In this document: positions 1 to 64,000 of the stretch, piece after piece
Layout of the letters: every line of letters begins with the position of its first letter
How positions within the stretch are numbered: position 1 is the stretch's first letter
Assembly: GCA_002099625.1 (NCBI GenBank)
Contig: GCA_002099625.1_4857.1
DNA length: 64,000 bases
Strand: one strand, 5' to 3'
Source: Escherichia coli
GTDB taxonomy: Bacteria > Pseudomonadota > Gammaproteobacteria > Enterobacterales > Enterobacteriaceae
Position numbers and translations under genes: made by a program
Notes under the pieces: generated by a model
The model's database searches: none
Told to the model about the DNA's origin: nothing
The model's input: the letters and a program-made list of their open reading frames with translations, nothing else

Positions 1-9
1 CCCGCTGGA

Positions 10-3000
10 ATGTCGGCGTATCCTGGGGTGAATCTGGTTGCTATTCTGATTACCGGTACAGATGCAATGATCTGCTTAGGCAGTGACTATGCGTATTATC
101 TGGTCATCTTTGACGGCACCATTGACCATGCAAAACATCATCGCGTTGTTAAAGTTTACTTGGGCGATTACCGAAATGGTAACGCGGCCGGTGTGATTAC
201 AACCACACCATGGGTTGCCGATCCATCAACAAACGATTTGATCGTTTGCAACGATCGGGTTTATCTACTCCGCACTGTCCTTACCTCCGGTGACTATTTC
301 GTGAGTATGCGTAGCATCGCACTCAACGAACTTAATCTGGGTGGTAGCAACACGTTTGTGGCGGATGTGTTAACAGGTGGGATGTTAACGTCGGGAGATA
401 ATATCTACTTGCGTCAGGGTCAGAAACGTTCTGATACAGATGTGTTGGTAGCGCCAGTAACACAAATCTACGCAGATGCATCGGCGAAGTGGAATAGTGC
501 GCGAAATTTCGTCCATGGTCCGGAATGTAATCACGCGATTGCTGTGGATGGGCTGAACTTTCGTGTTGGTTTAACGCCAACAGTCTGGTTTGCTTCTACT
601 ACAGGGCAAACTATTAACTTTAAACAATGGGTGTCAAGCTTTGTTGTTGATTGCAGTTCAATGACGGTAACGCTGGAAGGTGCCGATCGATTCCCTATCG
701 TGGCCGATCTTACCACGGTCCGTTATAACGGCGGGGCTGAGATTGGGATTCCGAGCCGGAAGTGGGGCGAAGGTCAAGCTAATAACCGAACCTTTGCAAC
801 ATCGCAAGACAAGTATATTGTTTCGCAAGGACATGCAGGCGATCGCGACCTAATGCCTTATGTCACGATTACAACGTTAGATGACGGTGTGAGTTGGTAC
901 GAGTACCTGTCGTGTGACTACAACTTCACTGCCAGAAGTTTTAGTGCGGTAATGTTAAACCAAGGTCGTGGTTCTATCTACGAGCTGGGTATGGCGTATC
1001 CGCTGACTCTGGGAGCGAATTCCAGACTTATCTGGTTGTCACAACCGCGTTCCCGTTTGGCAATTGAAGTTGAGTTTGATCCGAACACCACTTACTCAGG
1101 TAAGGCGGGGTATGGCCCAACTAACAATCGTCGTGTAGTAGATTCTATCACGTATGAGAATCTGTCGCAGATGTGCCACATTGTTACACCGGCGTCGCCT
1201 GGTACAGAGTTAAACGGCTGGTATTGCACAGGACCAGAAACATTCCCTTACCACAACGTTTCCGGCACTTTCACGATTCATGCCGATCGATTGACGCTGT
1301 CACAAGCTGAATGGGATAAGATGAAGCAGATGATCATCGACGGAGCACCGGCAGGCGCTGCGAATGGTTATGCTTCGGAATTTATCCTTGCTGCAAATAA
1401 CGCAGGAAAGGCATTGTTTTCCGTTTGGTTCATCGGCATCGGAACGGCCACACCGCTCACATTAGCACAAGTAGCATGTACACGTACTGTGAACAATGTT
1501 AACTTGTTAGATATCTACTACTTTACACTGAAACCAACAATCAGCAACGGGCAGGTAACATTCCCCGCAGCGATATTGGCACTGTTTGACTTCTATAACA
1601 ACCTCGACTATGGCTTGAACTATGCTACGTTGGGAGAGATAACGGGAGGAAAAACACGCCGGCCGGGACAACCTACCATGGTGTCGGTAGATGGTACGCA
1701 GTTCGGGTTGTATCTTCCACACACGTTAACCTTGCGCCAGATTGGCGACTTGGGTGCGCTTAACTACGCTGCTGGTCTTACGCTGTCTAATGGTACCTGG
1801 ACGCGTTCTTCTGCACCACACGGCGTTGGACGTATGGCACCGTCACACACTCCAGTCAGCCCAGCTTATCTGGCTCATCGTGATCAGGTGATGCTACACA
1901 ACTCATCTCTCGACTACGTCTATTGTGGTGGTATCGCAATGTCGTCGAGTGATTTTGTTGCACGTCCGAGTTTCGGTGGGGCGACTGAGACTGTTGTTAT
2001 CGCCGGTGTGGAAACAGCCGAAGGTTGGCTGGTATATGTGACTGAGGAAGTTAACCTGCGTTTCGGCTCGAGCACTTATAAGCTGCCTACGTGGTATATT
2101 GACCTCAGCGCAGCGTTTCCAACAAACCATCAGAACCGGACATTCTACCTGCACGCTAAGGTAGAAAATGGTACACCGAAGTACGTAATGGACGTGGTTC
2201 AACATCCAGACACTGAAACGGAACTCTACATCGGGTATGTTAAAACGGGCTCGTCGCGAGTCGTCGAGACTAACGTCGACCATGCTAAGCGATTGGGGGC
2301 GGTAAAACAGCTGTTGGAACACGCGGCGGTTGAGAATAAGCATGATGTGGAAGTGGGAAGGGATGCAGCAACGGGCAGACTGGCACCATTGCGTAAAGAA
2401 GCGATGGGTCCTTTGTCAGTCGATGCTACGAAAGGCTATCTGGATAGTCAGTTGCTTTATACCGTATCTGACGCACAGCGTCGCGGTAAAGCGATGGTGT
2501 CCAAACGTTTCGAAGGCTTGAAAACTTTGCCGGCGTTTACTCAGGCAAACAAGTCGGGGGCGTTTTGGAAACATCCTACAACAATCGCGACGGTAACGGC
2601 CGACGAGAACAGTGAAGCGACATCGTTGGGTATGGAGTGGGTAGGTATTCCAACGCCCGCTTTCGCTCCGACTTCAACAAACTTGATGGTGGTGGTGCAA
2701 AGTAAATTCGTCGTCCCAGGTACACTGGGAGTAGAAACGACCTTTAATGTCCACGTTGCCCCATGGGAGGCGGTGGATGGCTTTTTCTACAACGTCGAGG
2801 CGGAAGGTACGGATGTTAACATTGACGAAAATCCAGAAGTGTTATTGCCGTCACCACATACCGTGCACCACAAACAGCACTCTCTGCCAGCAGGCGTGCC
2901 GTGCACCTTTACATTTGTCGCGGCGGTAAGTTCTTCAGCGCTCGAAACAGCTAACCAGCATATTTGCTCTTGGCTTTTCACGGACGCTGGGGGTCTACCA

Positions 3001-3276
3001 ATCACCACCGATCTTTCGGATAGTAAGATTCAAATCTTACCACAGTCGGGAGAGACCAACGGCACACCAGTTGTTCTGAACAGTCGTAGCTACACGTTTA
3101 CGAATGTGACAGGTGCAATCCCGGTTGTTACCACGGGCGCTCAGGGTTTATTCCCACCACCGATCGTGGCGTGGGATGGCGATGATCTTACGTTAACGAT
3201 TGCGCACGATTGGGTGAACGAGAGAGGACGTCAACAGCCTGATATTATCCAGGTCAATCTTATGTTCCGTACCTAA
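10..3276 (+). CDS. large virion structural protein (putative tail-fibre/baseplate-associated); possibly 5'-partial
   Basis: 1088-aa ORF from first in-window ATG; positions 1-9 are in-frame sense codons so the gene may start upstream of the window; no enzymatic motif recognised; immediately precedes a fibre-like gene. Confidence 0.6.
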   Translation: MSAYPGVNLVAILITGTDAMICLGSDYAYYLVIFDGTIDHAKHHRVVKVYLGDYRNGNAAGVITTTPWVADPSTNDLIVCNDRVYLLRTVLTSGDYFVSMRSIALNELNLGGSNTFVADVLTGGMLTSGDNIYLRQGQKRSDTDVLVAPVTQIYADASAKWNSARNFVHGPECNHAIAVDGLNFRVGLTPTVWFASTTGQTINFKQWVSSFVVDCSSMTVTLEGADRFPIVADLTTVRYNGGAEIGIPSRKWGEGQANNRTFATSQDKYIVSQGHAGDRDLMPYVTITTLDDGVSWYEYLSCDYNFTARSFSAVMLNQGRGSIYELGMAYPLTLGANSRLIWLSQPRSRLAIEVEFDPNTTYSGKAGYGPTNNRRVVDSITYENLSQMCHIVTPASPGTELNGWYCTGPETFPYHNVSGTFTIHADRLTLSQAEWDKMKQMIIDGAPAGAANGYASEFILAANNAGKALFSVWFIGIGTATPLTLAQVACTRTVNNVNLLDIYYFTLKPTISNGQVTFPAAILALFDFYNNLDYGLNYATLGEITGGKTRRPGQPTMVSVDGTQFGLYLPHTLTLRQIGDLGALNYAAGLTLSNGTWTRSSAPHGVGRMAPSHTPVSPAYLAHRDQVMLHNSSLDYVYCGGIAMSSSDFVARPSFGGATETVVIAGVETAEGWLVYVTEEVNLRFGSSTYKLPTWYIDLSAAFPTNHQNRTFYLHAKVENGTPKYVMDVVQHPDTETELYIGYVKTGSSRVVETNVDHAKRLGAVKQLLEHAAVENKHDVEVGRDAATGRLAPLRKEAMGPLSVDATKGYLDSQLLYTVSDAQRRGKAMVSKRFEGLKTLPAFTQANKSGAFWKHPTTIATVTADENSEATSLGMEWVGIPTPAFAPTSTNLMVVVQSKFVVPGTLGVETTFNVHVAPWEAVDGFFYNVEAEGTDVNIDENPEVLLPSPHTVHHKQHSLPAGVPCTFTFVAAVSSSALETANQHICSWLFTDAGGLPITTDLSDSKIQILPQSGETNGTPVVLNSRSYTFTNVTGAIPVVTTGAQGLFPPPIVAWDGDDLTLTIAHDWVNERGRQQPDIIQVNLMFRT

Positions 3277-3323
3277 CAGATAGCGCTATGGGGCAAGGAA
3301 GCCCCAATCAAAGGAGTTTGGCA

Positions 3324-4526
3324 ATGGCCGAAATCATTTATCAGTACCCGCTTGACCTTACCGGGACATTAACGTCGAACGCCGTTACGCGGCGTATTAC
3401 GTTAGGTTCTGGTAAAGTTAACCGGGCTTTTGCATTTCCTGACGGAGCTTTCTACGCGGATACCTTCCGCTTGGCGGCTGCGAATAAACCAGGTGTCTAC
3501 CCGTACAAACGCGGCACAGACTACGAACTGATTTTTGCACATACTGCATATCAGAAAATGACCAAGAACCGCGAAGTGGTCATGGGTGTGGTGGTAACTA
3601 ACTCGGCCATTCCTACTGATATCGAAGTCTCTGCGCAAGTCGTTGGTGGTTTTCAGTCCGCGAACGTCGAAGGTATCCGACAAGCGATTGCGTCGTTGAA
3701 AATTGAAGACCGTGTGGTGGACTTCAAGGATCTTCGAAACGTACCTGATACGTTCCCATCCGCCCCGACGTATAAAGACCTTGGCGATATCTACGGTTTT
3801 GAGTATATCATTACCGTACTCGCTGGGATTAAAGATGCGATTAACTCCGGCTCTGCAGTACAGCTGGAAGAAATCAAAGGTATTCTGGACGGTCTGAAAA
3901 ACGACTTCCTCGATGCCTTAAATGCCCACGTCAACGCCGAAGGTAACGTACACAATCTCGACATTCATCAGGTTAATGGCCTGACGGAGACGGAGATTCG
4001 TGCTCTGATTCAAAGTGTACAGACTGCCATTGACGCCACTATCAAAGATATCGGCGACTTAAGAGCAGCAGACACGGCGTTGGGACAACGCATCGATGCA
4101 GTTGTGGCTTCGTTAGCCGCGTGGAACGACCAGCTTAATGTAGTTGCTCAAAATTACCAGAAAATGTCGTTAGCATTAGCTAACCTTAATTCTCTGGTGT
4201 TGCAATTACAGAAGAAGGTTAACGATCTTCAGTCTGCGCTGAATGAAACAAATCAGCGTGTCACGGATCTTGAGAATCAGGGCAAAGACTTCCAACAGCA
4301 AATTGATAACCTGCAAGGACAAATCAACAGTCTTAAAACTCAGGTTGTAAACAACACCAACGCAATTTCGCAGGCAAACCAGAATCTGGCGAACCATGCG
4401 GCTGCGGATAACCCACACCCGAATTACCTCCATAAACAGTATGGCGGTGTTGTGCAGGCTGCTGTTCACGTCAACAACAACCTCACCTCGCGCGACGATG
4501 TTCAAGCTGAAGCGGGTACTAAGTAA
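3324..4526 (+). CDS. coiled-coil tail-fibre-like protein
   Basis: ORF 3288-4526 trimmed to ATG 3324, preceded by AAGGAG at 3311-3316; C-terminal half has heptad-like coiled coil (LQKKVNDLQSALNETNQRVTDLENQGKDFQQQIDNLQGQINSLKTQ). Confidence 0.6.
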   Translation: MAEIIYQYPLDLTGTLTSNAVTRRITLGSGKVNRAFAFPDGAFYADTFRLAAANKPGVYPYKRGTDYELIFAHTAYQKMTKNREVVMGVVVTNSAIPTDIEVSAQVVGGFQSANVEGIRQAIASLKIEDRVVDFKDLRNVPDTFPSAPTYKDLGDIYGFEYIITVLAGIKDAINSGSAVQLEEIKGILDGLKNDFLDALNAHVNAEGNVHNLDIHQVNGLTETEIRALIQSVQTAIDATIKDIGDLRAADTALGQRIDAVVASLAAWNDQLNVVAQNYQKMSLALANLNSLVLQLQKKVNDLQSALNETNQRVTDLENQGKDFQQQIDNLQGQINSLKTQVVNNTNAISQANQNLANHAAADNPHPNYLHKQYGGVVQAAVHVNNNLTSRDDVQAEAGTK

Positions 4527-4533
4527 CTTGTTT

Positions 4534-4580
4534 ACGAGCCGGACTATGTTTATGGACATAGTCCGCTCGTTCTACTTTTT
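4534..4580 (+). terminator. rho-independent terminator after fibre gene
   Basis: about 14-bp imperfect inverted repeat ACGAGCCGGACTATG / CATAGTCCGCTCGT followed by TCTACTTTTT, just before the RBS of the first Cys-rich peptide gene. Confidence 0.5.
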
Positions 4581-4591
4581 AAGGAAGCGTA

Positions 4592-4984
4592 ATGGCGATA
4601 TCTATTAAAGACGTCAGAAACCGCGTCCAGATAGTCGAAGCTAACATGGCGACAGGCCCCCGTATCGACGCGCAAGTGGCCTCTAAAGCCCATAATGCGG
4701 CAGACCGATTTGGGGGTTGGACGAAAGCACAGCTAGATTGCGGCGGGACATGTTCTTGGACGTGCTCTAACGGTTGCTCGCATGGCTGTTCGAGCTGTTC
4801 AGGAAGCTGTTCTGCTTCTTGTATCGGTAGCTGTTCTTCGACGTGTGGCGGTAACTGTTCTGGTTGCTCTGGTTGTTCTGGTGGTTGCAGTAGTAGCTGT
4901 ACCGGTAACTGTTCAGGTGGTTGCGGCGGCTCTTGTTCCGCAAACTGCTCCGGGGCCTGCTCCGGCGGCTGTTCAGGTCGCTAA
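4592..4984 (+). CDS. Cys/Ser/Gly-rich repeat peptide A (putative radical-SAM substrate / precursor-like protein)
   Basis: 130 aa; AAGGAAG RBS then ATG; N-terminal about 49-aa Cys-free leader-like region, then 81-aa core with 22 Cys at period about 4 (CSxx repeats); ends CSANCSGACSGGCSGR. Confidence 0.6.
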   Translation: MAISIKDVRNRVQIVEANMATGPRIDAQVASKAHNAADRFGGWTKAQLDCGGTCSWTCSNGCSHGCSSCSGSCSASCIGSCSSTCGGNCSGCSGCSGGCSSSCTGNCSGGCGGSCSANCSGACSGGCSGR

Positions 4985-4994
4985 GGGGGATTAA

Positions 4995-5399
4995 ATGGCA
5001 ATTGGATTAAAAGAACTGAATAACCGATTAAACACGATCGATGCAAACGCTTTAAAGAACACCACGAATGTGCAAAACTACATTCGCAATAAAGCTACGA
5101 ATAACGCCGACTTGTTCGCAGGTCAAGGCCGTTCGCACTATGACTGTGGCGGCACATGCTCTTTTAGTTGCTCGAGTTGTTCTGGCGGGTGTACTGGGTC
5201 CGCTACGGGTGGTTGTGGGTCGACTTGTTCCGCAAACTGTGTATCGGGCTGTAGCAGCAGCTGTACGGGCTGTAGCTCTTCGTGCTCGGGTGGTTGTAGC
5301 GGCACGTGCACAGGCAGCTGTTCTGGGGGTTGTGGTAAATCCTGCTCCGCAAACTGCTCAGGTGCGTGCTCTGGTGGTTGTTCAGGTCCTAACTCCTAA
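4995..5399 (+). CDS. Cys/Ser/Gly-rich repeat peptide B (paralogue of A)
   Basis: 134 aa; AGGGGGA RBS then ATG; leader-like N-terminus similar to A (M-A-I-x-(I/L)-K-(D/E)-(V/L)-(R/N)-N-R); core begins HYDCGGTCSFSCS and ends CSANCSGACSGGCSG as in A. Confidence 0.6.
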   Translation: MAIGLKELNNRLNTIDANALKNTTNVQNYIRNKATNNADLFAGQGRSHYDCGGTCSFSCSSCSGGCTGSATGGCGSTCSANCVSGCSSSCTGCSSSCSGGCSGTCTGSCSGGCGKSCSANCSGACSGGCSGPNS

Positions 5400-5414
5400 C
5401 TGACGGAGGCTTAT

Positions 5415-5621
5415 GTGATCAGTCTCAAGGCTATTCGAAACCGTCTCGTTACGGCAGAAGGTTACATTACAACCGCACAGGCAAACAACTATATCGCTAA
5501 CCAGGGCACCGTGTCAACCACGAACAACCTGGCTGGTTTACCGCTTTCCCACTATAACTGTAATGGTGGGTGTAGCTGGTCCTGCAGCGGAAGCTGTAGC
5601 CGTGGAGCGGGGAATCGATAA
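5415..5621 (+). CDS. short Cys-rich peptide C (truncated-core paralogue of A/B)
   Basis: 68 aa; GGAGG at 5405-5409, GTG start (an ATG at 5413 runs straight into TGA); leader similar to A/B (MISLKAIRNRL); core only CNGGCSWSCSGSCSRGAGNR. Confidence 0.45.
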   Translation: MISLKAIRNRLVTAEGYITTAQANNYIANQGTVSTTNNLAGLPLSHYNCNGGCSWSCSGSCSRGAGNR

Positions 5622-5643
5622 CAGAAAACGTTCGGAGTATTAA

Positions 5644-6531
5644 ATGAAAAACGATTTGCATCTTGCGTATAAAACCACATTCAACCACCCGCTGCATCTA
5701 TCTTCCCCAGACTCGGTGCGTGCACACCTCGCTGACAAAGTCAGACTGATTGCACAGATTCCTGGTGAGTGGCCAAAGGTTCGTGGTCGCTTCTTGACCG
5801 ACAAGAAGAACTACACCGTAGAAAATACGTTTAAGATCCGTGATATGGTTGCAGAGGCCATCGTTATCTTTAACGGCGATGGTAACTCTCGCGGCGTGTT
5901 AGTCGACGGTAAGTATTTCTTCAGTGAAGGGATTTTGAACAACAGCGTCGATTTAGAACTGATGTTTACACCGTTTGACGAACTTGAAGCAAAACCGATG
6001 GCGCGCCGTTGGTGGAGTCCGGACTATCTGGGCTCGTTCCCTTACTACTTTGTACTGGTACCTGCCGATACGGAAACGTATTTCGACACCGAACCATACA
6101 TCGATATCGAGGGGTATAAAGAACTCGGCATCACCCGTTTAGCGGACATGATGGCGTATAGCTATAAGTTCGTGTGGGATAAAAAGCGTTCTGTCTGGTA
6201 TGCGCTGACTGACGATTTTGAAATCACCAAGCGTATTCGTAAGCCGTGGATGCAACACCTGGTTCAAACTCGATATGGGGATTACCCGGCGACAGAAGCG
6301 GATTTGAGTAAGCTGGTAAGTTTCCTCTTAACGAAGGTGGATTTAACGAAAGAAGAAGCAGAAGCTGTTTCTGAGATTCGTGGTCGTTCGGTAACGTTGG
6401 CCGATTTGAAACGTCTGAACGAAAGACACGCCGACCTGAACAAAATTTTAGCTGCCTATCACGACCCGATGTTACTGGTGCCTGGCGCTAACGTAGACGA
6501 AGATCCTTTATTCGCCATTGATTATATTTAA
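5644..6531 (+). CDS. hypothetical protein (Cys-peptide/rSAM operon member)
   Basis: 295-aa ORF with ATG start and GGAG RBS; no motif recognised; sits between peptide genes and rSAM genes. Confidence 0.55.
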   Translation: MKNDLHLAYKTTFNHPLHLSSPDSVRAHLADKVRLIAQIPGEWPKVRGRFLTDKKNYTVENTFKIRDMVAEAIVIFNGDGNSRGVLVDGKYFFSEGILNNSVDLELMFTPFDELEAKPMARRWWSPDYLGSFPYYFVLVPADTETYFDTEPYIDIEGYKELGITRLADMMAYSYKFVWDKKRSVWYALTDDFEITKRIRKPWMQHLVQTRYGDYPATEADLSKLVSFLLTKVDLTKEEAEAVSEIRGRSVTLADLKRLNERHADLNKILAAYHDPMLLVPGANVDEDPLFAIDYI

Positions 6532-6553
6532 AAATATACTGGAGCAACCTGCA

Positions 6554-7468
6554 ATGACAGATCAAGTAGAATCCAGGATCTCGTCTGAACTGTACGACAA
6601 ACCGTCAATTCTGTCGGTTGTCGCAACTTCTAAGTGTAACTTAGACTGTAGCTTCTGTGGAGGGGCTTATTACATGGATAGAGAAGATACTTCTCGTGAG
6701 TTTCAACGTGAAGAGATTCTCTCGATTTTAGAGAAGAATCCGGATATCGGTGAGATTCATTGGACGGGCGGTGAGCCGCTGTTAGCGCAGCGTAAGATTG
6801 AAGACTTCGTGAACGAGTTGAAGGAGTCTCATCCGAACCTCCGTCATCACATGTACACCAACGGTTTAAAGATGCGTAAATCACATCTGCCGTTGCTGAA
6901 ACAGTTCGACCTTATCTTTGTGTCCATTGACGGCTACAAGAAGTCGGAACGTCCGTTTATGAACTTTGTAAACGGTGGTAATCACGAAGCGCTGGAAGTG
7001 CTGTACGAGCTGGACAATTATTACACCTGGGGTGTGATGACGCGTGACCAGTTAGGCGATAAACGCTGGTACGAAGATTTCATCGAGCTGCACCGAGCAA
7101 TCTATCATTACCGTCCAGGTGGTGTGTCGTTGTTGTTTGATGCGATGATGCCGAAACCGTTATCGCCAGACCACGTCATGAACTTCATGTACGGGTATTG
7201 GAAAATACTCGACAATATCGAACGCCTTAACATGCAGAACGACTCTGAATGTGGGCTTGCGATCAGTAAAATGTTCGATACCGAGTGCAACACGTGCAGT
7301 GAAGTGCTGTGGCTTAACGCCGACGGTACGCAGGAGCAAATTCAGAACGCCCCAGAGATATTGGAAGTCGGCTGTAATCGCCTGGCGCGTTCTATCGGCG
7401 TTGATGCGTATAACTACATCAACCGTGTAATTTCTGCTAAGCGTAAACGGGCGGCGAACAATGAGTAA
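6554..7468 (+). CDS. radical SAM enzyme (putative peptide/protein-modifying maturase)
   Basis: ORF 6518-7468 trimmed to ATG 6554 (GGAG upstream; 6518 appears to be TTG); CNLDCSFC = CxxxCxxC 4Fe-4S/SAM motif; WTGGEPLL SAM-binding glycine motif; four C-terminal Cys (partial auxiliary-cluster region). Confidence 0.75.
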   Translation: MTDQVESRISSELYDKPSILSVVATSKCNLDCSFCGGAYYMDREDTSREFQREEILSILEKNPDIGEIHWTGGEPLLAQRKIEDFVNELKESHPNLRHHMYTNGLKMRKSHLPLLKQFDLIFVSIDGYKKSERPFMNFVNGGNHEALEVLYELDNYYTWGVMTRDQLGDKRWYEDFIELHRAIYHYRPGGVSLLFDAMMPKPLSPDHVMNFMYGYWKILDNIERLNMQNDSECGLAISKMFDTECNTCSEVLWLNADGTQEQIQNAPEILEVGCNRLARSIGVDAYNYINRVISAKRKRAANNE

Positions 7469-8789
7469 TAGCGAACAGCAAATCCAGTACACACCACGCA
7501 CGTATCAGGTTGTGACTAACCTGTCATGTAACCTGGACTGCGAATACTGCTACGAGCGTAAATATCCGCGTAACAACAAAGTAGCAGACGTGATTGATTT
7601 TATCCACGCTTGTTTCGAGCGTGATAAAGATATCCCGAACGTTGAAGTCATCATCGATATCATCGGTGGTGAGCCGTTCATGCAGCCTAAACTTCTTTTG
7701 GCGGCCTTTGAAACCGCAGAGAAGTTATGCGCAGAACACAATCGCCCGTATATGTTCAGTATCTCCACGAACGGTACGCTTCTGGACCGTCCGCTGAACA
7801 AAGAAATTATCGAGCGCTGGAAAGACAAACTGTCTATTGGGGTCTCCATCGATGGTTTACCTGAAGTCCATGACAAATATCGTATCTTTACCACGACGCG
7901 TGAAGGGTCGTACGAAGCTGCGGTACGCGGTTACAATTATCTGAAGAGTGTTGGCATCGCTGAACTGGGCGTAAAAGCGACGTTTACGATCGATACATTG
8001 CCGCACTATGCCGCCAGCATGAAATCGTTAATTGACATGTCCGGCGGTGGTACCATTTCTGGTAATGTAACGTACGAAGATATCCTGCCGCGCCATATGG
8101 CGTTGGATATCGCGAACCAGATGATGGACGTGATGGACTACTGGATTGAGAAGGGTCTGCACACCAACCCGCGTAACACGATTACACACATCATCCCGGA
8201 TGGCCTGAACTTTATGGCAACTTGGGACCCGGATTGGCGTGACAAACTCTTGCACGACGACTCTGTTCGTCTCGACCCAGAACGCCTGAAACCGTACTGC
8301 GGTACGTTGACGCACATGACCTGTCTCGGCTTTGATCGCAAGATTTACGGTTGTAACCGTTTCATGTCCACGGTAACTTCCCGCTCTGCTGTAGCGGAAC
8401 TGGTCGGTCGTGAGTTTGTGAGTCTGGACGGTGGTAAGCTGTTAGAAGAGATTCAAACGCAGTACACCAACTACCCAGAAACCTGTTTAGGGTGTCCGAT
8501 GAAGCACAGCTGCGGTAGCTGCGCAGCAGCATCGTACGAAAACGGTGAAGGTACACTGGAAGACCGTAAAGCGTATCACGCCGAGCGTCGTCAGTGTGGT
8601 TGGACTACTGCGAAGCTGATGGCGGCGGAATATTGGTATCAAAAAACTGGTACGACTCGCGCATCAGATTTGCACGATAAATCCATGTGCTATTGTTCAC
8701 GTTGTGTACGCCAACGTGCCGAAGCAGAAAAATTACAAAACGGAGCCCAGAATGAAGTCAATACTGATTCACAATTTTACGAAGCGTAA
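7461..8789 (+). CDS. radical SAM enzyme with SPASM-like C-terminal Cys cluster
   Basis: 442 aa; ATG overlaps the stop of the upstream rSAM gene by 8 nt (translational coupling); CNLDCEYC motif; IGGEPF motif; C-terminal PYCG..MTCLG..GCNRF..ETCLGCPMKHSCGSC seven-Cys pattern typical of SPASM auxiliary clusters. Confidence 0.8.
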   Translation: MSNSEQQIQYTPRTYQVVTNLSCNLDCEYCYERKYPRNNKVADVIDFIHACFERDKDIPNVEVIIDIIGGEPFMQPKLLLAAFETAEKLCAEHNRPYMFSISTNGTLLDRPLNKEIIERWKDKLSIGVSIDGLPEVHDKYRIFTTTREGSYEAAVRGYNYLKSVGIAELGVKATFTIDTLPHYAASMKSLIDMSGGGTISGNVTYEDILPRHMALDIANQMMDVMDYWIEKGLHTNPRNTITHIIPDGLNFMATWDPDWRDKLLHDDSVRLDPERLKPYCGTLTHMTCLGFDRKIYGCNRFMSTVTSRSAVAELVGREFVSLDGGKLLEEIQTQYTNYPETCLGCPMKHSCGSCAAASYENGEGTLEDRKAYHAERRQCGWTTAKLMAAEYWYQKTGTTRASDLHDKSMCYCSRCVRQRAEAEKLQNGAQNEVNTDSQFYEA

Positions 8790-9318
8790 ACTGCACTTGG
8801 TCGATCGCTTCCTGCGCAAAAGCAAGCTGTACAATGTGCACGCAATTGTGGCAGGGGAAGACTTCACTGATGAAATCCAAAGCCTGTTGATTAAATACGG
8901 GCTGAATGTGATGATCCCGGTCTACTGCGTTGAGAAAGGACACGAGTCTGTCGCGGAAATCGAAAAGCGCAACCCTGGCTTTGAGAAGCGACTGCTTGCA
9001 TACCCACGCCACAAAATCGAACTGCTACGTCACTCTATTGATGAAGCCAGTCCTGAAAGTTTAGTGGCATTGGGCTTGTCATTCCCGCGGATGCGTATTC
9101 GTAACTTACGCTCCAATAACCCGGTTGACGCTTATTACACAGAACGTCAAATCTTCGAAGAACACCTGCTCCCGCAGTTGGAAGAAGAAGAGCAACACAA
9201 CATTTCTCTGTTGTGGGCCGGTAACCTCGATCAGGACTTCCAGATGCTGGACTTCGGTTTGTTGTTAGAACTTGGCCTGATTGAGGAGGACGAATGTCTG
9301 TTACTGACAAAAGCTTAA
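8752..9318 (+). CDS. hypothetical protein (operon member)
   Basis: ORF 8704-9318 (apparently GTG start) trimmed to ATG 8752 with GGAG at 8742-8745; overlaps end of rSAM gene; no motif recognised. Confidence 0.45.
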   Translation: MKSILIHNFTKRKLHLVDRFLRKSKLYNVHAIVAGEDFTDEIQSLLIKYGLNVMIPVYCVEKGHESVAEIEKRNPGFEKRLLAYPRHKIELLRHSIDEASPESLVALGLSFPRMRIRNLRSNNPVDAYYTERQIFEEHLLPQLEEEEQHNISLLWAGNLDQDFQMLDFGLLLELGLIEEDECLLLTKA

Positions 9319-18061: not shown

Positions 18062-19060
18062 TTACTCCACTAACTCGATAACGAATGCGTACAAACCGAC
18101 CTTCTCAGCACTGTCAATTAACGTAACTTGGGAGAGGTTACGTTTCGACGTATTGGTTATACTTGAATCGATAGGCGCAGACCCACGAACCAGAACTAAT
18201 CCCGATTCAGGATCACGTTCCTGGCACAAGAAACCTTTGCCTTGGTAAGCGCCACCGCTCCCATAAATGGACGCTGGACTAATATTAGTCCAGTTAGGGA
18301 GCATTTGTTTGTTAGGGATGCAATCAGCGAACGGATAAACAAAGTCGTTATATTCGCAGCGACCATATTCCAAGTCATCATGGTCTGCGTTTCGTAACGA
18401 TTCATCCAACGTCATTACTGTCGGTTCGTCCCCGTCGGTTAAACCGCGCAGCAATCGCATCCGATAGGTGTCGCCTTGCCATTCAAACAACCCACTCTGG
18501 TCAACACCTGCCAGATCCCCACGTCCGTTATCAGGACCAAATCCGTCTACGCCGTATACAAGACCCGCGTTATAAATGTCATTCCACGAGTAAAGTGTAG
18601 AGTTAAATCGTCCGCCGTTGTACATCATGTAGTAAACTTTACCATGACGATAAAACTTGTTCATGATTAGCGTGCCCGTGCCCGATATCCCTGTTAATGC
18701 ACGAAAGCCTGCAGGCAACGCGTCATAGGTCATCTGTTCTTCGAACGGCAACTGCCCCAGAAACGCCAAGTCGTCAGTATCGGAATAGTTAATCTGGTCG
18801 ACGCCACCCACACCACGACGGTTTTTAATGACAATGGATTTTTGTGGACTACCTACGGTACGACCGTTAACAGTTACTGTTAAAAGATACCAGTAACGGG
18901 TGTTAAGAATAACGGTTTCGTCCGTCCATTCCGTTTCGCCATTACTTAAAGTTGCAATAGGGGCTGGTAATGCGGCTGTATTTATTTTAGCCGTGCCCCG
19001 ATAAATGTTAACAATTGAACCTGCCGGATTTTCATTTTTCCAGCGTAGTGTGAAAGCCAT
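18062..19060 (-). CDS. fibre cassette 3, gene b (330-aa family)
   Basis: 332 aa; N-terminus MAFTLRWKNENPAG...ATLSNGETEW nearly identical in pattern to 21427-22416 and 24872-25870. Confidence 0.65.
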   Translation of the reverse strand: MAFTLRWKNENPAGSIVNIYRGTAKINTAALPAPIATLSNGETEWTDETVILNTRYWYLLTVTVNGRTVGSPQKSIVIKNRRGVGGVDQINYSDTDDLAFLGQLPFEEQMTYDALPAGFRALTGISGTGTLIMNKFYRHGKVYYMMYNGGRFNSTLYSWNDIYNAGLVYGVDGFGPDNGRGDLAGVDQSGLFEWQGDTYRMRLLRGLTDGDEPTVMTLDESLRNADHDDLEYGRCEYNDFVYPFADCIPNKQMLPNWTNISPASIYGSGGAYQGKGFLCQERDPESGLVLVRGSAPIDSSITNTSKRNLSQVTLIDSAEKVGLYAFVIELVE

Positions 19061-19070
19061 CTGTTACTCC

Positions 19071-20513
19071 TTAGAAGCCGTTCAACTCACCGTTCGCGGT
19101 TGCTAAATCTGTTTTAAGTGGAGGTTTTGCCTGAGTAGGCGGTAGTGGACGCGGTGCGTCGACGTGTGGTTCAAGTACAACCATCGGCCTAACTGTACCT
19201 ACGCTGTTCGACACTGTCGATAACGGCAGCGCAGTATCGACGTTTGGTTCACCCACCACAATCGGGCTGATAGGTTCTTCCACCTGTTCCGCAGTTGTTG
19301 CTAGAGGTCTCGGCGCATCTGTTGTCGCAACCACGACTGCAAGAGGGCGAATGCTATCAGGTTGTGGTGATGGTACATTAGGAATAACCCTAACGCGCCA
19401 CACAACATCCCCTTCCACATCAGCTAAAGGTAAGACGATGTCGTCCTTATTGATTTCCTCTAAAACAGGCCACCAGTAAGTGGTATCTGTAAGGGTTACC
19501 CATTCAACTGAGCCACCGCGCATATTGCAACGTTGTACTTTAACAGGGTTACCCCCGGTTAACAGTTGTTGCGTGAAGAAGACGGTGGTTCTGGTTAACG
19601 TGGTGTCATTTGCCCAGTCGCCGCCCGTAGAACCGTCACCGAGTTGTGAAATAAGCCACAACGGTGTGGCCTTTGATAAATCAGGGCTAACCGGAACGGA
19701 GACGCGGTAATAATGCGTCTTGTTATTCTCAGTTTTCGTGACAATCAAAGCCTGGTCAACAGGTTCGATACCGTCTGGATACGGACCAGCGTCACCTGTA
19801 CCGAAAATGGCACCCGCTTGATAAAGGGCCGTCCAGGTTGCTGTTAACGTTCCGGTAGTCGGTAGATAAACAATCTTACCATCCTTGAAAAATTTCAACC
19901 ATTCGAAAGTCATTTTCGTTGGGGCAACATCAGGACGAATTAGGTTGTTTAGTTCAGCAAAGGTAAATAACTCTTGCTGAGAAACGTGGCCGAAGTATCC
20001 GTTTGTGCTGTCCCCTGCCAACAAATATTTATTGCCTGGCCCAGAATCTGGATAGTAGCCCACGGCTTCATTCAAATAATCGACCGGGATATAGCCGCGA
20101 TAGCATACGCTATTATACACGGTTAAATTAATACGTGTTGGCGTTGCCAGCGATTTGATAGGCGCGTCTACCGACTGTACACTGCTATCAGATAACCAAA
20201 CACCGTATAAATCGCGTAGAGCTGGGAGAAGATCCCGCACGGTCTTGGCCGTTTGTGGTACGTAGATGCGCGGAGCTATTTTAAATAGATCTGATAATGT
20301 TAAACGGTCGTAATAAACCGTGCACTCCCCAGAGAAACCTTTACCGGGTTTTCCTACCAACGTAATTACCGTGTTACGACCATTCTTAGTGGTCTCGGCA
20401 GGAATACCCCTCACCCCAATCGAATCAGCGCTGATTCTTCCTGCGAGTTCAGGGTTATCCCTTACGACTTGCTGGCAGAGTAATTCCAGTTCGGGTGCGC
20501 TATACAATCCCAT
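19071..20513 (-). CDS. fibre cassette 3, gene a (480-aa family; N-module, Pro-rich C-terminal repeats, C-terminal NGELNGF)
   Basis: 480 aa; N-terminus MGLYSAPELELLCQQVVRDNP...GRNTVITL...TVYYDRLTLSDLF; C-terminal repeats VDAPRPL; ends KTDLATANGELNGF. Confidence 0.65.
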   Translation of the reverse strand: MGLYSAPELELLCQQVVRDNPELAGRISADSIGVRGIPAETTKNGRNTVITLVGKPGKGFSGECTVYYDRLTLSDLFKIAPRIYVPQTAKTVRDLLPALRDLYGVWLSDSSVQSVDAPIKSLATPTRINLTVYNSVCYRGYIPVDYLNEAVGYYPDSGPGNKYLLAGDSTNGYFGHVSQQELFTFAELNNLIRPDVAPTKMTFEWLKFFKDGKIVYLPTTGTLTATWTALYQAGAIFGTGDAGPYPDGIEPVDQALIVTKTENNKTHYYRVSVPVSPDLSKATPLWLISQLGDGSTGGDWANDTTLTRTTVFFTQQLLTGGNPVKVQRCNMRGGSVEWVTLTDTTYWWPVLEEINKDDIVLPLADVEGDVVWRVRVIPNVPSPQPDSIRPLAVVVATTDAPRPLATTAEQVEEPISPIVVGEPNVDTALPLSTVSNSVGTVRPMVVLEPHVDAPRPLPPTQAKPPLKTDLATANGELNGF

Positions 20514-20524
20514 GAAGTCTCCTG

Positions 20525-21424
20525 TTAAGGCAGAACGAGTTCAAGTACCGCAATGGAGCGTATTGTAGTGGTACCGTAGTTACTCCACGACGGCGACTCA
20601 GGGTAAGGTGGACGGTTGTACCACTGACTGGACGTGTTATTCATAGCCGCAAAGAATGCAGATTGTTGGGCAGTAACCGAATCGATTGGACCGACCGGAA
20701 GGTCGTCAAAGCGCGGAAACTGCCCACTGTAGTTGTACAGGCGCGCGAAGGTGTTAAACCACTCACCGTCGAGATACAACTCAGTGTTACCGCTTCCAAC
20801 GTAAGACGTCCAGTATTTGTAGTCGAACAAATACGGCAAGCGCACCACGTATTCGTAACCGTTCTTCGCCACCGTGCGGCGTTGGTTACGTGCAGTAGCC
20901 CAGCCCGGTACATATCCATTGCCATCCTGGCCGTACATCATCCCCTGGTTATAAATGAACTGCGGGCTAGCGTTTATTATCGAGTTATCGGACATAAACA
21001 GAATACGGTTTTTGTAAATGAATTTATGCCAGGCACCAACGGCGGAACTGAACATATTCACCACGAGGCCGTTCAGTTCCGTGTTAGTGAATAACTCTGC
21101 CGGCGTTACTGTTCCAAAGTATCCAGCGTGCCAGTCGCCGTATAACAGCTTCTGGGGGCCAGGCCCGGTGTCTAAAAAGAACCCTTGGGCGGTAGGGGTG
21201 TTGAAGACACGCTCACCGTCTTTAACCGCAGCTATCCAATAACGGTAAGTGGTGTTGTTTTCCACAGCGTTGTCTTCGTACGATGTAGCGTCACCCGGAA
21301 GGGTTGCCAGAGGCGTTCCCGGTGCATTAACATCAATGGTGGCGTTGCCAGGCGTCTTGCGATAGATTTCGATGTTATCGAGCGCCTGTGGCTTCCGTTG
21401 TGCAAAGTTTAATGTAATAGGCAT
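20525..21424 (-). CDS. fibre cassette 2, gene c (300-aa family)
   Basis: ORF 20525-21460 (apparently TTG start) trimmed to ATG 21424 preceded by GAGGA; start abuts the stop of the upstream gene. Confidence 0.65.
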   Translation of the reverse strand: MPITLNFAQRKPQALDNIEIYRKTPGNATIDVNAPGTPLATLPGDATSYEDNAVENNTTYRYWIAAVKDGERVFNTPTAQGFFLDTGPGPQKLLYGDWHAGYFGTVTPAELFTNTELNGLVVNMFSSAVGAWHKFIYKNRILFMSDNSIINASPQFIYNQGMMYGQDGNGYVPGWATARNQRRTVAKNGYEYVVRLPYLFDYKYWTSYVGSGNTELYLDGEWFNTFARLYNYSGQFPRFDDLPVGPIDSVTAQQSAFFAAMNNTSSQWYNRPPYPESPSWSNYGTTTIRSIAVLELVLP

Positions 21425-21426
21425 GA

Positions 21427-22416
21427 TTAATCCTCGATAAGCTCGATTACTGGAATCCAAATACCGCCCACGGTCGCACCAGGGACATGTTGTATACGCT
21501 GGAGGTTATCCACGGTATCAGTGGAATCCGCCGCCGCCCATCCGCGCGTCAGCCCCAACTTACTGTCTGGGTCAAACTCCTGACAATGCGCCCCACGGCC
21601 TGCCACCAGCGATCCGTTTCCGAATATGCTGGAGTTCGACCACTTTATCAGGGACATCACTTTTTTCTTTTCTGGGAACCAGCTACTTATCCCATAGATG
21701 AGTCGGTTGTATTCGCTATCGGCAGTATACGGTGACGCGTCATGGAGTTTACCGTTCCACTGTGCGTCGAGTGTCATGACCGGGCTTTCACTGTCGAGCG
21801 TTAACCCGCGCAGCAGGCGCATCCGATAGCGGTCACCCAACCACGTAAACTCCCCAGCCTGGTCAACGTCAGGTAAATCACCATGACCGCCTTCCGGACC
21901 AGGTCCCGCCACACCGTACAGCAAACCCGCGTTATAAATCGCATCACGGCTATACAGCGTGTTGCCGTTCACACGAAGACCACTAAACAGATACAGAATT
22001 TTACCGTCTAGCTGGAACTTCATCAAGCCCGGCTTAACAGTTGGGTCGTATCCAGAAAGGGCCACAAACCCTGGCGGATAATCACCCGCGCTAGGTAATT
22101 CACCGTACGCCACGTACCCGTAATACGCAAAGCGGTCATCACCGTACAGTGGAGCCACGATGCCGATACCGCGACGGTTCTGAATCAGAATTGATTTCTG
22201 CGGACTGAACAGTGTCCGACTTCCCACTGTCACGGTGGTCATGTAGTAATACGTTGTCCCCAGTATCGCTGTTCGGTCAGTATACTCAGTTTCCCCGTTA
22301 GTGAACGTTGCCAGGGGTTCAGGTAATGCCGTACGCACCAGAGGTTTGGTGTCGCGGTACAGCTTCACGGTCGAAGCCCCAGGGTTATTGTTCGTCCAAC
22401 GAATTGTAAAAGCCAT
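21427..22416 (-). CDS. fibre cassette 2, gene b (330-aa family)
   Basis: 329 aa; MAFTIRWTNNNPGAS...ATFTNGETEY. Confidence 0.65.
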   Translation of the reverse strand: MAFTIRWTNNNPGASTVKLYRDTKPLVRTALPEPLATFTNGETEYTDRTAILGTTYYYMTTVTVGSRTLFSPQKSILIQNRRGIGIVAPLYGDDRFAYYGYVAYGELPSAGDYPPGFVALSGYDPTVKPGLMKFQLDGKILYLFSGLRVNGNTLYSRDAIYNAGLLYGVAGPGPEGGHGDLPDVDQAGEFTWLGDRYRMRLLRGLTLDSESPVMTLDAQWNGKLHDASPYTADSEYNRLIYGISSWFPEKKKVMSLIKWSNSSIFGNGSLVAGRGAHCQEFDPDSKLGLTRGWAAADSTDTVDNLQRIQHVPGATVGGIWIPVIELIED

Positions 22417-22428
22417 TGTCGTTACCTC

Positions 22429-23925
22429 TTATTGGAATCCATCCAACTCACCGTTAGTATCGCCCAGAGTAATTTTTGAAGGTTGGGCGATTTGGTCAGT
22501 CGTGAGAATAATCGGTCTAATCTTAACGCTAGCCATACCTGTTACCGCGACGGAATATGCACGTTCATCATTGTCCGTCGTGGCAAGCAGAGGACGTGGT
22601 GAGTCTGATGACGCTTCCCGCACCCAGGCAGGGGTGGCAGTTTCGGTGTTGTCGGTGTTGAAAACTAACGGACGTGGATTCGCTGCGGCGGAGGTTTCCG
22701 TAATAGGCACCACACGAAGCGATTCATTTTGGTCGATGTCCGTCAGAGTAACCACGGACGGTGCCCATGTTAGTTCTGCACCTTCGTCAATCAACGGCAC
22801 AGGTTCATTGGCAATATCAAACATCTCCAGGATTGGCCAAAAGCCAGAAGAGGTGTAGATGTAGGTGTTTGAACGATAGCTCCCACTGATAGACTGGTAA
22901 TACGCTTGGTCGGCACCGAACTGGTGTCGTAACCACACGTAATCCAGGAAGTTAGCATCAGTCGTGCTAAGAGTTCCCCATTCCCCATATACGTTCACCG
23001 ACCCCAATTTGCTGGTCAGTGACAGGATAGAGGTGATTGACGGCGGTTTACTCCAATCAGGCGCGGCGGCGTTCTCGGTGTAATACGGGATAGACATTCT
23101 GAAATAATGCGTTCCTTCATCATCCCGTTTTACCATGTATTTCAACTGTTCAACATCGACAGGTGTGTAAGTCGACTTCGGGCGAGGTCCTGCGTCTCCG
23201 GAATCAAATATTGCACCCTTGTTGTACAGGTCTGCCCAGGTAACGTTGCAAATCGCACGGGTCGGAACAAACACTACCGCCCCATTCAGAAAGAATTTGA
23301 GCCACTTGATAGCGTAGCGGTTAGGCCAGTTGGTGCCGTTATAAAGGGCATACACCATTTCATCAGATGTGAATAACTCTTCCGCGCTTACCAGCCCAAA
23401 GAATCCGTATAACTCATTACCAGCCATTAATCCTTTTGGCCCAGGACCCGACTTCGGATACATCGCAATCGGTTCGTAAACATAGGTCATCTTGCATGAC
23501 CCGGTATAGCACAAGGAGTTAGCGTGCGCCGTCAGAGTTACAGTTTCCGGCGTAGCGTATTTCATTAATGCAACGTTTGGACTGGTGATATCACTCGCGG
23601 TTAAGTTCAACCCATTCAATTCATTGAACGCCGGTAACGCTTCCGCATGGGTTTGTGCGCTACGTGGAATACTCACCATATTCGGGCCAGACTTAAATAG
23701 ACTGGCCAGATTCAACCGGTCGTAATATACCGTTATTTCCCCAGCAAATCCTTTACCGGGTTTTCCTACCAACGTAATCTGTGTGTTTCGTCCGTTAACG
23801 TTTCTCGCAACAGGAACACCCCTGACCCCAACGGAGTCAGCGGTGATTTTTCCTGCTAAACTGGGATTGTCACGCACAATTTGTTGGCAGAGCAGTTCCA
23901 TTGAAGGTTCTGTATACAACCCCAT
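22429..23925 (-). CDS. fibre cassette 2, gene a (480-aa family)
   Basis: 498 aa; N-module MGLYTEPSMELLCQQIVRDNP...; C-terminus ITLGDTNGELDGFQ. Confidence 0.65.
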   Translation of the reverse strand: MGLYTEPSMELLCQQIVRDNPSLAGKITADSVGVRGVPVARNVNGRNTQITLVGKPGKGFAGEITVYYDRLNLASLFKSGPNMVSIPRSAQTHAEALPAFNELNGLNLTASDITSPNVALMKYATPETVTLTAHANSLCYTGSCKMTYVYEPIAMYPKSGPGPKGLMAGNELYGFFGLVSAEELFTSDEMVYALYNGTNWPNRYAIKWLKFFLNGAVVFVPTRAICNVTWADLYNKGAIFDSGDAGPRPKSTYTPVDVEQLKYMVKRDDEGTHYFRMSIPYYTENAAAPDWSKPPSITSILSLTSKLGSVNVYGEWGTLSTTDANFLDYVWLRHQFGADQAYYQSISGSYRSNTYIYTSSGFWPILEMFDIANEPVPLIDEGAELTWAPSVVTLTDIDQNESLRVVPITETSAAANPRPLVFNTDNTETATPAWVREASSDSPRPLLATTDNDERAYSVAVTGMASVKIRPIILTTDQIAQPSKITLGDTNGELDGFQ

Positions 23926-23938
23926 GGCTTTTACTCCG

Positions 23939-24862
23939 TTACGGTAAGACTAATTCGAAAGCAAAGAAAATTGTTACAGCAACACCCACTCCTGATGAGT
24001 TGGTAATCCCCGCCGGGGCATAACCGTACGCATAAGCGAAAAGGTTGCTGTTCCATAAAGGAGCTAGCACGGCTGCACCTGTTTCGTTAGGCTGGGCAGT
24101 TGAACCTTGCGGCGGTATTGAATCGATGGCACCAAGACCAATAGGCGGGAACTGTGCACCGACAGGATACAAACGGCCCATTGTGTTTCGCCATTCGCCG
24201 TTGTTGTAATCCTGTCCTGAGAGAGCCGCGTCGTACGGGACTGCGTAAGGTAATCGGATACGGTACGTACGACCATCCTTCGTGACCTTACAATCTTGTT
24301 TAGTCGCCGTGGCTCCCTGCGGGACTATGATCCCGTTATCATCGGTCCCGTACATCATCCCGTACTGATACGCCATCTGTACCGAGTTGGTTTTCGAATG
24401 CATCGTCGCTGGGAAGAAGACAATTCTCCCACGGAAAATAAACTTGTGCCATTCCTGAGGGTCGTAGGTAAACATGTTTCCCTGCTGCGCAGTTAACATG
24501 AGTTTTAACTCGGCAGTATTAAAGAACTCTGTATTCGGTACTGTACCGAAATAACCTGAAGCCCAGTCACCTCGCAAAATAGTTTGCGGTCCCGGTCCAG
24601 TGTCTGGATAGAACCCTTGCGTAATCGGATTGCCGATAAGTCGTTCACTGTCTTTTACAGCAGCTACCCAATAACGATAAGTTGTATTCTTCGTCAGAGT
24701 ATCAATATCGTCTACGAACTCTACCGCGTTGCCTGATAAAGTTGCGTGGGGCGTGCCTGGATTGTAAACGTCGATTGTTGCGTTCCAACCTTCCTTGCGG
24801 TAGATTTCAATCGCGGTAAGACCTTTGCTGGCTTGGGACGGCCAGCTTAACCGTATAGTCAT
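23939..24862 (-). CDS. fibre cassette 1, gene c (300-aa family)
   Basis: 307 aa; ATG start; family motifs as above. Confidence 0.65.
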   Translation of the reverse strand: MTIRLSWPSQASKGLTAIEIYRKEGWNATIDVYNPGTPHATLSGNAVEFVDDIDTLTKNTTYRYWVAAVKDSERLIGNPITQGFYPDTGPGPQTILRGDWASGYFGTVPNTEFFNTAELKLMLTAQQGNMFTYDPQEWHKFIFRGRIVFFPATMHSKTNSVQMAYQYGMMYGTDDNGIIVPQGATATKQDCKVTKDGRTYRIRLPYAVPYDAALSGQDYNNGEWRNTMGRLYPVGAQFPPIGLGAIDSIPPQGSTAQPNETGAAVLAPLWNSNLFAYAYGYAPAGITNSSGVGVAVTIFFAFELVLP

Positions 24863-24871
24863 GACTGCCCC

Positions 24872-25870
24872 TTACTCGACCAGTTCAAAGATAGGGTAGT
24901 AACGCCCTTTCGTGGTGGGTGATAAATAGTTTATACGCTGAATCGCTGATACGGGTGTTCCACCGGCATTGTTAAAGATACCACGATGGAGCACACGGTC
25001 TTCCGCGGTGTCGTGTTCCATACAGAGAACTCCGGCACCGAAATACGTTGCCGAGGTTCCCAAATTAGCCTGTCCCAGATAAGTATAACCGATTGTTGCC
25101 CAGTTAGCCCAACGTTGTTTCTTCGGCACCTCGTTAACCATCGTGTAAAGTAAATCGTTATACTCGCACGGGTTGGTTAGAGAAGCGATTTCATCGTGGG
25201 TTTTCCCATTGTAGTCAGCCACGAAAGGATACGCAGGAGACTCGCTAGACGTCGTCAGGCCGCGAGGAAGACGCATAATGTACGTATCCCCTTTGTGGAC
25301 TATCTTAGCGTCTTGTGGAGTGGCCGGTAGCGTTCCATGGCCGTTCTCTGGGCCAGCATCGCCTGTACCATAGACTAAACCAGCTTGATAGAGGGAAGCC
25401 CAGTCCACAGGCGTATTCGGGAACTGCGACGTATTAGATAGCATGTAATAGATCTTCCCGTTTCGGGTAAATTTATACAACGCCACACGATCGGTTAATA
25501 GATTAGGGAACATCGCCAAAAATGCAGGTGGCATTTGCGACGGAAGCCATTGTTCGTCGTAAGGAACCGCACCCATAAACCCTAAACGGTCGTTACCGTT
25601 TAGAATAGTCATTGGGCCAATCCCACGCTTTATCTCAATGGTGTATTTCTGGCTAGACGATGCCACTGTTTTACCGTTGGCGGTTACCGTCAGAAGGTAA
25701 TAATAGGTTGCGCCTGGTGCGGCGGTGGTATCACGCCATTCTGTCTCGCCATTTGAGAGCGTTGCAATCGGTTCAGGCAAAGCGCTCGGTGTGATATCTT
25801 TAACGTCACGGTAGATTTTTACTACCGTAGAGATTACGTTTGGATTTTTCCAACGCAAAGTAAAAGACAT
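24872..25870 (-). CDS. fibre cassette 1, gene b (330-aa family)
   Basis: 332 aa; MSFTLRWKNPNV...ATLSNGETEW. Confidence 0.65.
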   Translation of the reverse strand: MSFTLRWKNPNVISTVVKIYRDVKDITPSALPEPIATLSNGETEWRDTTAAPGATYYYLLTVTANGKTVASSSQKYTIEIKRGIGPMTILNGNDRLGFMGAVPYDEQWLPSQMPPAFLAMFPNLLTDRVALYKFTRNGKIYYMLSNTSQFPNTPVDWASLYQAGLVYGTGDAGPENGHGTLPATPQDAKIVHKGDTYIMRLPRGLTTSSESPAYPFVADYNGKTHDEIASLTNPCEYNDLLYTMVNEVPKKQRWANWATIGYTYLGQANLGTSATYFGAGVLCMEHDTAEDRVLHRGIFNNAGGTPVSAIQRINYLSPTTKGRYYPIFELVE

Positions 25871-25881
25871 GGATGATACCT

Positions 25882-27294
25882 CTACTTAAAGCCGTTCAGT
25901 TCACCGTTAAGAGACGTTAACGATGTCTTGTCGGGTGGCGTATACATTTCAGCGGTAGCCGCAATGGGTTGGAAGTCGACTGTCTTCGGCAGCATTAAAG
26001 CAGGCGGATGCAGTGCGAAACTGTTTTCTGAAGTAACAACTACCGGTTCGAAATCGGTAGTATCTGGATTACCGAGCACCAACGGCTTGAGACTAAACGT
26101 GTTTTCTGCGGACACGCTGCACGGTTGGAGACTGTAATCTACCGCACCATGGATATCTTCTAAACCCAAGGTAACTGTGGACTTATCCACCAACTCTAGC
26201 ACCGGGAACCAGTAGTAGTTGCCTGCGCTCGATGATTTTCCTAAGTTTGTCCAACTGGCTCCAGACAACGTCGCCATGCGATGATTGGCGACGTTGGTGT
26301 TCAGTGTATCTTTCAATAAACAGAACAGCGTCCAGTAACTGTTAATCGGTTTGTCCCACGTTCCATTATACAGAAAGTTGAACATCTCAAACTCACTACC
26401 TGCTAACTCAGCGGCAGTTGGGGTGCCGCTGACGTATGGGTCTTTCCCGGCACTAGGTAGACGAACACGGAAGTAAAACCTTTTGTTGTCTGCGCCTGTA
26501 AAGCTAATGATGCGTCCCTGGTTAACGGGCGTCGCCGCAGGGTATTTACCATTATCGTCTGTTCCGTAAACGAGTCCGTTTGTATATAACGTATTCCAGG
26601 AGATGGAGCTAGCGACAGGACTAATCGGGAGGTAAATAACCCTACCCTGGTAAAAGAACTTGTACCAACCTTCGGCACCAGAATGTACCGGTGGTAACGC
26701 ACCGGCCGATATAGTGGCATTAAGAAGTTGAGAGTGTGTAAACAACTCTGCAATTGTGGTTGTTCCGAAATAACCCGCGATAGTGTTACCTTGCAGCAAC
26801 GTTTTAGGGCCAGGTCCAGAATCGGGGTAAATTGCACCACTCGGGACGGTATAACGTATCGTTAAGCTGCCTGTAAACGCAGGGCAATTACCTGAGATAT
26901 TTAATTTCAACGTCTGCGGCGAAGCGCTCGGTTTAGGTAAACTTGCGTCAGGTGACTGCAAATCAGAAGCAACTAATGTAAGCCCCAATGCGTCGTTTAT
27001 TGCAGGTAGCGCGTCTCGTACCGTTAAGACTGTATCTTTGATAGCCACAGTCGGCACAAAATTAAATAAAGTGGCCAGGTTAATCCGGTCGTAGTACACG
27101 GTAACATTACCTTGTACACCTGTCCCTGGATACCCGGTGAAAACAGCTTTGGTGTTACGTTGGTTTAACGTAACTGAAGTTGGGCCGCTGGTTAAAGCAG
27201 CGATAGCCGGCGTCAGCTTAACAACTAAATCAGGATTATCCCGATTGACTTGGTCGTATACAAGCAGTGCCGACTCCTTCGAGTAAAATAGCAT
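25882..27294 (-). CDS. fibre cassette 1, gene a (480-aa family)
   Basis: 470 aa; N-module MLFYSKESALLVYDQVNRDNP...; C-terminus DKTSLTSLNGELNGFK. Confidence 0.65.
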   Translation of the reverse strand: MLFYSKESALLVYDQVNRDNPDLVVKLTPAIAALTSGPTSVTLNQRNTKAVFTGYPGTGVQGNVTVYYDRINLATLFNFVPTVAIKDTVLTVRDALPAINDALGLTLVASDLQSPDASLPKPSASPQTLKLNISGNCPAFTGSLTIRYTVPSGAIYPDSGPGPKTLLQGNTIAGYFGTTTIAELFTHSQLLNATISAGALPPVHSGAEGWYKFFYQGRVIYLPISPVASSISWNTLYTNGLVYGTDDNGKYPAATPVNQGRIISFTGADNKRFYFRVRLPSAGKDPYVSGTPTAAELAGSEFEMFNFLYNGTWDKPINSYWTLFCLLKDTLNTNVANHRMATLSGASWTNLGKSSSAGNYYWFPVLELVDKSTVTLGLEDIHGAVDYSLQPCSVSAENTFSLKPLVLGNPDTTDFEPVVVTSENSFALHPPALMLPKTVDFQPIAATAEMYTPPDKTSLTSLNGELNGFK

Positions 27295-27341
27295 AGGGAC
27301 TCCGCATCGCCAAAAGATGGGGCTCCGAAGAGCCCCTACAC

Positions 27342-28169
27342 TTAGCTGTTATAGTGGTAGTACGCCACGCCTTTCACGCCTTCCTCATCGATACCCGTTT
27401 GGATAACCACGCGGTCGTACGATTTGTTAGCGAACTGTGCGGTGGAAGTCGGCACATCCTGAACGGTGTTACTGTTCAGTGGCCCCGCGTAGTTCGGAAT
27501 ACCCAGGTCATCCAACACCTTACGCAAACCAGCCCACTGCGGTAGGCCAGAAGCATCTACTGTCAGTAGGTTTTTATACGCGGTAAAGTCAATACCGTAC
27601 GTCAACAAATCAATACACTTCTTACCGAGAGACGGTGAAATAGGCTCTTGAATCGCATTCAAGACATCTGATTTCACCGAAGTGTCTAGTACCGGTAAAC
27701 CACGGTTATAACGCAACGTCGCAGAACCGATATAAGCCGGAGATGTCGATAGCGCTGCAATGGTCTGTGTATTGGTGTAATTTGGGGTATTGGCACCCGC
27801 CAGTGAGTAGTTTTGGATATCGATTGCGGAGAAGTTTACTCCGTAGGTATCCAAGAGCACCGAAAAGGCTGAGTGGAGGTTGGGAGCGTCAAACGTGACG
27901 AACTGCGCCTGGACGGAAGGACCCCACGGCAATAACCGCGCTAAGTTCACACGGTCGTAGTAAACGGTGATTGCGTCTCGAAATCCGGAACCCTGAATAC
28001 CGCGCAAGCGTGCCGACGTATTGCGGTTGTTGGAAGCTGCATTAACGGGAACCTGTGTCACTTTCTCCACGTAGCAGTTTGCCGGCGACGCTTTAATAGG
28101 TAGGTTTGGGTTATCCCGGTTAATGAGGTCAAAGACCAACTCGTTTGACGGCTTAGCATAGTTGATCAT
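27342..28169 (-). CDS. approx 280-aa fibre-family paralogue 1 of 7
   Basis: ORF 27342-28172 (apparently TTG) trimmed to the adjacent ATG (28169), giving MINYAKPSNELVFDLINRDNP; module signature NRNT...VYYDRVNL. Confidence 0.6.
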   Translation of the reverse strand: MINYAKPSNELVFDLINRDNPNLPIKASPANCYVEKVTQVPVNAASNNRNTSARLRGIQGSGFRDAITVYYDRVNLARLLPWGPSVQAQFVTFDAPNLHSAFSVLLDTYGVNFSAIDIQNYSLAGANTPNYTNTQTIAALSTSPAYIGSATLRYNRGLPVLDTSVKSDVLNAIQEPISPSLGKKCIDLLTYGIDFTAYKNLLTVDASGLPQWAGLRKVLDDLGIPNYAGPLNSNTVQDVPTSTAQFANKSYDRVVIQTGIDEEGVKGVAYYHYNS

Positions 28170-28172
28170 CAA

Positions 28173-29060
28173 TTATACCTCGCTTGGATCGTCCAGATCG
28201 TTGAACTGGAGATACAACGTTCCGACGATGGTGGTACAAGTAACAGGCAGTTTCAACACCAGCGCATACTTGTACTTCGCGTTTGTCGGCATTGCAACAG
28301 GGTCATTCAAACCAACGCTGACAACCTCCGCGCCCGCCAAACCGTAGGAAGCGGAGGTGGTCGCTACCCATGCAGTACCCGTGATATCTTTCAGCAGGTT
28401 AACCATATCCGTTAACGGCTGTCCGGACAGAATACCCGGCACGTATGCCAGCAACTCATCACGGTATTTGGTGAAGTTGTACGGGTAGGAATAAACCTCT
28501 GCAATGACCGCAGTAACGGTTTCGGAACCCATCTGACCGTTCGGGTATTTCAGACCGGTCAGGACGTTAGTGGTGACTGCAGAGACTAACGACTCATCGC
28601 CTTTCACGACTTTAAATGTCGCCTGTCCAACCCAACCGATAGACTCAGGATGTGCAACAACACGCACAGTTCCTTCGGTCTTATCACCGTTCCATTCGAT
28701 ATCTGCGTCCTGCAGGTCAGCTTCTTCCAGAACAAAACCGTAACGTTGGTTCAGTCCAGGAATGGCCGCATACAAGGTTTCGTTGGATGGGCCGATCGCC
28801 AACGTGTCACCAATCAGCACTAACAAGTCTTCGATTTTCATGCGGTTGTAGAAGACATTTTTCTTACCCGACCAGGTAGAGCCCGTTACCCCATCTGCCG
28901 TAATTTTAATTTGCGTGTTACGGTTAGTCAGCGTTTCCTTCTCCGTACCACGGATGTCCTTTGGCGAGGACCAGATGATGTCAGTCATCTTAACAGCAAG
29001 CGAGTTCTGTGCGTTCACTGCTGCCAACAGGACGTCTTTAGAAGGTTGATAAATAGCCAT
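28173..29060 (-). CDS. approx 280-aa fibre-family paralogue 2 of 7
   Basis: 295 aa, ATG start; MAIYQPSKDVLLAAVNAQN...NRNTQIKI...FYNRMKIEDLL. Confidence 0.6.
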   Translation of the reverse strand: MAIYQPSKDVLLAAVNAQNSLAVKMTDIIWSSPKDIRGTEKETLTNRNTQIKITADGVTGSTWSGKKNVFYNRMKIEDLLVLIGDTLAIGPSNETLYAAIPGLNQRYGFVLEEADLQDADIEWNGDKTEGTVRVVAHPESIGWVGQATFKVVKGDESLVSAVTTNVLTGLKYPNGQMGSETVTAVIAEVYSYPYNFTKYRDELLAYVPGILSGQPLTDMVNLLKDITGTAWVATTSASYGLAGAEVVSVGLNDPVAMPTNAKYKYALVLKLPVTCTTIVGTLYLQFNDLDDPSEV

Positions 29061-29070
29061 TCGCTAATTC

Positions 29071-29910
29071 CTAGTTGTTGTAGTGCAACATACACTCGCC
29101 GATTACTTTCGGGTCGTTCTGAATGCCGGTAATCAGCAATACGTTATCGTACGCTTTATTGGCGGTCGCCAACTCACTCGTTTTGTAGCGGGTAATTGTG
29201 CAGTTCGTCGGATCAAACGACGGTACCCCACGTGCGACCAATGTGGCCATCAGATTGGACGTGTAACCCAAATCAAAGTTACTTCCTACGTCCATTCGTC
29301 CGTTCTTAAACGAGGCCATAACCTGCACTTCATCAGTAAAGTCTTCCCCGTACGTCAAGAAGCCCATGTATTTCTTACCAGTGCTTGCTGCTGCAGGGTG
29401 GTTCAAAGCCGACAAGATGTCGTTTACCACGAGGTCTTCGAGACTATTCTTACCCCGGATAGACATAAAGGTGATGCTGCCAGTGTATTGGATACAGCTA
29501 GCGTTAATACGCATCGTGTTGTTTACGTTCAGATAAACGTATTGTTCTGGGATATCGTCTGCAACCAGGTTTAATCCATAACGACCGTTCAGGTTCTGCG
29601 CAAACGCAGTACGTTTCGACTCCACGTTCAACCAACCGTAGGCATTCGGTGCAGTTACCTGAGGTGTCATGTTCTTAAATAAGTCGTTCAGCGACAAGCG
29701 CTTATAACGGAACGTCTGAGGACCGATATAGCCACGACCTTGACGACCACGAATGATAATCTCAGTATTGGCACCGCTTGCTGTCGGTGTGATTGCTTTC
29801 GGCGTACCGATGATAGCATTGTCTAAACCCATCGGTAGAACAGCATCCGGGTTTTCGGCATTAATCGCATCGTACAGATATTGTCGCTGAGACAGACTAT
29901 ATAAAGCCAT
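29071..29910 (-). CDS. approx 280-aa fibre-family paralogue 3 of 7
   Basis: ORF 29071-29928 trimmed to ATG 29910 preceded by GAGGAGG; MALYSLSQRQYLYDAINAENP. Confidence 0.6.
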   Translation of the reverse strand: MALYSLSQRQYLYDAINAENPDAVLPMGLDNAIIGTPKAITPTASGANTEIIIRGRQGRGYIGPQTFRYKRLSLNDLFKNMTPQVTAPNAYGWLNVESKRTAFAQNLNGRYGLNLVADDIPEQYVYLNVNNTMRINASCIQYTGSITFMSIRGKNSLEDLVVNDILSALNHPAAASTGKKYMGFLTYGEDFTDEVQVMASFKNGRMDVGSNFDLGYTSNLMATLVARGVPSFDPTNCTITRYKTSELATANKAYDNVLLITGIQNDPKVIGECMLHYNN

Positions 29911-29924
29911 AATAGCCTCCTCGG

Positions 29925-29967
29925 CCAAAAAAGAAAGGAGTAGCCAGGAGGAGGATTTCCTCCTCCC
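29925..29967 (-). terminator. rho-independent terminator inside the paralogue array
   Basis: GGAGGAGGA / TCCTCCTCC inverted repeat followed on the minus strand by CTCCTTTCTTTTTTGG. Confidence 0.5.
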
Positions 29968-29979
29968 AGCGAGGCCTAA

Positions 29980-30891
29980 TTAGGCATTAAAGTGCAGGTA
30001 CATGACGCCCTGGAAGTTGGTGCACAGAGTGTCATCCAGCTGCAGCAGCAGAACCTGGTTGTAAGCAGTGTTTGCACCTTCAACCGGTTTCTTAGGATCG
30101 TCGCCTGAAGCGGTGCCGTCGTCAGCAGTAGAACCAACGTACAACACGTTAGCACCTTTCAGGTTATAATCCGCAGGCTCATCAGATGCAACCCACAGTT
30201 CCGGCACAACTTTATTCAGCTCAACCGGGAATGCAGAGTCGCCAGCGATAACACCTTTCGTCTGTACTTTCAGGAATGCTGCGATTGCTGTGCAGTCTAC
30301 ACCGTAAGAGTAGATGTAACCCTGACCCTTCGCTTCGCTTGCACCATCTGGGTAAACCAGGCCGTCGAGCTTGGTTTGTGTTACCACCAGATTCAGACGT
30401 TCACCAACTTGAGGCTTAGCACCGATTTTAACCGGGATGCTGCCCAGATAAGCATAGCAGTCTTCTTTGAAGGTAATGACGTGGTCAACCGGTGCTGGGT
30501 CCGGATCGTTCGGGTTAGTCAGCGGCGGGTTGGTATTTTCCGGAATAGCCGCCGGAACGATATCGTCTTCGGTCAGCTTCAATCCGTATTGGGTGTTCAG
30601 GGTCGTCAGCAGGTCGGTGGTGGTTTTCGGCAGTTTAACGTCGAGGTATGCTGTTACATTACGGAACAGCGCACTGCCTTCCAGGCGATTATAAGTCACG
30701 TCCTGAGTACCGATGTACCCGGAGTTCTTTTTCGCAGTCAGGGTCATGCTGGTATTGCGATCGGCACCTCCATCGACAATAGGGGTCGGTGTGCCGAGCG
30801 TTATTTTAGAAAGTTCCAGTTCTGCGTCTGGGTTTTTCTCATTAATAAAATCCAGAACCAGCTGATCGGACGTTTTGTTTAAAGGTTTCAT
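29980..30891 (-). CDS. approx 280-aa fibre-family paralogue 4 of 7
   Basis: 303 aa, ATG start; MKPLNKTSDQLVLDFINEKNP...RNTSMTL. Confidence 0.6.
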   Translation of the reverse strand: MKPLNKTSDQLVLDFINEKNPDAELELSKITLGTPTPIVDGGADRNTSMTLTAKKNSGYIGTQDVTYNRLEGSALFRNVTAYLDVKLPKTTTDLLTTLNTQYGLKLTEDDIVPAAIPENTNPPLTNPNDPDPAPVDHVITFKEDCYAYLGSIPVKIGAKPQVGERLNLVVTQTKLDGLVYPDGASEAKGQGYIYSYGVDCTAIAAFLKVQTKGVIAGDSAFPVELNKVVPELWVASDEPADYNLKGANVLYVGSTADDGTASGDDPKKPVEGANTAYNQVLLLQLDDTLCTNFQGVMYLHFNA

Positions 30892-30912
30892 TCTTACTTC
30901 CTTTACTCAGGA

Positions 30913-31758
30913 TTAATCAGGGTCGTTGTAGTGCAAATACAAACGCCCGCCAAAATTCAGACAGTACAACGACAGCTCCACAATCAGCACGTTGTCGACT
31001 GCTGGGTTGGTTGGTAATTCCGCTTTGTTACGCCCGTTATAGACGACGACAGCTTCACGAAGGTTAAAGTCGATTGGGTTACGGTACGTTGTCCAGTTAT
31101 CACCGGTGACCGTTTTGAGAATCTGCGCCAGACGTTCTGCGGTTATCGCAGCACCTAGTCGTTGAAATTCCTCCGCGAAATTATCAAAGCGCCAGGGATA
31201 CGAATAAACTGCACCTTGACCGACCTTGATGTTGAAATACGGATACTCGTAAGGTGTCACTGTTAAGGGTTCGAAGTTTGCAGGAAGCAACGCATCGCCT
31301 GGTAACAGCTGTACCTGTTGTTGCCCTATCCAACCTAAAGAAGTGGGCGTGGCAATCAGATCCACACGCCATGTCTTCCTGTCGATTTCGGTATTCACCA
31401 CATCTGCGGGTTTAAGGCTGAGACCGTAATACTGGTTAATTAACCCGACCACGTCATGCATCTGGTAAACAGCGTCGAGACGTGCAGGAACACGTAGAGG
31501 TTGAATCCCGTCTGGGTCGGTAAACATGTCTGCGAAGTCAACACGATCGTAATACACGGTAGTGGCACCGATAGCATTAGCGGTGGCCAAAGCCTGAATG
31601 CGCACCATCGCGTTATGACCATTGGCTTTTGCCAGGTCTTCGTCAGACGTCGGTATCGCAGGGACACCGAAAACCACATCTTCGACTTTTAAATCGAGAT
31701 TGTTTTCGACGTTAACCTCCGCGATAATAATCTTTTCAGCAGTGGCTAAAAGTGGCAT
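30913..31758 (-). CDS. approx 280-aa fibre-family paralogue 5 of 7
   Basis: 281 aa, ATG start; ends LHYNDPD like family consensus (LH(Y/F)N). Confidence 0.6.
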   Translation of the reverse strand: MPLLATAEKIIIAEVNVENNLDLKVEDVVFGVPAIPTSDEDLAKANGHNAMVRIQALATANAIGATTVYYDRVDFADMFTDPDGIQPLRVPARLDAVYQMHDVVGLINQYYGLSLKPADVVNTEIDRKTWRVDLIATPTSLGWIGQQQVQLLPGDALLPANFEPLTVTPYEYPYFNIKVGQGAVYSYPWRFDNFAEEFQRLGAAITAERLAQILKTVTGDNWTTYRNPIDFNLREAVVVYNGRNKAELPTNPAVDNVLIVELSLYCLNFGGRLYLHYNDPD

Positions 31759-31768
31759 GTCAAAATCC

Positions 31769-32611
31769 TTATATCGGGAGATAGTGAAGGATGAGATTAC
31801 CGGCGTAGTTGCTGTCCGCAGCTAGCTTGATAATCGCCACACGCTGATAATCGGGGTTGTAACTATCGTTCGGTGTGACTGAAGTTATCCCCATATATCG
31901 TGCACCTTGAAGCGCAATTTGTTCAGGTTGCGCAGTCGCCCCCGTCACATATGCAAACTTTAATGGCACCACTTCGTTAAGCAATTCAACATCCGCCGCG
32001 GTGATTGCGCGGTTGTAAGCCCAATCGGTAGTGAACTGTTTTTGCAGTTCAGTCCAATCGTAACCATACGCCACATACTCAGCCTGTGGTTTACTAGCAA
32101 CCACGAACGGCGCGATGATTGCGCTGAGGTCAACATCCGTCACCACATCCGCCAAGTTCGGGAAGAACTTCGCAAAGCGTAAACGGAAACCACCTTGCCA
32201 GGCCAAGCAACCAGGCTTAATAGTCACATCGATTAACCAGCTTTCTCCCAAATCTTTTACTGACTGGTCAACGATATCGTCGGCAACTAAAGACAAGCCG
32301 TATTTCGCATTCAGAAACGGCAACAACTCAGAGAGTTTATTTACCGGGTCGGCAACGACTACCGGTATTACGTTCCTGAACAGAATTTCCATTTCGATAC
32401 GGTCGTATTCGAGCGTAACGTTGCCTTTGTAGCCCTTGCCGTTCAACCCGTATAAGAGCACACGCGTATTCCGGTCAGCGCCAGGCGTTTGGACAGACTC
32501 AGGGAAGCCAGTTGCAACCTGCTCCCATGTGAGTGGATTGGCCGTTAATCCGTTCTGTCGGTTAATAGCATCTAACAACATCTCTTTCGAGGGCTTATCG
32601 TAAATAGACAC
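31769..32611 (-). CDS. approx 280-aa fibre-family paralogue 6 of 7
   Basis: 280 aa; apparent GTG start preceded by GGAGGG; MSIYDKPSKEMLLDAINRQN...RNTRVLL...LEYDRIEM. Confidence 0.6.
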   Translation of the reverse strand: MSIYDKPSKEMLLDAINRQNGLTANPLTWEQVATGFPESVQTPGADRNTRVLLYGLNGKGYKGNVTLEYDRIEMEILFRNVIPVVVADPVNKLSELLPFLNAKYGLSLVADDIVDQSVKDLGESWLIDVTIKPGCLAWQGGFRLRFAKFFPNLADVVTDVDLSAIIAPFVVASKPQAEYVAYGYDWTELQKQFTTDWAYNRAITAADVELLNEVVPLKFAYVTGATAQPEQIALQGARYMGITSVTPNDSYNPDYQRVAIIKLAADSNYAGNLILHYLPI

Positions 32612-32621
32612 CTATACCCTC

Positions 32622-33419
32622 CTAGTTGTTAAAGTGTAGGTTGAGGGTGCCCTGGAAGTTCGTACATTTATCGGTCAGTTGCACTGACACGACTTTCGCG
32701 AACGCCGTATTTGCTCCCGGCAAGTCTGCAGGTACGCCGTCGAATACGACAGTGGCACCACGCAGGTTATACGGGGATGGGGTATCTTCAGCTACCCAAA
32801 TCTCAGGAACACATTTGTTGAGTTCGATTGCCAACGCCGTGTCATCTACCTCGATACCGACCGCTAAGAGGCTCAGGAAACGAGAGATGTGGCTACAATC
32901 GATGTCACGCGAATAGATATACGCCTGACCCAACTGGATGTCCTGGTGATCCGGGTACAGAAGACCGCTCAACTCTGTATTGGTTACTACTTCTGCCAGA
33001 GGTGTAGCAGGTTTCAGCTCGATGACCGCTTGACTTCGCCACTCGTGGGAAGTTTCAACAGCAACGACTGTGTGCGTCTGTCCATCAATGGGGTTATCTT
33101 CGATATCCTCAGGTAAGATAGACAGATTAAAACGCTCGTTAATCGCCGCGAGTAAGTCGTGCGTGGTTTGCACGTCCTCGTCTCCAAAGGCAACATCGCC
33201 TTTAAGGTAGTCCTCTAATGGACGACGATGGTAGTCCACAATCACTTGCGTACCTTCATCACCGCGCATCTTCGAGGTAAGGACTACCTCCGAATCACGA
33301 CCGTCTACTGACACAACCTCCGGCAGTCCGATATCAACATCGTCAAAGGTAAGCGGTGGGCTTATCTTATTCTCTTCGTTGATGAGTTTTAGCAGATTCT
33401 GTTTTGAAGTAAAAGACAT
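32622..33419 (-). CDS. approx 280-aa fibre-family paralogue 7 of 7
   Basis: 265 aa, ATG start; MSFTSKQNLLKLINEEN; ends LHFNN. Confidence 0.6.
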   Translation of the reverse strand: MSFTSKQNLLKLINEENKISPPLTFDDVDIGLPEVVSVDGRDSEVVLTSKMRGDEGTQVIVDYHRRPLEDYLKGDVAFGDEDVQTTHDLLAAINERFNLSILPEDIEDNPIDGQTHTVVAVETSHEWRSQAVIELKPATPLAEVVTNTELSGLLYPDHQDIQLGQAYIYSRDIDCSHISRFLSLLAVGIEVDDTALAIELNKCVPEIWVAEDTPSPYNLRGATVVFDGVPADLPGANTAFAKVVSVQLTDKCTNFQGTLNLHFNN

Positions 33420-33519
33420 CGCGTTAACTCGAGTTAAGGGATTATTGAGGTCGTAAGATTTTTAGACCCCCTGCCAGCATATTAAAAGCGTAGTGCGTAC
33501 CAGAATCCGAACAAGAGCA

Positions 33520-33566
33520 AACAAAAAAAGAAAAGGAAACAAAAAAGAAGGGGAGCCGAAGCTCCC
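33520..33566 (-). terminator. rho-independent terminator after gene 33573-34004
   Basis: GGGAGC-CGAA-GCTCCC hairpin directly after the stop codon, followed on the minus strand by a long T-rich tract. Confidence 0.5.
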
Positions 33567-33572
33567 TTTTCT

Positions 33573-34004
33573 TCACGACTTCGACTGCTCCCATTCAGGA
33601 TAGACGAAGTTTCCATTGTGTTCTTTGTAGTGTTTGTAGAGTTCCTGGACAAGATCAGAAATCTTATCCCCGCAATCATGAAACCAACTATCCCAGCAAA
33701 AGTGCGGGAAGTCGTTCCACGAATAAGATACCTTGTCATTGAAAGCTTCCCAACTGACATACCACCAATAGCCCTTCTGCAGTTCATAGGCATCCCAGAA
33801 CTTATACCCACTAGACGTTTCGTATACCACGATAATCCATTTGACATCGTTCGTCCCTTCGTCGCAGATACCGAAAGCGTGGTCAGTGGTGTCGAACGTG
33901 TAGTCCGTCTTATAGGGTTTGTTTTTGTTGTTTATCCGAATACGTGCACCCTTCGGCATCAGAGCATGGAAAGTATCGCCGTTCAGCTTTTTGATTACGT
34001 TCAC
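33573..34004 (-). CDS. hypothetical protein (Trp/Tyr-rich)
   Basis: 143-aa ORF, apparent GTG start with GAGGA RBS. Confidence 0.5.
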   Translation of the reverse strand: MNVIKKLNGDTFHALMPKGARIRINNKNKPYKTDYTFDTTDHAFGICDEGTNDVKWIIVVYETSSGYKFWDAYELQKGYWWYVSWEAFNDKVSYSWNDFPHFCWDSWFHDCGDKISDLVQELYKHYKEHNGNFVYPEWEQSKS

Positions 34005-34025
34005 GACTTTATCCTCAATCGTCGA

Positions 34026-34244
34026 TTAACAGACCCACACAAGGCCGTTATTCTTTGGGCGGTCTTTAACACCGTAGGTTACTTCAACGTTGTCAATCAT
34101 TTTATCGCCGTCTTTCATTGTTTTCATGAAAGCTTTGGCTTCTGCTGCAGACATTTTCAGCAGCAGGTCAATCATGTCAGGCTTACGTTTGGCGGTGGTT
34201 TCAACAACAGGTTTGATTTCAGATTTGGAGAAGAGGTTGCGCAT
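34026..34244 (-). CDS. small hypothetical protein
   Basis: 72-aa ORF, ATG start, Lys-rich. Confidence 0.45.
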   Translation of the reverse strand: MRNLFSKSEIKPVVETTAKRKPDMIDLLLKMSAAEAKAFMKTMKDGDKMIDNVEVTYGVKDRPKNNGLVWVC

Positions 34245-34305
34245 GGGATATTCCTTTTTTGTAGATTGCAGGTTGATTGGCGGGACTTTGCCCGCCGGGT
34301 TATTG

Positions 34306-34752
34306 TTAGTGTACTTCTTTTTCTAAACGCAGGCGATGCGTCGCTAAGGCGATTGCACGGTTTTCGAATTCAAGACTGAATGGGCTGATTTGTGCCATGT
34401 ATTTCTTTACGATGTCGTCAGAGACAACTTGACGACGATAATCACGAATCATTTCAGCAAAGCTGCTAGTAGGAAGTTCATCGTATTCGATTTCCATACC
34501 ACGTCTATTGATGTAGTACGAAGCAACCATGTCGTTAAACATTACATCGCCGGCTTCACCTAGAGGGAACTCGTCGCGAGTAGGTTCTGTGGTCTGGAAC
34601 GTGGCTTCTTTGGCGTTGGCGATAATCTCTTCGAAGTCCTCAGTAGTGAATTCGCTAGGGTCTTGTTTGTTGGCCGCCATCACGATTAGGAAAGAAATCA
34701 TAATCGGGTTTTTGCTAGCGTATTTAGTAAGTTCGTTATTCAGAATGTACAT
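34306..34752 (-). CDS. hypothetical protein
   Basis: 148-aa ORF, ATG start preceded by AAGGAG; promoter-like box about 60 nt upstream. Confidence 0.55.
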   Translation of the reverse strand: MYILNNELTKYASKNPIMISFLIVMAANKQDPSEFTTEDFEEIIANAKEATFQTTEPTRDEFPLGEAGDVMFNDMVASYYINRRGMEIEYDELPTSSFAEMIRDYRRQVVSDDIVKKYMAQISPFSLEFENRAIALATHRLRLEKEVH

Positions 34753-34812
34753 GTTAAAACTCCTTAAGATAATGGTCGATTAGATAAGAGTTAATTGTTA
34801 ACTCTCACCTAA

Positions 34813-34829
34813 GTAATATATATCTGAAA
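34813..34829 (-). promoter_or_regulatory. conserved promoter-like box (copy 1 of 5)
   Basis: minus-strand TTTCAGATATATATTAC about 60 nt upstream of the start codon at 34752; same box recurs at four other minus-strand gene starts. Confidence 0.4.
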
Positions 34830-34850
34830 ATAATTGTAATCGGACTAGGC

Positions 34851-34886
34851 AAAAAAAGAAGAAACCCTACTCCCGAAGGAGTAGGG
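34851..34886 (-). terminator. rho-independent terminator (CUUCGG loop)
   Basis: CCCTACTCC-CGAA-GGAGTAGGG hairpin; minus-strand T-run TTTCTTCTTTTTTT. Confidence 0.55.
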
Positions 34887-34923
34887 TACTGCTTTATTCG
34901 CCACCCTTGGGATAAGCGTCATC

Positions 34924-35352
34924 CTAGTTGATGTGGAGTAGAGTGTCCTTCAACGCCTTCTGCTTTTCGTACGACTGACGACACAAGGAAGTCAGCGTCG
35001 AATACGCCGTGCCGGTACGCACCGGTAATTCGCCACCCGCTTCGGTGGGTTCTGTACGAACAAAAGACCCTTCTTCAAACGGCGGCGCTGCGTGTGGGAA
35101 GTTCTTTTTCATGTATCGCTTATACCAGCCGGCCACAACACGGATAACTTTTGGCATCTGAGATCGTCGGTCACGTACTTTCTTCCCGTGCATCTGATTC
35201 ATCTCGGAAGACATGCATAGCGAGGTGTACTGACTGAATCCGTCACTGACCCACTTACCGTCCTGGACCAGTAATTTCTTACCAACTGCTACAGCGATTC
35301 TCGGAGAGAAAATGACCGCACCATCTTTACGTTTCTTAGGCTTAAGCATCAT
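34924..35352 (-). CDS. hypothetical basic protein
   Basis: 142-aa ORF; N-terminus MMLKPKKRK resembles the N-terminus of the next gene. Confidence 0.5.
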   Translation of the reverse strand: MMLKPKKRKDGAVIFSPRIAVAVGKKLLVQDGKWVSDGFSQYTSLCMSSEMNQMHGKKVRDRRSQMPKVIRVVAGWYKRYMKKNFPHAAPPFEEGSFVRTEPTEAGGELPVRTGTAYSTLTSLCRQSYEKQKALKDTLLHIN

Positions 35353-36145
35353 TATCGTCCTTGTATAGGGAGTCGTAAGGGCTGTTAGTGTTCATGTTAA
35401 ATTCTTGTTCTACTTCAGGATGTTGTGAAAGGGAATCCAGAAAGATCGGTTGATATCCACCCTCTGTACGTTTCTTTATCATTTCAAGGAACGACTTTCC
35501 ATCAGGAACATCAGGTGTTGATACTAACACCGTGTCAGAGACTGTCGGTAAACGCGTGCAGCCTTCAGTGTTCAGCTGTAGTACCGCGTCTGGTGCGATG
35601 TGTCTGATGTTAGGAAACTTCAACGCGATCTCTTCCATCTTCGCTTTCAATGCATCACCGTTTAGCAGCGGTACAGTCGGCGTCATATAAGCGAACTCAA
35701 CATCTCGATCGGCCACATAATCGCGTAAGTGTTTTCGGGCTGCTACTGTAGCAGAAACTTGCTCTTTATTAGCGTTTATGCCGATGCCATTAAAACGTTT
35801 TAGTTTGTCTAAGAAAACGTTAATGTTTTCCTTCGGCATAGGGCGTGGGAACTTACGCAGAAAATAAAGTTGTTCGCGGCCAGGCACCCAGCTGAGCACC
35901 CAGCACGCTTTTAGTGTACGGAAGATATCACGATAGGGTTTCTTCTCTTGAAAGAAATCCCCTTTTAACTGGCAACGGTCTTCAACCATTGCCTGGAGTT
36001 GGGTGGCTACGTTGGCCATTGCCGACCAGGTGATAAGACGACTACGGTGTTTACCCACGTAGAGACGTCCACCTGTAATACGACGAGACTGTGGATGTAC
36101 TATTTTGACAAACTGTAATCTTTTCTGCTTGCGTGGTTTTAACAT
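35342..36145 (-). CDS. hypothetical protein
   Basis: 267-aa ORF; N-terminus MLKPRKQKR. Confidence 0.5.
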   Translation of the reverse strand: MLKPRKQKRLQFVKIVHPQSRRITGGRLYVGKHRSRLITWSAMANVATQLQAMVEDRCQLKGDFFQEKKPYRDIFRTLKACWVLSWVPGREQLYFLRKFPRPMPKENINVFLDKLKRFNGIGINANKEQVSATVAARKHLRDYVADRDVEFAYMTPTVPLLNGDALKAKMEEIALKFPNIRHIAPDAVLQLNTEGCTRLPTVSDTVLVSTPDVPDGKSFLEMIKKRTEGGYQPIFLDSLSQHPEVEQEFNMNTNSPYDSLYKDDNDA

Positions 36146-36190
36146 TTGAATACTCCTTAAGGTCGTATCTAATTTGAAACTGTTGTTTTT

Positions 36191-36562
36191 TTAAGGATTA
36201 ACGAACAGTCTGCCAACCTCGTAAGATGGCGGTGCCTCGGTACTTTTGCGTTCGGGGCTAATGGGGAAATCGAACACAGGTGTTTCCATAATGTCCGGCG
36301 GCATAACCCCGTCGTTCATTTCCAGAACTCGTCTGCGTACCTTGTCCCTGAACTCGGTATCCTCGCCTTGCCACAATACGGTCAGGATTTCCTCCCGTGT
36401 AAAATCCTTACGAAGCATGTATTCTAGCGCTGCATAAATGAACACTTTTTCTTCATGTAACTGTGCTTCGTATTCTTTCCTGGCAGACAACGCTTGTTTA
36501 TAAAGTTCGCGCTCCTCATGCCCAAAGAACAGACGCCGCCACCACACCATTAATTTACTCAT
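36191..36562 (-). CDS. hypothetical protein
   Basis: 123-aa ORF. Confidence 0.45.
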   Translation of the reverse strand: MSKLMVWWRRLFFGHEERELYKQALSARKEYEAQLHEEKVFIYAALEYMLRKDFTREEILTVLWQGEDTEFRDKVRRRVLEMNDGVMPPDIMETPVFDFPISPERKSTEAPPSYEVGRLFVNP

Positions 36563-36971
36563 CTTTTACCTCGTATCCATGACTACGAAAATACTCGATG
36601 GCCGCAGAACGTTTACCTACACAGGAGAGTTTTTCATAGAGTAACTCAAGGAGTGTCTTTGGTTCCCAACGCCGCTCTATGAAATAGATTAGGGCACCCA
36701 GGTTCCATCCTAACATCTTGTCACGCAGATCCGCATCTCGTCGGGCATCCCGTAGCTCATCTTCGAGTTTCCGGTTCTTAGACTGTTCCTCAGAAAGTAG
36801 TCGTGTAAGCTTACGGCGTTCTTCGAAAGATTCATCAAGATTTCTCTTCCACGCTTCTTTCGAAATTTCTAACTCAGTCTTTGATAGGCTGAGTTCCAAT
36901 TCCAGTATTTCTAATTGGCGGCGCAATTGTTTTTTCTCCTGAAACAGGCCGAACATGTTTTCTCCTTGCAA
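36555..36971 (-). CDS. hypothetical coiled-coil protein
   Basis: 138-aa ORF; charged heptad-like segment LRRQLEILELELSLSKTELEISKEAWKRNL. Confidence 0.45.
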   Translation of the reverse strand: MQGENMFGLFQEKKQLRRQLEILELELSLSKTELEISKEAWKRNLDESFEERRKLTRLLSEEQSKNRKLEDELRDARRDADLRDKMLGWNLGALIYFIERRWEPKTLLELLYEKLSCVGKRSAAIEYFRSHGYEVKDE

Positions 36972-37021
36972 TAGCCCTATCGATTCTGTTACGAACTTCT
37001 GCTAACGATAACGTTTCCCAC

Positions 37022-37342
37022 TTAAAATCCATTGCGACCTCCCTGTGCGATGTATAACGCACATTTCGCATTGAGTGCTTCGATATTAGCGATAAGTATC
37101 ATCACGCCGCCGAGTGTTCGTGGTACGCGAACTGCTTCGTACTCGCGACTTTGTGTACGGACACAATATTCATCGCCCAGGAACGCGATTTCGTAATACT
37201 CAGCACGTAACGGCACAAATGACTGTAGCAACATATCTGCGGTTTGATAGTCGTCAGTCAGTTTTCCGCCCTCGAGTAAATATTTCTGAATCTCGTGAAT
37301 GGTCAATCCCTGTAATGAAATAGACACCAGCTTCTCCTTCAT
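37022..37342 (-). CDS. hypothetical protein
   Basis: 106-aa ORF; 89-nt overlap with upstream ORF so start uncertain. Confidence 0.4.
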   Translation of the reverse strand: MKEKLVSISLQGLTIHEIQKYLLEGGKLTDDYQTADMLLQSFVPLRAEYYEIAFLGDEYCVRTQSREYEAVRVPRTLGGVMILIANIEALNAKCALYIAQGGRNGF

Positions 37343-37679
37343 GGTCGATTAATAACAGTTCAGGTGGCACGTCATAGTCGATGGGTGCGGACTCCTCCAT
37401 CACGCTATACAATCGCTGATAGAACTCTCTGGAGGTTTCCAGGTGCCCTCTTGACACGTGTCTGACATGCGGTGTATTAGGATGATAAAACTCGCCGTAG
37501 GTTATCGCTAACTCGACAAACCATAGACATAGTTCTCTTGGCCCGTACCGGTTATAAAACTTTATCACCCCAACATCAAACATCTTGTTGTAATGCGGTA
37601 AATCACGATAACGAAGTTTTAGTGTACCTACACCGATGCGTTGAAGCTCGATAGAGATAGCTACGTCTATGGTTACCAT
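37254..37679 (-). CDS. hypothetical protein
   Basis: 141-aa ORF. Confidence 0.45.
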   Translation of the reverse strand: MVTIDVAISIELQRIGVGTLKLRYRDLPHYNKMFDVGVIKFYNRYGPRELCLWFVELAITYGEFYHPNTPHVRHVSRGHLETSREFYQRLYSVMEESAPIDYDVPPELLLIDHEGEAGVYFITGIDHSRDSEIFTRGRKTD

Positions 37680-37702
37680 TCACAATCACCCTTATCCGCA
37701 GA

Positions 37703-38086
37703 TCATTTAAATCCGCTGTATTCGTCAATGGTGCCGTCTTTGATGTACACGCCCGGCGTCAGTGCGACTTTACGCGGATCTTTATCAGCACGCTCGCCGT
37801 TACACTGGACATTCCATTCGTTGGTTAAACGTTCCATTTCACGACTTGCATACAGCCGCACATTCGTAACTAACTCGCTGGCTTCGCCCAGGTGCGACGC
37901 ATGAAGCACGCTGTTTTCCAGCCCGTAAAGTTTAGCGAGTAGAATCTTGTTAAGTTCTAACGCTGCTTTTGCAACGAGCGCATACCCTTGACGTTGCCCT
38001 TCTGTGCCTGCATTCAGTAACGTCAGCTGATGGTTTTTCATGTGTTCGATTGCCAGTGCTAAGTCGGTGTTCGTTGGCATTTCCAT
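37703..38086 (-). CDS. hypothetical protein
   Basis: 127-aa ORF. Confidence 0.45.
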   Translation of the reverse strand: MEMPTNTDLALAIEHMKNHQLTLLNAGTEGQRQGYALVAKAALELNKILLAKLYGLENSVLHASHLGEASELVTNVRLYASREMERLTNEWNVQCNGERADKDPRKVALTPGVYIKDGTIDEYSGFK

Positions 38087-38406
38087 TAGTATTTATCCTC
38101 ACGTTTGCTAAACTCTTCTAACATCTCGTCGTACGCATTCCTGGTATCTTTTAATCCCTGGACGGCCGCGTCATAGACGCGACGCGCAGGAGACGTAAGA
38201 TGGTAGTGTCCAATACGTTCGATGATATCGTGGCAGCGGCTAATGTGCGTGCAAAGCCTACTCGCGTTAACACCTAGTTTCGCGAGGTCGTGTCTTAACT
38301 GCAAGTTATCGGCCTGTACACGACGGATAGCGGCAGCTAATTCTCGATTTTCTTCGTACAGTTGTTTTTGTCGCTTGTTAATCAGCGCAAGTAACCAGTT
38401 CAACAT
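38086..38406 (-). CDS. hypothetical protein
   Basis: 106-aa ORF. Confidence 0.45.
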   Translation of the reverse strand: MLNWLLALINKRQKQLYEENRELAAAIRRVQADNLQLRHDLAKLGVNASRLCTHISRCHDIIERIGHYHLTSPARRVYDAAVQGLKDTRNAYDEMLEEFSKREDKY

Positions 38407-38416
38407 CCTGTCCCCC

Positions 38417-38935
38417 TTAACGCTTCAGATAGATAACGTTATGGTTTTCGTACTTCGCGTCTACCCAGGAAAATTCCCAGTAGTGGCGAGGACGATCGGC
38501 GATTTTCATGTCCAGTTCCAGTATACCGTCTAAAGGTACCTGTCTGAGCACCTCTACGATGCTCTGCAGCTCGTTACGAGGCCGGTCGTGGATTAGCTCC
38601 AGATAACGCTCCAAACGCGCAGGCGTCGCTACAGTGCGAATATGAGTACGTTTATCATCGTCGTGCAGGTAAAGGAAGTTTGGTGTGCGTGGAACGTACC
38701 AGTGCCAGGTACCGATGTACGGGCCAGGCTGATAATCAGACAGTTGCTTGATTGCATTTAATACCGACGAACAACGGAAATACCAGATGTCCCATTCATC
38801 ACGAGGGAACAGTTCCGCGACTTTCACTTTCAGTGGGTCGATACTAATATCCCCCGCAGCCAATACTTCTGGGGCAACGCCAGATTCTAAAACGTTACGT
38901 TCCCGTTTGGTGTACAGGTTCATGATAATATTCAC
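38417..38935 (-). CDS. hypothetical protein
   Basis: 172-aa ORF. Confidence 0.5.
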   Translation of the reverse strand: MNIIMNLYTKRERNVLESGVAPEVLAAGDISIDPLKVKVAELFPRDEWDIWYFRCSSVLNAIKQLSDYQPGPYIGTWHWYVPRTPNFLYLHDDDKRTHIRTVATPARLERYLELIHDRPRNELQSIVEVLRQVPLDGILELDMKIADRPRHYWEFSWVDAKYENHNVIYLKR

Positions 38936-38962
38936 TTAATGCTCCTTAGGATTTAAACTAGC

Positions 38963-39316
38963 TTACTGTTTAGCCCAGTATTCGGCCAACGTTTGGTCAC
39001 CTTTACCGATGCGAGCATGAATGCCCATTTTACGCAACCGGTACAGTTCAAGGGACATGGTGTTTAGTTTGATAAGATTTACGTCCGTTGGACTCTTAAG
39101 GCAATCGTCTAATACATTAACGAATTTATCCAGCGCCTCTTGCGGAACTTTACCTTCTGGGTAGTCGTACAGTGTTATCACTTTAAAGGTGTAACCGTCG
39201 ATATTCGACAACTGTTTTACAGCTTCACTGATATCACGATTTATCATTGGTGTCCTATTGAGACGCATTGGTCTGGCAACACCGACTACTCTACTCATTG
39301 ACCACCCCCAAACCAC
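38963..39316 (-). CDS. hypothetical protein
   Basis: 117-aa ORF. Confidence 0.45.
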   Translation of the reverse strand: MVWGWSMSRVVGVARPMRLNRTPMINRDISEAVKQLSNIDGYTFKVITLYDYPEGKVPQEALDKFVNVLDDCLKSPTDVNLIKLNTMSLELYRLRKMGIHARIGKGDQTLAEYWAKQ

Positions 39317-39623
39317 TTACAGTGGATGCTGCGGGGACATCCAGGTTATTCATCCATAACGACAGCTTGTTCATCTTCGCTGCGGTCTCTGGGCTAGGGT
39401 TATTGCGCAATTCACTTAAAGCCATCGCATACTGGGTTGCCAGTATTTGACTGCCGTAGAAAGCACCACGGCTTACAGGCAACGCTTCGAAGCGTGCATC
39501 GAAATTGTTTGCTTGGTTAAGTTCTTTAACAGTGCTCAGAATGGCTTCCTGCATTCGAAGTTCACCGTCACCTTCAAGGTCAGTTGCCTGACGCAATACC
39601 GCTATGTGATAGACTTTGGACAT
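39291..39623 (-). CDS. hypothetical protein
   Basis: 110-aa ORF; AAGGAG RBS; promoter-like box upstream. Confidence 0.5.
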   Translation of the reverse strand: MSKVYHIAVLRQATDLEGDGELRMQEAILSTVKELNQANNFDARFEALPVSRGAFYGSQILATQYAMALSELRNNPSPETAAKMNKLSLWMNNLDVPAASTVSGLGVVNE

Positions 39624-39688
39624 TTTAATTGCTCCTTAATACATGACATAAGTTCTGATTGAAACGTAAATTTCAGAGGTTCACTGAG

Positions 39689-39705
39689 ATAACATCTATC
39701 TGAAA
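39689..39705 (-). promoter_or_regulatory. conserved promoter-like box (copy 2 of 5)
   Basis: minus-strand TTTCAGATAGATGTTAT about 65 nt upstream of the start codon at 39623. Confidence 0.4.
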
Positions 39706-39716
39706 TAAAATAAAGC

Positions 39717-39746
39717 GTACCAGCCACCCCGAAGGATAGCTGGTAT
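39717..39746 (-). terminator. imperfect terminator hairpin after the 1005-aa gene
   Basis: TACCAGC...CCGAAGG...GCTGGTA imperfect inverted repeat followed by a T-rich minus-strand tract that overlaps the promoter-like box. Confidence 0.35.
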
Positions 39747-39750
39747 ACAC

Positions 39751-42700
39751 TTAGTTAGTTTCGAGTGGATCGTCTGGAATAGTAAACGTTATATCAAGTG
39801 AAGCTGTTGTGTGGTCGGGGATTGCCAAGTCGTGATAGATATCATGCCCTGCACCATGTTCTTTATAGAGGAGATACAAGCCGATTGCACGCATCGCTTC
39901 CCCGGTATAAAACCCAAAGGCTTGACCGTTATCCGTAGTAGGGTTTGCCCACGGAGACCAGGCACCGTTAATGGCTTTTCCTGGAATGTCTGTGACGGTG
40001 AAGTTGTCACCCATCTCTTTCATCCCCATATCCATAATACGGCTCAACCCTTCCACTGTACAGCCAGCCATTGCTGCATAAGCGCTGCCTGCTATCCAGA
40101 GCGCACACATATGTGCTGTGAAATCGTTCTCTACCCACACCGGTTTATTTGGTGCCGTAGGGAATTCATTCGGCGTGTGGTTGTCAAAGCGGTCTAAGAA
40201 CCCTACGAGCCACTTAGCCCAATTTTCAACGTACACTACTAGCTCAGGTGGAACCTCTTTACCACGCACAACTAATTCGTACCAACAACGCGCAGCGGCG
40301 TTATACGCGCGCGGCTGATAACCTGCCCACGGATGTCCATCTCCCCAATGGAACGTTGTCCACGTATCTGCCGGGCCGTAAGAGTAATTATCCCAACGGT
40401 TCCAAATATACGCCGCACAACCTGGACCTAACTCACCTATCTGCTTTTGGTAGTTGGTTTGTGAATCGTGCATAAACCGAATCTGATTTAAGAGCCAGTC
40501 TTTGTAGCGATCATCGGTGTGTATGGTGTACATAAACGGATACTGATAGCCAGGATACGGCATCCCGTGCCATGCACCTAGCTGATACGTTCCTTCCGAA
40601 TAGATGTTCGAGAACGGTATCGTTCCTGGGCAATACGCGAGCGAGTCAAGACGGTAATCTTTTATCGTACAATCGCCCACTTTACCCGTAAATGCAGAAC
40701 CTCCCCGAATTACAATACGGAACGTTAATGTCCAGCCATCGTCTGCATTAAACAGTGGCGGAACATCGTTTACGCAATACCAGCTAAAGTGCGCATTCTC
40801 CACAGCCGAATCGGGCAGTATGGTTACCTGATCGATAGTTGTATAGTTTGGCGCAGCCGGTTTTGGTTCGACGTCGGTATCGTGGTCAGGTTGATAGCCC
40901 GAGAGTGTTGCGTCTTCAGGGCGAATAATAACCTGTTTCCATTCCCCGTTAGTCGCGGGCAACATCCACCACCAACGCCACTTGTCGGTATCTTCGAAAC
41001 GGAAGTTGAAATCAGCATCAGCACGATAGACAATTGACTGTGGGGGTGCAACTCCGGCATCGGTTAACCAGAAGCCGATAATGAAACCCGCATCGTCGTT
41101 CGGGAATAACGCTTCTACGATTGTGCCTGAACGACCATCGTAAATGTTGTTCTCAAACTTCTCCTGCCACGTACACCCACCGTAGTCCGAACATGCTCGC
41201 GCATCGGCAATGATGTAATCTTCGCCGTTGGCCGGATTGGTCATTCTGGCCAGATGCCCTAAATCGATGTCATGCTGTTCTACTTCCATCGATGTTGATC
41301 CCGGAAGCGTACAGCCGTACCAGTTTACTTCTTCAGTATCCGCTTTGACGGGGTTAATATCCACCATCACTTTACACGCAAGTGCATCACCGTTGTCGCA
41401 AACACCGCCATACGTCACACGTAACTTCGATTGACTGTTTATCCTGAAACGCACGGCTTGCTGTTCCATAAAGTTCTGCACAGCTTTCTCAGAACGGAAC
41501 ACAATATCACCATTTTCATCACGACTGTAAGCGACCTCAACAGTGCTGGGGTATTTATAGTCGTACGAGATACCGTCTGTAAATGGTGTTTCGGCTAGCT
41601 TAGAACGTCGGAAAAACTTGTCCTTCGCATCGATATACGTGTATTCGTGCGCTGTATAGAACACAGAGTCTAGTGCGGCTTTATAGCGCGCTTCACCTGT
41701 GATACGCCAGAGCAGATAGCAGGCATCAATAAACCACACTTCCGCATCTGCCGCGTTACCCATCTGGTTAACAGACCCTTTTAACGGGGTATGAACCGGA
41801 CGGTTGTGCCACGGCTCATTGCGGTCAAACAAATAACCGCCGTGCTCTACAGGTACCTGGGAAGCGTAGTTAATCAAATATACACCGTTAATACTGGTGT
41901 CCTTTAATTGTACGGTTCCTTTCTGGGCATCAGGTAAACCGGATTCGATGACATCGCCGTCTTGAACCTTCTCACCCGTCCACACAACAAACCAGTCAGG
42001 TTCGTACCGCGGACCTTTCGAGGTAGAACCGCCCCACATTGGTGTATATCCGGTTGGGTCGTTTAACATCCTGTTCCAGTCCACCCATGCTTTTACATCG
42101 TAAGGTTTCTCTGGATTGGTGATTAAGTAATCAGGGACTTTAGACCAGTCAATTAACCCGTTTTCCGATTCCTTAATTTTCTGTACGTCGGCATTAACCG
42201 CACCCCAGGTAGGATGGCCACGGTGCGCAGAAAAGAAATTGTTCAGATACTCACCAAAGAATGGTGCGCCTTGGGGTATCTGGCAACGCCCGTTCGTAAA
42301 CGTTACCGGTACACACTTGTAACCACCGTGGGTTGGCTCGGTCGGATGCACTGGATAGTCTGCCAGCACCGGTTCTTTACCGTTAACTAGCCAGTTACAA
42401 ATCCATCGTTGCGGTGAATCGGGAATGGCCTGACCTGCGTAATAGTAGGTAGCGTACGCTTCCCATGCATGAATCGCCGCATCTAACCACATCTGGTTTT
42501 TGGTAGCAATGTACATGTGACAGTAGCCAATAATCAGCAACGATTGACCTTCTGTGGTGGCGTCACCATTAGGTTGATACACTGCCATGGAGTCAGCAAT
42601 GAAATGCCGGTTATTAGATAGCACCCCTTCTGGGTTAATCAGATAATGGTCATTGTGGGCGTCGTTAGTTAAGCCGGTGTTTCGACGAACAAAGTCCTGA

Positions 42701-42768
42701 TGTCCGTAAGCCAGCGACAGTGCGTAGTTCAGCGCATGTCGTTTAGCAGAGATTTTAAATTTGCGCAT
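39751..42768 (-). CDS. large tail-associated protein, possibly a carbohydrate-active enzyme (depolymerase-like)
   Basis: 1005-aa ORF; very Trp/Tyr/Gly-rich with helix-rich segments reminiscent of alpha/alpha-toroid glycosidases (LLIIGYCHMYIATKNQMWLDAAIHAWEAY; AHMCALWIAGSAYAAMAG); family assignment not verifiable by eye. Confidence 0.55.
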   Translation of the reverse strand: MRKFKISAKRHALNYALSLAYGHQDFVRRNTGLTNDAHNDHYLINPEGVLSNNRHFIADSMAVYQPNGDATTEGQSLLIIGYCHMYIATKNQMWLDAAIHAWEAYATYYYAGQAIPDSPQRWICNWLVNGKEPVLADYPVHPTEPTHGGYKCVPVTFTNGRCQIPQGAPFFGEYLNNFFSAHRGHPTWGAVNADVQKIKESENGLIDWSKVPDYLITNPEKPYDVKAWVDWNRMLNDPTGYTPMWGGSTSKGPRYEPDWFVVWTGEKVQDGDVIESGLPDAQKGTVQLKDTSINGVYLINYASQVPVEHGGYLFDRNEPWHNRPVHTPLKGSVNQMGNAADAEVWFIDACYLLWRITGEARYKAALDSVFYTAHEYTYIDAKDKFFRRSKLAETPFTDGISYDYKYPSTVEVAYSRDENGDIVFRSEKAVQNFMEQQAVRFRINSQSKLRVTYGGVCDNGDALACKVMVDINPVKADTEEVNWYGCTLPGSTSMEVEQHDIDLGHLARMTNPANGEDYIIADARACSDYGGCTWQEKFENNIYDGRSGTIVEALFPNDDAGFIIGFWLTDAGVAPPQSIVYRADADFNFRFEDTDKWRWWWMLPATNGEWKQVIIRPEDATLSGYQPDHDTDVEPKPAAPNYTTIDQVTILPDSAVENAHFSWYCVNDVPPLFNADDGWTLTFRIVIRGGSAFTGKVGDCTIKDYRLDSLAYCPGTIPFSNIYSEGTYQLGAWHGMPYPGYQYPFMYTIHTDDRYKDWLLNQIRFMHDSQTNYQKQIGELGPGCAAYIWNRWDNYSYGPADTWTTFHWGDGHPWAGYQPRAYNAAARCWYELVVRGKEVPPELVVYVENWAKWLVGFLDRFDNHTPNEFPTAPNKPVWVENDFTAHMCALWIAGSAYAAMAGCTVEGLSRIMDMGMKEMGDNFTVTDIPGKAINGAWSPWANPTTDNGQAFGFYTGEAMRAIGLYLLYKEHGAGHDIYHDLAIPDHTTASLDITFTIPDDPLETN

Positions 42769-42771
42769 GGC

Positions 42772-43245
42772 CTAGTATCCTGTTCCGCAAATGGCCCCTT
42801 TCCAGGTTGTACCGCCATCCGTAGATGACAAAGACAACACATCCTCGGCGTCCAGCTTGTACGATAACGGAGGTTCTGCACCGTTAGGCCATTTAACCGA
42901 AGTCGGCCAGGTGATTTTGTTTGCACCGGTACCCTGACGTAGCGTCAGTAATAATTCATATCGCGTACCCGGAACCGGGTCGGTAATAGGTGTGATAGAA
43001 AGCGCAGTGGTGGGGTCACCTAAACGGATGATGAAGTCGTCCGCAACATTGGGATCTATTTCAACGATACCGTCAGCACCGGATAAGTTTTGGATAGGGT
43101 TTGCGTCTGCCCCACCACCGCCGATTTCACTGAGGGGAAGTTTGTACTCCTTTTCATCAACGCTGATAAGCGCTACTGCGCTCGACTTATCGCCGTTGTA
43201 AGAATCGAGTTCATGCAAACGTTTCTTTTTGACTACAGTTGCCAT
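42772..43245 (-). CDS. small structural-type hypothetical protein
   Basis: 157-aa ORF tightly packed between the two large genes. Confidence 0.5.
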   Translation of the reverse strand: MATVVKKKRLHELDSYNGDKSSAVALISVDEKEYKLPLSEIGGGGADANPIQNLSGADGIVEIDPNVADDFIIRLGDPTTALSITPITDPVPGTRYELLLTLRQGTGANKITWPTSVKWPNGAEPPLSYKLDAEDVLSLSSTDGGTTWKGAICGTGY

Positions 43246-45194
43246 TATGCATCGTCTCCGTAGGTTAACACTGCATCATCACCGATGCATAAAACAGTTT
43301 CTTCATCCAGACTTGCCACAGCTTCTTTTTCATTAAACGCCGTGAATGTAAAGGTAGCCGTCCATGCCGGCGAATCGTCACTCATCGGTGCAATCAACGG
43401 CTCGTTTGTTGGTGTAATAACCCCTGTCGAGATGTCTTCACGTGACAAGTTTAAACCGCACAACTGGTTTACAACTGTCGCTAAATCAGCATAGGTGTCG
43501 CCGGGAGCTACAGTAACTAGTATCGGTCCTTGCGGGTCGATAATTTTATTAGCGACTAGACGGTCGTAATAGACGGTAACCTTCTTGCCGTTAGGTTTAC
43601 GTGCTTTTGCAATGTACGCTTGCGTGGTACGGGCACTTTCAACACCTAAGTCGATAGGCCCCACTCCGCTTATTACAATCTCGTCAGGCGATAATGACAA
43701 TCCGTTATCGTGATTAATTAACGCCACAACGAGGCCCTTGGAGTCTAATCTAAGGTCAGGTGTAAAACGATTAGGGGGACTGTATTTTGCATTCAGTGCA
43801 GGTTTATCAACTAACCAAAAGCCGCTTGGTACGCAGGCCAAAATCACCCAGGCGGTATTTGTTGTCGACGGCCAATTAGGTAAAGTGTCGTAAGTTGGGT
43901 CATCGCACGAATCGCGATAACCGTGTTCACCCAGGAGAACATCGATATTATTAATTAGTTCAATTGCCCTAGTATCGTTCCCTAATTGTCTTTCAAATAA
44001 GGCAACACCGGCAGTTCCTTCAACCCAAACGCCGTCGACCGCAGTCGGATAACCCAATTCAACCTTATAAGGTGTGTAACCGCTGCATTCGGACGTTACT
44101 GCTCGAAACTTTTCCATGTAGCTGTGACACTGCGAAGCCAGCTCCGGTTTGAACTTAGCGATAAACAATCCACCCCAGCTTGACTGGTCTAAAGCGGCAG
44201 CGTCGTCATCGACATCGGCTCTAACGCCTTGACGCAATCGACCCTCTTCTTCTATCCAAAACTTGTCTAAAATTAGATTGCCTAACTCTATCGCCTTCGC
44301 GGCGTAGCTATCAAATCCAACCCTTCCCAATATCTCGAATAAAAACCACAAATCAACACAATGTTCCAAGGCCGAGAACGGTGCTACATAATTTTCATCG
44401 AACGTTTGCGTACCATCGGGGTTTGTAATAAAGCGGCCTTTACCCCCGAGATATAAGCCGTATCTCCTATCGTTTACATCGCTAACACGGAATCCTTCAA
44501 CCCAACTGAGCGAAAGAGTGAGCTTACTCCTAACTTGACCAACTAAGGTGCCGTTTGGATATTTCTCTAGGTAAAAAGCAAGGGCGTATAATACCCATGC
44601 CACATTGCCCATCCGATAATAGTTACGTGGAGACTTGGCAGACAAACGATTTACATAAAACTTAATACCACCGTCTGTGTCCACTAAAGCACAAAGCCCT
44701 TTAACATATTTCTCAACGGCTCCGTGATCTATAGCCATTAGTGCTAAAGCTGCCACCGCCTGATCGTACGTGTAACATCGATCTTTCATTACCTTGATAA
44801 CATCAGGTTCGGCGTCGCTGGGCATTAAGTAACTGCGTATACATAGAGGAAATTCCAGGGTTGTAATCCACTCTCCAGTTGATATATTGATTAGTCTAAA
44901 CTGTTTAGCACCGGCCCACGTACGTTTAAAAGAAAACGCCCCTGAGGCATCAAGAGGGGCTTCACCTAGCAAATACTCCCCGGTGGTGTAAGCATACATT
45001 ACCACTTTGTGGTTTGTGGGGTTGGTAACGTTGCTTTTTCCCGTCACGACCCCGATATAATCGTAGTCTACATTCTGATCTACGGACAGACTTACACTCG
45101 GGTCGTAGACCTCAGGAAGATCCAAGGTTAGCATTGTCTCTGTAGTATATTCGACCAACTCAGCAAAGTTGCGGATTATAGGTTTCGTCGTCAC
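43245..45194 (-). CDS. tail protein with putative enzymatic domain and a C-terminal copy of the shared fibre module
   Basis: ORF 43245-45290 trimmed to GTG 45194 preceded by GGAGG (the longer ORF would run through the upstream terminator); helix-rich N-terminal region; C-terminal segment NGKKVTVYYDRLVANKII matches the module signature. Confidence 0.55.
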   Translation of the reverse strand: MTTKPIIRNFAELVEYTTETMLTLDLPEVYDPSVSLSVDQNVDYDYIGVVTGKSNVTNPTNHKVVMYAYTTGEYLLGEAPLDASGAFSFKRTWAGAKQFRLINISTGEWITTLEFPLCIRSYLMPSDAEPDVIKVMKDRCYTYDQAVAALALMAIDHGAVEKYVKGLCALVDTDGGIKFYVNRLSAKSPRNYYRMGNVAWVLYALAFYLEKYPNGTLVGQVRSKLTLSLSWVEGFRVSDVNDRRYGLYLGGKGRFITNPDGTQTFDENYVAPFSALEHCVDLWFLFEILGRVGFDSYAAKAIELGNLILDKFWIEEEGRLRQGVRADVDDDAAALDQSSWGGLFIAKFKPELASQCHSYMEKFRAVTSECSGYTPYKVELGYPTAVDGVWVEGTAGVALFERQLGNDTRAIELINNIDVLLGEHGYRDSCDDPTYDTLPNWPSTTNTAWVILACVPSGFWLVDKPALNAKYSPPNRFTPDLRLDSKGLVVALINHDNGLSLSPDEIVISGVGPIDLGVESARTTQAYIAKARKPNGKKVTVYYDRLVANKIIDPQGPILVTVAPGDTYADLATVVNQLCGLNLSREDISTGVITPTNEPLIAPMSDDSPAWTATFTFTAFNEKEAVASLDEETVLCIGDDAVLTYGDDA

Positions 45195-45208
45195 AATTTC
45201 CTCCAGAA

Positions 45209-45250
45209 ACAAAAAAAAATAAGCTACCACACATATGATCGTGTGGTAGC
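45209..45250 (-). terminator. rho-independent terminator
   Basis: GCTACCACAC / GTGTGGTAGC 10-bp inverted repeat; minus-strand T-run TTATTTTTTTTTGT. Confidence 0.55.
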
Positions 45251-45264
45251 CTACTCGTACGCTG

Positions 45265-45660
45265 TTAGTGCAGTGTAGCACTGTGCACAACAGTTAACCC
45301 GCGACGTTTGATCTCATCCGCGATGGATTGCAACAGCTTATCGTAACCCACCTTTACAAATTCAGGTAAGCCACGGTCAACCATCTCCATCTCGGTGATT
45401 TCTTCACGGAAAACTTGACAACAGCCTTCTAAATAACGTTTAGCTTCTGTCACGTCATCGACATACCGCGCATAACTCAGGGCGATCGCGTAACCTTCTG
45501 CAATAAACGCATACTTCATGAAGACTTCTGGGTCGAGTTCTTCAACTGCCACGTCTAGACGTGAAGCGGTCTGACGTACAGAGTTACGTAATGATTCAGA
45601 AAACAGTGTAGTCGTAACCATATCCTGATTAGGAACGGTTTTAGGCATAATCAATTTCAC
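45265..45660 (-). CDS. hypothetical protein
   Basis: 131-aa ORF. Confidence 0.5.
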   Translation of the reverse strand: MKLIMPKTVPNQDMVTTTLFSESLRNSVRQTASRLDVAVEELDPEVFMKYAFIAEGYAIALSYARYVDDVTEAKRYLEGCCQVFREEITEMEMVDRGLPEFVKVGYDKLLQSIADEIKRRGLTVVHSATLH

Positions 45661-45671
45661 GAGGACTCTCC

Positions 45672-46055
45672 TTACGATAACTCGCCCATGTAAATTACTT
45701 CATAACCGAACCACTCACCGATTTCAATAAGGTAAGAAACTAGCAAGTGGCGATGACAGAATTTCCCCGGTGGGCAATAGCACATTAGTACGACCTCGCC
45801 CCGGCGGAGAATCTCTATCAGCTTATCAGTGTCTTCATCAAACAACCGACTAAGTTTCTGCAGGTAGCGTTTGGTATACGCAGCTTCTGCGTCGGGGCCT
45901 TTGTCAGACTTCTTGTAGTCCATCAGAAAGTCCCAGTCGGGTGCCAAATATTTCAGCCCCGACTTAACCGTTATATCCAGCTTTGGCAAATTCCGTTTTT
46001 CAGCTATCCGCCACTTCGCCAGTTGGAGCGTCCACAGCTTTACTTGCTTTGGCAT
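45672..46055 (-). CDS. hypothetical protein with Cys/His motif (possibly DUF488-like)
   Basis: ORF 45672-46106 trimmed to internal Met (MPKQVKLW) by residue arithmetic; motif VLMCYCPPGKFCHRHLL; my manual read of this stretch disagreed with the ORF-track frame by 1 nt, so coordinates follow the track. Confidence 0.4.
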   Translation of the reverse strand: MPKQVKLWTLQLAKWRIAEKRNLPKLDITVKSGLKYLAPDWDFLMDYKKSDKGPDAEAAYTKRYLQKLSRLFDEDTDKLIEILRRGEVVLMCYCPPGKFCHRHLLVSYLIEIGEWFGYEVIYMGELS

Positions 46056-47007
46056 TATTCGCTCTCTCTTTTTCTTTCTCCTGAAGCGCTTTAAAATGCG
46101 GTGCATATTCGCACCACTCTTCTGCTGTAAATGACGTGATAAACAGTCTTTCGGTATCTTCAGTTACCGTAAAGGTTGTGTGATTTCTTTTCGGGTCCTT
46201 AAAGTTAGCAAAAGTCGGTACGTCCAAACCCATAGCAGAAATAGCACCACCAAGAGCAGAGCACCATACCCGTCTGTAAGCATCGTTGATTTTAATCTCC
46301 CATCCCACAGACGGTGTAATACCAAGACTACGATAATTCTGCGACTTTGCCGACGGATGGGCATAAACGATGAGCATGTTATTCTCACGGTCTATCGCGA
46401 ATTCGTAGTTGTTGTAGTTACTGACCTGCACCAATCTACGAATGTCTTCCGGCAACTCCTGCCACATTTCCAGTTTCTCTTTATCCCACGCAGGTGTTAG
46501 AAGCGGTGGAACGCGGCCGGCATGATCTTGGAAATACATCAGTTCGCTATAAAGGTTCTTTAAGCGAGCGTACTCGTCTAATGTCCAATCTCCCAGCTCT
46601 AGACTATTCTCCAACGCATCTAACTTATTCCAGCCAACAACTGCATAGGCGTGGTGCTGTTTGCGTGTAATGTCGCACATCAGTTTAGCGAGGCCGTTAA
46701 CAACATTGCCTTGCTGAACCAGAGGCGACCAGCCGTTAGCGTAGCCGGCGCTAACGACAGGCGGAAAGTTCTCTTCCCCGAGCACCGCCCATGTAACACG
46801 ATCGGTTTGTGCGTGGTATCTGTCCATTAACCGTTCAACAATGGCCACACTACAAAGAATTTCCATGAAGTTCGCGTTACCTCCATTCCACATGGAGAAA
46901 TATGCAGGACGGACATGTCGTGCTTCATTGGCCGGTGCTTTGCACAACAGCTGATACATTATCCAGGTGGAATCCAACCCTGCTGAAAACGAAACGAGCT
47001 TCGTCAT
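46000..47007 (-). CDS. PP-loop ATP pyrophosphatase superfamily protein
   Basis: 335 aa; N-terminal VSFSAGLDST resembles the SGGxDS PP-loop of QueC / PAPS-reductase-like enzymes; specific function not assignable. Confidence 0.6.
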   Translation of the reverse strand: MTKLVSFSAGLDSTWIMYQLLCKAPANEARHVRPAYFSMWNGGNANFMEILCSVAIVERLMDRYHAQTDRVTWAVLGEENFPPVVSAGYANGWSPLVQQGNVVNGLAKLMCDITRKQHHAYAVVGWNKLDALENSLELGDWTLDEYARLKNLYSELMYFQDHAGRVPPLLTPAWDKEKLEMWQELPEDIRRLVQVSNYNNYEFAIDRENNMLIVYAHPSAKSQNYRSLGITPSVGWEIKINDAYRRVWCSALGGAISAMGLDVPTFANFKDPKRNHTTFTVTEDTERLFITSFTAEEWCEYAPHFKALQEKEKERANNAKASKAVDAPTGEVADS

Positions 47008-47015
47008 CCTTTACC

Positions 47016-47348
47016 TCACTTTTGTTTCTGTTTTTCTTCACGCATCAACTTAGCGTTCAGGTCGACCATGTAACCCGGTTTTTCCATCACCTGCACTTCT
47101 TCCCAGTTGCTTCCCACCGCCATTTTGAGGGTTCCTTGACGTACCGCGATTTCTTTTGCAGTGTCACGGCAGACCTCTAACGCTTCGTCCAAATCGTTAA
47201 AAGTTGTCTTCTGTGGTCCGTTAAAGGTTTTAGCGCATTCCAGGAATACACGTTCGTAAACATCCTGGTCGAGTAAGAGTGGTTTGTCCGCAGCGTGGGC
47301 AACCATAGGCGCAACGAGTGCGCCTAACAGAACTAAAACTTTCTTCAT
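47016..47348 (-). CDS. small secreted/periplasmic protein
   Basis: ORF 47016-47417 trimmed to internal ATG giving MKKVLVLLGALVAPMVAHA-ADKP (Sec signal peptide, AHA cleavage motif); ATGA start/stop overlap with upstream gene. Confidence 0.55.
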   Translation of the reverse strand: MKKVLVLLGALVAPMVAHAADKPLLLDQDVYERVFLECAKTFNGPQKTTFNDLDEALEVCRDTAKEIAVRQGTLKMAVGSNWEEVQVMEKPGYMVDLNAKLMREEKQKQK

Positions 47349-47830
47349 TGTTTCACCGTACGTAGAAATTGATAACGTGGGGTTTCTTCTGCCACAACAT
47401 CGAAAGATGGGATGCAAACAATCTTCCCATATCCATCGAGTTCTATACGTGGAGAAATCGTGATGGTGCCTGCACGCATCACTTCAATCGCTAACGCTTT
47501 GAGTGGGCCGTATGGTGTGAATTCACCGCGGAGTTGAAAGTAACCATCGACAACGCCATAGCAGACATTCGATACATAACCGCAAACGCGTACGAGTTCA
47601 ATACAACGTATCCGATCAATGGCGGCCTTTACTTCCCCGAACGATTGACACGGTTTAATCACAGGCGCGTCGAATTCACAGAAAACGTGTCCGCGACGTA
47701 ATGCTAACGATATCGTTTCGTCGGGACGGGCCGAGTCTTTAAATTCGTCGCACGGTATAGACAGTAGCAGTCCACTCGCGGATGCCACGGTTTGTGCGGG
47801 TATTTCCTTAACCTCGGTTTGTAGTTTCAT
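47345..47830 (-). CDS. hypothetical protein
   Basis: 161-aa ORF. Confidence 0.5.
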   Translation of the reverse strand: MKLQTEVKEIPAQTVASASGLLLSIPCDEFKDSARPDETISLALRRGHVFCEFDAPVIKPCQSFGEVKAAIDRIRCIELVRVCGYVSNVCYGVVDGYFQLRGEFTPYGPLKALAIEVMRAGTITISPRIELDGYGKIVCIPSFDVVAEETPRYQFLRTVKQ

Positions 47831-47920
47831 TTATTCACTCGATAATTAATGGGGTTAAAATCAAATCCATGTAACCTAGGGTCAATAGCGCCACTATCTC
47901 AATCGGCGTTAAATTCTCCA

Positions 47921-48130
47921 TTAATTTTCCTCTTTGAGTATCATGGCAACCGCTTTACGACACGCATCCACCGCATCAGGATAAGTGTCACTGTTCGGGT
48001 CCACACGGTCAATGCACATCCTAAACGTGCTGGTTGCGGTCTCTCGACGTTCCGCAGTACGAGTGCTGGTACTGATTGCGATATAAATACAAAACAGCAC
48101 CGCCGCGGCGATAGGCCAACGTAAGTTCAT
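47921..48130 (-). CDS. small membrane or secreted protein
   Basis: 69 aa; hydrophobic N-terminus MNLRWPIAAAVLFCIYIAIS. Confidence 0.45.
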   Translation of the reverse strand: MNLRWPIAAAVLFCIYIAISTSTRTAERRETATSTFRMCIDRVDPNSDTYPDAVDACRKAVAMILKEEN

Positions 48131-48828
48131 CAGTAATCCCCCGTTGCCCCTATCGCAGTCGCTACTTTACTGGCAACCTCGTCAACCGGAAGCACCACCT
48201 CGTCTTTCTTGCTCACAATCTCTGGCACTTCTTTGACATGTTCAACGGTCACGTCAAATTTCCGAGTATAACCAACAAGTAACTTTGCCATATCTGCACG
48301 ACTAACGAACTGTTGTTCTTCTGACAGATGCAACGACGTATCAAGTAGTCCGGAATGCATGAAGTTTTCAATGAGTTGGTCTTCTTCTGCTTTGAAGTCG
48401 TACCGCTCGTTCGGTGCAGCCACAAATGCATAACCGAAATACTTCCCCTCTTCCTGTTCAGGGCGTAACGATTTAACTAACTCCTCAGCGTGTTCACAGA
48501 AGTCCGCCAAAGTATAATCGTCAAGTGTGGCAACTGCGGTTTCTGTTACAATTTCACCGCTGTCGAGTTCGGTGAGGTGCATCACCCACAGGTGCCATGG
48601 GCGCGGTTGGTCGAACAATCCGCCGACTAACATGTCTGTGGCGATAGCACGAATACGTGGACTTGCTGTAAAGTGAAAACCGCGGCCCGCGTACGGGCCG
48701 AGACGGCGAATGGAGCTGCCAATAAAGGTGATGCGGTTCAGCGCGTTTTCAGCGATGGTGTGCGCTGTACGCTCTGTAGCAGCTTTTGGGTTATACTTTT
48801 TGTTACGGGGTTTCTTTTGCTTAGCCAT
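48130..48828 (-). CDS. hypothetical protein
   Basis: 232-aa ORF, basic N-terminus. Confidence 0.5.
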   Translation of the reverse strand: MAKQKKPRNKKYNPKAATERTAHTIAENALNRITFIGSSIRRLGPYAGRGFHFTASPRIRAIATDMLVGGLFDQPRPWHLWVMHLTELDSGEIVTETAVATLDDYTLADFCEHAEELVKSLRPEQEEGKYFGYAFVAAPNERYDFKAEEDQLIENFMHSGLLDTSLHLSEEQQFVSRADMAKLLVGYTRKFDVTVEHVKEVPEIVSKKDEVVLPVDEVASKVATAIGATGDY

Positions 48829-49298
48829 TACTTAAAAACCTTTTTACAGACAGTGTGGAATACTTTACGAATTTCGCGAAGAGTTTGTTCGGTATGCAGA
48901 TGCCGATACGTTATTTTCCATGCGTTATACGTGTTCTTCAGGGTGATCTCGCTGAGGTCGTAGACGAAATCCTCATCAGGGTACAAGAGTCTCGCCATGC
49001 ACAAATCCCACAGTGGCGGAATATCCGCTTTCATTAACTCAGCGACAAGCTCATGTGCTTTGTGTTCAAAGCCGATGCCAAGAACGAACACCACATGAAA
49101 TTCCCCCGGTGTGTTCTTTTTAGAATATGGTCCGTGTCCATGACACGACCACATTGTCGTGGCACCAGGATAACTACAAATGACCTCACACGCATCCCGT
49201 ACGCCTTTCTCAACCCAACCGTTTACGAGCGCCTTAGACGTTCGTAGTTTAAACCGACCCAGAACATCCAGGTCCACGCCACCGTATAAAACTGGCAT
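48828..49298 (-). CDS. hypothetical protein
   Basis: 156-aa ORF. Confidence 0.5.
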   Translation of the reverse strand: MPVLYGGVDLDVLGRFKLRTSKALVNGWVEKGVRDACEVICSYPGATTMWSCHGHGPYSKKNTPGEFHVVFVLGIGFEHKAHELVAELMKADIPPLWDLCMARLLYPDEDFVYDLSEITLKNTYNAWKITYRHLHTEQTLREIRKVFHTVCKKVFK

Positions 49299-49326
49299 CT
49301 TTAATTCTCCTTAAGGGTGTCTTCAT

Positions 49327-49779
49327 TTAATGGTTATGTTCTGTAAAAATTGCGAGTGCGAGCCAGTGCTCCATCACTCTTTCCATCACATCCGGGTCAG
49401 GTCGATAGTTGAGTCTAAACGTCCAGCTTGGATAACAGAGGTTCGCGTTGCCTTCTTGACGCAGCCAAGTAAAGTTTAACTGAAAACGTTTCCCGTATTC
49501 GTGCGGCTGCCATCCTTCTAATAAATGATTAATGTCTTTAAGACCCGCCTCGGTTGCCACAAATGTTAAGCTGTGGTGTCTACGTGTACGAAGCTTGTCT
49601 CCGTCTTTGCGAACTTCTCCCGTGAATGCCCAAACGGTTGCGATATTCGGCCATTCGCTAAATGCCCTAATGATTGCACGCGTTTTAACATCGACTGGTT
49701 TTTCAGCATCCAGCGCCCGGATTGTGCGCTGCTTGTACGCGGCCAATTCCGCATCATTGACGACTGAACATTGAAACAT
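49327..49779 (-). CDS. hypothetical protein
   Basis: 150-aa ORF. Confidence 0.5.
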   Translation of the reverse strand: MFQCSVVNDAELAAYKQRTIRALDAEKPVDVKTRAIIRAFSEWPNIATVWAFTGEVRKDGDKLRTRRHHSLTFVATEAGLKDINHLLEGWQPHEYGKRFQLNFTWLRQEGNANLCYPSWTFRLNYRPDPDVMERVMEHWLALAIFTEHNH

Positions 49780-49795
49780 GGTATACCCCCCAAAG

Positions 49796-49840
49796 GGTTA
49801 AAAATAAAAAGAACCCTACCTAACCGAAGTTAGGTAGGGG
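49796..49840 (-). terminator. rho-independent terminator (CUUCGG loop)
   Basis: CCCTACCTAAC-CGAA-GTTAGGTAGGG hairpin; minus-strand T-run GTTCTTTTTATTTTT. Confidence 0.55.
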
Positions 49841-49845
49841 ACTAT

Positions 49846-50151
49846 TTAAGCGACAACGCGTTTGCGTTTATCGACGACTTTCTTGGTTGCTTTCGCTACC
49901 TTCTTAGTGGCAGGGATGGTATCAACCGGGGTGTCGGCTACCAAGGCACGTTCTACGCCGTCTGCGCGGAGAACACGCAGATTCTTCGCCTGTGGTAAAC
50001 CTTTGAAAGTGATGGTCAAACCCGCGCGGAGACCTTGATACAGAAACCCTTGCAGGTTCAGTTTCTTGGTGGTTGCAGTGCTCTCACAACCTTTCTCCAC
50101 GTACAGCAGAGTCGTACCTGCACGTTTGACAATTGTGTATTGTTTAGCCAT
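49846..50151 (-). CDS. small basic protein (possible nucleic-acid binding)
   Basis: 101 aa; Lys-rich C-terminus ATKKVAKATKKVVDKRKRVVA. Confidence 0.5.
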   Translation of the reverse strand: MAKQYTIVKRAGTTLLYVEKGCESTATTKKLNLQGFLYQGLRAGLTITFKGLPQAKNLRVLRADGVERALVADTPVDTIPATKKVAKATKKVVDKRKRVVA

Positions 50152-50187
50152 CTACTTTTTCCTTTCTTTACAGTTAGGTTCAGTAAA

Positions 50188-50204
50188 ATAACATCTATCT
50201 GAAA
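50188..50204 (-). promoter_or_regulatory. conserved promoter-like box (copy 3 of 5)
   Basis: minus-strand TTTCAGATAGATGTTAT about 37 nt upstream of the start codon at 50151. Confidence 0.4.
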
Positions 50205-50213
50205 AGTCGTGCG

Positions 50214-50528
50214 TTAAACCACCATCTCTAAGCGCACATACTCCTTACGGCTAGGATGTACCTGCGCCCTAATCCGATGATGCACACGGTCGATGAGTAG
50301 CGTTTCGTTTACGCGCGGAATAAACCGAAATACGTTTAACAGTAACGTGAACTCAACACCCGTCACAATATTAGACAGTGTCATTAGTTCTTCGCCGATA
50401 CCTTTAACTTCTGCAACCACGGAACGATCGTGTACCTCACCACCTAACGGGGGTGTGAACGCCCGAATAAAACGGACGTGCAGTTCCTGGTGCGTCAGTG
50501 TGGGCTCAATGGGGTTTAGGTTCGACAT
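50214..50528 (-). CDS. hypothetical protein
   Basis: ORF 50214-50765 trimmed to internal ATG (MSNLNPIEP) with AGGA RBS; the 5' part of the long ORF overlaps out of frame with the better-supported gene 50506-50823. Confidence 0.4.
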   Translation of the reverse strand: MSNLNPIEPTLTHQELHVRFIRAFTPPLGGEVHDRSVVAEVKGIGEELMTLSNIVTGVEFTLLLNVFRFIPRVNETLLIDRVHHRIRAQVHPSRKEYVRLEMVV

Positions 50529-50823
50529 GAAGCTGTCCTGGGGCATACGCGGTACCTTTTTCATTGGTTGTGTTAGCAACGCACCACATCCACTGTTTAG
50601 TTTCTTTGTCTTGCCAAGAAAACAAGATAGAACCCTCGCGGATTTCAGACGCATCAACTTCGGGATGGAATAACATGAATTCGTTTTCATCGTTGTCCAC
50701 CACGACATACTGCCCTTCTTCCATACGGTCGAAGTTAGCGACACCAACGGTAATCGGTTCCGCATCGACAGAAAGGGTCACTTCACGTTTTGGCAGGTCA
50801 CGATGAATAGCACTTAACCACAT
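50506..50823 (-). CDS. hypothetical protein
   Basis: 105-aa ORF with AAAGAGGAA RBS and ATG. Confidence 0.5.
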   Translation of the reverse strand: MWLSAIHRDLPKREVTLSVDAEPITVGVANFDRMEEGQYVVVDNDENEFMLFHPEVDASEIREGSILFSWQDKETKQWMWCVANTTNEKGTAYAPGQLHVEPKPH

Positions 50824-50919
50824 TCTCTTAATTCCTCTTTACGTGGGTTGTTTCACATAAGTTAGTGGACTGATGTAAATAAAAAGGGACCTCCTCACCC
50901 GTGGGCAAGGAGGCGGGCC

Positions 50920-51414
50920 TTACAGTTGGTTTTCTTCACGGTCGTCTGTCAGGACGGCAGCACAGATAAAGCGTGCGAGTTTCAATTTCGCAGCTGCAGT
51001 CTCCTCTGCAGACGGATTCGGGTCAACCGGCGCAGCCAAATCGACATCTGCCAGCTCTTCCGCGTATTTCTCAGCAGCTTCATCGAAGCCTGCACGGATA
51101 CCTGCCAGAAGGTCTTGTACTTCATCACTTGGCACAGGACCATCGATAAGAATCTTCTGAGCATCTGATGGCTCTACATCGGCAAAGTTCATTTCGTTCA
51201 ACATGCCAATGCGTTCTGCGTTAGAGGTGATGAGTTGTGCCAACAGTTTTTCAAAACGGTTGATATGTTCATCGTCCAACGGTTGACCGGTCAGTAGCTC
51301 GTAGTAGCGGGCCATAAGTGTGTTCGCGTCGGCCCCTTCCTCATGACGCACGCCTAAATCAAAATCGTGCTGAGGGAGCTGACCTAATTCGATCATATCC
51401 ATAGTTAACCTCAA
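50920..51414 (-). CDS. strongly acidic hypothetical protein
   Basis: 164 aa, Asp/Glu-rich throughout. Confidence 0.5.
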   Translation of the reverse strand: MRLTMDMIELGQLPQHDFDLGVRHEEGADANTLMARYYELLTGQPLDDEHINRFEKLLAQLITSNAERIGMLNEMNFADVEPSDAQKILIDGPVPSDEVQDLLAGIRAGFDEAAEKYAEELADVDLAAPVDPNPSAEETAAAKLKLARFICAAVLTDDREENQL

Positions 51415-51442
51415 CGGTGTTTAAGGGTCATACAATGACGAA

Positions 51443-51733
51443 TTACGCCGTTACCGGAACAGGGGTGATTAACAGCTCCCCTTCCACCTCACGTAACTGA
51501 TAACCGTGCATAACGTTGTAGGATTTAATGCCGTCGCGTTGTTTGGCTTTCGCGACGAGTTTTTCCAACACGCGGCTATGTGCACGAGTCATCTCTTCTT
51601 TCGAATAAACAACTTGGAGTACGTGCTGTTCGTCAATAACGGCACGGAACTGCAGTACATCACCGTCTTCAACGTTGTAAACGACTTCTTTAGACTTCGA
51701 CACTGTACGATTAATTTGCATTATTTTCTCCAT
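51443..51733 (-). CDS. hypothetical protein
   Basis: 96-aa ORF. Confidence 0.45.
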   Translation of the reverse strand: MEKIMQINRTVSKSKEVVYNVEDGDVLQFRAVIDEQHVLQVVYSKEEMTRAHSRVLEKLVAKAKQRDGIKSYNVMHGYQLREVEGELLITPVPVTA

Positions 51734-52523
51734 TAGTAGTTTTCAGGGCACGTCCGTAGACATAACTTTCGGGTAGCCAACCGTTTTCTAATAACCACAT
51801 TGCGGCAGGCCCCCCAGTATATTGGTGGTAGGTGTAAATCAGTTCATCCCCCACCGGTATTTCAGACTGGATACAGTGCATCAACAGCCCGAACTCCTCT
51901 CGGCTTAGAGTAACCACCCCTTCTGCGGTAAACCATCCACCGATAACCCAGCGATGCCCACGGTGCGAAAGCACTGTCAACTTGTAGCTATCAGCGTTTC
52001 GCCACGACATCAGCCTCCCGCCCGTAACGAGCGTTGAGTAGATAGAGCTTGTACCGTAAAGCATTCTAACCCAATCCAAGAACGCTTTCTTACTATCGAA
52101 CAACGAACTGACATCCCCACAGAAATCCTCATCGTGGCTAGGCACCGATGAATTAATTTTGCGGTAGTTTATCGTTTCGCAACAAAAGCCCATGCGAGCA
52201 TATTCGTCCCCTTCCGAACGAGTAAAATGCATCGCGTAGTTACACCCCGCTGAGCGGAGTAAAGCATCCGCAAGCGAGGTTAACTGGGCGTCTAAAGCAC
52301 GAACCATGTTGATAACTTCTAACATGTATCCGTGGTCCAGACAGAGCACGATCGCGTCAGGCGCAACCGTGTCCCGACTGAATACTTCAAAGATTCGGTA
52401 GTAAAGACGGCGTTCATCTTGTAACGTGGAAGGATCGATATCATTTAACAACGATAACGCTTTACGGTCTTCCAACCACGTTCGGTCCAGAATCCTCTCC
52501 GTGCGTTCGATAACTCTCAGCAT
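51711..52523 (-). CDS. hypothetical protein
   Basis: 270-aa ORF. Confidence 0.5.
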   Translation of the reverse strand: MLRVIERTERILDRTWLEDRKALSLLNDIDPSTLQDERRLYYRIFEVFSRDTVAPDAIVLCLDHGYMLEVINMVRALDAQLTSLADALLRSAGCNYAMHFTRSEGDEYARMGFCCETINYRKINSSVPSHDEDFCGDVSSLFDSKKAFLDWVRMLYGTSSIYSTLVTGGRLMSWRNADSYKLTVLSHRGHRWVIGGWFTAEGVVTLSREEFGLLMHCIQSEIPVGDELIYTYHQYTGGPAAMWLLENGWLPESYVYGRALKTTNGENNAN

Positions 52524-52532
52524 ATTCTCTCC

Positions 52533-53336
52533 TTACGCAAGGGTGTAGTGATGTGTGATTACACGATACTCCAACCCTTCGATAGAAGGAAACTCGTGCT
52601 CTATCGCAACGCCCATGTTGACCTTTTTACCTTTCTGTCCCGCCAAATGCAAAATAGCGTGGTAGTGTTTTAGAAACTCTACCGAGTAAGCAACCGGGTC
52701 AAAAGTTTGGCAGCAGAATTGCTCAGTAATGATGCTCTTCGGGAATTCCTTATAAAGCATTAATGAAAACGGTTTCTGGCCGTGCAACCCCACGAACGCA
52801 GAGACAAAACCATTTGCTAATTCACCCAACATCTCACGCGTTCCTGCGTCTTTTAGCGTAGGTCGCATTAGATAGCAAACATCCTGGGTTTGTTCTAATG
52901 ACAATGTCTCCAACGGGACAACCGATGGGTCTGACGTAAAACCGTATTTCGGACTGACAGTAATCTCCACACGCTTCGTTACAGCTTCGAACCCCAGGCG
53001 CTGGTATAGTGCTGCGTGCTCAGTGTCGTGCGGAAAGCAGGTAATATCGAGCATCTGCACTTCCAGGAGTCGCGTTAAACGCTTCCACTCGTGGAACAGG
53101 GGCTCGGAGAGCACGTGAAGCTCGTAGATGTAGTAAACAATACCTGAACGACATCCACGAAAATACATTTGCGCACGACCGCTATTGCTCAACACTAACC
53201 AATGATCGTCTTCTTGGTCTGCGACGGGTCGCAAATCTTGAATCCGTTCGCGGAGTTGCCCCAAGGTGGTCAACCGACCACTAAACTCTACGGTCAGGTC
53301 GTTTTTGTCCATACCGTATAGATTAAATAGTTGCAT
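52533..53336 (-). CDS. hypothetical protein
   Basis: 267-aa ORF. Confidence 0.5.
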   Translation of the reverse strand: MQLFNLYGMDKNDLTVEFSGRLTTLGQLRERIQDLRPVADQEDDHWLVLSNSGRAQMYFRGCRSGIVYYIYELHVLSEPLFHEWKRLTRLLEVQMLDITCFPHDTEHAALYQRLGFEAVTKRVEITVSPKYGFTSDPSVVPLETLSLEQTQDVCYLMRPTLKDAGTREMLGELANGFVSAFVGLHGQKPFSLMLYKEFPKSIITEQFCCQTFDPVAYSVEFLKHYHAILHLAGQKGKKVNMGVAIEHEFPSIEGLEYRVITHHYTLA

Positions 53337-53345
53337 GTTGGTACC

Positions 53346-54164
53346 TTATAAGGTGCCGATTAGCTCCGTCACCGCTTTACGCTTATTCGCATCCGCAGAC
53401 ATATATCGACCTACTTGAACTTCGCGCCAAGTAAAGCCGTAATAAATATCGCGTGTGAGTAACGTATCTGCGTTTGACAGAACGACCTTATTGCCATCGG
53501 CAGCTTGTTGTTTTAAAAGTTTCGCTAACTCGCGGTGGTCAGCTTGTGAAAATTCTTTGCTGTGATACTGCGCGTGTTTAGCCGTATCCGAAAGTGGGAT
53601 GTAGGGCGGGTCGGCGTATATCACAGCGTTAGATGGGCACTTATTTAGGATGTCGCGGAAGTCCGCGCAGAGCAGCTCGACGTTGGTTTCCGAACAACGT
53701 TTTGCCCACGCCAGAATTTCCTCTTCAGGGAAATAGACACCGTTCGGGTGTTGACCATAGGGCACGTTAAACCCACCCGACTGATTGTATCTGCACAAAC
53801 CATTGTAACCATGACGTGTAAGATACAGGAACATCGCGGCGCGCTGGAGATTAGGTTTCCCCGTGGTTGCTTCGCTGTTAAATCCCTCGCGTCGTTCCAT
53901 GTAGAGACCGCGGTCCGTCCCATTTGCAAAGAGCGCCTTTGCTTCCAGAATCAGCGCTTCCGGACGATCGCGCGCCATGGTCAGTAACTCGATTAAGTCC
54001 GGGTTCGTGTCGCCGAGAATATAGTTCGGGTATTTAGTGTTTAAAAACACTGACCCTGCGCCCACAAAAGGTTCAACGAAATACTCAGCATCCGGAAACA
54101 CCTGTAGCAGCTCGGGCAGTACACGACTCTTACCACCCATCCATTTTAAAATTGGTTTTATCAC
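53346..54164 (-). CDS. dam: DNA adenine (GATC-type) N6-methyltransferase, Dam family
   Basis: 272 aa; LKWMGGKS, FVEPFVGAGSVFLNT (SAM-binding motif I), LYLTRHGYNGLCRYN and DPPY (motif IV) align closely with E. coli Dam; apparent GTG start. Confidence 0.85.
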   Translation of the reverse strand: MIKPILKWMGGKSRVLPELLQVFPDAEYFVEPFVGAGSVFLNTKYPNYILGDTNPDLIELLTMARDRPEALILEAKALFANGTDRGLYMERREGFNSEATTGKPNLQRAAMFLYLTRHGYNGLCRYNQSGGFNVPYGQHPNGVYFPEEEILAWAKRCSETNVELLCADFRDILNKCPSNAVIYADPPYIPLSDTAKHAQYHSKEFSQADHRELAKLLKQQAADGNKVVLSNADTLLTRDIYYGFTWREVQVGRYMSADANKRKAVTELIGTL

Positions 54165-54167
54165 CCG

Positions 54168-55169
54168 TTAACATCCTCTCATGCCAGATTGAAACATATC
54201 ACTGATAGTCAGCCTGGTTGTAGTCTCCACCGGAATGCTAGGTTCTTCTTTCAGCACTCGATCGGCGCGGTTCCCATTCACCCGTTTCCAGCTAATAAGT
54301 TCAGGATCGCGTTTCAACGTTAGTGTACGCAGTACCTGCTTGCAACGTAAGATGTTACCGTACAGGTGATTTGCTGGATTATTATCAGCAGCTGTTTCAA
54401 TATAGACTTGGTCGGAATGACGTTGTGCGAAATCGAATAGCGCGCCCATTAGCCGGCGGCCAATGCCACGTTTACGGTGCGTGGGTGCAACGGTTAAACC
54501 AGAAAGTTCAACGACGCCTGGTGTAACCAAGCGCATCTGGGCAATACCGACGATATCATGGCCGTCTCGCCAAATTGCAGTCTCCACATTAGCGTGCTGA
54601 ATTCTTGCTATTACTGTTTCTGCTAACGGACCAATGTGTGTATAGTAGCCACGCATATCGTATTCTAGCTCTTCGCAAATTGCACCGCTAATCAAATTCA
54701 GGATAACGTCTTTATCTTCCTTGGTAAGTTCTGCGTATGCATCACCAGAAATAATCTTGATTTCTGATGCGGTGATTACTTTGTCAAACAGTTTAGAATG
54801 ACATGCCCAAACGATATCTGAAAGAACAAACCCTTTTTCGACCAGTTTTTGTTCAACATCGTCAGTAGGTGCTGGGCACGACATATATTCGAATCCGGTA
54901 TGGTCGAGCACAAGGGCCAAACCAACTTTATCGAATGCCCCAGGTACAAACTCCTCAAAATAGTGACAGGTTAGCGTAGGGTCACCGTGTCGATAGGTGG
55001 CCACTAAATAACCCTCCCAGGTTTCTTTATTCTTCACCACGTAAACAGAATAAGTCTCGTCCTTTAGAAACTCTTTTAGGCGGCGTGCTCGTACAGTATC
55101 GCTACCGACGTTATTTCGGAACTCGGCAGTGCGGATGCTGGTGCGAAACAATTTAGCCACAGTTTTCAT
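54168..55169 (-). CDS. protein with C-terminal GNAT acetyltransferase domain
   Basis: ORF 54168-55292 trimmed to ATG 55169 (MKTVAKLF) with GAGGG RBS; acetyl-CoA-binding motif HRKRGIGRRLMGALFDFAQRH. Confidence 0.65.
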   Translation of the reverse strand: MKTVAKLFRTSIRTAEFRNNVGSDTVRARRLKEFLKDETYSVYVVKNKETWEGYLVATYRHGDPTLTCHYFEEFVPGAFDKVGLALVLDHTGFEYMSCPAPTDDVEQKLVEKGFVLSDIVWACHSKLFDKVITASEIKIISGDAYAELTKEDKDVILNLISGAICEELEYDMRGYYTHIGPLAETVIARIQHANVETAIWRDGHDIVGIAQMRLVTPGVVELSGLTVAPTHRKRGIGRRLMGALFDFAQRHSDQVYIETAADNNPANHLYGNILRCKQVLRTLTLKRDPELISWKRVNGNRADRVLKEEPSIPVETTTRLTISDMFQSGMRGC

Positions 55170-55217
55170 TGTAATGCCCTCAAAAGGTATTGCTGTCACA
55201 ACATGAGGATAATGCGT

Positions 55218-55255
55218 AAAAAGACAAAAAATTAAGGGGTCCGAAGACCCCTTAA
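55218..55255 (-). terminator. rho-independent terminator (CUUCGG loop)
   Basis: TTAAGGGGTC-CGAA-GACCCCTTAA hairpin; minus-strand T-run TTTTTTGTCTTTTT. Confidence 0.55.
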
Positions 55256-55258
55256 TGA

Positions 55259-55915
55259 TTACAGTTCCGGTTTGGAGACAAGCGTCGTCCAAGTTTCGGA
55301 ATGTTTGACACTGACGTGTGCTAGGCGATTCACCATGAACGCAAATTTGTCCATATGTTTCTGCACTTCGTTATCAGTCAGATTGCCAGCGATAACTTTA
55401 CCGTCTTTGGTCAGCACGATATAGCCGTGGTTGTTGTCTACCGTAGTGAACGCCACATCAATCGTAACCGGGTAAAGTTTCACCAGCGTCGGCAGAATGT
55501 GGCCAACACGATCGGCCATACCCGCAAGCTGGCCACAAAGGTCGGCTTTATCCTGCATGAACAAACGCAACATCGCTACTGCAAACACCGGATAGATGTT
55601 TTCGATTTGCGTGTCGTAACGAGACAGGCCGATAACTTCATCACCGCGGGTTAGCACCATGTTGTTCAGATGCGCTCCTTTATAGATGGTAAAGCGTACG
55701 TCGCTACCAAGGTTAACCGAAACGATTTCCTGACCAAGGTCAATCGGAAATTCACGTTCGATGTGAATCGTTTTCAGACGCTCACTGATCGGTACAATCA
55801 CATCCGGCTTCGGAATGCTAGATGTACGCGTGGATTCAGTAGTGCGCGTTTTTGTGGATTTAACCGCGCTGCTTGCCATTGAATCTTTTGCTACAGTTTT
55901 AGGGGCCTTCGCCAT
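55259..55915 (-). CDS. hypothetical protein
   Basis: 218-aa ORF; Ser/Thr/Lys-rich N-terminus. Confidence 0.5.
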   Translation of the reverse strand: MAKAPKTVAKDSMASSAVKSTKTRTTESTRTSSIPKPDVIVPISERLKTIHIEREFPIDLGQEIVSVNLGSDVRFTIYKGAHLNNMVLTRGDEVIGLSRYDTQIENIYPVFAVAMLRLFMQDKADLCGQLAGMADRVGHILPTLVKLYPVTIDVAFTTVDNNHGYIVLTKDGKVIAGNLTDNEVQKHMDKFAFMVNRLAHVSVKHSETWTTLVSKPEL

Positions 55916-55941
55916 GGTATACTCCTTAAGGTTTACACTAG

Positions 55942-56328
55942 TTAATCCCAGAAAGCTGCTTCTGGAAAGTCGTGTTCAAATGCCCGACGGTCATTCTCTA
56001 CACGGTTTAAATGTGTCGGTAAAGACACGCAGTTATTACAGATACAAAGTTCTTTATCCCCTTGACTGGGGTCAAAGTCGTACCATTTCCATTCAACGGT
56101 ATCTCGTTTCGGGAAGGTACCTTTGCAGTCGTCGCAGACCACTTCTTCAGCTGCAATTTCAGCCTGCAGTTTTTCCCAGCAGTTCTCGCACATGTAGTAC
56201 GTTTCGCGGCCCCATGGGTCGCACTCTGCCGTATAACGTGGAGCTATAGAGCCCACTTTAAGATGTTTACATCGTTCATCCTCTTCCGTCATCACGCGAC
56301 GGGTGATACCATTTACAAACCAATTCAT
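55942..56328 (-). CDS. Cys-rich zinc-ribbon-type protein
   Basis: 128 aa; several CxxC pairs (CENCWEKL, CDDCKG, CICNNC). Confidence 0.5.
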   Translation of the reverse strand: MNWFVNGITRRVMTEEDERCKHLKVGSIAPRYTAECDPWGRETYYMCENCWEKLQAEIAAEEVVCDDCKGTFPKRDTVEWKWYDFDPSQGDKELCICNNCVSLPTHLNRVENDRRAFEHDFPEAAFWD

Positions 56329-56339
56329 ACGTTTGCTCC

Positions 56340-56705
56340 CTACATCACTGCAGAAGGTTTACGTGCCATGACTTTAAGTCCCGTATCTCGTACCCGGATA
56401 GGACAATTATTCATGTAATCAATGCAGGATTCAATTTTGAAGCTGTGTCGACATTTACCGTTGATGGAACGGTAGACGATTTCGTAATTCAGGCGCAGTG
56501 TATCGGCAACCCGCATTAACGTTTCAATAGTCACGGCCTTCTCACGTTCATTTTTAATCGCAGATATTTGTGACGGCGAGCAACCTACTAATAACGCAAC
56601 GTCTTTCTGCGTAACGTCCTTCGCAGTAACACGTGTAATAATGTAAGAAAGACGAACCAAAAACGCTTTCTTTGCCAACACAACTGTTTGATGTTTAAAA
56701 CGCAT
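56340..56705 (-). CDS. helix-turn-helix DNA-binding protein (putative transcriptional regulator)
   Basis: 121 aa; TQKDVALLVGCSPSQISAIKN matches an XRE-type HTH pattern; promoter-like box upstream. Confidence 0.55.
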   Translation of the reverse strand: MRFKHQTVVLAKKAFLVRLSYIITRVTAKDVTQKDVALLVGCSPSQISAIKNEREKAVTIETLMRVADTLRLNYEIVYRSINGKCRHSFKIESCIDYMNNCPIRVRDTGLKVMARKPSAVM

Positions 56706-56762
56706 TAGAATACTCCTTTAGATTAATAGTCGATTAGAGAGTTTAGTAGTAACTCTCACCTA

Positions 56763-56779
56763 GGTAATATATATCTGAA
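56763..56779 (-). promoter_or_regulatory. conserved promoter-like box (copy 4 of 5)
   Basis: minus-strand TTTCAGATATATATTAC about 58 nt upstream of the start at 56705; the whole leader is near-identical to the leader of gene 34306-34752. Confidence 0.4.
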
Positions 56780-56824
56780 ATTTAGTGGACTGGAAGCAAA
56801 AAAGCATAAGACTGTTCTGATCTG

Positions 56825-64000: not shown

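Follow-up and report, generated by a model that had tools for sequence, protein, structure and literature searches.

Three tandem ORFs in the window (the whole 64,000-nucleotide stretch of DNA analysed here) encode small proteins, A, B and C, in which Cys recurs mostly at every fourth residue. What are such proteins for? The sequence-only reading had given them a leader/core architecture and had considered a substrate for iterative enzymatic cross-linking, a metallothionein-like protein or a structural repeat protein; as a whole, this interpretation was partly supported. We found that the window represents an SPN3US-like jumbo phage and that A, B and C lie inside its tail-fibre module, between the genes of virion fibre proteins and a terminator (table 1).

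Table 1. Features of the tail-fibre module, in positions of the window
Feature	Position	Strand	Description	Matches and details
gp168 homologue	10..3276	+	C-terminal 1088 aa; large baseplate/tail-fibre candidate, start of fibre module	phrog_7449; virion structural protein matches
gp167 homologue	3288..4526	+	412-aa coiled-coil virion (non-head) structural protein, directly 5' of the peptides	phrog_2163; weak tail fibre families
RNA hairpin	4534..4570	+	Stable hairpin, then U-rich stretch; between gp167 stop codon and A start	
Peptide A	4592..4984	+	130 aa, 21 Cys	49-residue Cys-free N-terminal part, CGGTCSW junction, CXXX repeat core
Peptide B	4995..5399	+	134 aa, 20 Cys	Paralogue of A
Peptide C	5415..5621	+	68 aa, GTG start, 4 Cys	N-terminal part and junction as in A and B
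gp165 homologue	5644..6531	+	295-aa accessory protein of the module	Fold without known relatives
gp164 homologue	6554..7468	+	Short radical SAM enzyme	PF04055, 1e-15; CNLDCSFC motif, four C-terminal Cys
gp163 homologue	7461..8789	+	442-aa radical SAM/SPASM enzyme	Predicted maturase of A and B (and possibly C)
gp162 homologue	8752..9318	+	188-204 aa, function not assigned	phrog_7988
gp161 homologue	9294..9965	+	DUF4376 protein, last gene before terminator; tentative member of the module	PF14301, 2e-9; weak "tail protein" phrog_2837
Terminator-like hairpin	9983..10006	.	Strong, intrinsic-terminator-like, bidirectional; closes the plus-strand unit	10-bp stem, 7 GC pairs, T-runs on both strands

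Coding of the Three Peptides

All three ORFs, with the positions and lengths first proposed for them, proved to be real genes. They matched phrog_6085 (5e-40 for A, 3e-41 for B and 3e-24 for C), and a Shine-Dalgarno-like sequence could be read 5' of each (AAGGAAG for A, AAGGGGGA for B and GGAGG for C). Among orthologues from five phage genera, synonymous sites were saturated, pN was 0.13-0.41 against a pS of 0.62-0.94, and third-position differences in the A/B/C frame prevailed in all 30 orthologue pairs. The gene order A-B-C was the same in Seoulvirus, Machinavirus, Derbicusvirus and Wellingtonvirus. Peptide A contained exactly 21 Cys in all five compared phages and in 14 of 14 SPN3US-clade IMG/VR loci; the C orthologues of Derbicusvirus and Wellingtonvirus have 2-3 Cys, the repeat having been lost in some genera.

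Reference annotations imply something else, namely that A, B and C are not genes and that a DNA-level repeat overlaps a true coding frame elsewhere. Such other-frame or opposite-strand annotations exist for SPN3US gp166, Huxley gp176/177, Phobos gp167/168, CR5_157 and Kwan gp183/184. We regard the probability of this explanation, which the sequence-only reading had also named as what would overturn it, as negligible. The low pN relative to pS and the codon-position pattern both belong to the A/B/C frame, and Cys, junction and N-terminal residues are kept in the protein while the synonymous sites of the DNA are saturated. Each of the three starts has its Shine-Dalgarno sequence, whereas the alternative ORFs are low-complexity Val/Ala strings; a TGY-TCN-GGN codon repeat gives rise to these overlapping Val/Ala-rich ORFs, and to the antisense ones, as a side effect. 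The "gp166" of the SPN3US reference is a wrong-frame ORF at the position of peptide B. Gene callers mishandled genes of this type in many of the examined records and contigs (wrong frame, antisense or missed), and therefore proteomic searches are blind to them.

Cys Repeat, Junction and Termini

The periodicity claimed for the cores was borne out. Successive Cys were 4 residues apart in 17 of 20 intervals in A, 16 of 19 in B and 3 of 3 in C, with about 20 Cys in each of A and B; the observed spacing was reached by 0 of 20000 core shuffles for A and for B and by 29 of 20000 for C. Over five phages, 175 of 200 Cys spacings were of 4 residues, 23 of 3 and 2 of 8, and the motifs CC and CxC were absent from the cores. 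The first Cys stands at residue 50 in A, 51 in B and 49 in C. That nearly every Cys is followed by Ser, Gly or Thr was also confirmed (20 of 21 in A, 19 of 20 in B). Cys makes up about 25% of the A and B cores, which contain no Asp or Glu; there is no Lys or Arg in the cores of A, B or C. Both A and B contain CSAN units.

The shared N-terminal region and junction were seen in the protein alignment of all three peptides, and in 15 sequences from five phages C50, G52, C54 and S55 of the junction were invariant and W56 nearly so. A and B do share their C-terminal ending, CSANCSGACSGGCSG, with 17 of 18 tail residues identical. Recent gene conversion was considered for these C-termini and rejected because 9 of the 18 tail codons differ synonymously. 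These synonymous differences favour co-selection; low complexity, however, inflates such identities. An AF2 model of B from a 23-sequence alignment had a pLDDT of 47 and no confident structure, with modest values only at N-terminal helices 5-19 and 23-35.

The Module as a Tail-Fibre C-Terminus in Other Phages

In unrelated phages, tail-fibre proteins have in their C-terminal part a homologue of the Cys-free "leader" and CxGxCSW junction of A, B and C. These proteins, found via phrog_6085 or the junction profile, are recognised as tail fibres and carry T7-fibre N-terminal, collagen or tail-collar domains. One protein with junction and repeat as its C-terminus has 302 aa and tail-fibre-type repeats and is encoded beside a lambda-J-like gene in a Deferribacter prophage (L012). 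Another, of 568 aa, adjoins a T4 gp13-like one in a phage of 213 kb (L013), and a third is a Phage_tail_fib protein of 271 aa (L015; PF12571, 24.2 > 23). Junction and repeat likewise end a protein with a T7 tail-fibre N-domain (P0218; phrog_1640, 4e-31), a tail fibre with collagen repeats (P0227; phrog_5073, 7e-52) and a protein of a T7-like podophage (P0006). In at least seven examined loci, from at least six phage backgrounds, the Cys-repeat genes lie inside a late structural fibre operon. The expectation of a structural repeat protein gains support from the tail-fibre proteins of other phages, in which the module forms the C-terminal domain. The L012 fibre has, in addition, HxH repeats 5' of its Cys repeat.

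The neighbours of A, B and C in the window fit the same setting. SPN3US gp168 is a virion protein that is missing from a tailless mutant (PMC5694885), and SPN3US gp167 was covered to 70% in virions with no head assignment (published virion proteomics). The region 4524-4595, which contains the hairpin ahead of A, folds at -24.1 kcal/mol (z = -3.9; 0 of 200 shuffles equally stable) and might act as an attenuator or stabiliser. The longest ORF of gp164 starts from TTG 6518, and the ATG at 6554 agrees with the EC001 annotation. gp162 is transcribed in the same direction, is not kept in the module outside the SPN3US-like clade and is absent from L012, L015 and L016; neither gp162 nor gp165 had a Pfam or NCBIfam match. 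The 64-kb window contains no tRNAs. A sigma-70 promoter scan gave fewer sites in it than in shuffles, as expected for a phage with RNA polymerases of its own; the SPN3US virion proteins include vRNAP subunits (published virion proteomics).

Target and Maturase Families

The only or best NCBIfam match of A, B and C was TIGR04114, a radical-SAM-target CXXX repeat, with 18.4, 17.1 and 13.7 bits, respectively, below the cutoff of 20. Homologues of the three peptides carry precomputed matches to PF27846 (tSAM_targ_Cxxx_rpt), many of them marked weak. This target system was reportedly defined by comparative genomics by Haft and Basu in 2011; to our knowledge it has database models and no biochemical characterisation. 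A limited search of the open-access literature found no paper on the present system and no published connection of this family, so far known only from bioinformatics, with tail fibres or their enzymatic cross-linking.

The best family match of gp163 was TIGR04115, the "CXXX-repeat target" maturase (3e-36; 125.6 bits, below the cutoff of 350), with a best stretch covering only model positions 8-227. It also matched the PapB family NF047865 over its full length (1e-32; 113.6 bits, below the cutoff of 340), and its other NCBIfam matches include the SCIFF and QhpD maturase families. The best PDB match was 5WGG (3e-10), which we take to be the SCIFF thioether maturase CteB. The radical SAM motif CX3CX2C lies at 23-30 (C23/C27/C30), and the SPASM Cys (280/288/298, 342/345/351/354 and 379) were invariant in the orthologue alignment. 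As the motif begins already at residue 23, gp163 has no N-terminal RRE domain, and it aligns to RRE-bearing maturase families only from their residue 90-106 on. gp163 has in these respects the make-up of a TIGR04115-type enzyme, although it scores below the cutoff of that family. It is encoded 1.8 kb downstream of the peptides.

Enzyme and target also occur together elsewhere. Among 80 IMG/VR viral loci with a gp163 relative, 76 had a CXXX-repeat ORF, and 3 of the remaining 4 lack upstream sequence. The arrangement was directional, with 93 CXXX ORFs upstream of the gp163 relative on the same strand and 7 downstream (median 1 kb). In the whole 64-kb window the CXXX detector found only A and B. 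The predicted role as a substrate for iterative cross-linking gains support from this co-occurrence, together with the near-cutoff TIGR04114 scores, the PF27846 homologues and the adjacent SPASM enzyme.

Bona fide TIGR04115 enzymes occur in the viral contigs L040, L043, L054, L078 and L092 (387-508 bits). Neighbours were examined at two such loci, and at both the enzyme is encoded in a tail module, after the genes of Dit and a minor tail protein. The SPN3US clade and L012, L013, L032 and L038 form a sister branch of this system, which stands out by a junction of its own (NAxxLxGxxxxYxCxGxCSW), by a gp165-like accessory and by having a short radical SAM enzyme as a second one. A four-gene module is conserved, in which the gp165-like accessory and both types of radical SAM enzyme accompany the Cys-repeat protein; gp164 orthologues adjoin Cys-repeat proteins in L012, L008 and L013. 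A 224-aa protein of L013 and a 172-aa protein of L008 had no similarity to gp165, so the accessory is not universal. For the larger family, with an "LKAKVK..RR" N-terminal domain, the tail context comes from three loci (L009, L054 and L078), and the N-terminal domains of the proteins themselves had no recognisable fibre domain.

Comparison with Known Systems

The CXXX-repeat system (TIGR04114/TIGR04115/PF27846) resembles the present one in having Cys at each fourth residue, long Ser/Gly/Thr-rich runs and, within about 1 kb, the gene of a radical SAM/SPASM enzyme that has no N-terminal RRE. It differs in that the target here is split into three small paralogues and that enzyme and peptides score below its cutoffs. 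The PapB/freyrasin (PapA) system has in common with ours the full-length similarity of the enzyme and the CSAN units of A and B. The freyrasin substrate is a short repeated unit with one Cys each, in six CSANDx units. In contrast, the unit here has 4 residues, not 6, and is present about 20 times. The A and B cores have no Asp/Glu acceptor, and so a PapB-type Cys-Asp link is impossible and the Cys-X3-Asp/Glu units of ranthipeptides are absent. The setting differs as well: the PapB system belongs to a bacterial biosynthetic cluster that includes a protease and an exporter, and the present one to a phage fibre operon.

By sequence, no solved structure is closer to gp163 than that of CteB, and the two have a common SPASM cysteine pattern. 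CteB has an N-terminal RRE, which gp163 lacks; this fits the alignment of gp163 starting at CteB chain residue 106. A precedent for the cross-linking of a structural protein subunit, and not of a secreted peptide, is the SPASM enzyme QhpD, which acts on QhpC. Unlike A and B, the substrates of CteB and QhpD have few Cys and defined Thr/Asp/Glu acceptors. Two further systems are comparable by analogy only. T2/S16-type gp38 is a small, low-complexity Gly/Ser-rich protein with Gly-rich motifs, encoded just after the fibre genes, that binds the fibre tip, and in the Tenebrio antifreeze protein regular Cys (TCT motifs) staple a repetitive fold. Neither is enzymatically modified, and the disulphides of the latter form outside the cytoplasm.

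A Proposed Cross-Linked Fibre Tip and Its Rivals

On balance, we favour the explanation that A, B and C each form a stand-alone fibre-tip module and that radical SAM enzymes encoded by the phage itself cross-link them covalently. In other phages the module is the far end of a tail fibre and stands beside dedicated radical SAM enzymes, so the fibres by which phages attach to their hosts may be enzymatically cross-linked. The three peptides would be separate copies of a C-[S/T/G]-[G/S]-x domain of about 20 units, which in other phages is the distal fibre C-terminus. They would be translated late, together with the fibre genes, and modified in the reducing cytoplasm by gp163, a SPASM enzyme whose branch is sister to the "CXXX-repeat target" maturases, and by gp164, as its short partner, with gp165 as an accessory. 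By analogy with the related enzymes CteB, PapB and QhpD, the chemistry would most likely be thioether formation from Cys, with each repeat contributing one cross-link to a ladder. Such cross-linking would make a rigid rod or knob, insensitive to redox conditions and resistant to proteases, out of a floppy Ser/Gly/Cys stretch, and in the virion the product might serve in adhesion or stiffening. The Cys-free N-terminal 48 residues would be the counterpart of the fibre shaft-to-repeat junction and not a disposable RiPP leader; they probably serve in oligomerisation or in docking on the gp167/gp168 fibre, and possibly in enzyme recognition (CxGxCSW). The scores of gp163 and of the peptides under the curated TIGR04115 and TIGR04114 cutoffs count against this explanation, as do the core without Asp or Glu as acceptor, the loss of the C repeat in some genera and the low-confidence model of B.

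A classical RiPP would instead have the N-terminal 48 residues as a cleaved leader and a cross-linked core that lysis sets free to act as a toxin, as a signal or against competitors. The leader-like and core-like parts, the small size, the three tandem precursor paralogues and the adjoining RiPP-type radical SAM/SPASM enzymes all suit this idea, and the PapB, SCIFF and CcpM maturase families, relatives of gp163, make peptide natural products. We nevertheless consider it unlikely. The genes scanned from 3288 to 9965 contained no match to a peptidase or transporter family, gp163 lacks the N-terminal RRE by which sactipeptide/SCIFF maturases bind a cleavable leader, and gp165 has no PqqD/RRE-like fold. 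Moreover, tail-fibre proteins of 200-570 aa that have the Cys repeat as their C-terminus contain a homologue of the "leader" as an internal segment, and the late fibre operon setting recurs across phage backgrounds. The leader/core architecture first proposed holds as a description and probably not as a mechanism, and export of A, B and C as RiPP natural products is improbable.

An enzymatically modified product might also be confined to assembly, with the Cys-repeat proteins acting as chaperones or assembly caps for gp167/gp168 and absent from the mature virion. Genes just 3' of fibre genes often encode chaperones, and fibre C-terminal domains are sometimes autocleaved chaperones that are removed after assembly, which also counts against the fibre-tip explanation. 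The SPN3US virion list includes gp167-173 and not gp161-166 (published proteomics); the database of the MS search did not include A, B and C, whose cores moreover lack Lys and Arg, and nothing can be concluded from their absence. The strict number of 21 Cys and the requirement for two dedicated radical SAM enzymes fit a durable structural product better than a transient helper, and a role restricted to assembly seems improbable to us. We judge it very unlikely that A, B and C are unmodified metal-binding or disulphide-rich proteins, of a metallothionein-like or antifreeze-like beta-solenoid type, with the radical SAM enzymes acting elsewhere. The regular spacing and high Cys content of the cores would suit such proteins, fibre tips of the T4 gp37 type bind metal via repeated His motifs, and the HxH repeats of the L012 fibre are in line with this. 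Yet the spacings in the window peptides are only 3 or 4, and metallothioneins have clustered CC, CxC and CxxC and no dedicated modifying enzyme; because of these spacings, the missing CC and CxC and the tie to radical SAM enzymes, the metallothionein-like suggestion of the sequence-only reading was not sustained. The co-occurrence with gp163-type enzymes is directional, their family is curated as the maturase of exactly this CXXX repeat, and disulphides presumably cannot form during cytoplasmic virion assembly.

Implications

If A, B and C are cross-linked fibre tips, radical SAM peptide chemistry would have phage receptor-binding fibres among its substrates, linking two separate fields, and the radical SAM genes in the tail modules of SPN3US-like jumbo phages and of hundreds of other viral contigs would be explained. 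Fibre assembly would then include an enzymatic step that depends on Fe-S supply and is affected by oxygen, with a bearing on host range and on the production of therapeutic phages. Un- or misannotated virion candidates would also be revealed in a genetic model phage with an amber-mutant system. It is conceivable, although we lean slightly against it, that the whole CXXX-repeat system (TIGR04114/TIGR04115 and the sister branch) is a widespread device of phages and not a natural-product pathway, one in which phage-encoded radical SAM enzymes staple, in the cytoplasm, the ribosomally made Cys-repeat end of fibres and tail-tip proteins into a thioether ladder. The host-recognition apparatus of a virion would then contain, for the first time, a RiPP-like structural element cross-linked by enzymes, built in SPN3US-like phages from three separate chains.

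The CXXX-repeat family would in any such case gain a biological role and, for RiPP enzymology, tractable substrates with about 20 identical modification sites per 130-aa peptide that are expressible in E. coli. The N-terminal parts contain the tryptic peptides VQIVEANMATGPR, IDAQVASK, AHNAADR and FGGWTK in A and LNTIDANALK, NTTNVQNYIR and ATNNADLFAGQGR in B.

Peptides A, B and C and Their Coding Status

The three tandem paralogous peptides A, B and C (130, 134 and 68 aa) were present exactly as the sequence-only reading had described them, and each is preceded by a Shine-Dalgarno-like sequence. The features claimed for them, about 20 Cys each in A and B, mostly at every fourth residue behind a Cys-free N-terminal part, were borne out: A, B and C contain 21, 20 and 4 Cys, the first only at residue 49-51, and 17 of 20, 16 of 19 and 3 of 3 successive intervals, respectively, are of four residues. 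None of 20000 core shuffles reached the four-residue spacing of A and B. Ser, Cys and Gly make up about 80% of the cores, with almost no Lys or Arg, and the composition count gave no Asp or Glu; a weak helical prediction was obtained for the N-terminal 48 residues. All three peptides belong to phrog_6085, and their matches to TIGR04114 ("Cys-rich repeat," model tSAM_targ_Cxxx; 18.4, 17.1 and 13.7 bits) were all below the cutoff of 20.

Over window positions 4400-9000, identity to the Salmonella jumbo phage SPN3US and to its relatives within Seoulvirus was 98-99%, and the SPN3US gene numbers are used here. The syntenic regions of Erwinia phages Huxley, Kwan and Phobos and Cronobacter phage CR5, with gp163 proteins 63-77% identical to that of the window, were compared. 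The A-B-C trio occurred in the same order in all four, every A having 21 Cys. Over five phages, the repeat unit was C-[S 65%/G/T]-[G 61%/S]-[G/S/T/N], and the 200 Cys spacings were of four (175), three (23) or eight residues (2). In codon alignments, third-position changes predominated in all 30 orthologue pairs, and pN (0.13-0.41) was well below pS (0.62-0.94, saturated). The A, B and C frames are under purifying selection, which rules out a DNA-level repeat with coding in another frame, the case that the earlier reading had set against itself; a non-coding repeat was likewise refuted by the codon-position and pN versus pS analysis. A, B and C are real genes with a real periodic Cys repeat.

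Public records are frequently wrong here. In SPN3US, B is overlain by "gp166," an ORF in a wrong frame, and neither A nor C is annotated; A and C are often left out of the five reference annotations (SPN3US, Huxley, CR5, Kwan and Phobos). Huxley gp176/177, Phobos gp167/168, CR5_157 and Kwan gp183 are antisense, Kwan gp184 is in a wrong frame, and all three peptides are annotated in some records only, such as EC001. These alternative ORFs, rich in Val and Ala, arise as by-products of the TGY-TCN-GGN codon repeat. With proteomic databases derived from the five reference annotations, these peptides cannot be detected. In published SPN3US proteomics, gp167-gp173 are virion proteins without head assignment, among which gp168-170 are baseplate or fibre candidates, and gp161-166 are absent from the virion protein list (PMC5694885).

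Coordinates of the features in the window and in comparison loci (L numbers, own coordinates); gp numbers from SPN3US gene mapping
Feature	Sequence	Position	Strand
gp168, end only	window	10-3276	
gp167	window	3288-4526	
Hairpin	window	4534-4570	
Peptide A (last residues)	window	4592-4984 (4930-4984)	
Peptide B (last residues)	window	4995-5399 (5345-5399)	
Peptide C	window	5415-5621	
gp165	window	5644-6531	
gp164, radical SAM	window	6518/6554-7468	
gp163, radical SAM	window	7461-8789	
gp162	window	8704/8752-9318	
gp161, DUF4376	window	9294-9965	+
Terminator-like hairpin	window	9983-10006	
gp160	window	10047-10574	-
Gly-rich ORF	window	13466-15643	-
Wrong-frame/antisense "hypothetical proteins" over A and B	window	4592-5621	
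Same	L001	6669-7004	
Same	L004	2256-2993	
Same	L005	2377-2589	
Same	L006	2224-2985	
Same	L007	2135-2956	
Peptide C orthologue	L005	2960-3166	
Peptide C orthologue	L006	2963-3169	
Peptide C orthologue	L007	2955-3140	
157-aa ORF	L013	5325-5798	
472-aa radical SAM protein	L013	6583-8001	
18-Cys ORF	L016	about 5020-5253	+
Second-class CXXX protein	L043	4756-6195	
Second-class CXXX protein	L054	4878-6575	
Second-class CXXX protein	L078	2932-4431	

Neighbouring Enzymes

gp163 is a radical SAM/SPASM protein with CX3CX2C at residues 23-30 and SPASM cysteines 280/288/298, 342/345/351/354 and 379, invariant in a 29-member alignment. Its top NCBIfam match was TIGR04115 ("radical SAM peptide maturase, CXXX-repeat target family," 3e-36), at 125.6 bits, below the 350-bit cutoff, and it also matched the PapB ranthipeptide maturase family over its full length (1e-32). 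The closest solved relative by sequence was PDB 5WGG, which we take to be the SCIFF thioether maturase CteB; the characterised relatives (CteB, PapB and QhpD families) form Cys thioethers. An N-terminal leader-recognition domain is absent from gp163. The other radical SAM protein, gp164, is shorter and has just four Cys in its C-terminal part. Across loci, gp165 homology was recovered with hhalign probabilities of 96.5-97.2%, and each of the two radical SAM types makes up an orthologous series of its own.

Relatives at the C-Termini of Tail Fibres

Searching with B retrieved larger proteins that combine the junction (...LAGQPANHYDCSGGCSWTCG...), the conserved CxGxCSW motif between the Cys-free part and the core, with a Cys repeat and extra N-terminal domains. 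The genomic contexts of these proteins and of distant gp163 homologues were consistent. In a T7-like podophage, portal, capsid, tube, nozzle, T7 tail-fibre N-terminal and collagen-like proteins are followed by a 213-aa Cys-repeat protein and a radical SAM gene (L008). In a Deferribacter prophage (L012), genes for an NlpC/P60 and then a lambda-J-like protein precede three others, which are followed in turn by those for a gp165 homologue, a short radical SAM enzyme and a SPASM radical SAM enzyme 38% identical to gp163; the third of the three (302 aa) has repeated tail-fibre-type motifs and ends in NADQLGGQAGSYYRCSDCSWTC and 29 Cys. A 213-kb phage (L013) encodes, after a T4 gp13-like gene, a 568-aa protein ending in NAVTLGGQPPDFYTCGGSCSWSC and 30 Cys (PF27846, the Pfam counterpart of the target repeat), and a pair of radical SAM genes comes next. 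In L015, a Phage_tail_fib protein with a Cys-repeat C-terminus is succeeded by a gp165 homologue and two radical SAM genes, as are, in bacterial contig GCA_964344215.1 (L016), a T7-type fibre and the unannotated 18-Cys ORF after it. In L009, a Laminin_G_3 protein precedes a Cys-repeat protein, with a radical SAM gene third in order.

PHROG and Pfam scans placed the phrog_6085 domain or junction-profile match at the C-terminus of proteins with recognised fibre N-termini, such as the N-domain of T7 tail fibres (3.7e-31), phrog_5073, a tail-fibre family (6.5e-52), accompanied by collagen repeats, and PF12571. The profile of the N-terminal part plus junction matched only 104 proteins (60-1679 aa) among 1.84 billion representatives, near the C-terminus in many of the longer ones. 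By sequence comparison, the A/B/C module is homologous to fibre C-termini, and it constitutes a conserved four-gene module and shows a tight, directional linkage to radical SAM/SPASM enzymes.

The 18-Cys ORF of L016 (MSRFFSRPNQQGAGCSGCSGSC...), missed by the gene caller, lies in a 254-nt "gap" between the T7-type tail-fibre gene and the gp165-like gene, and has a very short pre-repeat segment without the CSW junction. In L013, the C-terminal domain of the short-type radical SAM protein (472 aa) is duplicated internally, and the separate upstream 157-aa ORF is similar to both copies (blastp 1e-8).

Enzyme-Repeat Pairing in Viruses

Scanning IMG/VR with the gp163-family alignment revealed at least 489 viral stretches encoding relatives. 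Among the best 80, a CXXX-type ORF was present in 76; such ORFs lay upstream on the same strand (93) or downstream (7) of the enzyme, at a median of 1 kb, and three of the four loci without one had no upstream sequence. Applied to the whole 64-kb window in all six frames, the same detector picks out A and B and nothing else. The enzymes of L040, L043, L054, L078 and L092 passed the TIGR04115 cutoff (387-508 bits), and gp163 forms a sister branch to them with L032 and L038 (125-153 bits). Upstream genes encode Dit, a minor tail protein and a virion protein in L054, and tail and fibre proteins in L078. Thus, in these two bona fide examples, the TIGR04115 family itself is phage-carried, in tail modules.

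A second large class of viral CXXX proteins (L031-L096), with up to 105 Cys, has two partners, bona fide TIGR04115 enzymes and a small ORF (about 110 aa). Its conserved N-terminal domain (consensus ..LKAKVK.EM.RR.Y.GS...YDF..P..G) had no PHROG or Pfam annotation.

Proposed Function and Alternatives

We propose that gp163, perhaps with gp164 and gp165, probably makes a thioether cross-link from the Cys of each repeat. This would happen in the cytoplasm, whose reducing conditions do not allow disulphides. A rod or knob stapled by covalent bonds would result, and it would form or cap the distal end of the fibre. The first 48 residues correspond to the junction of the fibres and probably serve in oligomerisation or docking.

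A cleaved, exported RiPP natural product is unlikely: no recognised protease, exporter or RRE was found among the genes scanned between 3288 and 9965, the context is a structural operon, and the module is fused to fibres. A, B and C may instead be a transient assembly chaperone, to which we give a similarly low probability. An unmodified metal-binding or disulphide-rich protein is more improbable still, considering the linkage to radical SAM enzymes and the Cys spacing pattern, and the metallothionein-like option of the sequence-only reading is disfavoured on the same grounds.

The pairing of CXXX repeat and enzyme already exists as curated database models and was reportedly first described bioinformatically in 2011; we know of no biochemical work on it. 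A full-text search of open-access papers found nothing on this system or on radical SAM/SPASM enzymes linked to tail fibres. The SPN3US-type system is a divergent sister branch, in which three small proteins share the target and which has, in addition, a second enzyme and a new accessory protein. The broader insight, probably new, is that the CXXX-repeat family would belong to the phage adsorption apparatus.

Possible Cooperation of A, B and C, and Flanking Elements

The last residues of A and B share 17 of 18 compared positions, with 9 of 18 codons synonymously different. This A-B identity was 15-17 of 18 in four of five phages and 10 of 18 in Kwan, and most orthologue tail pairs shared 9-14 of 18, which suggests co-selection of the two C-termini, the identities being inflated by low-complexity composition. 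Together with the invariant 21 Cys of A and the joint conservation of the paralogues, the shared tails suggest that A, B and C work together; a three-chain assembly, in which the repeat of C is truncated, is possible. The C orthologues of Derbicusvirus and Wellingtonvirus keep the N-terminal part and the CxGxCSW junction, but have only 2-3 Cys and end in a different tail (SSGGAK...), and it may be that C does not serve as a repeat substrate.

A stable hairpin (-24 kcal/mol, z -3.9) with a U-rich stretch behind it separates the stop codon of gp167 from the beginning of A; it may act in attenuation, in processing or in stabilising the mRNA. The transcription unit of the fibre and radical SAM genes is closed by a predicted terminator, a strong bidirectional hairpin (10 bp, 7 GC) between the convergent gp161 and gp160. 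The gp160 homologue directly follows this unit; SPN3US gp160 is reportedly among the most abundant virion proteins and is head-assigned. Farther on, a 725-aa ORF with a Gly-rich centre (GGGGGDYY...GGAGGAPLGPGA...) adjoins endolysin and tail-assembly-chaperone genes.

What the first reader, a model, noticed from the sequence alone, without database searches (positions are those of the whole stretch)
5415..5621. Third peptide paralogue has a full leader but a truncated core and a GTG start
Peptide C keeps the leader-like region and the junction motif (HYNCNGGCSWSCS) but its core stops after about 20 residues (5 Cys) and ends RGAGNR. It may be a decaying paralogue, a short distinct product, or a leader-only regulator/decoy. 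The ATG two codons upstream runs directly into TGA, so expression depends on the GTG.
Basis: seen in the sequence. Interest (0 to 1): 0.45.

Follow-up and report, generated by a model that had tools for sequence, protein, structure and literature searches.

The report
Conserved short third Cys-repeat phage protein
The short third copy is not a broken gene: it is a conserved, strongly selected 68-residue protein in the tail-fibre region of SPN3US-like giant phages, one of three cysteine-repeat proteins encoded beside two radical-SAM enzymes, and probably the repeat-poor partner of its two long siblings.

Summary
The ORF at 5415-5621 (GTG start, GGAGG ribosome-binding site, 68 aa) is real and is a paralogue of the two upstream Cys-rich proteins A and B. 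Two details need correcting. It has 4 Cys, not 5. The ATG lies 2 nt upstream, out of frame and overlapping the GTG, not two codons upstream.

The window is an SPN3US-like jumbo phage. The third copy is not decaying:
- It is 60-69 aa in every one of about 25 distinct loci from at least five named genera and two much more distant phage lineages.
- dN/dS is about 0.03-0.07, as low as for A and B, and the short tail is more constrained than the N-terminal part.
- No orthologue has a full-length third copy.

The operon (A, B, C, an unknown-fold protein, two radical-SAM enzymes) sits in the tail/baseplate-fibre module. In other phages the same enzyme set follows a single tail-fibre-like protein that ends in the same junction motif and CXXX array. 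The "leader" therefore looks more like a fibre stalk or assembly module than a RiPP leader.

Best reading (inferred): C is the array-less partner chain or adaptor of the cross-linked A/B proteins. In two lineages its C-terminus carries extra domains. The system is closest to the uncharacterised CXXX-repeat rSAM target family, but scores below its cut-offs.

The parts
5406..5410 (+). Shine-Dalgarno GGAGG for peptide C, 4 nt before the GTG
   Evidence: Sequence. An equivalent GGAGG/GGGGG/GAGGA element lies 4-9 nt upstream of the start in all 25 C-type genes.
5415..5621 (+). Peptide/protein C: 68 aa, GTG start, TAA stop; third paralogue of the phrog_6085 family
   Evidence: phrog_6085 E 3e-24; conserved at 60-69 aa in ~25 loci; dN/dS 0.03-0.07.
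5415..5558 (+). N-terminal module of C (aa 1-48). It has the shared motif M(A)[IV]SLKx[IVL]xxR[LVIM]xx[VIL]E, the C-type signature EGYITTAQANNYIA, and NNLAGLPLSHY (the LxGxxxxxY element that precedes the junction in all family members).
   Evidence: Alignments. AF2 predicts a helix at residues 3-29 with low confidence. The modules are orthologous by type across lineages.
5559..5618 (+). Junction motif and short tail of C (aa 49-68): CNGGCSWSCSGSCSRGAGNR, four CXXX units then GAGNR
   Evidence: Sequence. In the tail, 0 nonsynonymous vs 6-13 synonymous changes in several pairs. C-x(1-3)-CS[WFY] is the only Cys element kept in all C-type proteins.
4592..4984 (+). Protein A: 130 aa, 21 Cys, N-terminal module plus long CXXX array
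   Evidence: phrog_6085 E 5.3e-40; TIGR04114 18.4 bits, cut-off 20.
4995..5399 (+). Protein B: 134 aa, 20 Cys, N-terminal module plus long CXXX array
   Evidence: phrog_6085 E 3e-41; TIGR04114 17.1 bits.
5644..6531 (+). 295-aa partner protein (SPN3US gp165, phrog_8030), unknown fold, always directly after C
6554..7468 (+). Radical SAM enzyme 1 (304 aa; SPN3US gp164)
   Evidence: PF04055 E 9.8e-16. It has only generic rSAM-core matches in NCBIfam.
7461..8789 (+). Radical SAM/SPASM enzyme 2 (442 aa; SPN3US gp163)
   Evidence: PF04055. Best NCBIfam matches: TIGR04115 CXXX-repeat maturase 3e-36 and PapB 1.1e-32, both below cut-off. Nearest solved structure is CteB 5wgg, with query 22-179 aligned to chain 106-263.
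8752..9318 (+). 188-aa conserved protein (SPN3US gp162, phrog_7988), co-located in the jumbo-phage loci
   Evidence: E 7e-87. Equivalent 172-177 aa genes follow rSAM-2 in L034 and L035.
9294..9965 (+). DUF4376 protein, last gene of the operon
   Evidence: PF14301 E 2.4e-9. A DUF4376 gene also lies two genes downstream of the rSAM pair in L040.
9983..10006 (.). Bidirectional terminator-like hairpin closing the operon
   Evidence: 10-bp stem, 7 GC pairs, T-runs on both strands.
3288..4526 (+). Upstream coiled-coil virion structural protein (SPN3US gp167). The gene before it is gp168, a tail/baseplate-periphery protein.
   Evidence: phrog_2163 'virion structural protein' E 5.1e-108 and coiled-coil Pfam hits. 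gp168 is described as a tail protein similar to phiKZ gp131 in PMC5105663.

Best explanation
Peptide C is a bona fide, translated, anciently conserved third member of a three-paralogue set (A, B, C). The set is encoded in the tail/baseplate-fibre module of SPN3US-like jumbo phages, together with an unknown-fold partner (gp165) and two radical SAM enzymes.

A and B carry long CXXX arrays. These are most likely cross-linked by the SPASM enzyme (thioether-type chemistry; inferred from family resemblance only).

C keeps the two elements shared by all three: the N-terminal amphipathic helix (M-A-I-S-L-K-x-I-x-x-R-L-x-x-V-E, heptad-like spacing) and the LxGxxxxxY-CxxxCSW junction. It ends after four CXXX units.

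My preferred mechanism (inferred) is that C co-assembles with A and B through the shared N-terminal helix and junction. It would be the third, array-less strand of a small fibre-like complex, or its adaptor or cap. Its C-terminus would be free, and in other lineages that end carries additional globular domains. The GTG start with a strong GGAGG is its normal, maintained initiation signal.
For: Shown:
(1) The third gene is short in every locus: 13 isolates of five genera, CR5, nine further IMG/VR contigs, and two distant lineages (L034 60 aa, L035 69 aa).
(2) dN/dS is 0.03-0.07, equal to A and B. In the tail, 0-1 nonsynonymous vs 6-13 synonymous changes.
(3) An exhaustive profile search of 1.84 billion representatives finds only 25 relatives. 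Most are 60-76 aa C-type proteins.
(4) The A, B and C N-terminal modules are each most similar to the same type in other lineages. The triplication is therefore old and each type has been retained. Module lengths are tightly kept (C 48-49 aa, B 50, A 46-53).
(5) The first 16 residues are a common motif in all three types, with hydrophobic residues in 100% of sequences at positions 3, 5, 8, 12 and 15. AF2 predicts a helix at 3-29.
(6) The gene order A-B-C-gp165 is kept even where the rSAM genes have moved (L034) or an extra rSAM gene is inserted (L020).
(7) The context is the tail module: gp168 is a tail/baseplate protein (PMC5105663); Peptidase_S74 or GpJ-like neighbours occur in L034, L033 and L037.
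(8) In L033, L037 and L038 the junction motif plus CXXX array, and in L039 a CXXX array without the CS[WFY] junction, forms the C-terminal end of a single tail-fibre-like protein, followed by a gp165-like gene (phrog_8030 hits in L033, L037 and L039; none for the L038 candidate) and rSAM genes. Supporting domain matches: phrog_6085 E 4e-12 to 3e-14; PF12571 above cut-off in L039; a weak phage-tail-repeat match.
(9) In L041 (210 aa) and L042/L043 (147 aa) the C-type gene carries an extra non-Cys C-terminal domain. In L042/L043 the ORF is kept despite 5 nt differences between two samples. This is what one expects of a structural chain with an exposed distal end.
Against: - There is no direct evidence that A, B and C associate, or that any of them is in the virion. 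SPN3US proteomics could not have seen them, because A and C are unannotated and B is annotated in the wrong frame.
- Phage fibres are normally homotrimers (general knowledge).
- Half of the lineages use GTG for C while A and B always use ATG, which may mean unequal expression.
- No modification chemistry was tested. The rSAM-2 assignment is below the family cut-offs.
- The fibre-fused homologues lack the MAISLK helix. That element is therefore not needed by the enzymes, but this does not prove an assembly role.
Confidence: 0.45

Rival explanations
1. C is an independent short substrate. It is processed by the same rSAM machinery as A and B and gives its own product: either a small cross-linked peptide or a short homo-oligomeric mini-fibre. 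It does not co-assemble with A and B.
For: C keeps the junction CxxxCSW and, in this window, four CXXX units. TIGR04114 matches weakly at 13.7 bits over residues 49-61. The tail is under strong constraint. Bacterial CXXX-repeat targets next to remoter rSAMs include several tandem short peptides of 52-88 aa.
Against: In Wellington-, Derbicus-, L034- and L035-type phages the tail keeps only the two junction Cys, which leaves little to cross-link. No protease or exporter was recognised in the operon. A strict 2-long-plus-1-short pattern with type-wise orthology is not required by this model. Appended globular domains do not fit a small peptide product.
Confidence: 0.25
2. C is a non-structural 'leader-only' factor. 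It acts as a decoy, activator or assembly chaperone that binds gp165 or the rSAM enzymes through the shared N-terminal helix and junction, tunes or templates the maturation of A and B, and is not part of the final product.
For: C retains exactly the parts shared with A and B and lacks the array. It is always encoded between the substrates and gp165. GTG starts in half the lineages could reflect sub-stoichiometric need. By analogy, phage tail-fibre assembly proteins are encoded just downstream of fibre genes (general knowledge).
Against: Residues after the junction (RGAGNR; GGAKAVTWPS) are more constrained than the N-terminal part. Single-gene fibre systems with the same enzymes have no C-type gene, so the enzymes do not need it. 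No RRE-like recognition domain was found in rSAM-2 or gp165. The extra C-terminal domains in L041 and L042 are hard to fit to a decoy.
Confidence: 0.17
3. C is a decaying or recently truncated paralogue, or a chance ORF that is not expressed.
For: It is short, has a non-ATG start, and is unannotated in the SPN3US reference records.
Against: The same length is seen in ~25 loci across very divergent phages. No full-length third copy exists anywhere. dN/dS is 0.03-0.07. A strong SD is present in every locus. PHROG E is 3e-24.
Confidence: 0.02

Closest known systems
CXXX-repeat radical SAM target system (NCBIfam TIGR04114 target repeat / TIGR04115 maturase; Pfam PF27846 tSAM_targ_Cxxx_rpt)
   Same: Tandem C-x-x-x repeats are encoded next to a radical SAM/SPASM enzyme. 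TIGR04115 is the best-scoring family for rSAM-2 (E 3e-36). TIGR04114 is the only NCBIfam hit for A and B, and a weak one for C. PF27846 is recorded on the homologous proteins in L036 (weak) and L038.
   Different: All scores are below the curated cut-offs (125.6 vs 350 bits; 18.4, 17.1 and 13.7 vs 20 bits). The phage set has a specific LxGxxxxxY-CxxxCS[WFY] junction, a second rSAM, a phrog_8030 partner, a tail-module location and a fixed long-long-short triplet. As far as I know and could find, that family has no biochemical characterisation.
PapA/PapB (freyrasin) ranthipeptide system
   Same: PapB is the second-best match for rSAM-2 and the alignment spans almost the whole profile (22-357 vs 12-319/330, E 1.1e-32). 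The substrate has a repeated C-x3 register.
   Different: 113.6 bits vs a cut-off of 340. PapB links Cys to Asp in CX3D motifs (PMC10739248 abstract). C has no Asp or Glu after residue 15, and the arrays of A and B have none. The phage proteins sit in a virion tail module, not a natural-product cluster.
SCIFF/CteA-CteB sactipeptide-type thioether maturase (PDB 5wgg)
   Same: It is the nearest solved structure to rSAM-2 by sequence (E 3.1e-10), and it is an rSAM/SPASM enzyme acting on a Cys-rich substrate.
   Different: The alignment starts at CteB residue 106. rSAM-2 has only about 22 residues before its CxxxCxxC motif, so it lacks the N-terminal peptide-recognition domain that CteB has (the latter from my knowledge of the CteB structure paper).
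QhpC/QhpD (quinohemoprotein amine dehydrogenase small subunit cross-linked by an rSAM/SPASM enzyme)
   Same: It is a precedent for an rSAM/SPASM enzyme installing intraprotein thioether cross-links in a structural subunit of a protein complex rather than in a secreted peptide (my knowledge). TIGR03906 is among the rSAM-2 hits (E 3.8e-15).
   Different: The sequence relation is weak (55.5 vs 453 bits). There is no quinone cofactor context, and the Cys acceptors there are Asp/Glu.
Phage tail fibres and tail-fibre assembly proteins
   Same: The genes sit in the tail/baseplate-fibre module. In L033, L037 and L038 the homologous junction plus array, and in L039 a CXXX array without the CS[WFY] junction, is the C-terminal end of a tail-fibre-like protein (PF12571 above cut-off in L039; phage-tail-repeat and tail-fibre PHROG matches). 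Like Tfa-type proteins, C is a small protein encoded just downstream of the long chains.
   Different: C itself matches no tail-fibre or Tfa family. No virion evidence exists. A heteromeric fibre would be unusual.

Membership tests
phrog_6085 (phage Cys-rich proteins of unknown function) | Significant match to the family profile | tested here: met
   C: E 3e-24, residues 1-67 on profile positions 2-67 of 129. A: 5.3e-40. B: 3e-41.
CXXX-repeat rSAM target (TIGR04114 / PF27846) | Repeat score at or above the curated cut-off (20 bits) | tested here: not met
   C 13.7 bits, E 0.069. A 18.4 and B 17.1 bits. By eye C has four consecutive CXXX units (aa 49-64).
CXXX-repeat rSAM target (TIGR04114 / PF27846) | Encoded next to a TIGR04115-type rSAM/SPASM maturase that passes its cut-off (350 bits) | tested here: not met
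   rSAM-2 is in the same operon, 1.8 kb downstream. TIGR04115 is its best family but scores 125.6 bits. Adjacency is met; family score is not.
RiPP precursor peptide (leader plus core) | A RiPP recognition element (PqqD-like) in the maturase or a partner protein | tested here: not met
RiPP precursor peptide (leader plus core) | Leader peptidase and/or exporter in the cluster; leader removal | tested here: inconclusive
   No peptidase or transporter family was found among the operon genes. Three of those genes have unknown function. Cleavage cannot be tested in silico.
RiPP precursor peptide (leader plus core) | Post-translational modification of the core | not testable with these tools
   This needs mass spectrometry of C co-expressed with the enzymes.
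Ranthipeptide (PapA/PapB type) | CX3D/E acceptor motifs and a maturase above the PapB cut-off (340 bits) | tested here: not met
   There is no Asp or Glu in C after residue 15, and none in the arrays of A and B. rSAM-2 scores 113.6 bits.
Phage tail fibre / fibre-associated structural protein | Recognisable fibre domain or demonstrated virion location | tested here: inconclusive
   C itself has no fibre-family hit. Homologous junction-plus-array segments (in L039 a CXXX array without the CS[WFY] junction) end tail-fibre-like proteins in L033, L037, L038 and L039. The neighbour gp168 is a tail protein. Virion presence is untested, because A and C are absent from the SPN3US annotation used for proteomics.
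Pseudogene / decaying paralogue | Lesion relative to intact orthologues and relaxed selection | tested here: not met
   No full-length orthologue exists in ~25 loci or among 25 database-wide relatives. dN/dS is 0.03-0.07.

The most novel reading that the evidence does not exclude
A, B and C form a heteromeric, radical-SAM cross-linked mini-fibre on the tail or baseplate of SPN3US-like phages. A and B contribute thioether-laddered CXXX rods. C is the array-less third strand, whose free C-terminus is the attachment point for lineage-specific distal (possibly receptor-binding) domains. This would be the first virion structural protein matured by RiPP-type radical SAM chemistry, with the fibre-fused single-gene versions in other phages as its ancestral form.
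Probability: 0.25. Interest if true: 0.8.

Novelty: new variant of a known kind. Interest (0 to 1): 0.55.

Why it matters
CXXX-repeat targets of radical SAM/SPASM enzymes are known only from comparative genomics. Here the same kind of enzyme-target pair is found as a conserved part of a phage tail-fibre module, either as the tip of real fibre proteins or as a fixed long-long-short triplet of small proteins.

If the arrays are cross-linked, this would extend RiPP-type radical chemistry to virion structural proteins. It would also give SPN3US, a genetic model with amber mutants, three unannotated genes to test. The short third chain is the most tractable handle. It is small, has at most four candidate sites, is under strong selection, and in some phages carries extra domains.

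The work also corrects reference annotations. In SPN3US, A and C are missing, B is in the wrong frame, and rSAM-1 is truncated. These errors have kept the proteins out of published proteomic searches.

Tried and rejected
- Literature: searches for SPN3US plus radical SAM, jumbo phage plus cysteine-rich, tail fibre plus radical SAM plus thioether, SPASM plus bacteriophage plus RiPP, and CXXX/TIGR04114/5 found nothing about this locus. The SPN3US proteomics papers mention only gp168 from this region. The Haft & Basu 2011 paper is not held.
- Recognition-element hypothesis: gp165 modelled well, but it has no known fold and no PqqD-like match. afdb50 was unavailable.
- AF2 of C alone: low confidence, a helix at 3-29 only, not decisive.
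- Stop-codon read-through fusing B to C: they are in frame and 5 codons apart in the window. This is not conserved (gaps of 43-47 nt in Erskinevirus; an in-frame TGA in Huxley). Rejected.
- Hidden or frameshifted core after C: only 22 nt lie before the next gene. Rejected. The longer database entries (P0001, P0006, P0008, P0012) run on from a poly-G tract into non-Cys sequence and look like frameshifted calls.
- Idea that rSAM-1 acts specifically on the CSW junction shared by A, B and C: weakened, because L039 and L040 keep both rSAMs although their targets lack that junction.
- Structured RNA: no Rfam match in 4000-7000.
- Minus-strand ORFs and a sigma-70-like site inside C: no support; there are fewer promoter-like sites than in shuffles.
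- Homologues of the extra C-terminal domains of L041 and L042: none in Pfam, PHROGs or phage records. The best is a tail-fibre PHROG at E 0.13.
- Other proteins in the window with the MAISLK module: none.

Full report
**Where this is.** The window is an SPN3US-like jumbo phage (Seoulvirus). Positions 4400-9000 match Salmonella phage SPN3US and about 25 relatives at 98.3-98.8% identity.

The finding lies in a tightly packed + strand operon, with intergenic gaps of 10-22 nt or overlaps:
- protein A, 4592-4984 (130 aa, 21 Cys)
- protein B, 4995-5399 (134 aa, 20 Cys)
- the finding, C, 5415-5621
- a 295-aa protein, 5644-6531 (SPN3US gp165)
- radical SAM enzyme 1, 6554-7468
- radical SAM enzyme 2, 7461-8789
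- a 188-aa protein, 8752-9318
- a DUF4376 protein, 9294-9965
- a bidirectional terminator-like hairpin, 9983-10006

Upstream are a coiled-coil virion structural protein (gp167) and gp168. PMC5105663 describes gp168 as a tail protein similar to phiKZ gp131 at the baseplate periphery.

**The observation.** It holds, with two corrections. The ORF 5415-5621 starts with GTG and encodes 68 aa ending ...SHYNCNGGCSWSCSGSCSRGAGNR.
- It has four Cys (aa 49, 53, 57, 61), not five.
- The ATG is at 5413-5415. It overlaps the GTG by one base, is out of frame and runs into TGA at 5416-5418. It is 2 nt upstream, not two codons.

No other canonical start exists between the stop of B and the GTG, and the protein has no Met, so translation does depend on this GTG. 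A GGAGG lies 4 nt upstream.

Homology to A and B is significant. In-window phmmer of the N-terminal modules of A and B against the third ORF gives E 1.9e-6 and 3.9e-10. All three fall in PHROG phrog_6085, with C at E 3e-24 covering the first half of the profile.

**Is it a decaying copy?** No. I took the orthologous locus from 12 isolates of Seoulvirus, Machinavirus, Erskinevirus, Wellingtonvirus and Derbicusvirus, from Cronobacter phage CR5, and from 17 IMG/VR contigs. In every one the third gene is 68-69 aa, and it aligns without internal gaps across the 13 sequences compared.

Pairwise dN/dS is 0.03-0.07, the same as for A and B. The short tail is more constrained than the N-terminal part: Stratton vs pEa_SNUABM_4 shows 0 nonsynonymous and 13 synonymous changes; the window vs STsAS shows 0 and 6.

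Every C-type gene has a GGAGG/GGGGG-type ribosome-binding site 4-9 nt upstream. Twelve of 25 start with GTG and 13 with ATG, whereas A and B always use ATG. The GTG is therefore a maintained state. STsAS and pEa_SNUABM_29 differ only by G/A at the first base of the same codon.

A word-indexed search of 5.8 billion proteins found 14 relatives. An exhaustive profile search of 1.84 billion cluster representatives found 25. Most are 60-76 aa C-type proteins, and none is a third copy with a full array.

**Deeper conservation.** Through distant homologues of rSAM-2 I reached two much more divergent phage lineages:
- L034 (rSAM-2 47% identical) has A' (129 aa), B', a 60-aa C' (...LSYYRCTGCSWASGKK) and the gp165-like gene in the same order, although rSAM-2 has moved upstream.
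- L035/L036 (53% identical) has A'', B'' and a 69-aa C'' (...YYDCGGSCSWTASGR), then gp165-like, rSAM-1 and rSAM-2.

Two tail types exist:
- 4-5 Cys, ending GAGNR or similar (this window, Machinavirus, Erskinevirus and others);
- only the two junction Cys (Wellington, Derbicusvirus, L034, L035 and several metagenomic clusters).

The invariant part of C is therefore the ~48-aa N-terminal module plus Y-x-C-x(1-3)-C-S-W. The N-terminal modules of A, B and C are each most similar to the same type in other lineages. The triplication is thus old and all three types have been kept. Module lengths are tightly conserved.

**What the system is.** rSAM-2 is a SPASM-type enzyme. Its best NCBIfam matches are the CXXX-repeat peptide maturase TIGR04115 (E 3e-36) and the ranthipeptide maturase PapB (E 1.1e-32, nearly full length). 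Both are far below the curated cut-offs. Its nearest solved relative is the SCIFF maturase CteB. The alignment begins at CteB residue 106, and rSAM-2 has only about 22 residues before its cluster motif, so it has no room for an N-terminal recognition domain.

**The decisive context comes from remoter loci.** In a Deferribacter prophage (L033) and in three other phage contigs (L037, L038, L039), a single tail-fibre-like protein of 258-568 aa ends in a CXXX array:
- ...ADQLGGQAGSYYRCSDCSWTCSSSC... (L033)
- ...ASKLAGQTSGYYRCSGCSWTC... (L037)
- ...AVTLGGQPPDFYTCGGSCSWSC... (L038)

L039 has a CXXX array but lacks the CS[WFY] junction. Each array is followed by a partner gene and two or three rSAM genes. 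The partner matches phrog_8030 (gp165-like) in L033, L037 and L039; the L038 candidate gives no hit.

These proteins match phrog_6085 from profile position 17-35 onwards (E 4e-12 to 3e-14). They carry tail-fibre features: the PF12571 tail-collar N-terminus above cut-off in L039, a weak phage-tail-repeat match, HxH..Y repeats, and GpJ-like or T4 gp13-like neighbours.

The whole system is best described as a tail-fibre-associated CXXX domain serviced by radical SAM enzymes, not as a natural-product cluster. Remoter bacterial relatives of the enzyme sit next to CXXX targets of all sizes, from 52-aa peptides to 660-aa proteins. The known CXXX-repeat family thus spans peptides and proteins. The phage branch differs by its junction motif, second rSAM and gp165-like partner.

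**What C most likely does.**
- Shown: C is a translated-looking, selected, ancient gene. It shares with A and B an N-terminal 16-residue motif with hydrophobic residues at positions 3, 5, 8, 12 and 15 in every sequence. That region is predicted helical. C also shares the junction motif. Its C-terminus tolerates additions: in L041 the C-type gene is 210 aa and in L042/L043 147 aa, each with an unrelated non-Cys domain after ...GAGGG. In the latter case the ORF is preserved across two samples that differ at 5 nt.
- Inferred: the arrays of A and B are cross-linked by rSAM-2. C co-assembles with them through the shared helix and junction, as an array-less third strand, adaptor or cap with an exposed distal end. 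I give this 0.45.

Rivals:
- C as an independent minimal substrate or product (0.25)
- C as a non-structural decoy, activator or chaperone (0.17)
- decay or non-expression (0.02)

Points against my preferred model are that phage fibres are usually homotrimers, that GTG starts may mean unequal dosage, and that there is no protein-level evidence at all. The SPN3US records do not annotate A or C and annotate a wrong-frame ORF (gp166) over B. Published virion proteomes therefore could not have detected them.

**Novelty and score.** Nothing in the searchable literature describes this locus. The kind of system, CXXX-repeat targets of rSAM/SPASM enzymes, is known from curated families, so I rate this a new variant of a known kind. 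It is tail-module associated, with a fixed long-long-short triplet whose short member is the finding. Interest 0.55. The specific finding is a solid, conserved small gene rather than a curiosity of decay. It also opens a testable question: whether RiPP-type radical chemistry matures virion proteins.

Noticed in passing
window 4592-5621; L001 (SPN3US NC_027402) 3127-4245: The SPN3US GenBank and RefSeq records annotate neither protein A nor C. Their only CDS here (gp166, L001 3669-4004) is a wrong-frame ORF lying over protein B. Escherichia phage EC001 annotates all three correctly.
   Followed up: yes
window 6554-7468 (rSAM-1); L001 5274-6068: SPN3US gp164 is annotated from an internal ATG (about window 6673). 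This removes the N-terminal CNLDCSFC radical-SAM cluster motif. EC001 and several Erwinia phage records use the longer start.
   Followed up: partly
L004 3280-4017, L010 3175-3996, L003 3293-4012: Several Erwinia phage records annotate minus-strand 'hypothetical proteins' across the Cys-rich genes (Huxley gp176/177, Phobos gp167/168, pEa_SNUABM_29 00267/268). The GC-rich repeat keeps other frames open, so these are likely artefacts.
   Followed up: partly
L020 3393-4304 and L021 3392-4303: Two IMG/VR jumbo-phage contigs carry an extra rSAM-1 paralogue (303 aa) inserted between A and B, in addition to the usual rSAM-1 and rSAM-2 downstream.
   Followed up: partly
L041 5001-5633; L042/L043 5001-5444: C-type genes with an additional non-Cys C-terminal domain (142 and about 80 aa). 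The domains are unrelated to each other and have no homologue in Pfam, PHROGs or phage records.
   Followed up: partly
L017/L018 4852-5000, L019 4933-5000: These lineages have a 69-150 nt non-coding spacer between C and the gp165-like gene, where the window has 22 nt. It may be a remnant of a lost C-terminal extension or insertion. No similarity to the L041 extension was found.
   Followed up: partly
window 5397-5417: The stop of B and the start of C are in the same frame, five codons apart (TAA CTG ACG GAG GCT TAT GTG). The in-frame arrangement is not conserved in Erskinevirus or Machinavirus, so read-through is unlikely.
   Followed up: yes
window about 4537-4566 and 9983-10006: A hairpin followed by a T-rich run lies just after gp167 and before protein A. 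A strong bidirectional terminator-like hairpin follows the DUF4376 gene and brackets the operon.
   Followed up: no
window 5517..5488, minus strand: A sigma-70-like site (TTGACA-18-TATAGT, 11 of 12) lies inside gene C on the opposite strand. The region as a whole has fewer such sites than shuffled controls, so it is probably chance.
   Followed up: no
Salmonella phage SPFM5-SPFM10 records (hits H27-H30, H126-H130): These records match the locus only in up to 40 short pieces and give fragmented protein matches. This suggests indel-rich assemblies rather than real divergence.
   Followed up: no
L033 3490-4398 (Deferribacter abyssi contig), L037 2682-3458: Prophage-like tail-fibre proteins with repeated H-x-H-D-D-R-Y-[YF]-T-E motifs, ending in a CXXX array. 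GpJ-like tail proteins lie upstream; a gp165-like gene and two or three rSAM genes lie downstream.
   Followed up: partly
L044-L047 (Margulisiibacteriota / Termititenax genomes): Very large CXXX-repeat proteins (495-667 aa, 79-122 Cys) lie next to remoter rSAM/SPASM genes. Bacillota (Firmicutes) loci (L048, L050, L054, L055, L109) instead have 52-88 aa peptides, in L054 two in tandem.
   Followed up: no

What the first reader, a model, noticed from the sequence alone, without database searches (positions are those of the whole stretch)
6554..8789. Two adjacent, translationally coupled radical-SAM genes of different size
Both proteins carry CNLDC(S/E)(F/Y)C plus a GGEP(L/F) motif, but one is 304 aa with only four C-terminal Cys while the other is 442 aa with a full SPASM-like seven-Cys cluster (CLGCPMKHSCGSC...). 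The second ATG overlaps the first stop by 8 nt. Two distinct rSAM enzymes with three substrate-like peptides suggests either two sequential modifications or a division of labour between substrates.
Basis: partly seen in the sequence, partly recalled or inferred. Interest (0 to 1): 0.75.

Follow-up and report, generated by a model that had tools for sequence, protein, structure and literature searches.

The report
Radical-SAM enzyme pair for phage fibre tips
Two neighbouring iron-sulfur "radical SAM" enzymes of a giant Salmonella phage belong to a conserved gene cassette that most likely cross-links a cysteine-every-fourth-residue module which, in other phages, forms the tip of tail fibres. That use of peptide-antibiotic-type chemistry on a virus structural protein did not turn up in the literature I could search.

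Summary
The window is an SPN3US-like jumbo phage. ORFs 6554-7468 (304 aa) and 7461-8789 (442 aa) are both radical SAM enzymes and overlap by 8 nt (ATGAGTAA). The long one has seven invariant SPASM cysteines. The short one has three conserved C-terminal cysteines, not four.

The pair is part of a cassette:
- Cys-every-4th proteins A, B and C (4592-5621)
- a 295-aa accessory protein of unknown fold (5644-6531)
- the short rSAM
- the long rSAM

The cassette lies in a tail-fibre/host-recognition operon. It recurs in about a dozen very divergent phage and prophage lineages. There the Cys repeat is usually the C-terminal tip of a bona fide tail fibre, and both enzymes stay together even when there is only one substrate. 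In one contig they are a single ORF.

Best reading: an asymmetric, probably heteromeric rSAM pair plus an adaptor installs thioether-type cross-links in a fibre-tip module. The chemistry and virion location are inferred, not shown.

The long enzyme is a sister of the TIGR04115 (CXXX-repeat maturase) and PapB families, not a member by curated cut-offs. The pair's architecture parallels HxsB/HxsC and TrnC/TrnD. "Division of labour between substrates" is disfavoured. I found no literature on this. It is a new variant of a known kind, and interesting.

The parts
10..3276 (+). C-terminal 1088 aa of the giant tail protein (SPN3US gp168 orthologue). It is cut by the window start and is the first gene of the operon as seen here.
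   Evidence: 98-99% DNA identity to SPN3US. gp168 is a tail protein related to phiKZ gp131 (PMC5105663) and is listed as 'tail fiber protein' in PMC7411985.
3288..4526 (+). Fibre-like virion structural protein with a long coiled coil (gp167 orthologue).
   Evidence: phrog_2163 virion structural protein 5e-108, with weaker tail-fibre PHROG hits and coiled-coil Pfam hits. Annotated 'virion structural protein 20' in SPN3US.
4592..4984 (+). Protein A, 130 aa. It has a 49-aa N-terminal junction segment followed by 21 Cys, mostly spaced every fourth residue (C-S/T/G-x-x).
   Evidence: phrog_6085 5e-40. 17 of 20 Cys spacings equal 4. All 21 Cys columns are invariant in 7 phages of 5 genera, while synonymous sites are saturated (pS 0.64-0.89 against pN 0.10-0.31 in the core). 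Not annotated in SPN3US GenBank.
4995..5399 (+). Protein B, 134 aa, a paralogue of A with 20 Cys.
   Evidence: phrog_6085 3e-41. 54% identical to A. 20 of 23 Cys columns are invariant. SPN3US GenBank annotates a wrong-frame ORF here, SPN3US_0166.
5415..5621 (+). Protein C, 68 aa, GTG start. It has the same N-terminal segment but only four Cys (CNGGCSWSCSGSC).
   Evidence: phrog_6085 3e-24. Conserved as a roughly 68-aa ORF in 13 related phages, reduced to CxxxCSW (2 Cys) in the CR5, Wellington and Derbicus types.
5644..6531 (+). 295-aa accessory protein (gp165 orthologue). It is the third conserved component of the cassette, probably an adaptor or chaperone.
6554..7468 (+). Short radical SAM enzyme, 304 aa: rSAM core plus a C-terminal hairpin/helix domain with three conserved Cys (twitch-like).
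   Evidence: PF04055 9.8e-16. Invariant C28/C32/C35, GGE, TNG, C245, C248 and C274. The AF2 model has pLDDT 87.9; the best PDB matches are CteB (E 2.6e-11) and SuiB, then viperin, MoaA and anSME. The family is restricted to this cassette (36 hits). The SPN3US_0164 start is annotated too far downstream and removes the cluster motif.
7461..8789 (+). Long radical SAM/SPASM enzyme, 442 aa, with three predicted [4Fe-4S] sites and no N-terminal recognition domain.
   Evidence: PF04055 9.6e-15. TIGR04115 scores 125.6 bits (cut-off 350). PapB NF047865 scores 113.6 bits over the full length (cut-off 340). Seven invariant SPASM Cys. CteB is the best solved-structure sequence hit.
8752..9318 (+). 188-aa protein (gp162 orthologue). 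It overlaps the end of the long rSAM gene, and its function is unknown.
   Evidence: phrog_7988 7e-87 from residue 17 of the longer ORF. Conserved in the jumbo clade. No Pfam hit.
9294..9965 (+). DUF4376 protein (gp161 orthologue), a family seen in tail or tail-fibre-assembly proteins.
   Evidence: PF14301 2.4e-9 and phrog_2837 'tail protein'. A DUF4376 gene also follows the rSAM pair in the distant locus L091.
9983..10006 (.). Bidirectional intrinsic-terminator-like hairpin (10 bp stem, 7 GC pairs) that closes the + strand unit.

Best explanation
The two genes are the catalytic core of a conserved phage cassette that post-translationally matures a Cys-every-fourth-residue ('CXXX') module of tail-fibre proteins.

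Shown:
- The cassette is the Cys-repeat protein(s), a gp165-like accessory protein, a short rSAM with a 3-Cys C-terminal domain, and a long rSAM with a full 7-Cys SPASM domain.
- It recurs in about a dozen lineages whose enzymes share only 14-40% identity.
- In those lineages the Cys repeat is usually the C-terminal tip of a recognisable tail fibre.
- Both enzymes keep their SAM-cluster and SAM-binding motifs.
- In this window the cassette lies inside a tail-fibre/host-recognition operon.

Inferred:
- Late in infection, in the reducing cytoplasm, the two enzymes act together on the same substrate, probably as a complex, with the accessory protein as docking or chaperone subunit. The long enzyme has no N-terminal recognition domain.
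- Each enzyme cleaves SAM to a 5'-deoxyadenosyl radical, abstracts a hydrogen from the core, and joins Cys sulfur to a carbon of a neighbouring residue. This gives a sactionine- or ranthionine-type thioether, as in PapB, CteB and SkfB.
- The result is a ladder of small rings that rigidifies a thin Gly/Ser/Cys rod or knob without needing disulfides.
- The matured A, B and C proteins then join the fibre apparatus (gp167/gp168) through their 49-aa N-terminal segment. That segment is homologous to the shaft-tip junction of the full-length fibres.
For: Enzyme identity:
- Both proteins pass Pfam Radical_SAM.
- The long enzyme matches PapB and TIGR04115 over its full length and has 7 invariant SPASM Cys.
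- The short enzyme's model matches the thioether synthase CteB best (E 2.6e-11). Its CX3CX2C, GGE and TNG motifs are invariant across 13 lineages.

Cassette conservation:
- All 27 viral loci whose long enzyme is at least 30% identical carry a second, short rSAM, and 26 of 27 carry a gp165-like gene.
- 77 of 79 viral loci with a relative of the long enzyme have a Cys-repeat ORF. The other two (L032 and L033, one lineage) have the minimal CxxCxxxC peptide read in L033.
- The same set is found in a Deferribacter prophage (L006), in a GcrA-encoding bacterial genome (L089) and in large metagenomic contigs.

Fibre link:
- The substrates of L028 and L035 hit tail-fibre PHROGs at 1e-32 to 1e-55 in their N-terminal parts.
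- The C-terminal tips of L006, L007, L035 and L036 hit phrog_6085, the family of window proteins A, B and C, at 2.7e-7 to 2.7e-14.
- An HMM of the A/B/C N-terminal segment maps to the shaft-tip junction of the L036, L007, L006 and L029-L031 fibres (E 2.5e-7 to 5e-3).

Acting together:
- Single-substrate loci keep both enzymes.
- L035 encodes short and long as one 686-aa ORF.

Selection:
- All 21 Cys columns of A are invariant while synonymous sites are saturated.

Context:
- gp168 is a tail or tail-fibre protein.
- DUF4376, DUF7941 and Gp38-adhesin-domain genes lie next door.
- A terminator appears only after gp161.

Precedent for an obligate rSAM pair:
- TrnC and TrnD of thuricin CD form a tight complex and crosslink the precursors collaboratively (PMC12093266).
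Against: - No experiment shows any modification, and the chemistry is extrapolated from distant relatives.
- PapB needs a carboxylate acceptor (PMC12373016), and the cores of A and B contain no Asp or Glu, so the acceptor is unknown.
- The long enzyme scores far below the curated cut-offs of TIGR04115 and PapB.
- A, B and C have never been reported in SPN3US virions. Two of the three are not annotated at all and the third is covered only by a wrong-frame ORF. The core of A is one 85-residue tryptic peptide with 21 Cys, so they would have been missed.
- In this phage the substrates are separate small proteins, not fibre tips, so their incorporation into the virion is inferred from other lineages.
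- The fusion is a single metagenomic contig, and its short half lacks the C-terminal Cys.
- The accessory protein has no recognisable fold, so its adaptor role is a guess.
Confidence: 0.62

Rival explanations
1. One catalytic enzyme plus one mainly structural or activating partner. The long SPASM enzyme does all the cross-linking. The short rSAM serves as a substrate-binding, scaffolding or electron-delivering subunit whose own radical chemistry is dispensable, as TrnD's largely is in thuricin CD.
For: In the TrnC/TrnD complex only TrnC's rSAM activity is strictly essential (PMC12093266). The short half of the L035 fusion has lost the C-terminal Cys. The long enzyme lacks a recognition domain, so something else must bind the substrate. 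A related jumbo phage has two short paralogues (63% identical) but one long enzyme, as expected if the short subunit carries specificity.
Against: CX3CX2C, GGE and TNG are invariant in the short enzyme across lineages at 14-40% identity. That argues for retained SAM cleavage. gp165-like is an alternative candidate for the binding role.
Confidence: 0.18
2. Division of labour between substrates. Each enzyme handles a different member of A, B and C, as the paired maturases RumMC1/RumMC2 of ruminococcin C might suggest.
For: There are three substrates of two kinds: long repeats in A and B, and a 4-Cys stub in C. An extra short-enzyme paralogue lies between A and B in L011 and L025.
Against: At least eight divergent loci with a single substrate gene keep both enzymes, and one fuses them.
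Confidence: 0.07
3. A released bioactive RiPP. A, B and C are precursors of a toxin, signal or anti-defence peptide set free at lysis, unrelated to virion structure.
For: A small precursor with a leader-like N-terminus next to rSAM maturases is the standard RiPP layout. The nearest characterised relatives make sactipeptides or ranthipeptides.
Against: No protease, transporter or immunity gene is present in the cassette. The homologous module is covalently part of tail fibres elsewhere. The 'leader' is homologous to a fibre shaft-tip junction. The genes are embedded in a structural operon that ends at one terminator.
Confidence: 0.06
4. Different chemistry or no cross-link. The Cys ladder is a metal or Fe-S binding module, or the enzymes perform another radical reaction such as Cys to formylglycine as in anSME, epimerisation as in YydG/EpeE, or an aromatic-carbon cross-link at the conserved CSW motif.
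For: Both enzymes also hit anSME, and the short one hits cyclophane-forming YhhB/AmcB weakly. The short enzyme's PDB matches include anSME and EpeE. A C-x2-3-C-S-W/F-x-C motif opens the core in many lineages, and in the CR5, Wellington and Derbicus types it is almost all that is left of protein C. The cores have no acidic acceptor.
Against: The strongest matches are to thioether formers (PapB, TIGR04115, CteB). The CSW motif is missing in several lineages that still have the short enzyme (L009, L028, L034, L035). Strict conservation of every Cys fits each Cys being a reacting or structural residue, but it does not discriminate between these options.
Confidence: 0.07

Closest known systems
CXXX-repeat radical SAM maturase system (NCBIfam TIGR04115 enzyme; TIGR04114 / Pfam PF27846 target repeat). 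It is defined in silico, and I know of no experimental characterisation (own knowledge; none found).
   Same: The target has Cys at every fourth residue. The maturase has an rSAM core plus a 7-Cys SPASM domain. TIGR04115 is the best NCBIfam hit of the long enzyme. True members (L042 at 434 bits, L038 at 400 bits) occur in viral contigs, in at least two loci next to fibre-like genes.
   Different: The window enzyme scores 125.6 bits against a cut-off of 350. It lacks the roughly 45-residue N-terminal extension. It is always paired with a second, short rSAM and a gp165-like protein, which the 52 TIGR04115-type viral loci lack. The targets score just under the TIGR04114 cut-off (18.4 against 20).
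PapB / freyrasin (ranthipeptide; Cys S to Asp C-beta thioethers in CSAND repeats)
   Same: The long enzyme matches over its full length (residues 22-357 against 12-319 of 330). A and B contain the same CSAN tetrapeptide. PapB makes many small rings along a repeat.
   Different: The score is 113.6 bits against a cut-off of 340. PapB needs a carboxylate acceptor C-terminal to the Cys (PMC12373016), and the phage cores have no Asp or Glu. PapB acts alone and uses an RRE and a leader.
HxsB/HxsC of the His-Xaa-Ser system (paired rSAM maturases with a repeat peptide HxsA and an accessory HxsD). The system layout is from my own knowledge of the NCBIfam/TIGRFAM descriptions.
   Same: The architecture is the same: one SPASM rSAM, one shorter rSAM, a short-period repeat substrate and a protein of unknown function. 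HxsC is the top NCBIfam hit of the divergent short enzymes, and HxsB is among the hits of the long ones.
   Different: All scores are far below the cut-offs (45-53 against 268; 75-114 against 370). The repeat chemistry differs (Cys rather than His-x-Ser). gp165 does not hit any NCBIfam model.
TrnC/TrnD (thuricin CD) and RumMC1/RumMC2 (ruminococcin C): RiPP systems with two rSAM maturases
   Same: Two adjacent rSAM genes act on Cys-containing precursors. [quoted passage not shown]
   Different: From my own knowledge, those pairs are similar-sized SPASM paralogues. They make secreted bacteriocins (abstracts). Here the pair is asymmetric (SPASM plus a 3-Cys domain), there is a third protein, and the substrate is a fibre module.
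CteB (SCIFF maturase) and SkfB (twitch-type thioether synthase)
   Same: CteB is the best solved-structure match for both enzymes. SkfB is among the profile hits of the short enzyme, and a cited title describes it as a thioether-forming rSAM with two [4Fe-4S] clusters. That it uses a twitch rather than a SPASM domain is from my own knowledge.
   Different: Identity is only 17-19%, and TM-score is 0.61 for the short enzyme. Both known enzymes have N-terminal RRE domains (own knowledge), which are absent here.

Membership tests
Radical SAM superfamily (PF04055) | CX3CX2C cluster motif, GGE SAM-binding motif and an HMM score above the gathering cut-off | tested here: met
   Short enzyme 58.8 bits and long enzyme 55.6 bits against a cut-off of 29.5. 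The motifs are invariant in homologues.
SPASM-domain rSAM enzymes | Seven-Cys signature: C-x(9-15)-G-x4-C, a gap, CX2CX5CX3C, a gap, then C | tested here: inconclusive
   Long enzyme: seven invariant Cys (C280, C298, C342-x2-C345-x5-C351-x2-C354, C379). The spacing differs slightly, and Pfam SPASM PF13186 does not hit this protein. It does hit relatives weakly: above the 21.5-bit cut-off only for L042 (26.3 bits), with L046 (17.9) and L035 (18.2) below it. Short enzyme: not met, with only three conserved Cys.
TIGR04115 CXXX-repeat-target maturase | Whole-protein score of at least 350 bits | tested here: not met
   125.6 bits. Distant paired-class relatives score 155-188 bits. Viral single-enzyme loci L042 and L038 pass at 434 and 400 bits.
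TIGR04115 CXXX-repeat-target maturase | Adjacent target protein with Cys every fourth residue | tested here: met
   In A, 17 of 20 spacings equal 4; in B, 16 of 19. 77 of 79 viral loci have such an ORF nearby.
TIGR04114 / PF27846 Cys-rich repeat target | HMM score of at least 20 bits | tested here: not met
   A 18.4, B 17.1 and C 13.7 bits. The L007 fibre carries a precomputed PF27846 hit.
PapB-family ranthipeptide maturase (NF047865) | Score of at least 340 bits, and a substrate with an acidic acceptor C-terminal to each Cys | tested here: not met
   113.6 bits. The cores of A and B contain no Asp or Glu (composition). The acceptor rule is from PMC12373016.
HxsB/HxsC His-Xaa-Ser paired maturases | Scores above 370 (HxsB) and 267.9 (HxsC), and a His-Xaa-Ser repeat substrate | tested here: not met
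   75.1 and 45.0 bits. The substrates are Cys repeats with a single His.
Twitch-domain rSAM enzymes | C-terminal beta-hairpin plus helix that binds one auxiliary cluster through Cys ligands | tested here: inconclusive
   The AF2 model places strands at 234-262 and helices at 275-303 around C245, C248 and C274. N_Twi_rSAM scores 39.2 bits against a cut-off of 170. The cluster cannot be modelled or counted with these tools.
Housekeeping rSAM families (MoaA, QueE, NrdG, PflA, anSME) | Score above the curated cut-off | tested here: not met
   All are 29-57 bits against cut-offs of 131-349. Both families are confined to this phage cassette.
Phage tail-fibre tip module (phrog_6085) | Homology to the C-terminal end of proteins whose N-terminal parts are recognisable tail fibres | tested here: met
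   A, B and C hit phrog_6085 at 5e-40, 3e-41 and 3e-24. The same family hits residues 356-444 of L035 and 270-357 of L036, whose N-terminal parts hit tail or tail-fibre PHROGs (L035 as strongly as 2.7e-32; L036 at 2.5e-10 and weaker). It also hits residues 443-531 of L007 (N-terminal hit: 'virion structural protein' only) and 169-263 of L006 (fibre-like by its sequence repeats, with no PHROG tail hit).
Virion component in this phage | Detection of A, B or C in purified particles | not testable with these tools
   The ORFs are missing or mis-framed in the SPN3US record. Neither gp167, gp165, gp164, gp163 nor gp161 is mentioned in the two SPN3US papers searched for those names.

The most novel reading that the evidence does not exclude
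Phages use RiPP-type radical SAM chemistry to build part of the virion. On this reading an asymmetric two-enzyme rSAM complex with a dedicated adaptor of new fold installs a ladder of carbon-sulfur cross-links in the Cys-every-fourth tip of tail fibres. In jumbo phages the same is done to detachable tip subunits. The cross-links would give a disulfide-independent, covalently stapled receptor-binding or fibre-capping structure. The acceptor chemistry would also be new, because the cores contain only Cys, Ser, Thr, Gly, Ala and Asn and have no acidic acceptor.
Probability: 0.45. Interest if true: 0.88.

Novelty: new variant of a known kind. Interest (0 to 1): 0.74.

Why it matters
Radical SAM peptide maturases are known as makers of small secreted natural products. 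A conserved system that modifies a structural protein of a virus would extend RiPP chemistry into virion assembly. It would also add an unrecognised maturation step to tail-fibre biogenesis.

- **For phage biology:** it would identify missing components of the poorly resolved fibre and peripheral-baseplate apparatus of SPN3US-type chimalliviruses. These include three unannotated or mis-annotated genes. It could also bear on host range and particle stability.
- **For enzymology:** it offers a tractable, genetically accessible example of an asymmetric rSAM pair (E. coli and Salmonella hosts, existing SPN3US amber-mutant system). The uncharacterised HxsB/HxsC systems share this layout. The substrate also lacks the acceptor residues used by the nearest known enzyme.
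- **For annotation:** Cys-repeat ORFs of this kind were missed or called in the wrong frame in the two records examined here (SPN3US JN641803 and the L089 bacterial genome).

Tried and rejected
- **Housekeeping identity for the short enzyme (MoaA, QueE, NrdG; Prokka calls it moaA in SPFM2).** Rejected. All scores are far below the cut-offs, and the family occurs only in this cassette.
- **Short enzyme as a truncated copy of the long one.** Rejected. The profile-profile alignment covers only the rSAM core, at 19% identity.
- **A shared N-terminal 'leader' between A/B/C and the roughly 110-aa N-terminal domains of the single-enzyme (TIGR04115-type) Cys proteins.** By eye 'I-S-x-K-D-x-R-N-R-V' resembles 'I-T-A-S-D-x-x-x-L-x-x-x-V'. 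An HMM of the A/B/C N-terminus found no such hit (E greater than 1), so I dropped it.
- **DNA-level tandem repeats as the origin of the Cys periodicity.** Only weak, short arrays were found. The periodicity is kept at the protein level.
- **Sigma-70 promoter scan.** Fewer sites than in shuffles, and not informative for a phage with its own RNA polymerases.
- **Literature.** Ten full-text searches for rSAM or SPASM with phage tail fibre, virion, jumbo phage, CXXX repeat or the family accessions found nothing relevant. Subscription-only papers are not covered.
- **My second co-occurrence count.** The 'paired' label was inflated because the short-enzyme HMM also scores the core of long enzymes at about 40-50 bits. 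Only the counts are used.


Full report
**What the window is**

The region is 98.4-98.9% identical to Salmonella phage SPN3US and its relatives (Seoulvirus, phiKZ-related jumbo phages). The two genes are SPN3US_0164 and SPN3US_0163, annotated since 2011 only as 'putative radical SAM superfamily protein 2/1'.

That record has three problems here:
- It starts 0164 downstream of its cluster motif.
- It annotates a wrong-frame ORF (0166) over one Cys-rich gene.
- It omits the other two Cys-rich genes.

**Checking the observation**

ORF 6554-7468 encodes 304 aa with C28-x3-C32-x2-C35 and GGEP. ORF 7461-8789 encodes 442 aa with C23/C27/C30 and GGEP. The second ATG lies in ...AACAATGAGTAA, giving an 8-nt overlap. 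Both pass Pfam Radical_SAM about two-fold above the gathering score.

Alignment of 24 homologues of the short protein shows invariant C245, C248 and C274, but C232 is not conserved. Alignment of 28 homologues of the long protein, down to 26% identity, shows seven invariant C-terminal Cys in a SPASM-like pattern.

The two proteins are only distant paralogues: 26% identity over the core, and a profile-profile alignment limited to the core.

**What family each enzyme belongs to**

*The long enzyme.* Its best hits are TIGR04115 ('radical SAM peptide maturase, CXXX-repeat target family', 125.6 bits, cut-off 350) and PapB (113.6 bits over the full length, cut-off 340). It is a sister lineage of those families, not a member.

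*The short enzyme.*
- It has only weak, core-limited hits to many families. Across its divergent relatives the top hit is HxsC, the short partner of the paired His-Xaa-Ser maturases.
- Its AlphaFold model is confident (pLDDT 87.9). After the partial barrel it shows a hairpin-plus-helix domain that carries the three Cys.
- The best PDB matches are the thioether synthase CteB (E 2.6e-11) and then SuiB, followed by viperin, MoaA and anSME.
- Its own family is tiny (36 clusters) and confined to this kind of phage.

No housekeeping family comes near its cut-off.

**The surroundings in the window**

Upstream lie three paralogous proteins of phrog_6085: A (130 aa, 21 Cys), B (134 aa, 20 Cys) and C (68 aa, 4 Cys). 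In each, Cys is spaced every fourth residue after a 49-aa N-terminal segment.

These are real genes. Across seven phages of five genera all 21 Cys columns of A are invariant. Synonymous sites are saturated (pS 0.64-0.89 in the core), while non-synonymous change is 0.10-0.31. There is no strong DNA-level tandem repeat.

Between the substrates and the enzymes lies a 295-aa protein (gp165) with no Pfam or NCBIfam hit. Downstream are gp162 and a DUF4376 protein, then a strong terminator at 9983-10006.

Upstream are gp167, a coiled-coil virion fibre protein, and gp168. gp168 is a tail or tail-fibre protein related to phiKZ gp131 at the baseplate periphery (PMC5105663; PMC7411985). On the other strand next door are three DUF7941 proteins, one of them with a Gp38 adhesin domain, and an endolysin. 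DUF7941 is the family proposed to form the 'fiber cloud' of phage Goslar (bioRxiv 10.64898/2026.04.21.720040). The cassette therefore sits in a host-recognition region.

**Related sequences**

The whole gene order is conserved in Erwinia and Cronobacter jumbo phages, where the short enzyme is only 40% identical. The order is giant protein, fibre, A, B, C, 295-aa protein, short rSAM, long rSAM, 185-aa protein, DUF4376.

Beyond that clade the long enzyme has relatives at 32-39% identity. Every context I opened is a phage or prophage tail region with the same set of genes:

| Locus | Source | Cys-repeat substrate | Other cassette genes |
|---|---|---|---|
| L006 | Deferribacter abyssi prophage, after a GpJ-like tail protein | 302-aa fibre with HxHDDRYYTE repeats, ending in a 29-Cys CXXX tip | 250-aa gp165-like protein, short rSAM, long rSAM |
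| L007 | 213-kb contig | 568-aa fibre whose tip carries the Pfam Cxxx-target repeat | two rSAMs |
| L009 | 140-kb contig | Cys-tipped coiled-coil protein | gp165-like, long rSAM then short rSAM (order reversed) |
| L089 | bacterial genome encoding GcrA and a GTA-type holin | uncalled 79-aa Cys-repeat ORF starting 2 nt after the stop of a T7-tail-fibre-like gene | gp165-like, short, long |
| L091 | metagenomic contig | 110-aa Cys peptide | gp165-like, long, short, DUF4376 |

**Survey of viral contigs**

A scan of IMG/VR with the long-enzyme alignment returned 79 loci.

- *Paired class (27 loci, at least 30% identity).* All have a short rSAM. In L035 it is fused in frame with the long one as a 686-aa ORF. 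26 of 27 have a gp165-like gene. All have a Cys-repeat ORF except L032 and L033 (one lineage), where the L033 ORF listing shows a 97-aa protein ending in CxxCxxxC.
- *Single class (52 more distant loci).* These have one enzyme with a roughly 45-residue N-terminal extension. Some pass the TIGR04115 cut-off (434 and 400 bits). None has gp165-like. Their Cys-repeat proteins carry up to 92 Cys. In two of the three such loci I checked, a neighbouring gene hits tail-fibre PHROGs.

Other pairings also exist. In one human-gut group the 'long-type' enzyme has lost its SPASM Cys, and a second, 302-aa rSAM carries them.

**The substrates are fibre tips**

PHROG profiles make this explicit.
- The N-terminal parts of the L028 and L035 substrates hit tail-fibre families at 1e-32 to 1e-55.
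- The C-terminal tips of L006, L007, L035 and L036 hit phrog_6085, the family of window proteins A, B and C.
- An HMM of the A/B/C N-terminal segment maps onto the junction between shaft and Cys tip in the L036, L007, L006 and L029-L031 fibres. The shared motif is roughly N-A-D-x-L-x-G-x5-Y-x-C-x2-3-C-S-W.

A, B and C are therefore best seen as detached fibre-tip modules that keep the junction segment.

**How it most likely works**

*Shown:* the conserved gene set, the intact catalytic motifs in both enzymes across 13 lineages, the fibre context, and the co-retention of both enzymes with single substrates.

*Inferred:*
- The two enzymes act on the same substrate, probably as a complex. The evidence is the fusion, the conserved adjacency, and the TrnC/TrnD precedent, where two rSAM enzymes form a tight complex and only one activity is strictly essential (PMC12093266).
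- gp165 acts as a docking or chaperone subunit, because the long enzyme starts directly at its cluster motif.
- The product is a series of thioether cross-links that stiffen the Gly/Ser/Cys rod in the reducing cytoplasm.

The acceptor is unknown. PapB requires a carboxylate C-terminal to the Cys (PMC12373016), and the phage cores have none.

Alternatives I cannot exclude:
- a mainly structural role for the short enzyme
- other radical chemistry (formylglycine formation, epimerisation, or an aromatic cross-link at the CSW motif)
- metal binding by the Cys ladder

A released bioactive peptide is unlikely, given the fusion to fibres and the lack of protease or export genes. Substrate-by-substrate division of labour is unlikely, because single-substrate loci keep both enzymes. 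A second short-enzyme paralogue between A and B in one related phage does hint that the short subunit tunes specificity.

**Comparison with what is known, and novelty**

The kind of system is known: an rSAM/SPASM maturase with a Cys-repeat target, predicted in TIGRFAMs/NCBIfam.

Three things were not found in ten full-text searches:
- the obligate asymmetric enzyme pair
- the third protein
- the link to tail fibres

Nor are they reflected in the phage annotations. The closest architectural parallel is HxsB/HxsC, which to my knowledge is also uncharacterised. I rate this a new variant of a known kind. It is of considerable interest because it is directly testable in E. coli and in the SPN3US genetic system.

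**Limits**

- No chemistry or virion localisation is demonstrated.
- The fusion rests on a single metagenomic contig.
- Contexts of the most distant gp165-like proteins could not be fetched.
- The literature search covers open-access papers and bioRxiv only.

Noticed in passing
window 4592-5621 (compare SPN3US JN641803 143409-143744): The public SPN3US record annotates only a wrong-frame ORF (SPN3US_0166, equal to window 5068-5403) over protein B. It omits A and C, and it starts SPN3US_0164 after the CX3CX2C motif. Cys-repeat ORFs generate long spurious ORFs in other frames and on the opposite strand.
   Followed up: yes
L089 5017-5256: An uncalled 79-aa Cys-repeat ORF starts 2 nt after the stop codon of a T7-tail-fibre-like gene, in the +1 frame, in a bacterial genome assembly. 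A frameshift fusion to the fibre is conceivable.
   Followed up: partly
window 10047-10574 (-), 13466-15643 (-), 15658-16977 (-): Three DUF7941 proteins lie here, the family proposed to form the 'fiber cloud' of phage Goslar. The 725-aa one also carries a Gp38 tail-fibre-adhesin domain (PF05268, 4.8e-18). The 725-aa and 439-aa proteins end in a similar Y-x-P-Y-x-K-x-A-P-x-P-W motif.
   Followed up: partly
window 12770-13423 (-) and 11840-12481 (-): A GH108 + PG_binding_3 endolysin and a DUF1353 protein sit among the fibre genes.
   Followed up: no
L011 5542-6453 and L025 5543-6454: A related jumbo-phage lineage carries a second intact short rSAM (63% identical to the first) inserted between proteins A and B. 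That gives two short enzymes and one long enzyme.
   Followed up: partly
L136 6980-10665 (also L135, L139, L146, L152): In a group of human-gut viral contigs the 'long-type' enzyme (356 aa) has lost the SPASM cysteines. A second 302-aa rSAM carries a SPASM-like set instead, followed by two Cys-repeat peptides of about 113 aa. This is another asymmetric pair, and it has no gp165-like gene.
   Followed up: partly
L128 3606-4721: A Cys-repeat protein is followed in the same ORF by what looks like a Hint/intein-type domain (CFPEGTRVLM...GDRVIGIDG). A short rSAM gene overlaps its 3' end and a long rSAM gene lies about 1.4 kb further downstream.
   Followed up: no
proteins P0037-P0067: Identical copies of the long enzyme sit on roughly 240-kb contigs labelled as Salmonella enterica, E. 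coli or '[Curtobacterium] plantarum' assemblies. One cluster alone spans 598 contigs. Complete SPN3US-like phage genomes are therefore frequently deposited inside bacterial assemblies, through carrier state or contamination.
   Followed up: no
SPFM phage records: Several Salmonella phage SPFM records (SPFM1, 5-10, 12, 14, 15, 20) match this region only in many short pieces, with frameshifted rSAM and gp165 genes. This looks like sequencing or assembly error rather than biology.
   Followed up: no
window 1-64000: ARAGORN found no tRNA or tmRNA genes. GC content is even (0.45-0.52) across the window.
   Followed up: yes

What the first reader, a model, noticed from the sequence alone, without database searches (positions are those of the whole stretch)
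19071..19115. Conserved C-terminal (K)TDL.T.NGEL(D/N)GF motif and nucleotide box at the 3' ends of four genes
Proteins 10047-10574, 19071-20513, 22429-23925 and 25882-27294 all end in T-x-NGEL(D/N)GF(x), preceded in the three large ones by Pro-rich repeats (VDAPRPL, DSPRPL). The DNA just upstream of each stop is also conserved (CCGTTCA(A/G)(C/T)TCACCGTT). A conserved extreme C-terminus on otherwise divergent fibre proteins could be a docking peptide, a chaperone or protease recognition site, or a recombination homology box for swapping upstream variable domains.
Basis: seen in the sequence. Interest (0 to 1): 0.5.

Follow-up and report, generated by a model that had tools for sequence, protein, structure and literature searches.

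The report
Docking tail of phage filament proteins
The shared ending of four virion proteins of this SPN3US-like giant phage is the short linker peptide of the DUF7941 filament-protein family, most likely the plug by which one subunit clips onto the next. It is a family feature in a new arrangement, not a recombination or cleavage signal.

Summary
NGEL(D/N)GF occurs exactly four times in the six-frame translation, each time 0-1 residue before a stop, in four minus-strand genes. The window is about 97% identical to Salmonella giant phage SPN3US, and the genes are gp160, gp151, gp148 and gp145 of its 'paralog family B' (Pfam DUF7941). Profile-profile alignment places the motif on the interdomain linker of full-length DUF7941 paralogs (L-x3-V-T-x3-L-[DSN]-G-[LF]-x-Y-P). 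The four proteins keep the N-terminal domain and this linker but lack the C-terminal domain. In the three large ones, a lectin-like domain and a roughly 105-residue disordered tail rich in proline (16% in gp151) separate the two. [quoted passage not shown] The motif is therefore most likely a trans-docking plug; this step is inferred, not shown. The DNA box follows from peptide conservation: synonymous sites vary and shared runs are at most 12 nt. Published mass spectrometry reports no cleavage. The neighbouring radical SAM genes have their own CXXX-repeat substrates. Published proteomics finds these proteins in tailless heads, which conflicts with the baseplate model. This is a new variant of a recently described kind, of moderate interest.

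The parts
19074..19115 (-). C-terminal plug peptide of gp151 (KTDLATANGELNGF; stop at 19071-19073). This is the feature flagged.
   Evidence: L477, G479 and F480 are invariant, and G475 and E476 are at least 90% conserved, in 27 homologues of 25-99% identity.
10053..10094 (-). C-terminal plug peptide of gp160 (KTDLSTTNGELDGF, followed by V and the stop).
   Evidence: K161, D163, L164, S165, T167, G169, E170, L171 and F174 are among the most conserved columns in 60 orthologues. hhalign places the peptide on the DUF7941 linker.
22435..22476 (-). C-terminal plug peptide of gp148 (KITLGDTNGELDGF, followed by Q and the stop).
25888..25929 (-). C-terminal plug peptide of gp145 (KTSLTSLNGELNGF, followed by K and the stop).
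10047..10574 (-). gp160 homologue (175 aa): a DUF7941 N-terminal domain plus the linker only. It is the high-abundance virion protein.
19071..20513 (-). gp151 homologue (480 aa): N-terminal domain (residues 1-148, 20070-20513), a domain with weak C-type-lectin-like matches (149-361, 19431-20069), a disordered Pro-rich tether (362-466, 19116-19430), then the plug.
22429..23925 (-). gp148 homologue (498 aa), same architecture as gp151.
25882..27294 (-). gp145 homologue (470 aa), same architecture as gp151.
27342..33419 (-). Seven full-length DUF7941 paralogs (gp144 to gp138), each with N-terminal domain, internal linker and C-terminal domain. Their N-terminal domains are candidate sockets. Their internal linkers lie at 27651-27689, 28551-28589, 29404-29442, 30358-30396, 31249-31287, 32117-32155 and 32961-32999.
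   Evidence: Their profile matches phiKZ gp127 (PDB 9xqd_0) at E 8e-23.
13466..16977 (-). gp155 and gp154 homologues: DUF7941 N-terminal domains without the plug. Both end in a different shared motif, PY[ST]K[TS]AP.PW. gp155 carries a GP38-like adhesin domain. They are candidate chain-ending units.

Best explanation
The motif is the interdomain linker peptide of the DUF7941 family (SPN3US 'paralog family B'). It is kept at the extreme C-terminus of family members that have lost the C-terminal domain. Full-length members consist of an N-terminal domain, the linker (L-x3-[VI]-[TV]-x3-L-[DSNT]-[GA]-[LIF]-x-[YH]-P) and a C-terminal domain. gp160 is the N-terminal domain plus the linker, ending one residue after ...ELDGF. 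gp145, gp148 and gp151 are the N-terminal domain, a middle domain with weak lectin-like structural matches, a disordered tether of about 105 residues, and then the same linker. I propose that the linker acts as a plug that docks in trans into the N-terminal domain (the socket) of another DUF7941 subunit, joining subunits head to tail into the flexible virion filaments proposed for phage Goslar. Because the four plugs are nearly identical, the abundant gp160 and the three lectin-like proteins would compete for the same socket type. The large proteins would then be cartridges spliced into a mostly gp160 and gp141 polymer. Socket-only proteins (gp154, and gp155 with its GP38-like adhesin) would end chains. 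Selection acts on the peptide, and the DNA box is a by-product. Shown here: the motif, its conservation, its homology to the linker, the fold of the N-terminal domain, and the disorder of the tether. Inferred: trans-docking, the choice of socket and the chain grammar.
Against: No dimer model or binding test could be run here, so trans-docking rests on the preprint's AF3 models and on homology. The AF2 monomer of gp151 does not place its plug on its own N-terminal domain; only residues 468-473 reach pLDDT 50 or more. In the gp160 monomer the motif is confident (pLDDT 82-88), which could equally mean that it packs in cis. A position-specific scoring matrix (PSSM) built only from full-length linkers ranks gp160's tail 12th of 74,083 windows, and does not rank the three large proteins' tails in the top 30. 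The upstream Leu is shifted by two residues relative to the linker consensus. SPN3US proteomics finds all these proteins in tailless heads at head/wild-type ratios of 0.9-1.7. That does not fit the baseplate-anchored filament picture of the preprint.
Confidence: 0.6

Rival explanations
1. The peptide anchors these proteins to something other than a DUF7941 N-terminal domain. Candidates are the capsid surface, or the FN3-like N-terminal domains of the neighbouring module proteins (gp146/147, gp149/150, gp152/153).
For: Published mass spectrometry places gp145-155 and gp160 in tailless heads. gp160 at more than 300 copies is of the order of one per hexamer of a T=27 capsid. Each large motif protein is followed by two co-abundant module genes.
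Against: The same peptide is an internal linker in seven full-length paralogs. It also occurs in gp83, gp237 and Goslar gp23, which have no module partners. Goslar gp22 polymerises without capsids. phiKZ gp127 sits at the baseplate.
Confidence: 0.15
2. The motif is a cis structural element: the last segment of the N-terminal domain fold, packing back on its own chain, with no role in joining subunits.
For: The AF2 monomer of gp160 models residues 161-175 with pLDDT 82-88. The conserved hydrophobic residues L164, L171 and F174 would suit a core-packing role.
Against: In the three large proteins it lies about 320 residues from the N-terminal domain, after about 105 disordered residues, and AF2 leaves it undocked. 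The solved phiKZ gp127 N-terminal domain is complete at residues 1-150, and the segment aligned with the motif lies beyond it, at about residues 157-175. N-terminal domains of gp154 and gp155 exist without it.
Confidence: 0.12
3. The motif is a recognition or modification site. Candidates are the adjacent radical SAM enzymes (gp163/gp164), a chaperone (gp157, DUF1353) or a protease.
For: In CR5, Kwan and EarlPhillipIV the rSAM pair lies in a mostly co-directional block that ends in the gp160 homologue. The full-length rSAM has the same phyletic range as the NGELDGF form. The best published coverage of gp160, 91.9%, leaves 14 residues unseen, which is the length of its C-terminal tryptic peptide.
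Against: The rSAM cluster has its own substrates. Three leader plus CXXX-repeat peptides are encoded just upstream, and gp163's best family match is the CXXX-repeat-target maturase. The motif and the whole of gp160 contain no Cys. Goslar has the linker but is absent from the phage records that match the rSAM. gp160 runs at its monomer mass in the lowest gel slice. The published table calls all four 'unlikely cleaved', and the motif lacks A-X-E. A C-terminal peptide without K or R is commonly missed by shotgun mass spectrometry (general knowledge).
Confidence: 0.05
4. The conserved DNA box is a recombination homology site for swapping upstream variable domains.
For: The box occurs at the 3' ends of four paralogous genes, 4 matches against 0.02-0.08 expected by chance. 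The modules are tandemly duplicated.
Against: Synonymous sites vary (GAA/GAG, CTG/TTG, GAC/GAT, GGA/GGC, TTC/TTT). Identical codons number 29 of 56 against 21.6 expected. The longest shared run is 8-12 nt even when the intergenic region and the next gene's start are included. The peptide stays conserved at 28-50% protein identity in other phages while the flanks diverge.
Confidence: 0.02

Closest known systems
Goslar gp23 and gp22 (DUF7941 filament proteins; bioRxiv 10.64898/2026.04.21.720040)
   Same: gp160 has the same architecture as gp23: an N-terminal domain plus the linker only, about 175-180 aa, and the most abundant family member. The linker motif is shared (...ADGFVKP against ...ELDGFV). 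The full-length paralogs in the window match gp22. Head-to-tail docking of the linker on the next N-terminal domain is predicted there, and gp22 filaments were seen by negative-stain electron microscopy.
   Different: As read here, the preprint does not describe a conserved linker consensus or proteins in which a large folded domain and a long disordered tether separate the N-terminal domain from a terminal linker. Its multidomain members are described as an N-terminal DUF7941 module followed by carbohydrate-binding, hydrolase or LRR domains. It places the filaments at the baseplate, whereas SPN3US proteomics places the homologues in tailless heads.
phiKZ gp127 and gp126 (PDB 9XQD; Nat Commun 2026, PMC13250141)
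   Different: phiKZ has only about three family members. Its linker (SLLTKVNSFPTIVKWP) is diverged, and no version ending at the linker was examined here. gp127 is located at the outer peripheral baseplate.
SPN3US 'paralog family B' (Ali et al. 2017, PMC5694885; Scheuch et al. 2023, PMC10052503)
   Same: These are the same genes (about 97% DNA identity). They were already known as a family of about 20 virion paralogs, with gp160 and gp141 at more than 300 copies, and uncleaved.
   Different: Those papers give no function, call gp160 a possible head ejection protein ('Head ejection?'), and do not mention the C-terminal motif or the domain grammar.
Donor-strand complementation in chaperone-usher pili (analogy only)
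   Same: It works alike in principle: a short terminal peptide of one subunit completes or occupies a site on the next, giving non-covalent head-to-tail polymers with specialised tip adhesins.
   Different: The fold is unrelated. The pilus extension is N-terminal. No chaperone or usher is identified here. Strand insertion has not been shown for DUF7941.

Membership tests
DUF7941 (PF25613) / SPN3US paralog family B | Pfam PF25613 match above the gathering score (27 bits) | tested here: met
   gp160 scores 42.1 bits, gp151 78.8, gp148 105.1 and gp145 110.6. All matches cover only profile positions about 1-153 of 276.
DUF7941 (PF25613) / SPN3US paralog family B | N-terminal domain fold as in the solved phiKZ gp127 (PDB 9xqd) | tested here: met
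DUF7941 (PF25613) / SPN3US paralog family B | Interdomain linker following the N-terminal domain | tested here: met
   hhalign puts the C-terminal motif on the linker columns (E 2.9e-13 overall). The tail-only alignment of the large proteins to gp160 gives E 1.6e-6. In the large proteins the linker is displaced to the C-terminus.
DUF7941 (PF25613) / SPN3US paralog family B | C-terminal globular domain ending ...LHYN | tested here: not met
   It is absent from all four proteins. HMM coverage stops at about position 150-170. This is the same state as Goslar gp23, which the preprint still counts as a member.
DUF7941 (PF25613) / SPN3US paralog family B | Head-to-tail oligomerisation through the linker | not testable with these tools
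   Only single-chain AF2 is offered. Two monomer models were run. The claim rests on the preprint.
DUF7941 (PF25613) / SPN3US paralog family B | Virion-associated, some members in hundreds of copies | tested here: met
   Read from published SPN3US mass spectrometry. No experiment was done here.
Substrates of the prohead protease gp245 | A-X-E cleavage motif with mass-spectrometric evidence of processing | tested here: not met
   The sequence ...NGE-L has N, not A, at P3. Published Table S6 calls gp145, gp148, gp151 and gp160 'unlikely cleaved'.
Radical SAM/SPASM-modified peptides (CXXX-repeat or ranthipeptide type) | Cys-containing core peptide next to the maturase | tested here: not met
   There is no Cys in the motif or anywhere in gp160. 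Genuine CXXX-repeat precursors lie at 4592-4984, 4995-5399 and 5415-5621.
Recombination homology box | DNA identity beyond what protein conservation explains, in runs long enough for homologous exchange | tested here: not met
   29 identical codons against 21.6 expected; longest runs 8-12 nt.
Tail-fibre or tailspike C-terminal intramolecular chaperone (Peptidase_S74) | Pfam S74 domain at the C-terminus | tested here: not met
   No such Pfam hit. The C-terminal 119 residues of gp151 are predicted to be disordered.

The most novel reading that the evidence does not exclude
The near-identical plug on gp160, gp145, gp148 and gp151 makes three different lectin-like adhesin modules interchangeable cartridges on a common gp160/gp141 polymer. 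In SPN3US-like phages this self-assembling 'adhesin cloud' would be carried by the head or neck rather than the baseplate, since all its parts stay with tailless heads. Socket-only proteins (gp154, and gp155 with a GP38-like adhesin) would act as chain tips. That would be a peptide-in-socket grammar for building combinatorial host-recognition filaments on a capsid.
Probability: 0.2. Interest if true: 0.65.

Novelty: new variant of a known kind. Interest (0 to 1): 0.4.

Why it matters
DUF7941 proteins make up more than a thousand copies per particle in chimalliviruses such as Goslar. My rough estimate from published spectral counts puts SPN3US in the same range. They were given a proposed role only in 2026. 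Pinning the conserved 14-residue plug, and showing that it survives at the very end of proteins that lost the C-terminal domain or gained a lectin-like insert, gives a concrete and mutable handle for several questions: how these filaments are built, which subunits extend or end a chain, and how host-binding modules are recruited. It also exposes a conflict between the baseplate model (phiKZ, Goslar) and SPN3US proteomics (tailless heads) that a single cryo-ET experiment could settle. For phage engineering, a portable plug peptide could be used to hang foreign domains on virions.

Tried and rejected

(2) A position-specific scoring matrix (PSSM) built from the 30 full-length linkers was scanned over the six-frame translation. 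It recovers the seven internal linkers and ranks gp160's tail 12th of 74,083 windows, but not the three large tails. It is too weak as a stand-alone test.

(3) The AF2 monomer of gp151 was run hoping the plug would dock in cis. It did not: the tail has pLDDT below 50.

(4) Giant proteins with many DUF7941-like stretches (P0118, eight 'TKLDGL' motifs 153 aa apart) looked like covalently chained socket-plug units. On inspection they are N/K-rich, Spiroplasma-like repeats in which KLDGL sits in the equivalent of the N-terminal helix, so they were rejected.

(5) The radical SAM link was pursued because of synteny and rejected after cognate CXXX-repeat precursors were found.

(6) Covalent cross-linking through the D/N residue (isopeptide-like) was considered and rejected, because gp160 migrates at 18.5 kDa in the lowest gel slice.

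(7) The literature was searched for the motif string and for filaments or 'hairy' particles in SPN3US-like phages. Nothing relevant was found.

Full report
**The observation**

A six-frame scan finds NGE[LIVM][DN]G[FYW] four times in the 64-kb window. All four are on the minus strand and end 0-1 residue before a stop codon.

| Gene | Last residues | Motif coordinates |
|---|---|---|
| 10047-10574 (175 aa) | ...KTDLSTTNGELDGFV* | 10053-10094 |
| 19071-20513 (480 aa) | ...KTDLATANGELNGF* | 19074-19115 |
| 22429-23925 (498 aa) | ...KITLGDTNGELDGFQ* | 22435-22476 |
| 25882-27294 (470 aa) | ...KTSLTSLNGELNGFK* | 25888-25929 |

The Pro-rich repeats are clear in gp151 (16% Pro, eight x-x-[RKLE]-P-[LIMP] sites, seven of them about 11-16 residues apart) and weaker in the other two large proteins.

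**What the genes are**

The region is 97.4-97.5% identical over 11 kb to Salmonella giant phage SPN3US and its close relatives, which are phiKZ-like phages of the genus Seoulvirus. By synteny the four genes are gp160, gp151, gp148 and gp145. All carry the N-terminal half of Pfam DUF7941 (PF25613), with E-values from 1e-10 to 1e-31. Seven neighbouring genes (gp138-144) are full-length DUF7941 proteins. gp154 and gp155 also begin with the domain.

In the SPN3US literature these genes form 'paralog family B', about 20 virion proteins of unknown function. gp160 and gp141 are present at more than 300 copies per particle. Published mass spectrometry of tail-less 255(am107) particles finds gp138-155 and gp160 at head/wild-type ratios of 0.9-1.7. 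True tail proteins give ratios of 0.07 or less. The same study lists all four motif proteins as 'unlikely cleaved' by the prohead protease. They are therefore not established tail fibres.

**What the motif is**

In the seven full-length paralogs, and in 23 more from phages Kwan, CR5 and EarlPhillipIV, a conserved segment lies between the N-terminal and C-terminal domains: L-x3-[VI]-[TV]-x3-L-[DSNT]-[GA]-[LI]-x-[YH]-P. Examples are LAEVVTNTELSGLLYP and LNLVVTQTKLDGLVYP.

- hhalign of 60 gp160 orthologues against those 30 proteins is colinear from residue 1 to the last residue (Prob 98%, E 2.9e-13). It lays KtDLStTnGELdgF on that linker.
- The gp151/148/145 family aligns to the gp160 family in two separate pieces: the N-terminal domain (E 3.6e-8) and the last 52 columns (E 1.6e-6).
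- The two other short family-B proteins of SPN3US end the same way: gp83 ...LAQLVTKRALDGFRPGEFLNG* and gp237 ...LITVTELNGLVYDVSDMAQA*.
- So does Goslar gp23...LATVLADNVADGFVKPTVSVVG*.
- A profile search of 1.84 billion representative proteins returned 172 relatives. Of the 83 that are 140-200 aa long, 56 carry [LM][DNSTGA]G[FLYW] within their last 16 residues. The rate elsewhere in the same proteins is 0.004 per 16 residues.

The motif is thus a family-wide element. In the four window proteins it is terminal because the C-terminal domain is missing.

**Structure**

- AF2 models gp160 with mean pLDDT 93.9; the motif itself scores 82-88.
- Residues 362-480 of gp151 have pLDDT below 50, apart from 468-473 within the motif.
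- In 27 homologues of 25-99% identity the tether varies freely, but L477, G479 and F480 are invariant and G475 and E476 are at least 90% conserved.

This is the pattern of a short linear motif held on a flexible tether.

**Mechanism (inferred)**

[quoted passage not shown] This includes gp23, which lacks the C-terminal domain. It shows filaments of purified gp22 by negative stain. It also fits a gp126-gp127 head-to-tail dimer into unexplained density of the phiKZ outer baseplate, where the phiKZ atlas places the gp127 N-terminal domain. The window's full-length profile matches phiKZ gp127 through the linker and C-terminal domain (E 8e-23).

I therefore read the motif as the plug that docks into the N-terminal socket of another subunit.

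- gp160 would be the minimal chain extender. By spectral counts per kDa scaled to the capsid protein it has roughly 500 copies (my rough estimate).
- gp145, gp148 and gp151 (roughly 20-60 copies each) would be extenders that carry a lectin-like domain.
- gp154 and gp155 have a socket but no plug, and gp155 carries a GP38-like adhesin domain. They would end chains.
- In CR5 the gp155 homologue does carry a plug-like end (...DLSKAQDTLDGFKK*), so this grammar is not fixed across phages.

**Rival explanations**

- *Recombination box.* At positions with the same residue, 29 of 56 codon pairs are identical against 21.6 expected from local codon usage. E, L, D, G and F codons all vary. The longest shared run is 8-12 nt, even across the stop codon, the intergenic region and the start of the next gene.
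- *Protease site.* There is no A-X-E motif, and published data report no cleavage.
- *Radical SAM target.* The rSAM pair is syntenic with gp160 in CR5, Kwan and EarlPhillipIV and has the same phyletic range. However, three leader plus CXXX-repeat peptides are encoded immediately upstream. gp163's best NCBIfam match is the 'CXXX-repeat target' peptide maturase (E 3e-36, below the family cut-off), followed by PapB. gp160 has no Cys. One loose end remains: the best published coverage of gp160, 91.9%, leaves 14 residues unseen, which equals the length of its C-terminal tryptic peptide. That peptide lacks K or R and would ionise poorly anyway.
- *Covalent cross-linking.* This is unlikely, because gp160 runs at its monomer mass.
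- *A cis-packing role, or another partner such as the capsid or the FN3-like module proteins.* These cannot be excluded with the tools available.

**An unresolved conflict**

phiKZ gp127 is at the baseplate, and the Goslar preprint proposes baseplate-anchored filaments. SPN3US proteomics keeps nearly all family-B proteins with tailless heads. Only gp237, and at trace level gp122, behave as tail proteins. Either the filaments are attached to the head or neck in this clade, or free polymers co-purify with heads.

**Verdict**

The feature belongs to a family whose role was proposed only in 2026. What is new here is the explicit plug consensus and its retention at the extreme C-terminus, in three cases after a lectin-like insert and a long disordered tether. 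I rate it a new variant of a known kind, with interest 0.4.

Noticed in passing
window 4592-8789 (+): 4592-4984, 4995-5399, 5415-5621, 5644-6531, 6674-7468, 7461-8789: This looks like a phage-borne RiPP-like cluster. Three ORFs encode a conserved leader (MAISIKDVRNR...) followed by Cys-rich CXXX-repeat cores (for example ...CSGGCGGSCSANCSGACSGGCSGR*). They are followed by gp165, the rSAM gp164 and the rSAM/SPASM gp163. gp163's best NCBIfam hits are the 'CXXX-repeat target' peptide maturase (E 3e-36, below cut-off) and PapB. Homologous 69-aa peptides precede the rSAM pair in Kwan, CR5 and EarlPhillipIV. The annotated SPN3US_0166 (window 5068-5403) appears to be the wrong reading frame of the 4995-5399 ORF.
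   Followed up: partly
window 13466-15643 and 15658-16977 (-): The gp155 and gp154 homologues share a different conserved C-terminal motif, PY[ST]K[TS]AP[VK]PW..P, which is also in CR5_143. gp155 has two DUF7941 N-terminal-like repeats plus a Pfam GP38 (T4 adhesin, Gly-rich) domain, yet is reported in tailless heads. In CR5 its homologue ends with a plug-like ...DLSKAQDTLDGFKK* instead.
   Followed up: partly
window 17156-27294 (-): There are three tandem three-gene modules: gp145-146-147, gp148-149-150 and gp151-152-153. The middle domain of the large protein is paralogous to the C-terminal domains of the two smaller ones, which carry FN3-like N-termini and end in ...ELVE or ...ELVLP. Spectral counts within a module differ by up to about threefold, which does not exclude a hetero-oligomeric (possibly pseudo-trimeric) lectin-like head.
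   Followed up: no
window 21065-21103 (-), and equivalent sites in gp145-153 such as 19941-19979: A linker-like sequence (PAELFTNTELNGL; general form ELFT..ELN.L) lies inside the folded GPGP...GYFG domain. It scores as high as true DUF7941 linkers in the PSSM scan (22.0). In the gp151 model it is a confident helix. This could be chance resemblance or a relic of the ancestral linker.
   Followed up: no
window 43245-45290 (-): A 681-aa ORF carries a DUF7941 N-terminal domain at its C-terminal end (residues 516-661) after a large domain. Only 61% of the 42700-46500 stretch matches SPN3US, whose gp122 is listed at 18.8 kDa. It would be a socket-only protein with a different cargo, next to the tail genes gp123 and gp124.
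   Followed up: partly
window 9980-10010: A strong GC-rich hairpin (GGTACCTACCTCCC-TTCG-GGGAGGTAGGGCC) flanked by T and A runs lies between the convergent genes gp161 (+, ends 9965) and gp160 (-, ends 10047). It is probably a bidirectional terminator.
   Followed up: no
literature versus window genes 10047-33419: The published sources conflict on location. SPN3US proteomics keeps DUF7941 proteins with tailless heads (ratios 0.9-1.7), whereas phiKZ cryo-EM and the Goslar preprint place the family at the peripheral baseplate. Only gp237, and at trace level gp122, behave as tail proteins in SPN3US.
   Followed up: partly
phage database records LR5359xx (SPFM phages), proteins P0077, P0079-81, P0088, P0099-100: Several SPFM phage records contain scrambled versions of these genes, with segments of gp151 and gp148 in permuted order. 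These look like assembly or annotation artefacts and were excluded from the alignments.
   Followed up: no

What the first reader, a model, noticed from the sequence alone, without database searches (positions are those of the whole stretch)
27342..33419. Seven-gene tandem array of about 280-aa paralogues sharing the fibre N-module
Seven consecutive minus-strand genes (265-303 aa) start with the same module (x-x-Y-x-K-P-S-x-x-L-L-x-x-I-N-x-x-N ... R-N-T ... (V/F)-Y-Y-(D/N)-R-(L/V/I/M)) and mostly end L-H-(Y/F)-N-(N/S/A), with divergent middles. One internal terminator (29925-29967) splits the array. Such a run of short anchor-plus-variable-head proteins is unusual even for phages with elaborate fibres and may be a library of alternative distal tips or decoration proteins.
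Basis: seen in the sequence. Interest (0 to 1): 0.6.

Follow-up and report, generated by a model that had tools for sequence, protein, structure and literature searches.

The report
Known jumbo-phage DUF7941 virion paralogue array
The seven genes are real full-length paralogues, but they are the already described gp138-gp144 "paralog family B" (Pfam DUF7941) virion proteins of SPN3US-type giant Salmonella phages. They are most likely chain-forming fibre subunits, not a library of alternative fibre tips, and where they attach on the particle is still disputed.

Summary
Seven adjacent minus-strand genes (27342-33419) are paralogues, and each matches Pfam DUF7941 over its whole length (E 1e-68 to 1e-88).

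The window is a Seoulvirus jumbo phage, 98.7-99.1% identical to SPN3US and its relatives. The genes are SPN3US gp138-gp144, part of the 17-gene "paralog family B" published in 2016-17. All seven were detected in virions by mass spectrometry.

Evidence against a "library of tips":
- Each copy has a 1:1 positional orthologue in phiEaH2 and CR5.
- dN/dS is 0.04-0.08 in every domain.
- All seven copies are incorporated together.

The fibre link is still real. The same N-module is fused to a Gp38 adhesin domain (gp155), to a foreign tail-fibre tip (43245-45194), and to lectin domains in metagenomic relatives.

One conflict is unresolved. In SPN3US these proteins partition with tailless heads exactly like the capsid protein, yet the Goslar/PhiKZ work anchors the family on the baseplate.

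Verdict: already known, moderate-to-low interest.

The parts
32622..33419 (-). gp138 homologue, 265 aa, full-length DUF7941, subfamily A
   Evidence: ORF. Pfam PF25613, E 3.9e-68. Mapped to SPN3US_0138. Clade with gp141 at bootstrap 100.
31769..32611 (-). gp139 homologue, 280 aa from a GTG start, full-length DUF7941, subfamily D
   Evidence: The GTG start restores the family N-terminus and matches phiEaH2 VSIYDKPS. Clade D has bootstrap 92.
30913..31758 (-). gp140 homologue, 281 aa, full-length DUF7941, subfamily C
   Evidence: Groups with gp143.
29980..30891 (-). gp141 homologue, 303 aa, full-length DUF7941, subfamily A. It is the most abundant of the seven in SPN3US virions.
   Evidence: AF2 model has pLDDT 88.6: N-domain 1-157, linker about 158-187, C-domain 188-303. 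The only fold match is PhiKZ gp127. Spectral count per kDa is 9.39.
29925..29967 (-). Terminator-like hairpin plus T-tract between gp141 and gp142
   Evidence: Sequence. Fold energy -38.5 kcal/mol, z -3.6. Conserved in SPAsTU, phiEaH2 and CR5. CR5 has two extra paralogues immediately downstream of its equivalent hairpin.
29071..29910 (-). gp142 homologue, 279 aa from ATG 29910, full-length DUF7941, subfamily D
28173..29060 (-). gp143 homologue, 295 aa, full-length DUF7941, subfamily C. Second most abundant of the seven.
27342..28169 (-). gp144 homologue, 275 aa from ATG 28169, full-length DUF7941, subfamily D
27311..27336 (-). Terminator-like hairpin closing the array after gp144
   Evidence: GGGGCTCTTCGGAGCCCC followed by a T-rich tail; the hairpin folds as predicted.
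33541..33566 (-). Terminator-like hairpin upstream of gp138, after gp137
   Evidence: GGGAGCTTCGGCTCCC followed by CTTCTTTTTT.
17156..27294 (-). Three gene triplets, gp145-147, gp148-150 and gp151-153. The first gene of each triplet has the DUF7941 N-domain, then a 'GPGP...ELV' domain, then a C-terminal NGEL(D/N)GF tail. Genes 2 and 3 have a short N-terminal domain plus the same GPGP domain.
   Evidence: HMM census, Pfam, alignment, C-terminal motif.
15658..16977 (-). gp154 homologue, 439 aa. [quoted passage not shown]
   Evidence: Pfam match to residues 1-169. PHROG 1037 matches residues 1-287 and phrog_6409 matches 308-436. BLASTP against gp144 finds only the N-domain.
13466..15643 (-). gp155 homologue, 725 aa. 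Two DUF7941 N-domains plus a Gp38 tail-fibre adhesin domain.
   Evidence: Pfam GP38 PF05268, 66 bits against a cut-off of 25, residues 373-553. phrog_2056 'tail fiber protein; host specificity'.
10047..10574 (-). gp160 homologue, 175 aa. DUF7941 N-domain only, ending in NGELDGFV. As abundant as gp141 in SPN3US virions.
43245..45194 (-). 649-aa gene (GTG start after GGAGGA). The distal part of a tail-fibre protein is fused to the gp122-type DUF7941 N-domain. The fibre-tip DNA is absent from all related phage records.

Best explanation
**What the genes are.** They are gp138-gp144 of an SPN3US-type (Seoulvirus, Chimalliviridae) jumbo phage. They are seven full-length members of the DUF7941 family, which is the same thing as SPN3US 'paralog family B'.

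**Architecture.** Each protein has a globular N-domain, a roughly 30-residue linker carrying a conserved L-x-G-L-x-Y-P motif, and a globular C-domain ending in LH(Y/F)N.

**Most likely mechanism (inferred from the Goslar/PhiKZ work plus the domain census here).** The linker and C-domain of one subunit dock onto the N-domain of the next. The proteins therefore join head-to-tail into flexible chains on the outside of the virion. In this picture:
- The seven full-length copies are the chain links. They fall into three old subfamilies arranged A-D-C | A-D-C | D.
- Proteins that carry the same N-domain fused to other modules are incorporated through that N-domain and display host-recognition domains. 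These are gp145, gp148, gp151, gp154, gp155 (Gp38 adhesin domain) and the fibre-tip fusion at 43245-45194.

**Shown.** Identity, paralogy, architecture, virion incorporation, strong conservation, and fusion partners.

**Inferred.** Chain formation by these particular proteins, and their role in host binding.

**Unresolved.** The attachment point. SPN3US proteomics places them on the head or neck. PhiKZ cryo-EM places gp127 on the outer baseplate.
For: **Identity.**
- 98.7% DNA identity to SPN3US over all 6078 bases, with the same gene order.
- Full-length Pfam DUF7941 matches.

**Structure.**
- The AF2 model of gp141 (pLDDT 88.6) has two domains and a lower-confidence linker.
- gp127 terminates a gp139 band in the outer baseplate.

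**Chain formation.**
- Purified Goslar gp22 forms filaments, and AF3 predicts head-to-tail docking of linker plus C-domain onto the next N-domain.
- Among 3,506 relatives found in the search of 1.84 billion cluster representatives (50% identity), several are single polypeptides with three tandem N-domain-plus-linker units: P0057, P0060, P0061, P0063 and P0067. These are natural covalent versions of the proposed chain.

**Host-recognition cargo.**
- gp155 carries a Gp38 adhesin domain.
- The 43245-45194 gene carries a tail-fibre tip 58% identical to an Stx-prophage tail protein.
- P0192 carries six concanavalin-like Laminin_G_3 domains, and P0187 carries a Gp38 domain.

**Non-redundant structural role.**
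- 1:1 positional orthologues in phiEaH2 and CR5, with seven orthogroups each at bootstrap 100.
- dN/dS 0.04-0.08 in every region.
- All seven are present in virions at reproducibly different levels.
Against: - No oligomer of these seven proteins was predicted or observed here, because the tools fold single chains only.
- In SPN3US, the head/wild-type normalised spectral ratios of gp138-144 are 1.22-1.56. That matches the major capsid protein (1.39) and portal (1.40). Tail and baseplate proteins fall to 0.01-0.07, and the same was seen in an independent tailless mutant. These data contradict a purely baseplate-anchored fibre and leave an internal or capsid-bound location open.
- No fibres on SPN3US heads are mentioned in the passages I read of the 30 A cryo-EM study.
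- The Goslar model is a preprint, and its authors call the fibre-cloud picture speculative.
Confidence: 0.6

Rival explanations
1. Internal head proteins. They would be packaged with the DNA and perhaps ejected into the host, as Ali et al. 2017 tentatively labelled gp141, gp143 and gp160 ('Head ejection?').
For: - Quantitative retention in DNA-filled tailless particles of two different mutants.
- High copy number of gp141 and gp160.
- SPN3US heads contain a large unassigned protein mass.
Against: - The one structurally located family member is outside the particle, on the baseplate.
- The same N-module is fused to a Gp38 adhesin domain, tail-fibre tips, lectin domains and (in Goslar) glycoside hydrolases, all of which act on cell surfaces.
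- DUF7941-like modules also occur in secreted Spiroplasma proteins.
- There is no PF12699 match.
Confidence: 0.12
2. Static capsid-surface decoration or cement proteins, bound at fixed sites on the T=27 shell.
For: - Head partitioning identical to the capsid protein.
- The SPN3US hexamers carry an unassigned central protrusion.
- gp141 and gp160 have spectral abundance close to that of the ~264-copy tail sheath, which is near the 260 hexamers. This is numerology only.
Against: - High-resolution Goslar and PhiKZ capsid maps assign decoration and latch proteins, and none is a DUF7941 protein.
- A flexible linker and filament formation by gp22 do not fit a rigid cement.
- Five of the seven are at low abundance, close to the per-kDa value of the 12-copy portal. 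That does not fit shell-wide decoration.
Confidence: 0.13
3. A library of interchangeable distal fibre tips, with one or a few copies used per particle or per host.
For: - Tandem paralogues sharing an N-terminal module with fibre-like neighbours.
- Copy number differs between genera: 7 in SPN3US and phiEaH2, 9 in CR5.
Against: - All seven are incorporated together.
- The C-domains are homologous to one another and under strong purifying selection.
- There are strict 1:1 orthologues across genera.
- None of the seven matches a tail-fibre, lectin or adhesin family.
- The array is 99% identical among many isolates, whereas the real host-range-type variation lies elsewhere, at 43245-45194.
Confidence: 0.03

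Closest known systems
SPN3US paralog family B (gp138-gp154, gp160, gp83; Thomas 2016, Ali 2017, Thomas 2023)
   Same: These are the same genes. DNA identity is 98.7%, with identical order and lengths. All seven are virion proteins assigned to the head fraction.
   Different: Nothing substantive differs in the seven genes. This isolate differs elsewhere in the family, carrying a fibre-tip fusion on the gp122 homologue.
Goslar DUF7941 proteins gp22, gp23, gp31, gp33 and gp34 (Basu et al. 2026 preprint)
   Same: Same Pfam family and same N-domain-linker-C-domain plan, detected by the profile built from the seven (E 1e-29 to 1e-44). The short, abundant N-domain-only partner (gp23) parallels gp160. 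Both phages have fusions to host-recognition domains.
   Different: Identity is only 23-33%. Goslar has 10 members that are mostly scattered, and SPN3US-type phages have about 20, including this ordered seven-gene array. Goslar proposes baseplate anchorage, but SPN3US data place the proteins with tailless heads. The preprint does not cite the SPN3US work.
PhiKZ gp127, with gp126 (PDB 9XQD, outer peripheral baseplate)
   Different: There is one gp127 per star lobe, so six per virion, at a defined baseplate site. The SPN3US paralogues are present at tens to hundreds of copies and are retained on tailless heads.
T-even Gp38 adhesin and classical tail-fibre tips
   Same: A Gp38-like glycine-rich domain is present in the neighbouring family member gp155.
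   Different: None of the seven array genes has it. They lack any fibre, adhesin or lectin signature.

Membership tests
Pfam DUF7941 (PF25613) | Sequence match above the curated gathering score | tested here: met
   All seven score 230-295 bits against a cut-off of 27, and six cover profile positions 1-274 or 1-276 of 276; gp138 covers 5-276.
Pfam DUF7941 (PF25613) | N-terminal globular domain, flexible linker, C-terminal globular domain | tested here: met
   AF2 model of gp141 has pLDDT 88.6. The linker blocks drop to about 70, and pTM is 0.56, as expected for two loosely coupled domains.
Pfam DUF7941 (PF25613) | Fold shared with the solved member PhiKZ gp127 | tested here: met
Pfam DUF7941 (PF25613) | Head-to-tail self-association into filaments | not testable with these tools
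   Only single-chain prediction is available. Indirect support comes from natural three-module tandem proteins and the Goslar gp22 filaments.
Pfam DUF7941 (PF25613) | Anchorage at the peripheral baseplate, as proposed for all chimalliviruses | not testable with these tools
   Published SPN3US proteomics argues against it for these proteins. Their head/wild-type ratios are 1.22-1.56, against 0.01-0.07 for tail proteins.
SPN3US paralog family B | Orthology and position: gp138-gp144 of the 17-gene run | tested here: met
   98.7% DNA identity, same order and same gene lengths.
Tail-fibre distal tip / receptor-binding protein | Match to a fibre, adhesin or lectin family or fold in the C-terminal part | tested here: not met
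   There are no such Pfam or PHROG hits for the array proteins; Pfam covered all seven and PHROGs only gp141. No PDB fold neighbour other than gp127 was found.
Tail-fibre distal tip / receptor-binding protein | Fast-evolving or exchangeable C-terminal domain | tested here: not met
   C-domain dN/dS is 0.012-0.089 against SPAsTU (gp142 C-domain not computable). The array is 99% identical among many isolates.
Inner-body / ejection proteins (PF12699 type) | PF12699 fold, or a propeptide cleaved by the prohead protease | tested here: not met
   No PF12699 hit. The processed SPN3US head proteins listed are gp45, 47, 50, 53, 54, 75, 81 and 245, and none belongs to family B.

The most novel reading that the evidence does not exclude
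In SPN3US-type phages the DUF7941 proteins would not form a random baseplate 'cloud'. They would form defined hetero-oligomeric fibres attached to the head or neck and carrying adhesins such as the Gp38-domain protein gp155.

Two observations suggest this:
- The conserved A-D-C | A-D-C | D gene order could reflect a fixed subunit order.
- The five minor paralogues have spectral abundance per kDa (2.1-5.0) close to that of the 12-copy portal (3.9). That fits roughly 6-12 copies each, about one per fibre.

If correct, this would be a head-borne, adhesin-bearing fibre system in a contractile-tailed phage. It would also reconcile the SPN3US proteomics with the Goslar and PhiKZ structures.
Probability: 0.25. 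Interest if true: 0.6.

Novelty: already known. Interest (0 to 1): 0.32.

Why it matters
The array itself is textbook SPN3US biology. It was published in 2016-17, and all copies have been verified in virions.

What remains open is where the roughly 20 DUF7941 proteins sit and what they do. Two literatures give opposite answers and do not cite each other. SPN3US mutant proteomics says head. Goslar and PhiKZ structural work says baseplate fibres.

Linking the two is useful for three reasons:
- SPN3US has amber mutants and tailless particles, so the location question is directly testable there.
- The fusion partners found here (Gp38 adhesin domain, swapped fibre tip, lectins) support a host-recognition role, which bears on host-range engineering of jumbo phages.
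- The isolate-specific fibre-tip fusion is a concrete candidate host-range determinant.

Tried and rejected
- **AF2 of gp145.** Run with a nine-sequence alignment made only of window paralogues, it gave an unusable model (pLDDT 48). The fold of the 'GPGP...ELV' domain of the triplets therefore remains unknown. A profile of that domain found nothing in the PDB, and the whole proteins that carry it gave no Pfam hit for that region.
- **Is the NGEL(D/N)GF tail the linker docking motif?** I tested whether the C-terminal tail of gp145, gp148, gp151 and gp160 is the same element as the L-x-G-L-x-Y-P linker motif. A linker-only HMM did not score the tails significantly, so this stays a visual resemblance only.
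- **phiEaH2 EPS depolymerase.** The gene directly upstream of the phiEaH2 array has no DUF7941 module. Only adjacency can be claimed.
- **DNA repeats.** The search found only short patches at conserved motifs and no sign of recent duplication or gene conversion.
- **Promoter scan.** The sigma-70 scan is at background level (9 found, 11.2 expected). It is probably irrelevant anyway, because these phages use their own RNA polymerases.
- **gp154.** BLASTP against gp144 supports only the N-domain. Its status as an eighth full-length copy rests on a PHROG profile alone.
- **Copy numbers.** Estimates from spectral counts differ about five-fold depending on the reference protein, so only orders of magnitude are given.

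Full report
**1. The observation**

The ORF listing shows seven consecutive minus-strand ORFs of 265-303 aa that fill 27342-33419 with gaps of 0-21 nt and one gap of 51-69 nt. They align over their whole length. Invariant residues lie in the N-terminal module (N17, N20, Y67, R69 in gp141 numbering), in the middle (L166, P181) and near the C-terminus (N274, G295, then LH(Y/F)N).

- Each copy matches Pfam PF25613 (DUF7941) across positions 1-276 of 276 (5-276 for gp138), at 230-295 bits against a cut-off of 27.
- BLASTP recovers 17 of 21 pairs at 23-34% identity, and many alignments run end to end.
- The paralogy is therefore real and spans the full length. The 'divergent middles' are diverged but homologous.
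- Start codons need small corrections. gp142 starts at ATG 29910, behind GAGGAGG, and gp144 starts at ATG 28169, both as annotated in SPN3US. The GTG start of gp139 at 32611 restores the family N-terminus and matches the phiEaH2 orthologue.

The internal terminator is a 12-bp G+C hairpin (29942-29967) followed by a T-tract. It is conserved after the gp141 orthologue in SPAsTU, phiEaH2 and CR5, with a compensatory change in phiEaH2. Similar hairpins bracket the array at 33551-33566 and 27319-27336.

**2. What the window is**

The 6 kb region is 99.1% identical to Salmonella phages SPLA5c and the SPFM series, and 98.7% identical to SPN3US. These are 240-kb Seoulvirus jumbo phages.

The genes map one to one onto SPN3US gp138-gp144.
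- Thomas et al. [quoted passage not shown]
- Ali et al. 2017 named it paralog family B, with 20 members, and detected all seven proteins in purified virions. Spectral counts per kDa were: gp141 9.39, gp143 3.70, gp144 2.77, gp142 2.11, gp140 1.31, gp139 1.24, gp138 1.20.

The existence of the array and its incorporation into virions are therefore already published.

**3. The family in the window**

A profile built from the seven finds the N-domain alone (about 150 aa) in these genes:
- gp145, gp148 and gp151, the first genes of three downstream triplets;
- gp154;
- gp155, which has two copies;
- gp160;
- the C-terminal part of a 649-aa gene at 43245-45194.

gp155 adds a Gp38 tail-fibre adhesin domain (Pfam 66 bits against a cut-off of 25; phrog_2056 'host specificity').

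The gene at 43245-45194 carries, ahead of its gp122-type N-domain, about 465 aa that match the distal part of tail-fibre PHROGs (E 6e-178). This part is 58% identical to a tail protein of an Stx2k prophage. The corresponding 1.4 kb is absent from all 37 related phage records.

**4. Structure**

An AF2 model of gp141, built with 28 aligned homologues, is confident (pLDDT 88.6). It shows an N-domain (1-157), a lower-confidence linker (about 158-187) and a C-domain (188-303).
- A sequence profile also finds it at E 3.9e-22, through to the shared C-terminal 'LIHYN'.
- No lectin-like or other known fold appears for the C-domain.
- In PhiKZ, gp127 caps a band of gp139 dimers in the outer peripheral baseplate.

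**5. Mechanism proposed in the literature**

Basu et al. (2026 preprint) report the following:
- The Goslar DUF7941 proteins gp22 and gp23 are among the most abundant virion proteins.
- Purified gp22 forms filaments.
- AF3 predicts that the linker and C-domain of one protomer dock on the N-domain of the next.
- Several family members carry carbohydrate-binding, glycoside-hydrolase or LRR domains.

They propose a baseplate-anchored 'fibre cloud' for host recognition.

My search of 1.84 billion representatives finds 3,506 relatives.
- Some are single polypeptides with three tandem N-domain-plus-linker units.
- One carries six concanavalin-like Laminin_G_3 domains.
- One carries a Gp38 domain.

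These are natural covalent versions of the proposed chain and of its cargo.

**6. Evolution of the array**

phiEaH2 (Erskinevirus) has seven copies and CR5 (Derbicusvirus) has nine, in the same place.
- Best hits are strictly positional: gp138 to phiEaH2 copy 1 to CR5_134, and so on.
- Orthologues are 58-80% identical in phiEaH2 and 43-62% in CR5. Paralogues are only 23-34% identical.
- An NJ tree gives seven orthogroups at bootstrap 100 and three deeper clades: A (gp138, gp141), D (gp139, gp142, gp144) and C (gp140, gp143).
- The order is therefore A-D-C | A-D-C | D in this phage and A-D-C | A-D-C | D-C | D in CR5. This suggests growth by duplication of a three-gene block.
- The two extra CR5 genes sit just after the conserved terminator.
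- Against SPAsTU (82% DNA identity), dN/dS is 0.04-0.08 for every gene and is similarly low in the N-domain, linker and C-domain. dS is near saturation, so the values are approximate but clearly far below 1.
- There are no long DNA repeats.

Old, individually conserved copies that are all present in the virion do not fit a library of alternative tips.

**7. The unresolved conflict**

In dual-CsCl-purified tailless particles of SPN3US 255(am107), the normalised head/wild-type PSM ratios are as follows.

| Protein | Head/wild-type ratio |
|---|---|
| gp138-gp144 | 1.45, 1.49, 1.22, 1.44, 1.40, 1.56, 1.36 |
| Major capsid protein | 1.39 |
| Portal | 1.40 |
| Tail sheath | 0.027 |
| gp124 | 0.053 |
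| gp167 | 0.008 |
| gp155 (has the adhesin domain) | 0.89 |
| gp237 (once counted in family B) | 0.06 |

- The independent tailless mutant 64_112(am27) gave the same picture.
- Only gp237 behaves as a tail protein.
- The Goslar preprint does not mention SPN3US or tailless particles.
- For this phage type a purely baseplate-anchored cloud is therefore contradicted by the data. The proteins travel with the head or neck.
- External fusion partners, the external location of gp127, and secreted Spiroplasma proteins with the same module argue that they lie outside the capsid, not inside it.

**8. Verdict**

It is partly wrong: the seven are not variable heads and not alternatives.
- The feature is already known.
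- Its most likely function is as subunits of head-to-tail DUF7941 chains that scaffold host-recognition modules (confidence about 0.6).
- Rivals are internal head proteins and capsid decoration, each at about 0.12-0.13.
- The point worth passing on is that the two literatures disagree on location, and that SPN3US genetics can settle it.

Noticed in passing
window 43245-45194 (-): A 649-aa gene with a GTG start after GGAGGA, just downstream of a terminator hairpin. Residues about 6-467 are the distal part of a tail-fibre protein: PHROGs 13714 and 7032, 58% identical to a tail protein of the Stx2k prophage phiSTEC1575, and 53% identical to a protein of jumbo phage ph0011. This is fused to the gp122-type DUF7941 N-domain. 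The 1.4 kb of fibre-tip DNA is missing from SPN3US and all 37 related records, so it is a likely isolate-specific host-range module.
   Followed up: partly
window 13466-15643 (-): The gp155 homologue has two DUF7941 N-domains and then a Gp38 tail-fibre adhesin domain (Pfam 66 bits against a cut-off of 25). Yet SPN3US proteomics lists gp155 as a head protein, with a head/wild-type ratio of 0.89. It was not counted in paralog family B.
   Followed up: partly
C-termini of the genes at window 25882-27294, 22429-23925, 19071-20513 and 10047-10574: gp145, gp148, gp151 and gp160 all end in K-T-(D/S)-L-x-T-x-N-G-E-L-(D/N)-G-F. The motif is also found in two phiEaH2 orthologues. It resembles the L-x-G-L-x-Y-P linker motif of the full-length copies, but a linker HMM does not score it significantly.
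   Followed up: partly
window 17156-27294 (-): Three gene triplets (gp145-147, gp148-150, gp151-153) share a domain of about 220 aa ('GPGP...GYFG...ELV') with no Pfam or PDB relative. CR5 has only one triplet and phiEaH2 has three. The AF2 attempt failed (pLDDT 48).
   Followed up: partly
window 27342-33419, with L005 17418-23550 and L006 17481-25464: The array is built from three old subfamilies in a repeating order: A-D-C | A-D-C | D here, and A-D-C | A-D-C | D-C | D in CR5. This suggests duplication of a three-gene block. The two extra CR5 copies lie just after the conserved terminator.
   Followed up: yes
window 13466-16977 (-): gp154 and gp155 share a C-terminal domain of about 130 aa (phrog_6409). 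It ends with Y-(S/T)-K-(T/S)-A-P-x-P-W a few residues from the C-terminus. A similar segment occurs in the 1537-aa metagenomic relative P0187.
   Followed up: no
L005 15546-17363 (phiEaH2): An annotated EPS depolymerase sits directly upstream of the phiEaH2 seven-gene array, where this window has small genes. It has no DUF7941 module.
   Followed up: yes
P0144 and P0193 (metagenomic relatives); gp160 residues 27-68: The first ~70 residues of the DUF7941 N-domain resemble a repeat found 8-10 times in very long proteins. One of these is Mollicutes-like, with DUF285 repeats. gp160 gives a weak Spiralin-domain hit (E 0.001). A 2026 paper reports DUF7941 in secreted Spiroplasma proteins. The family is therefore not strictly confined to chimalliviruses.
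   Followed up: partly
window 10047-13423: The neighbourhood of gp160 looks like that of Goslar gp22-gp24, by eye only. In both, a short N-domain-only DUF7941 gene lies near a gene that is annotated as a peptidoglycan-domain protein in Goslar (gp24) and that appears similar by eye here (12770-13423).
   Followed up: no
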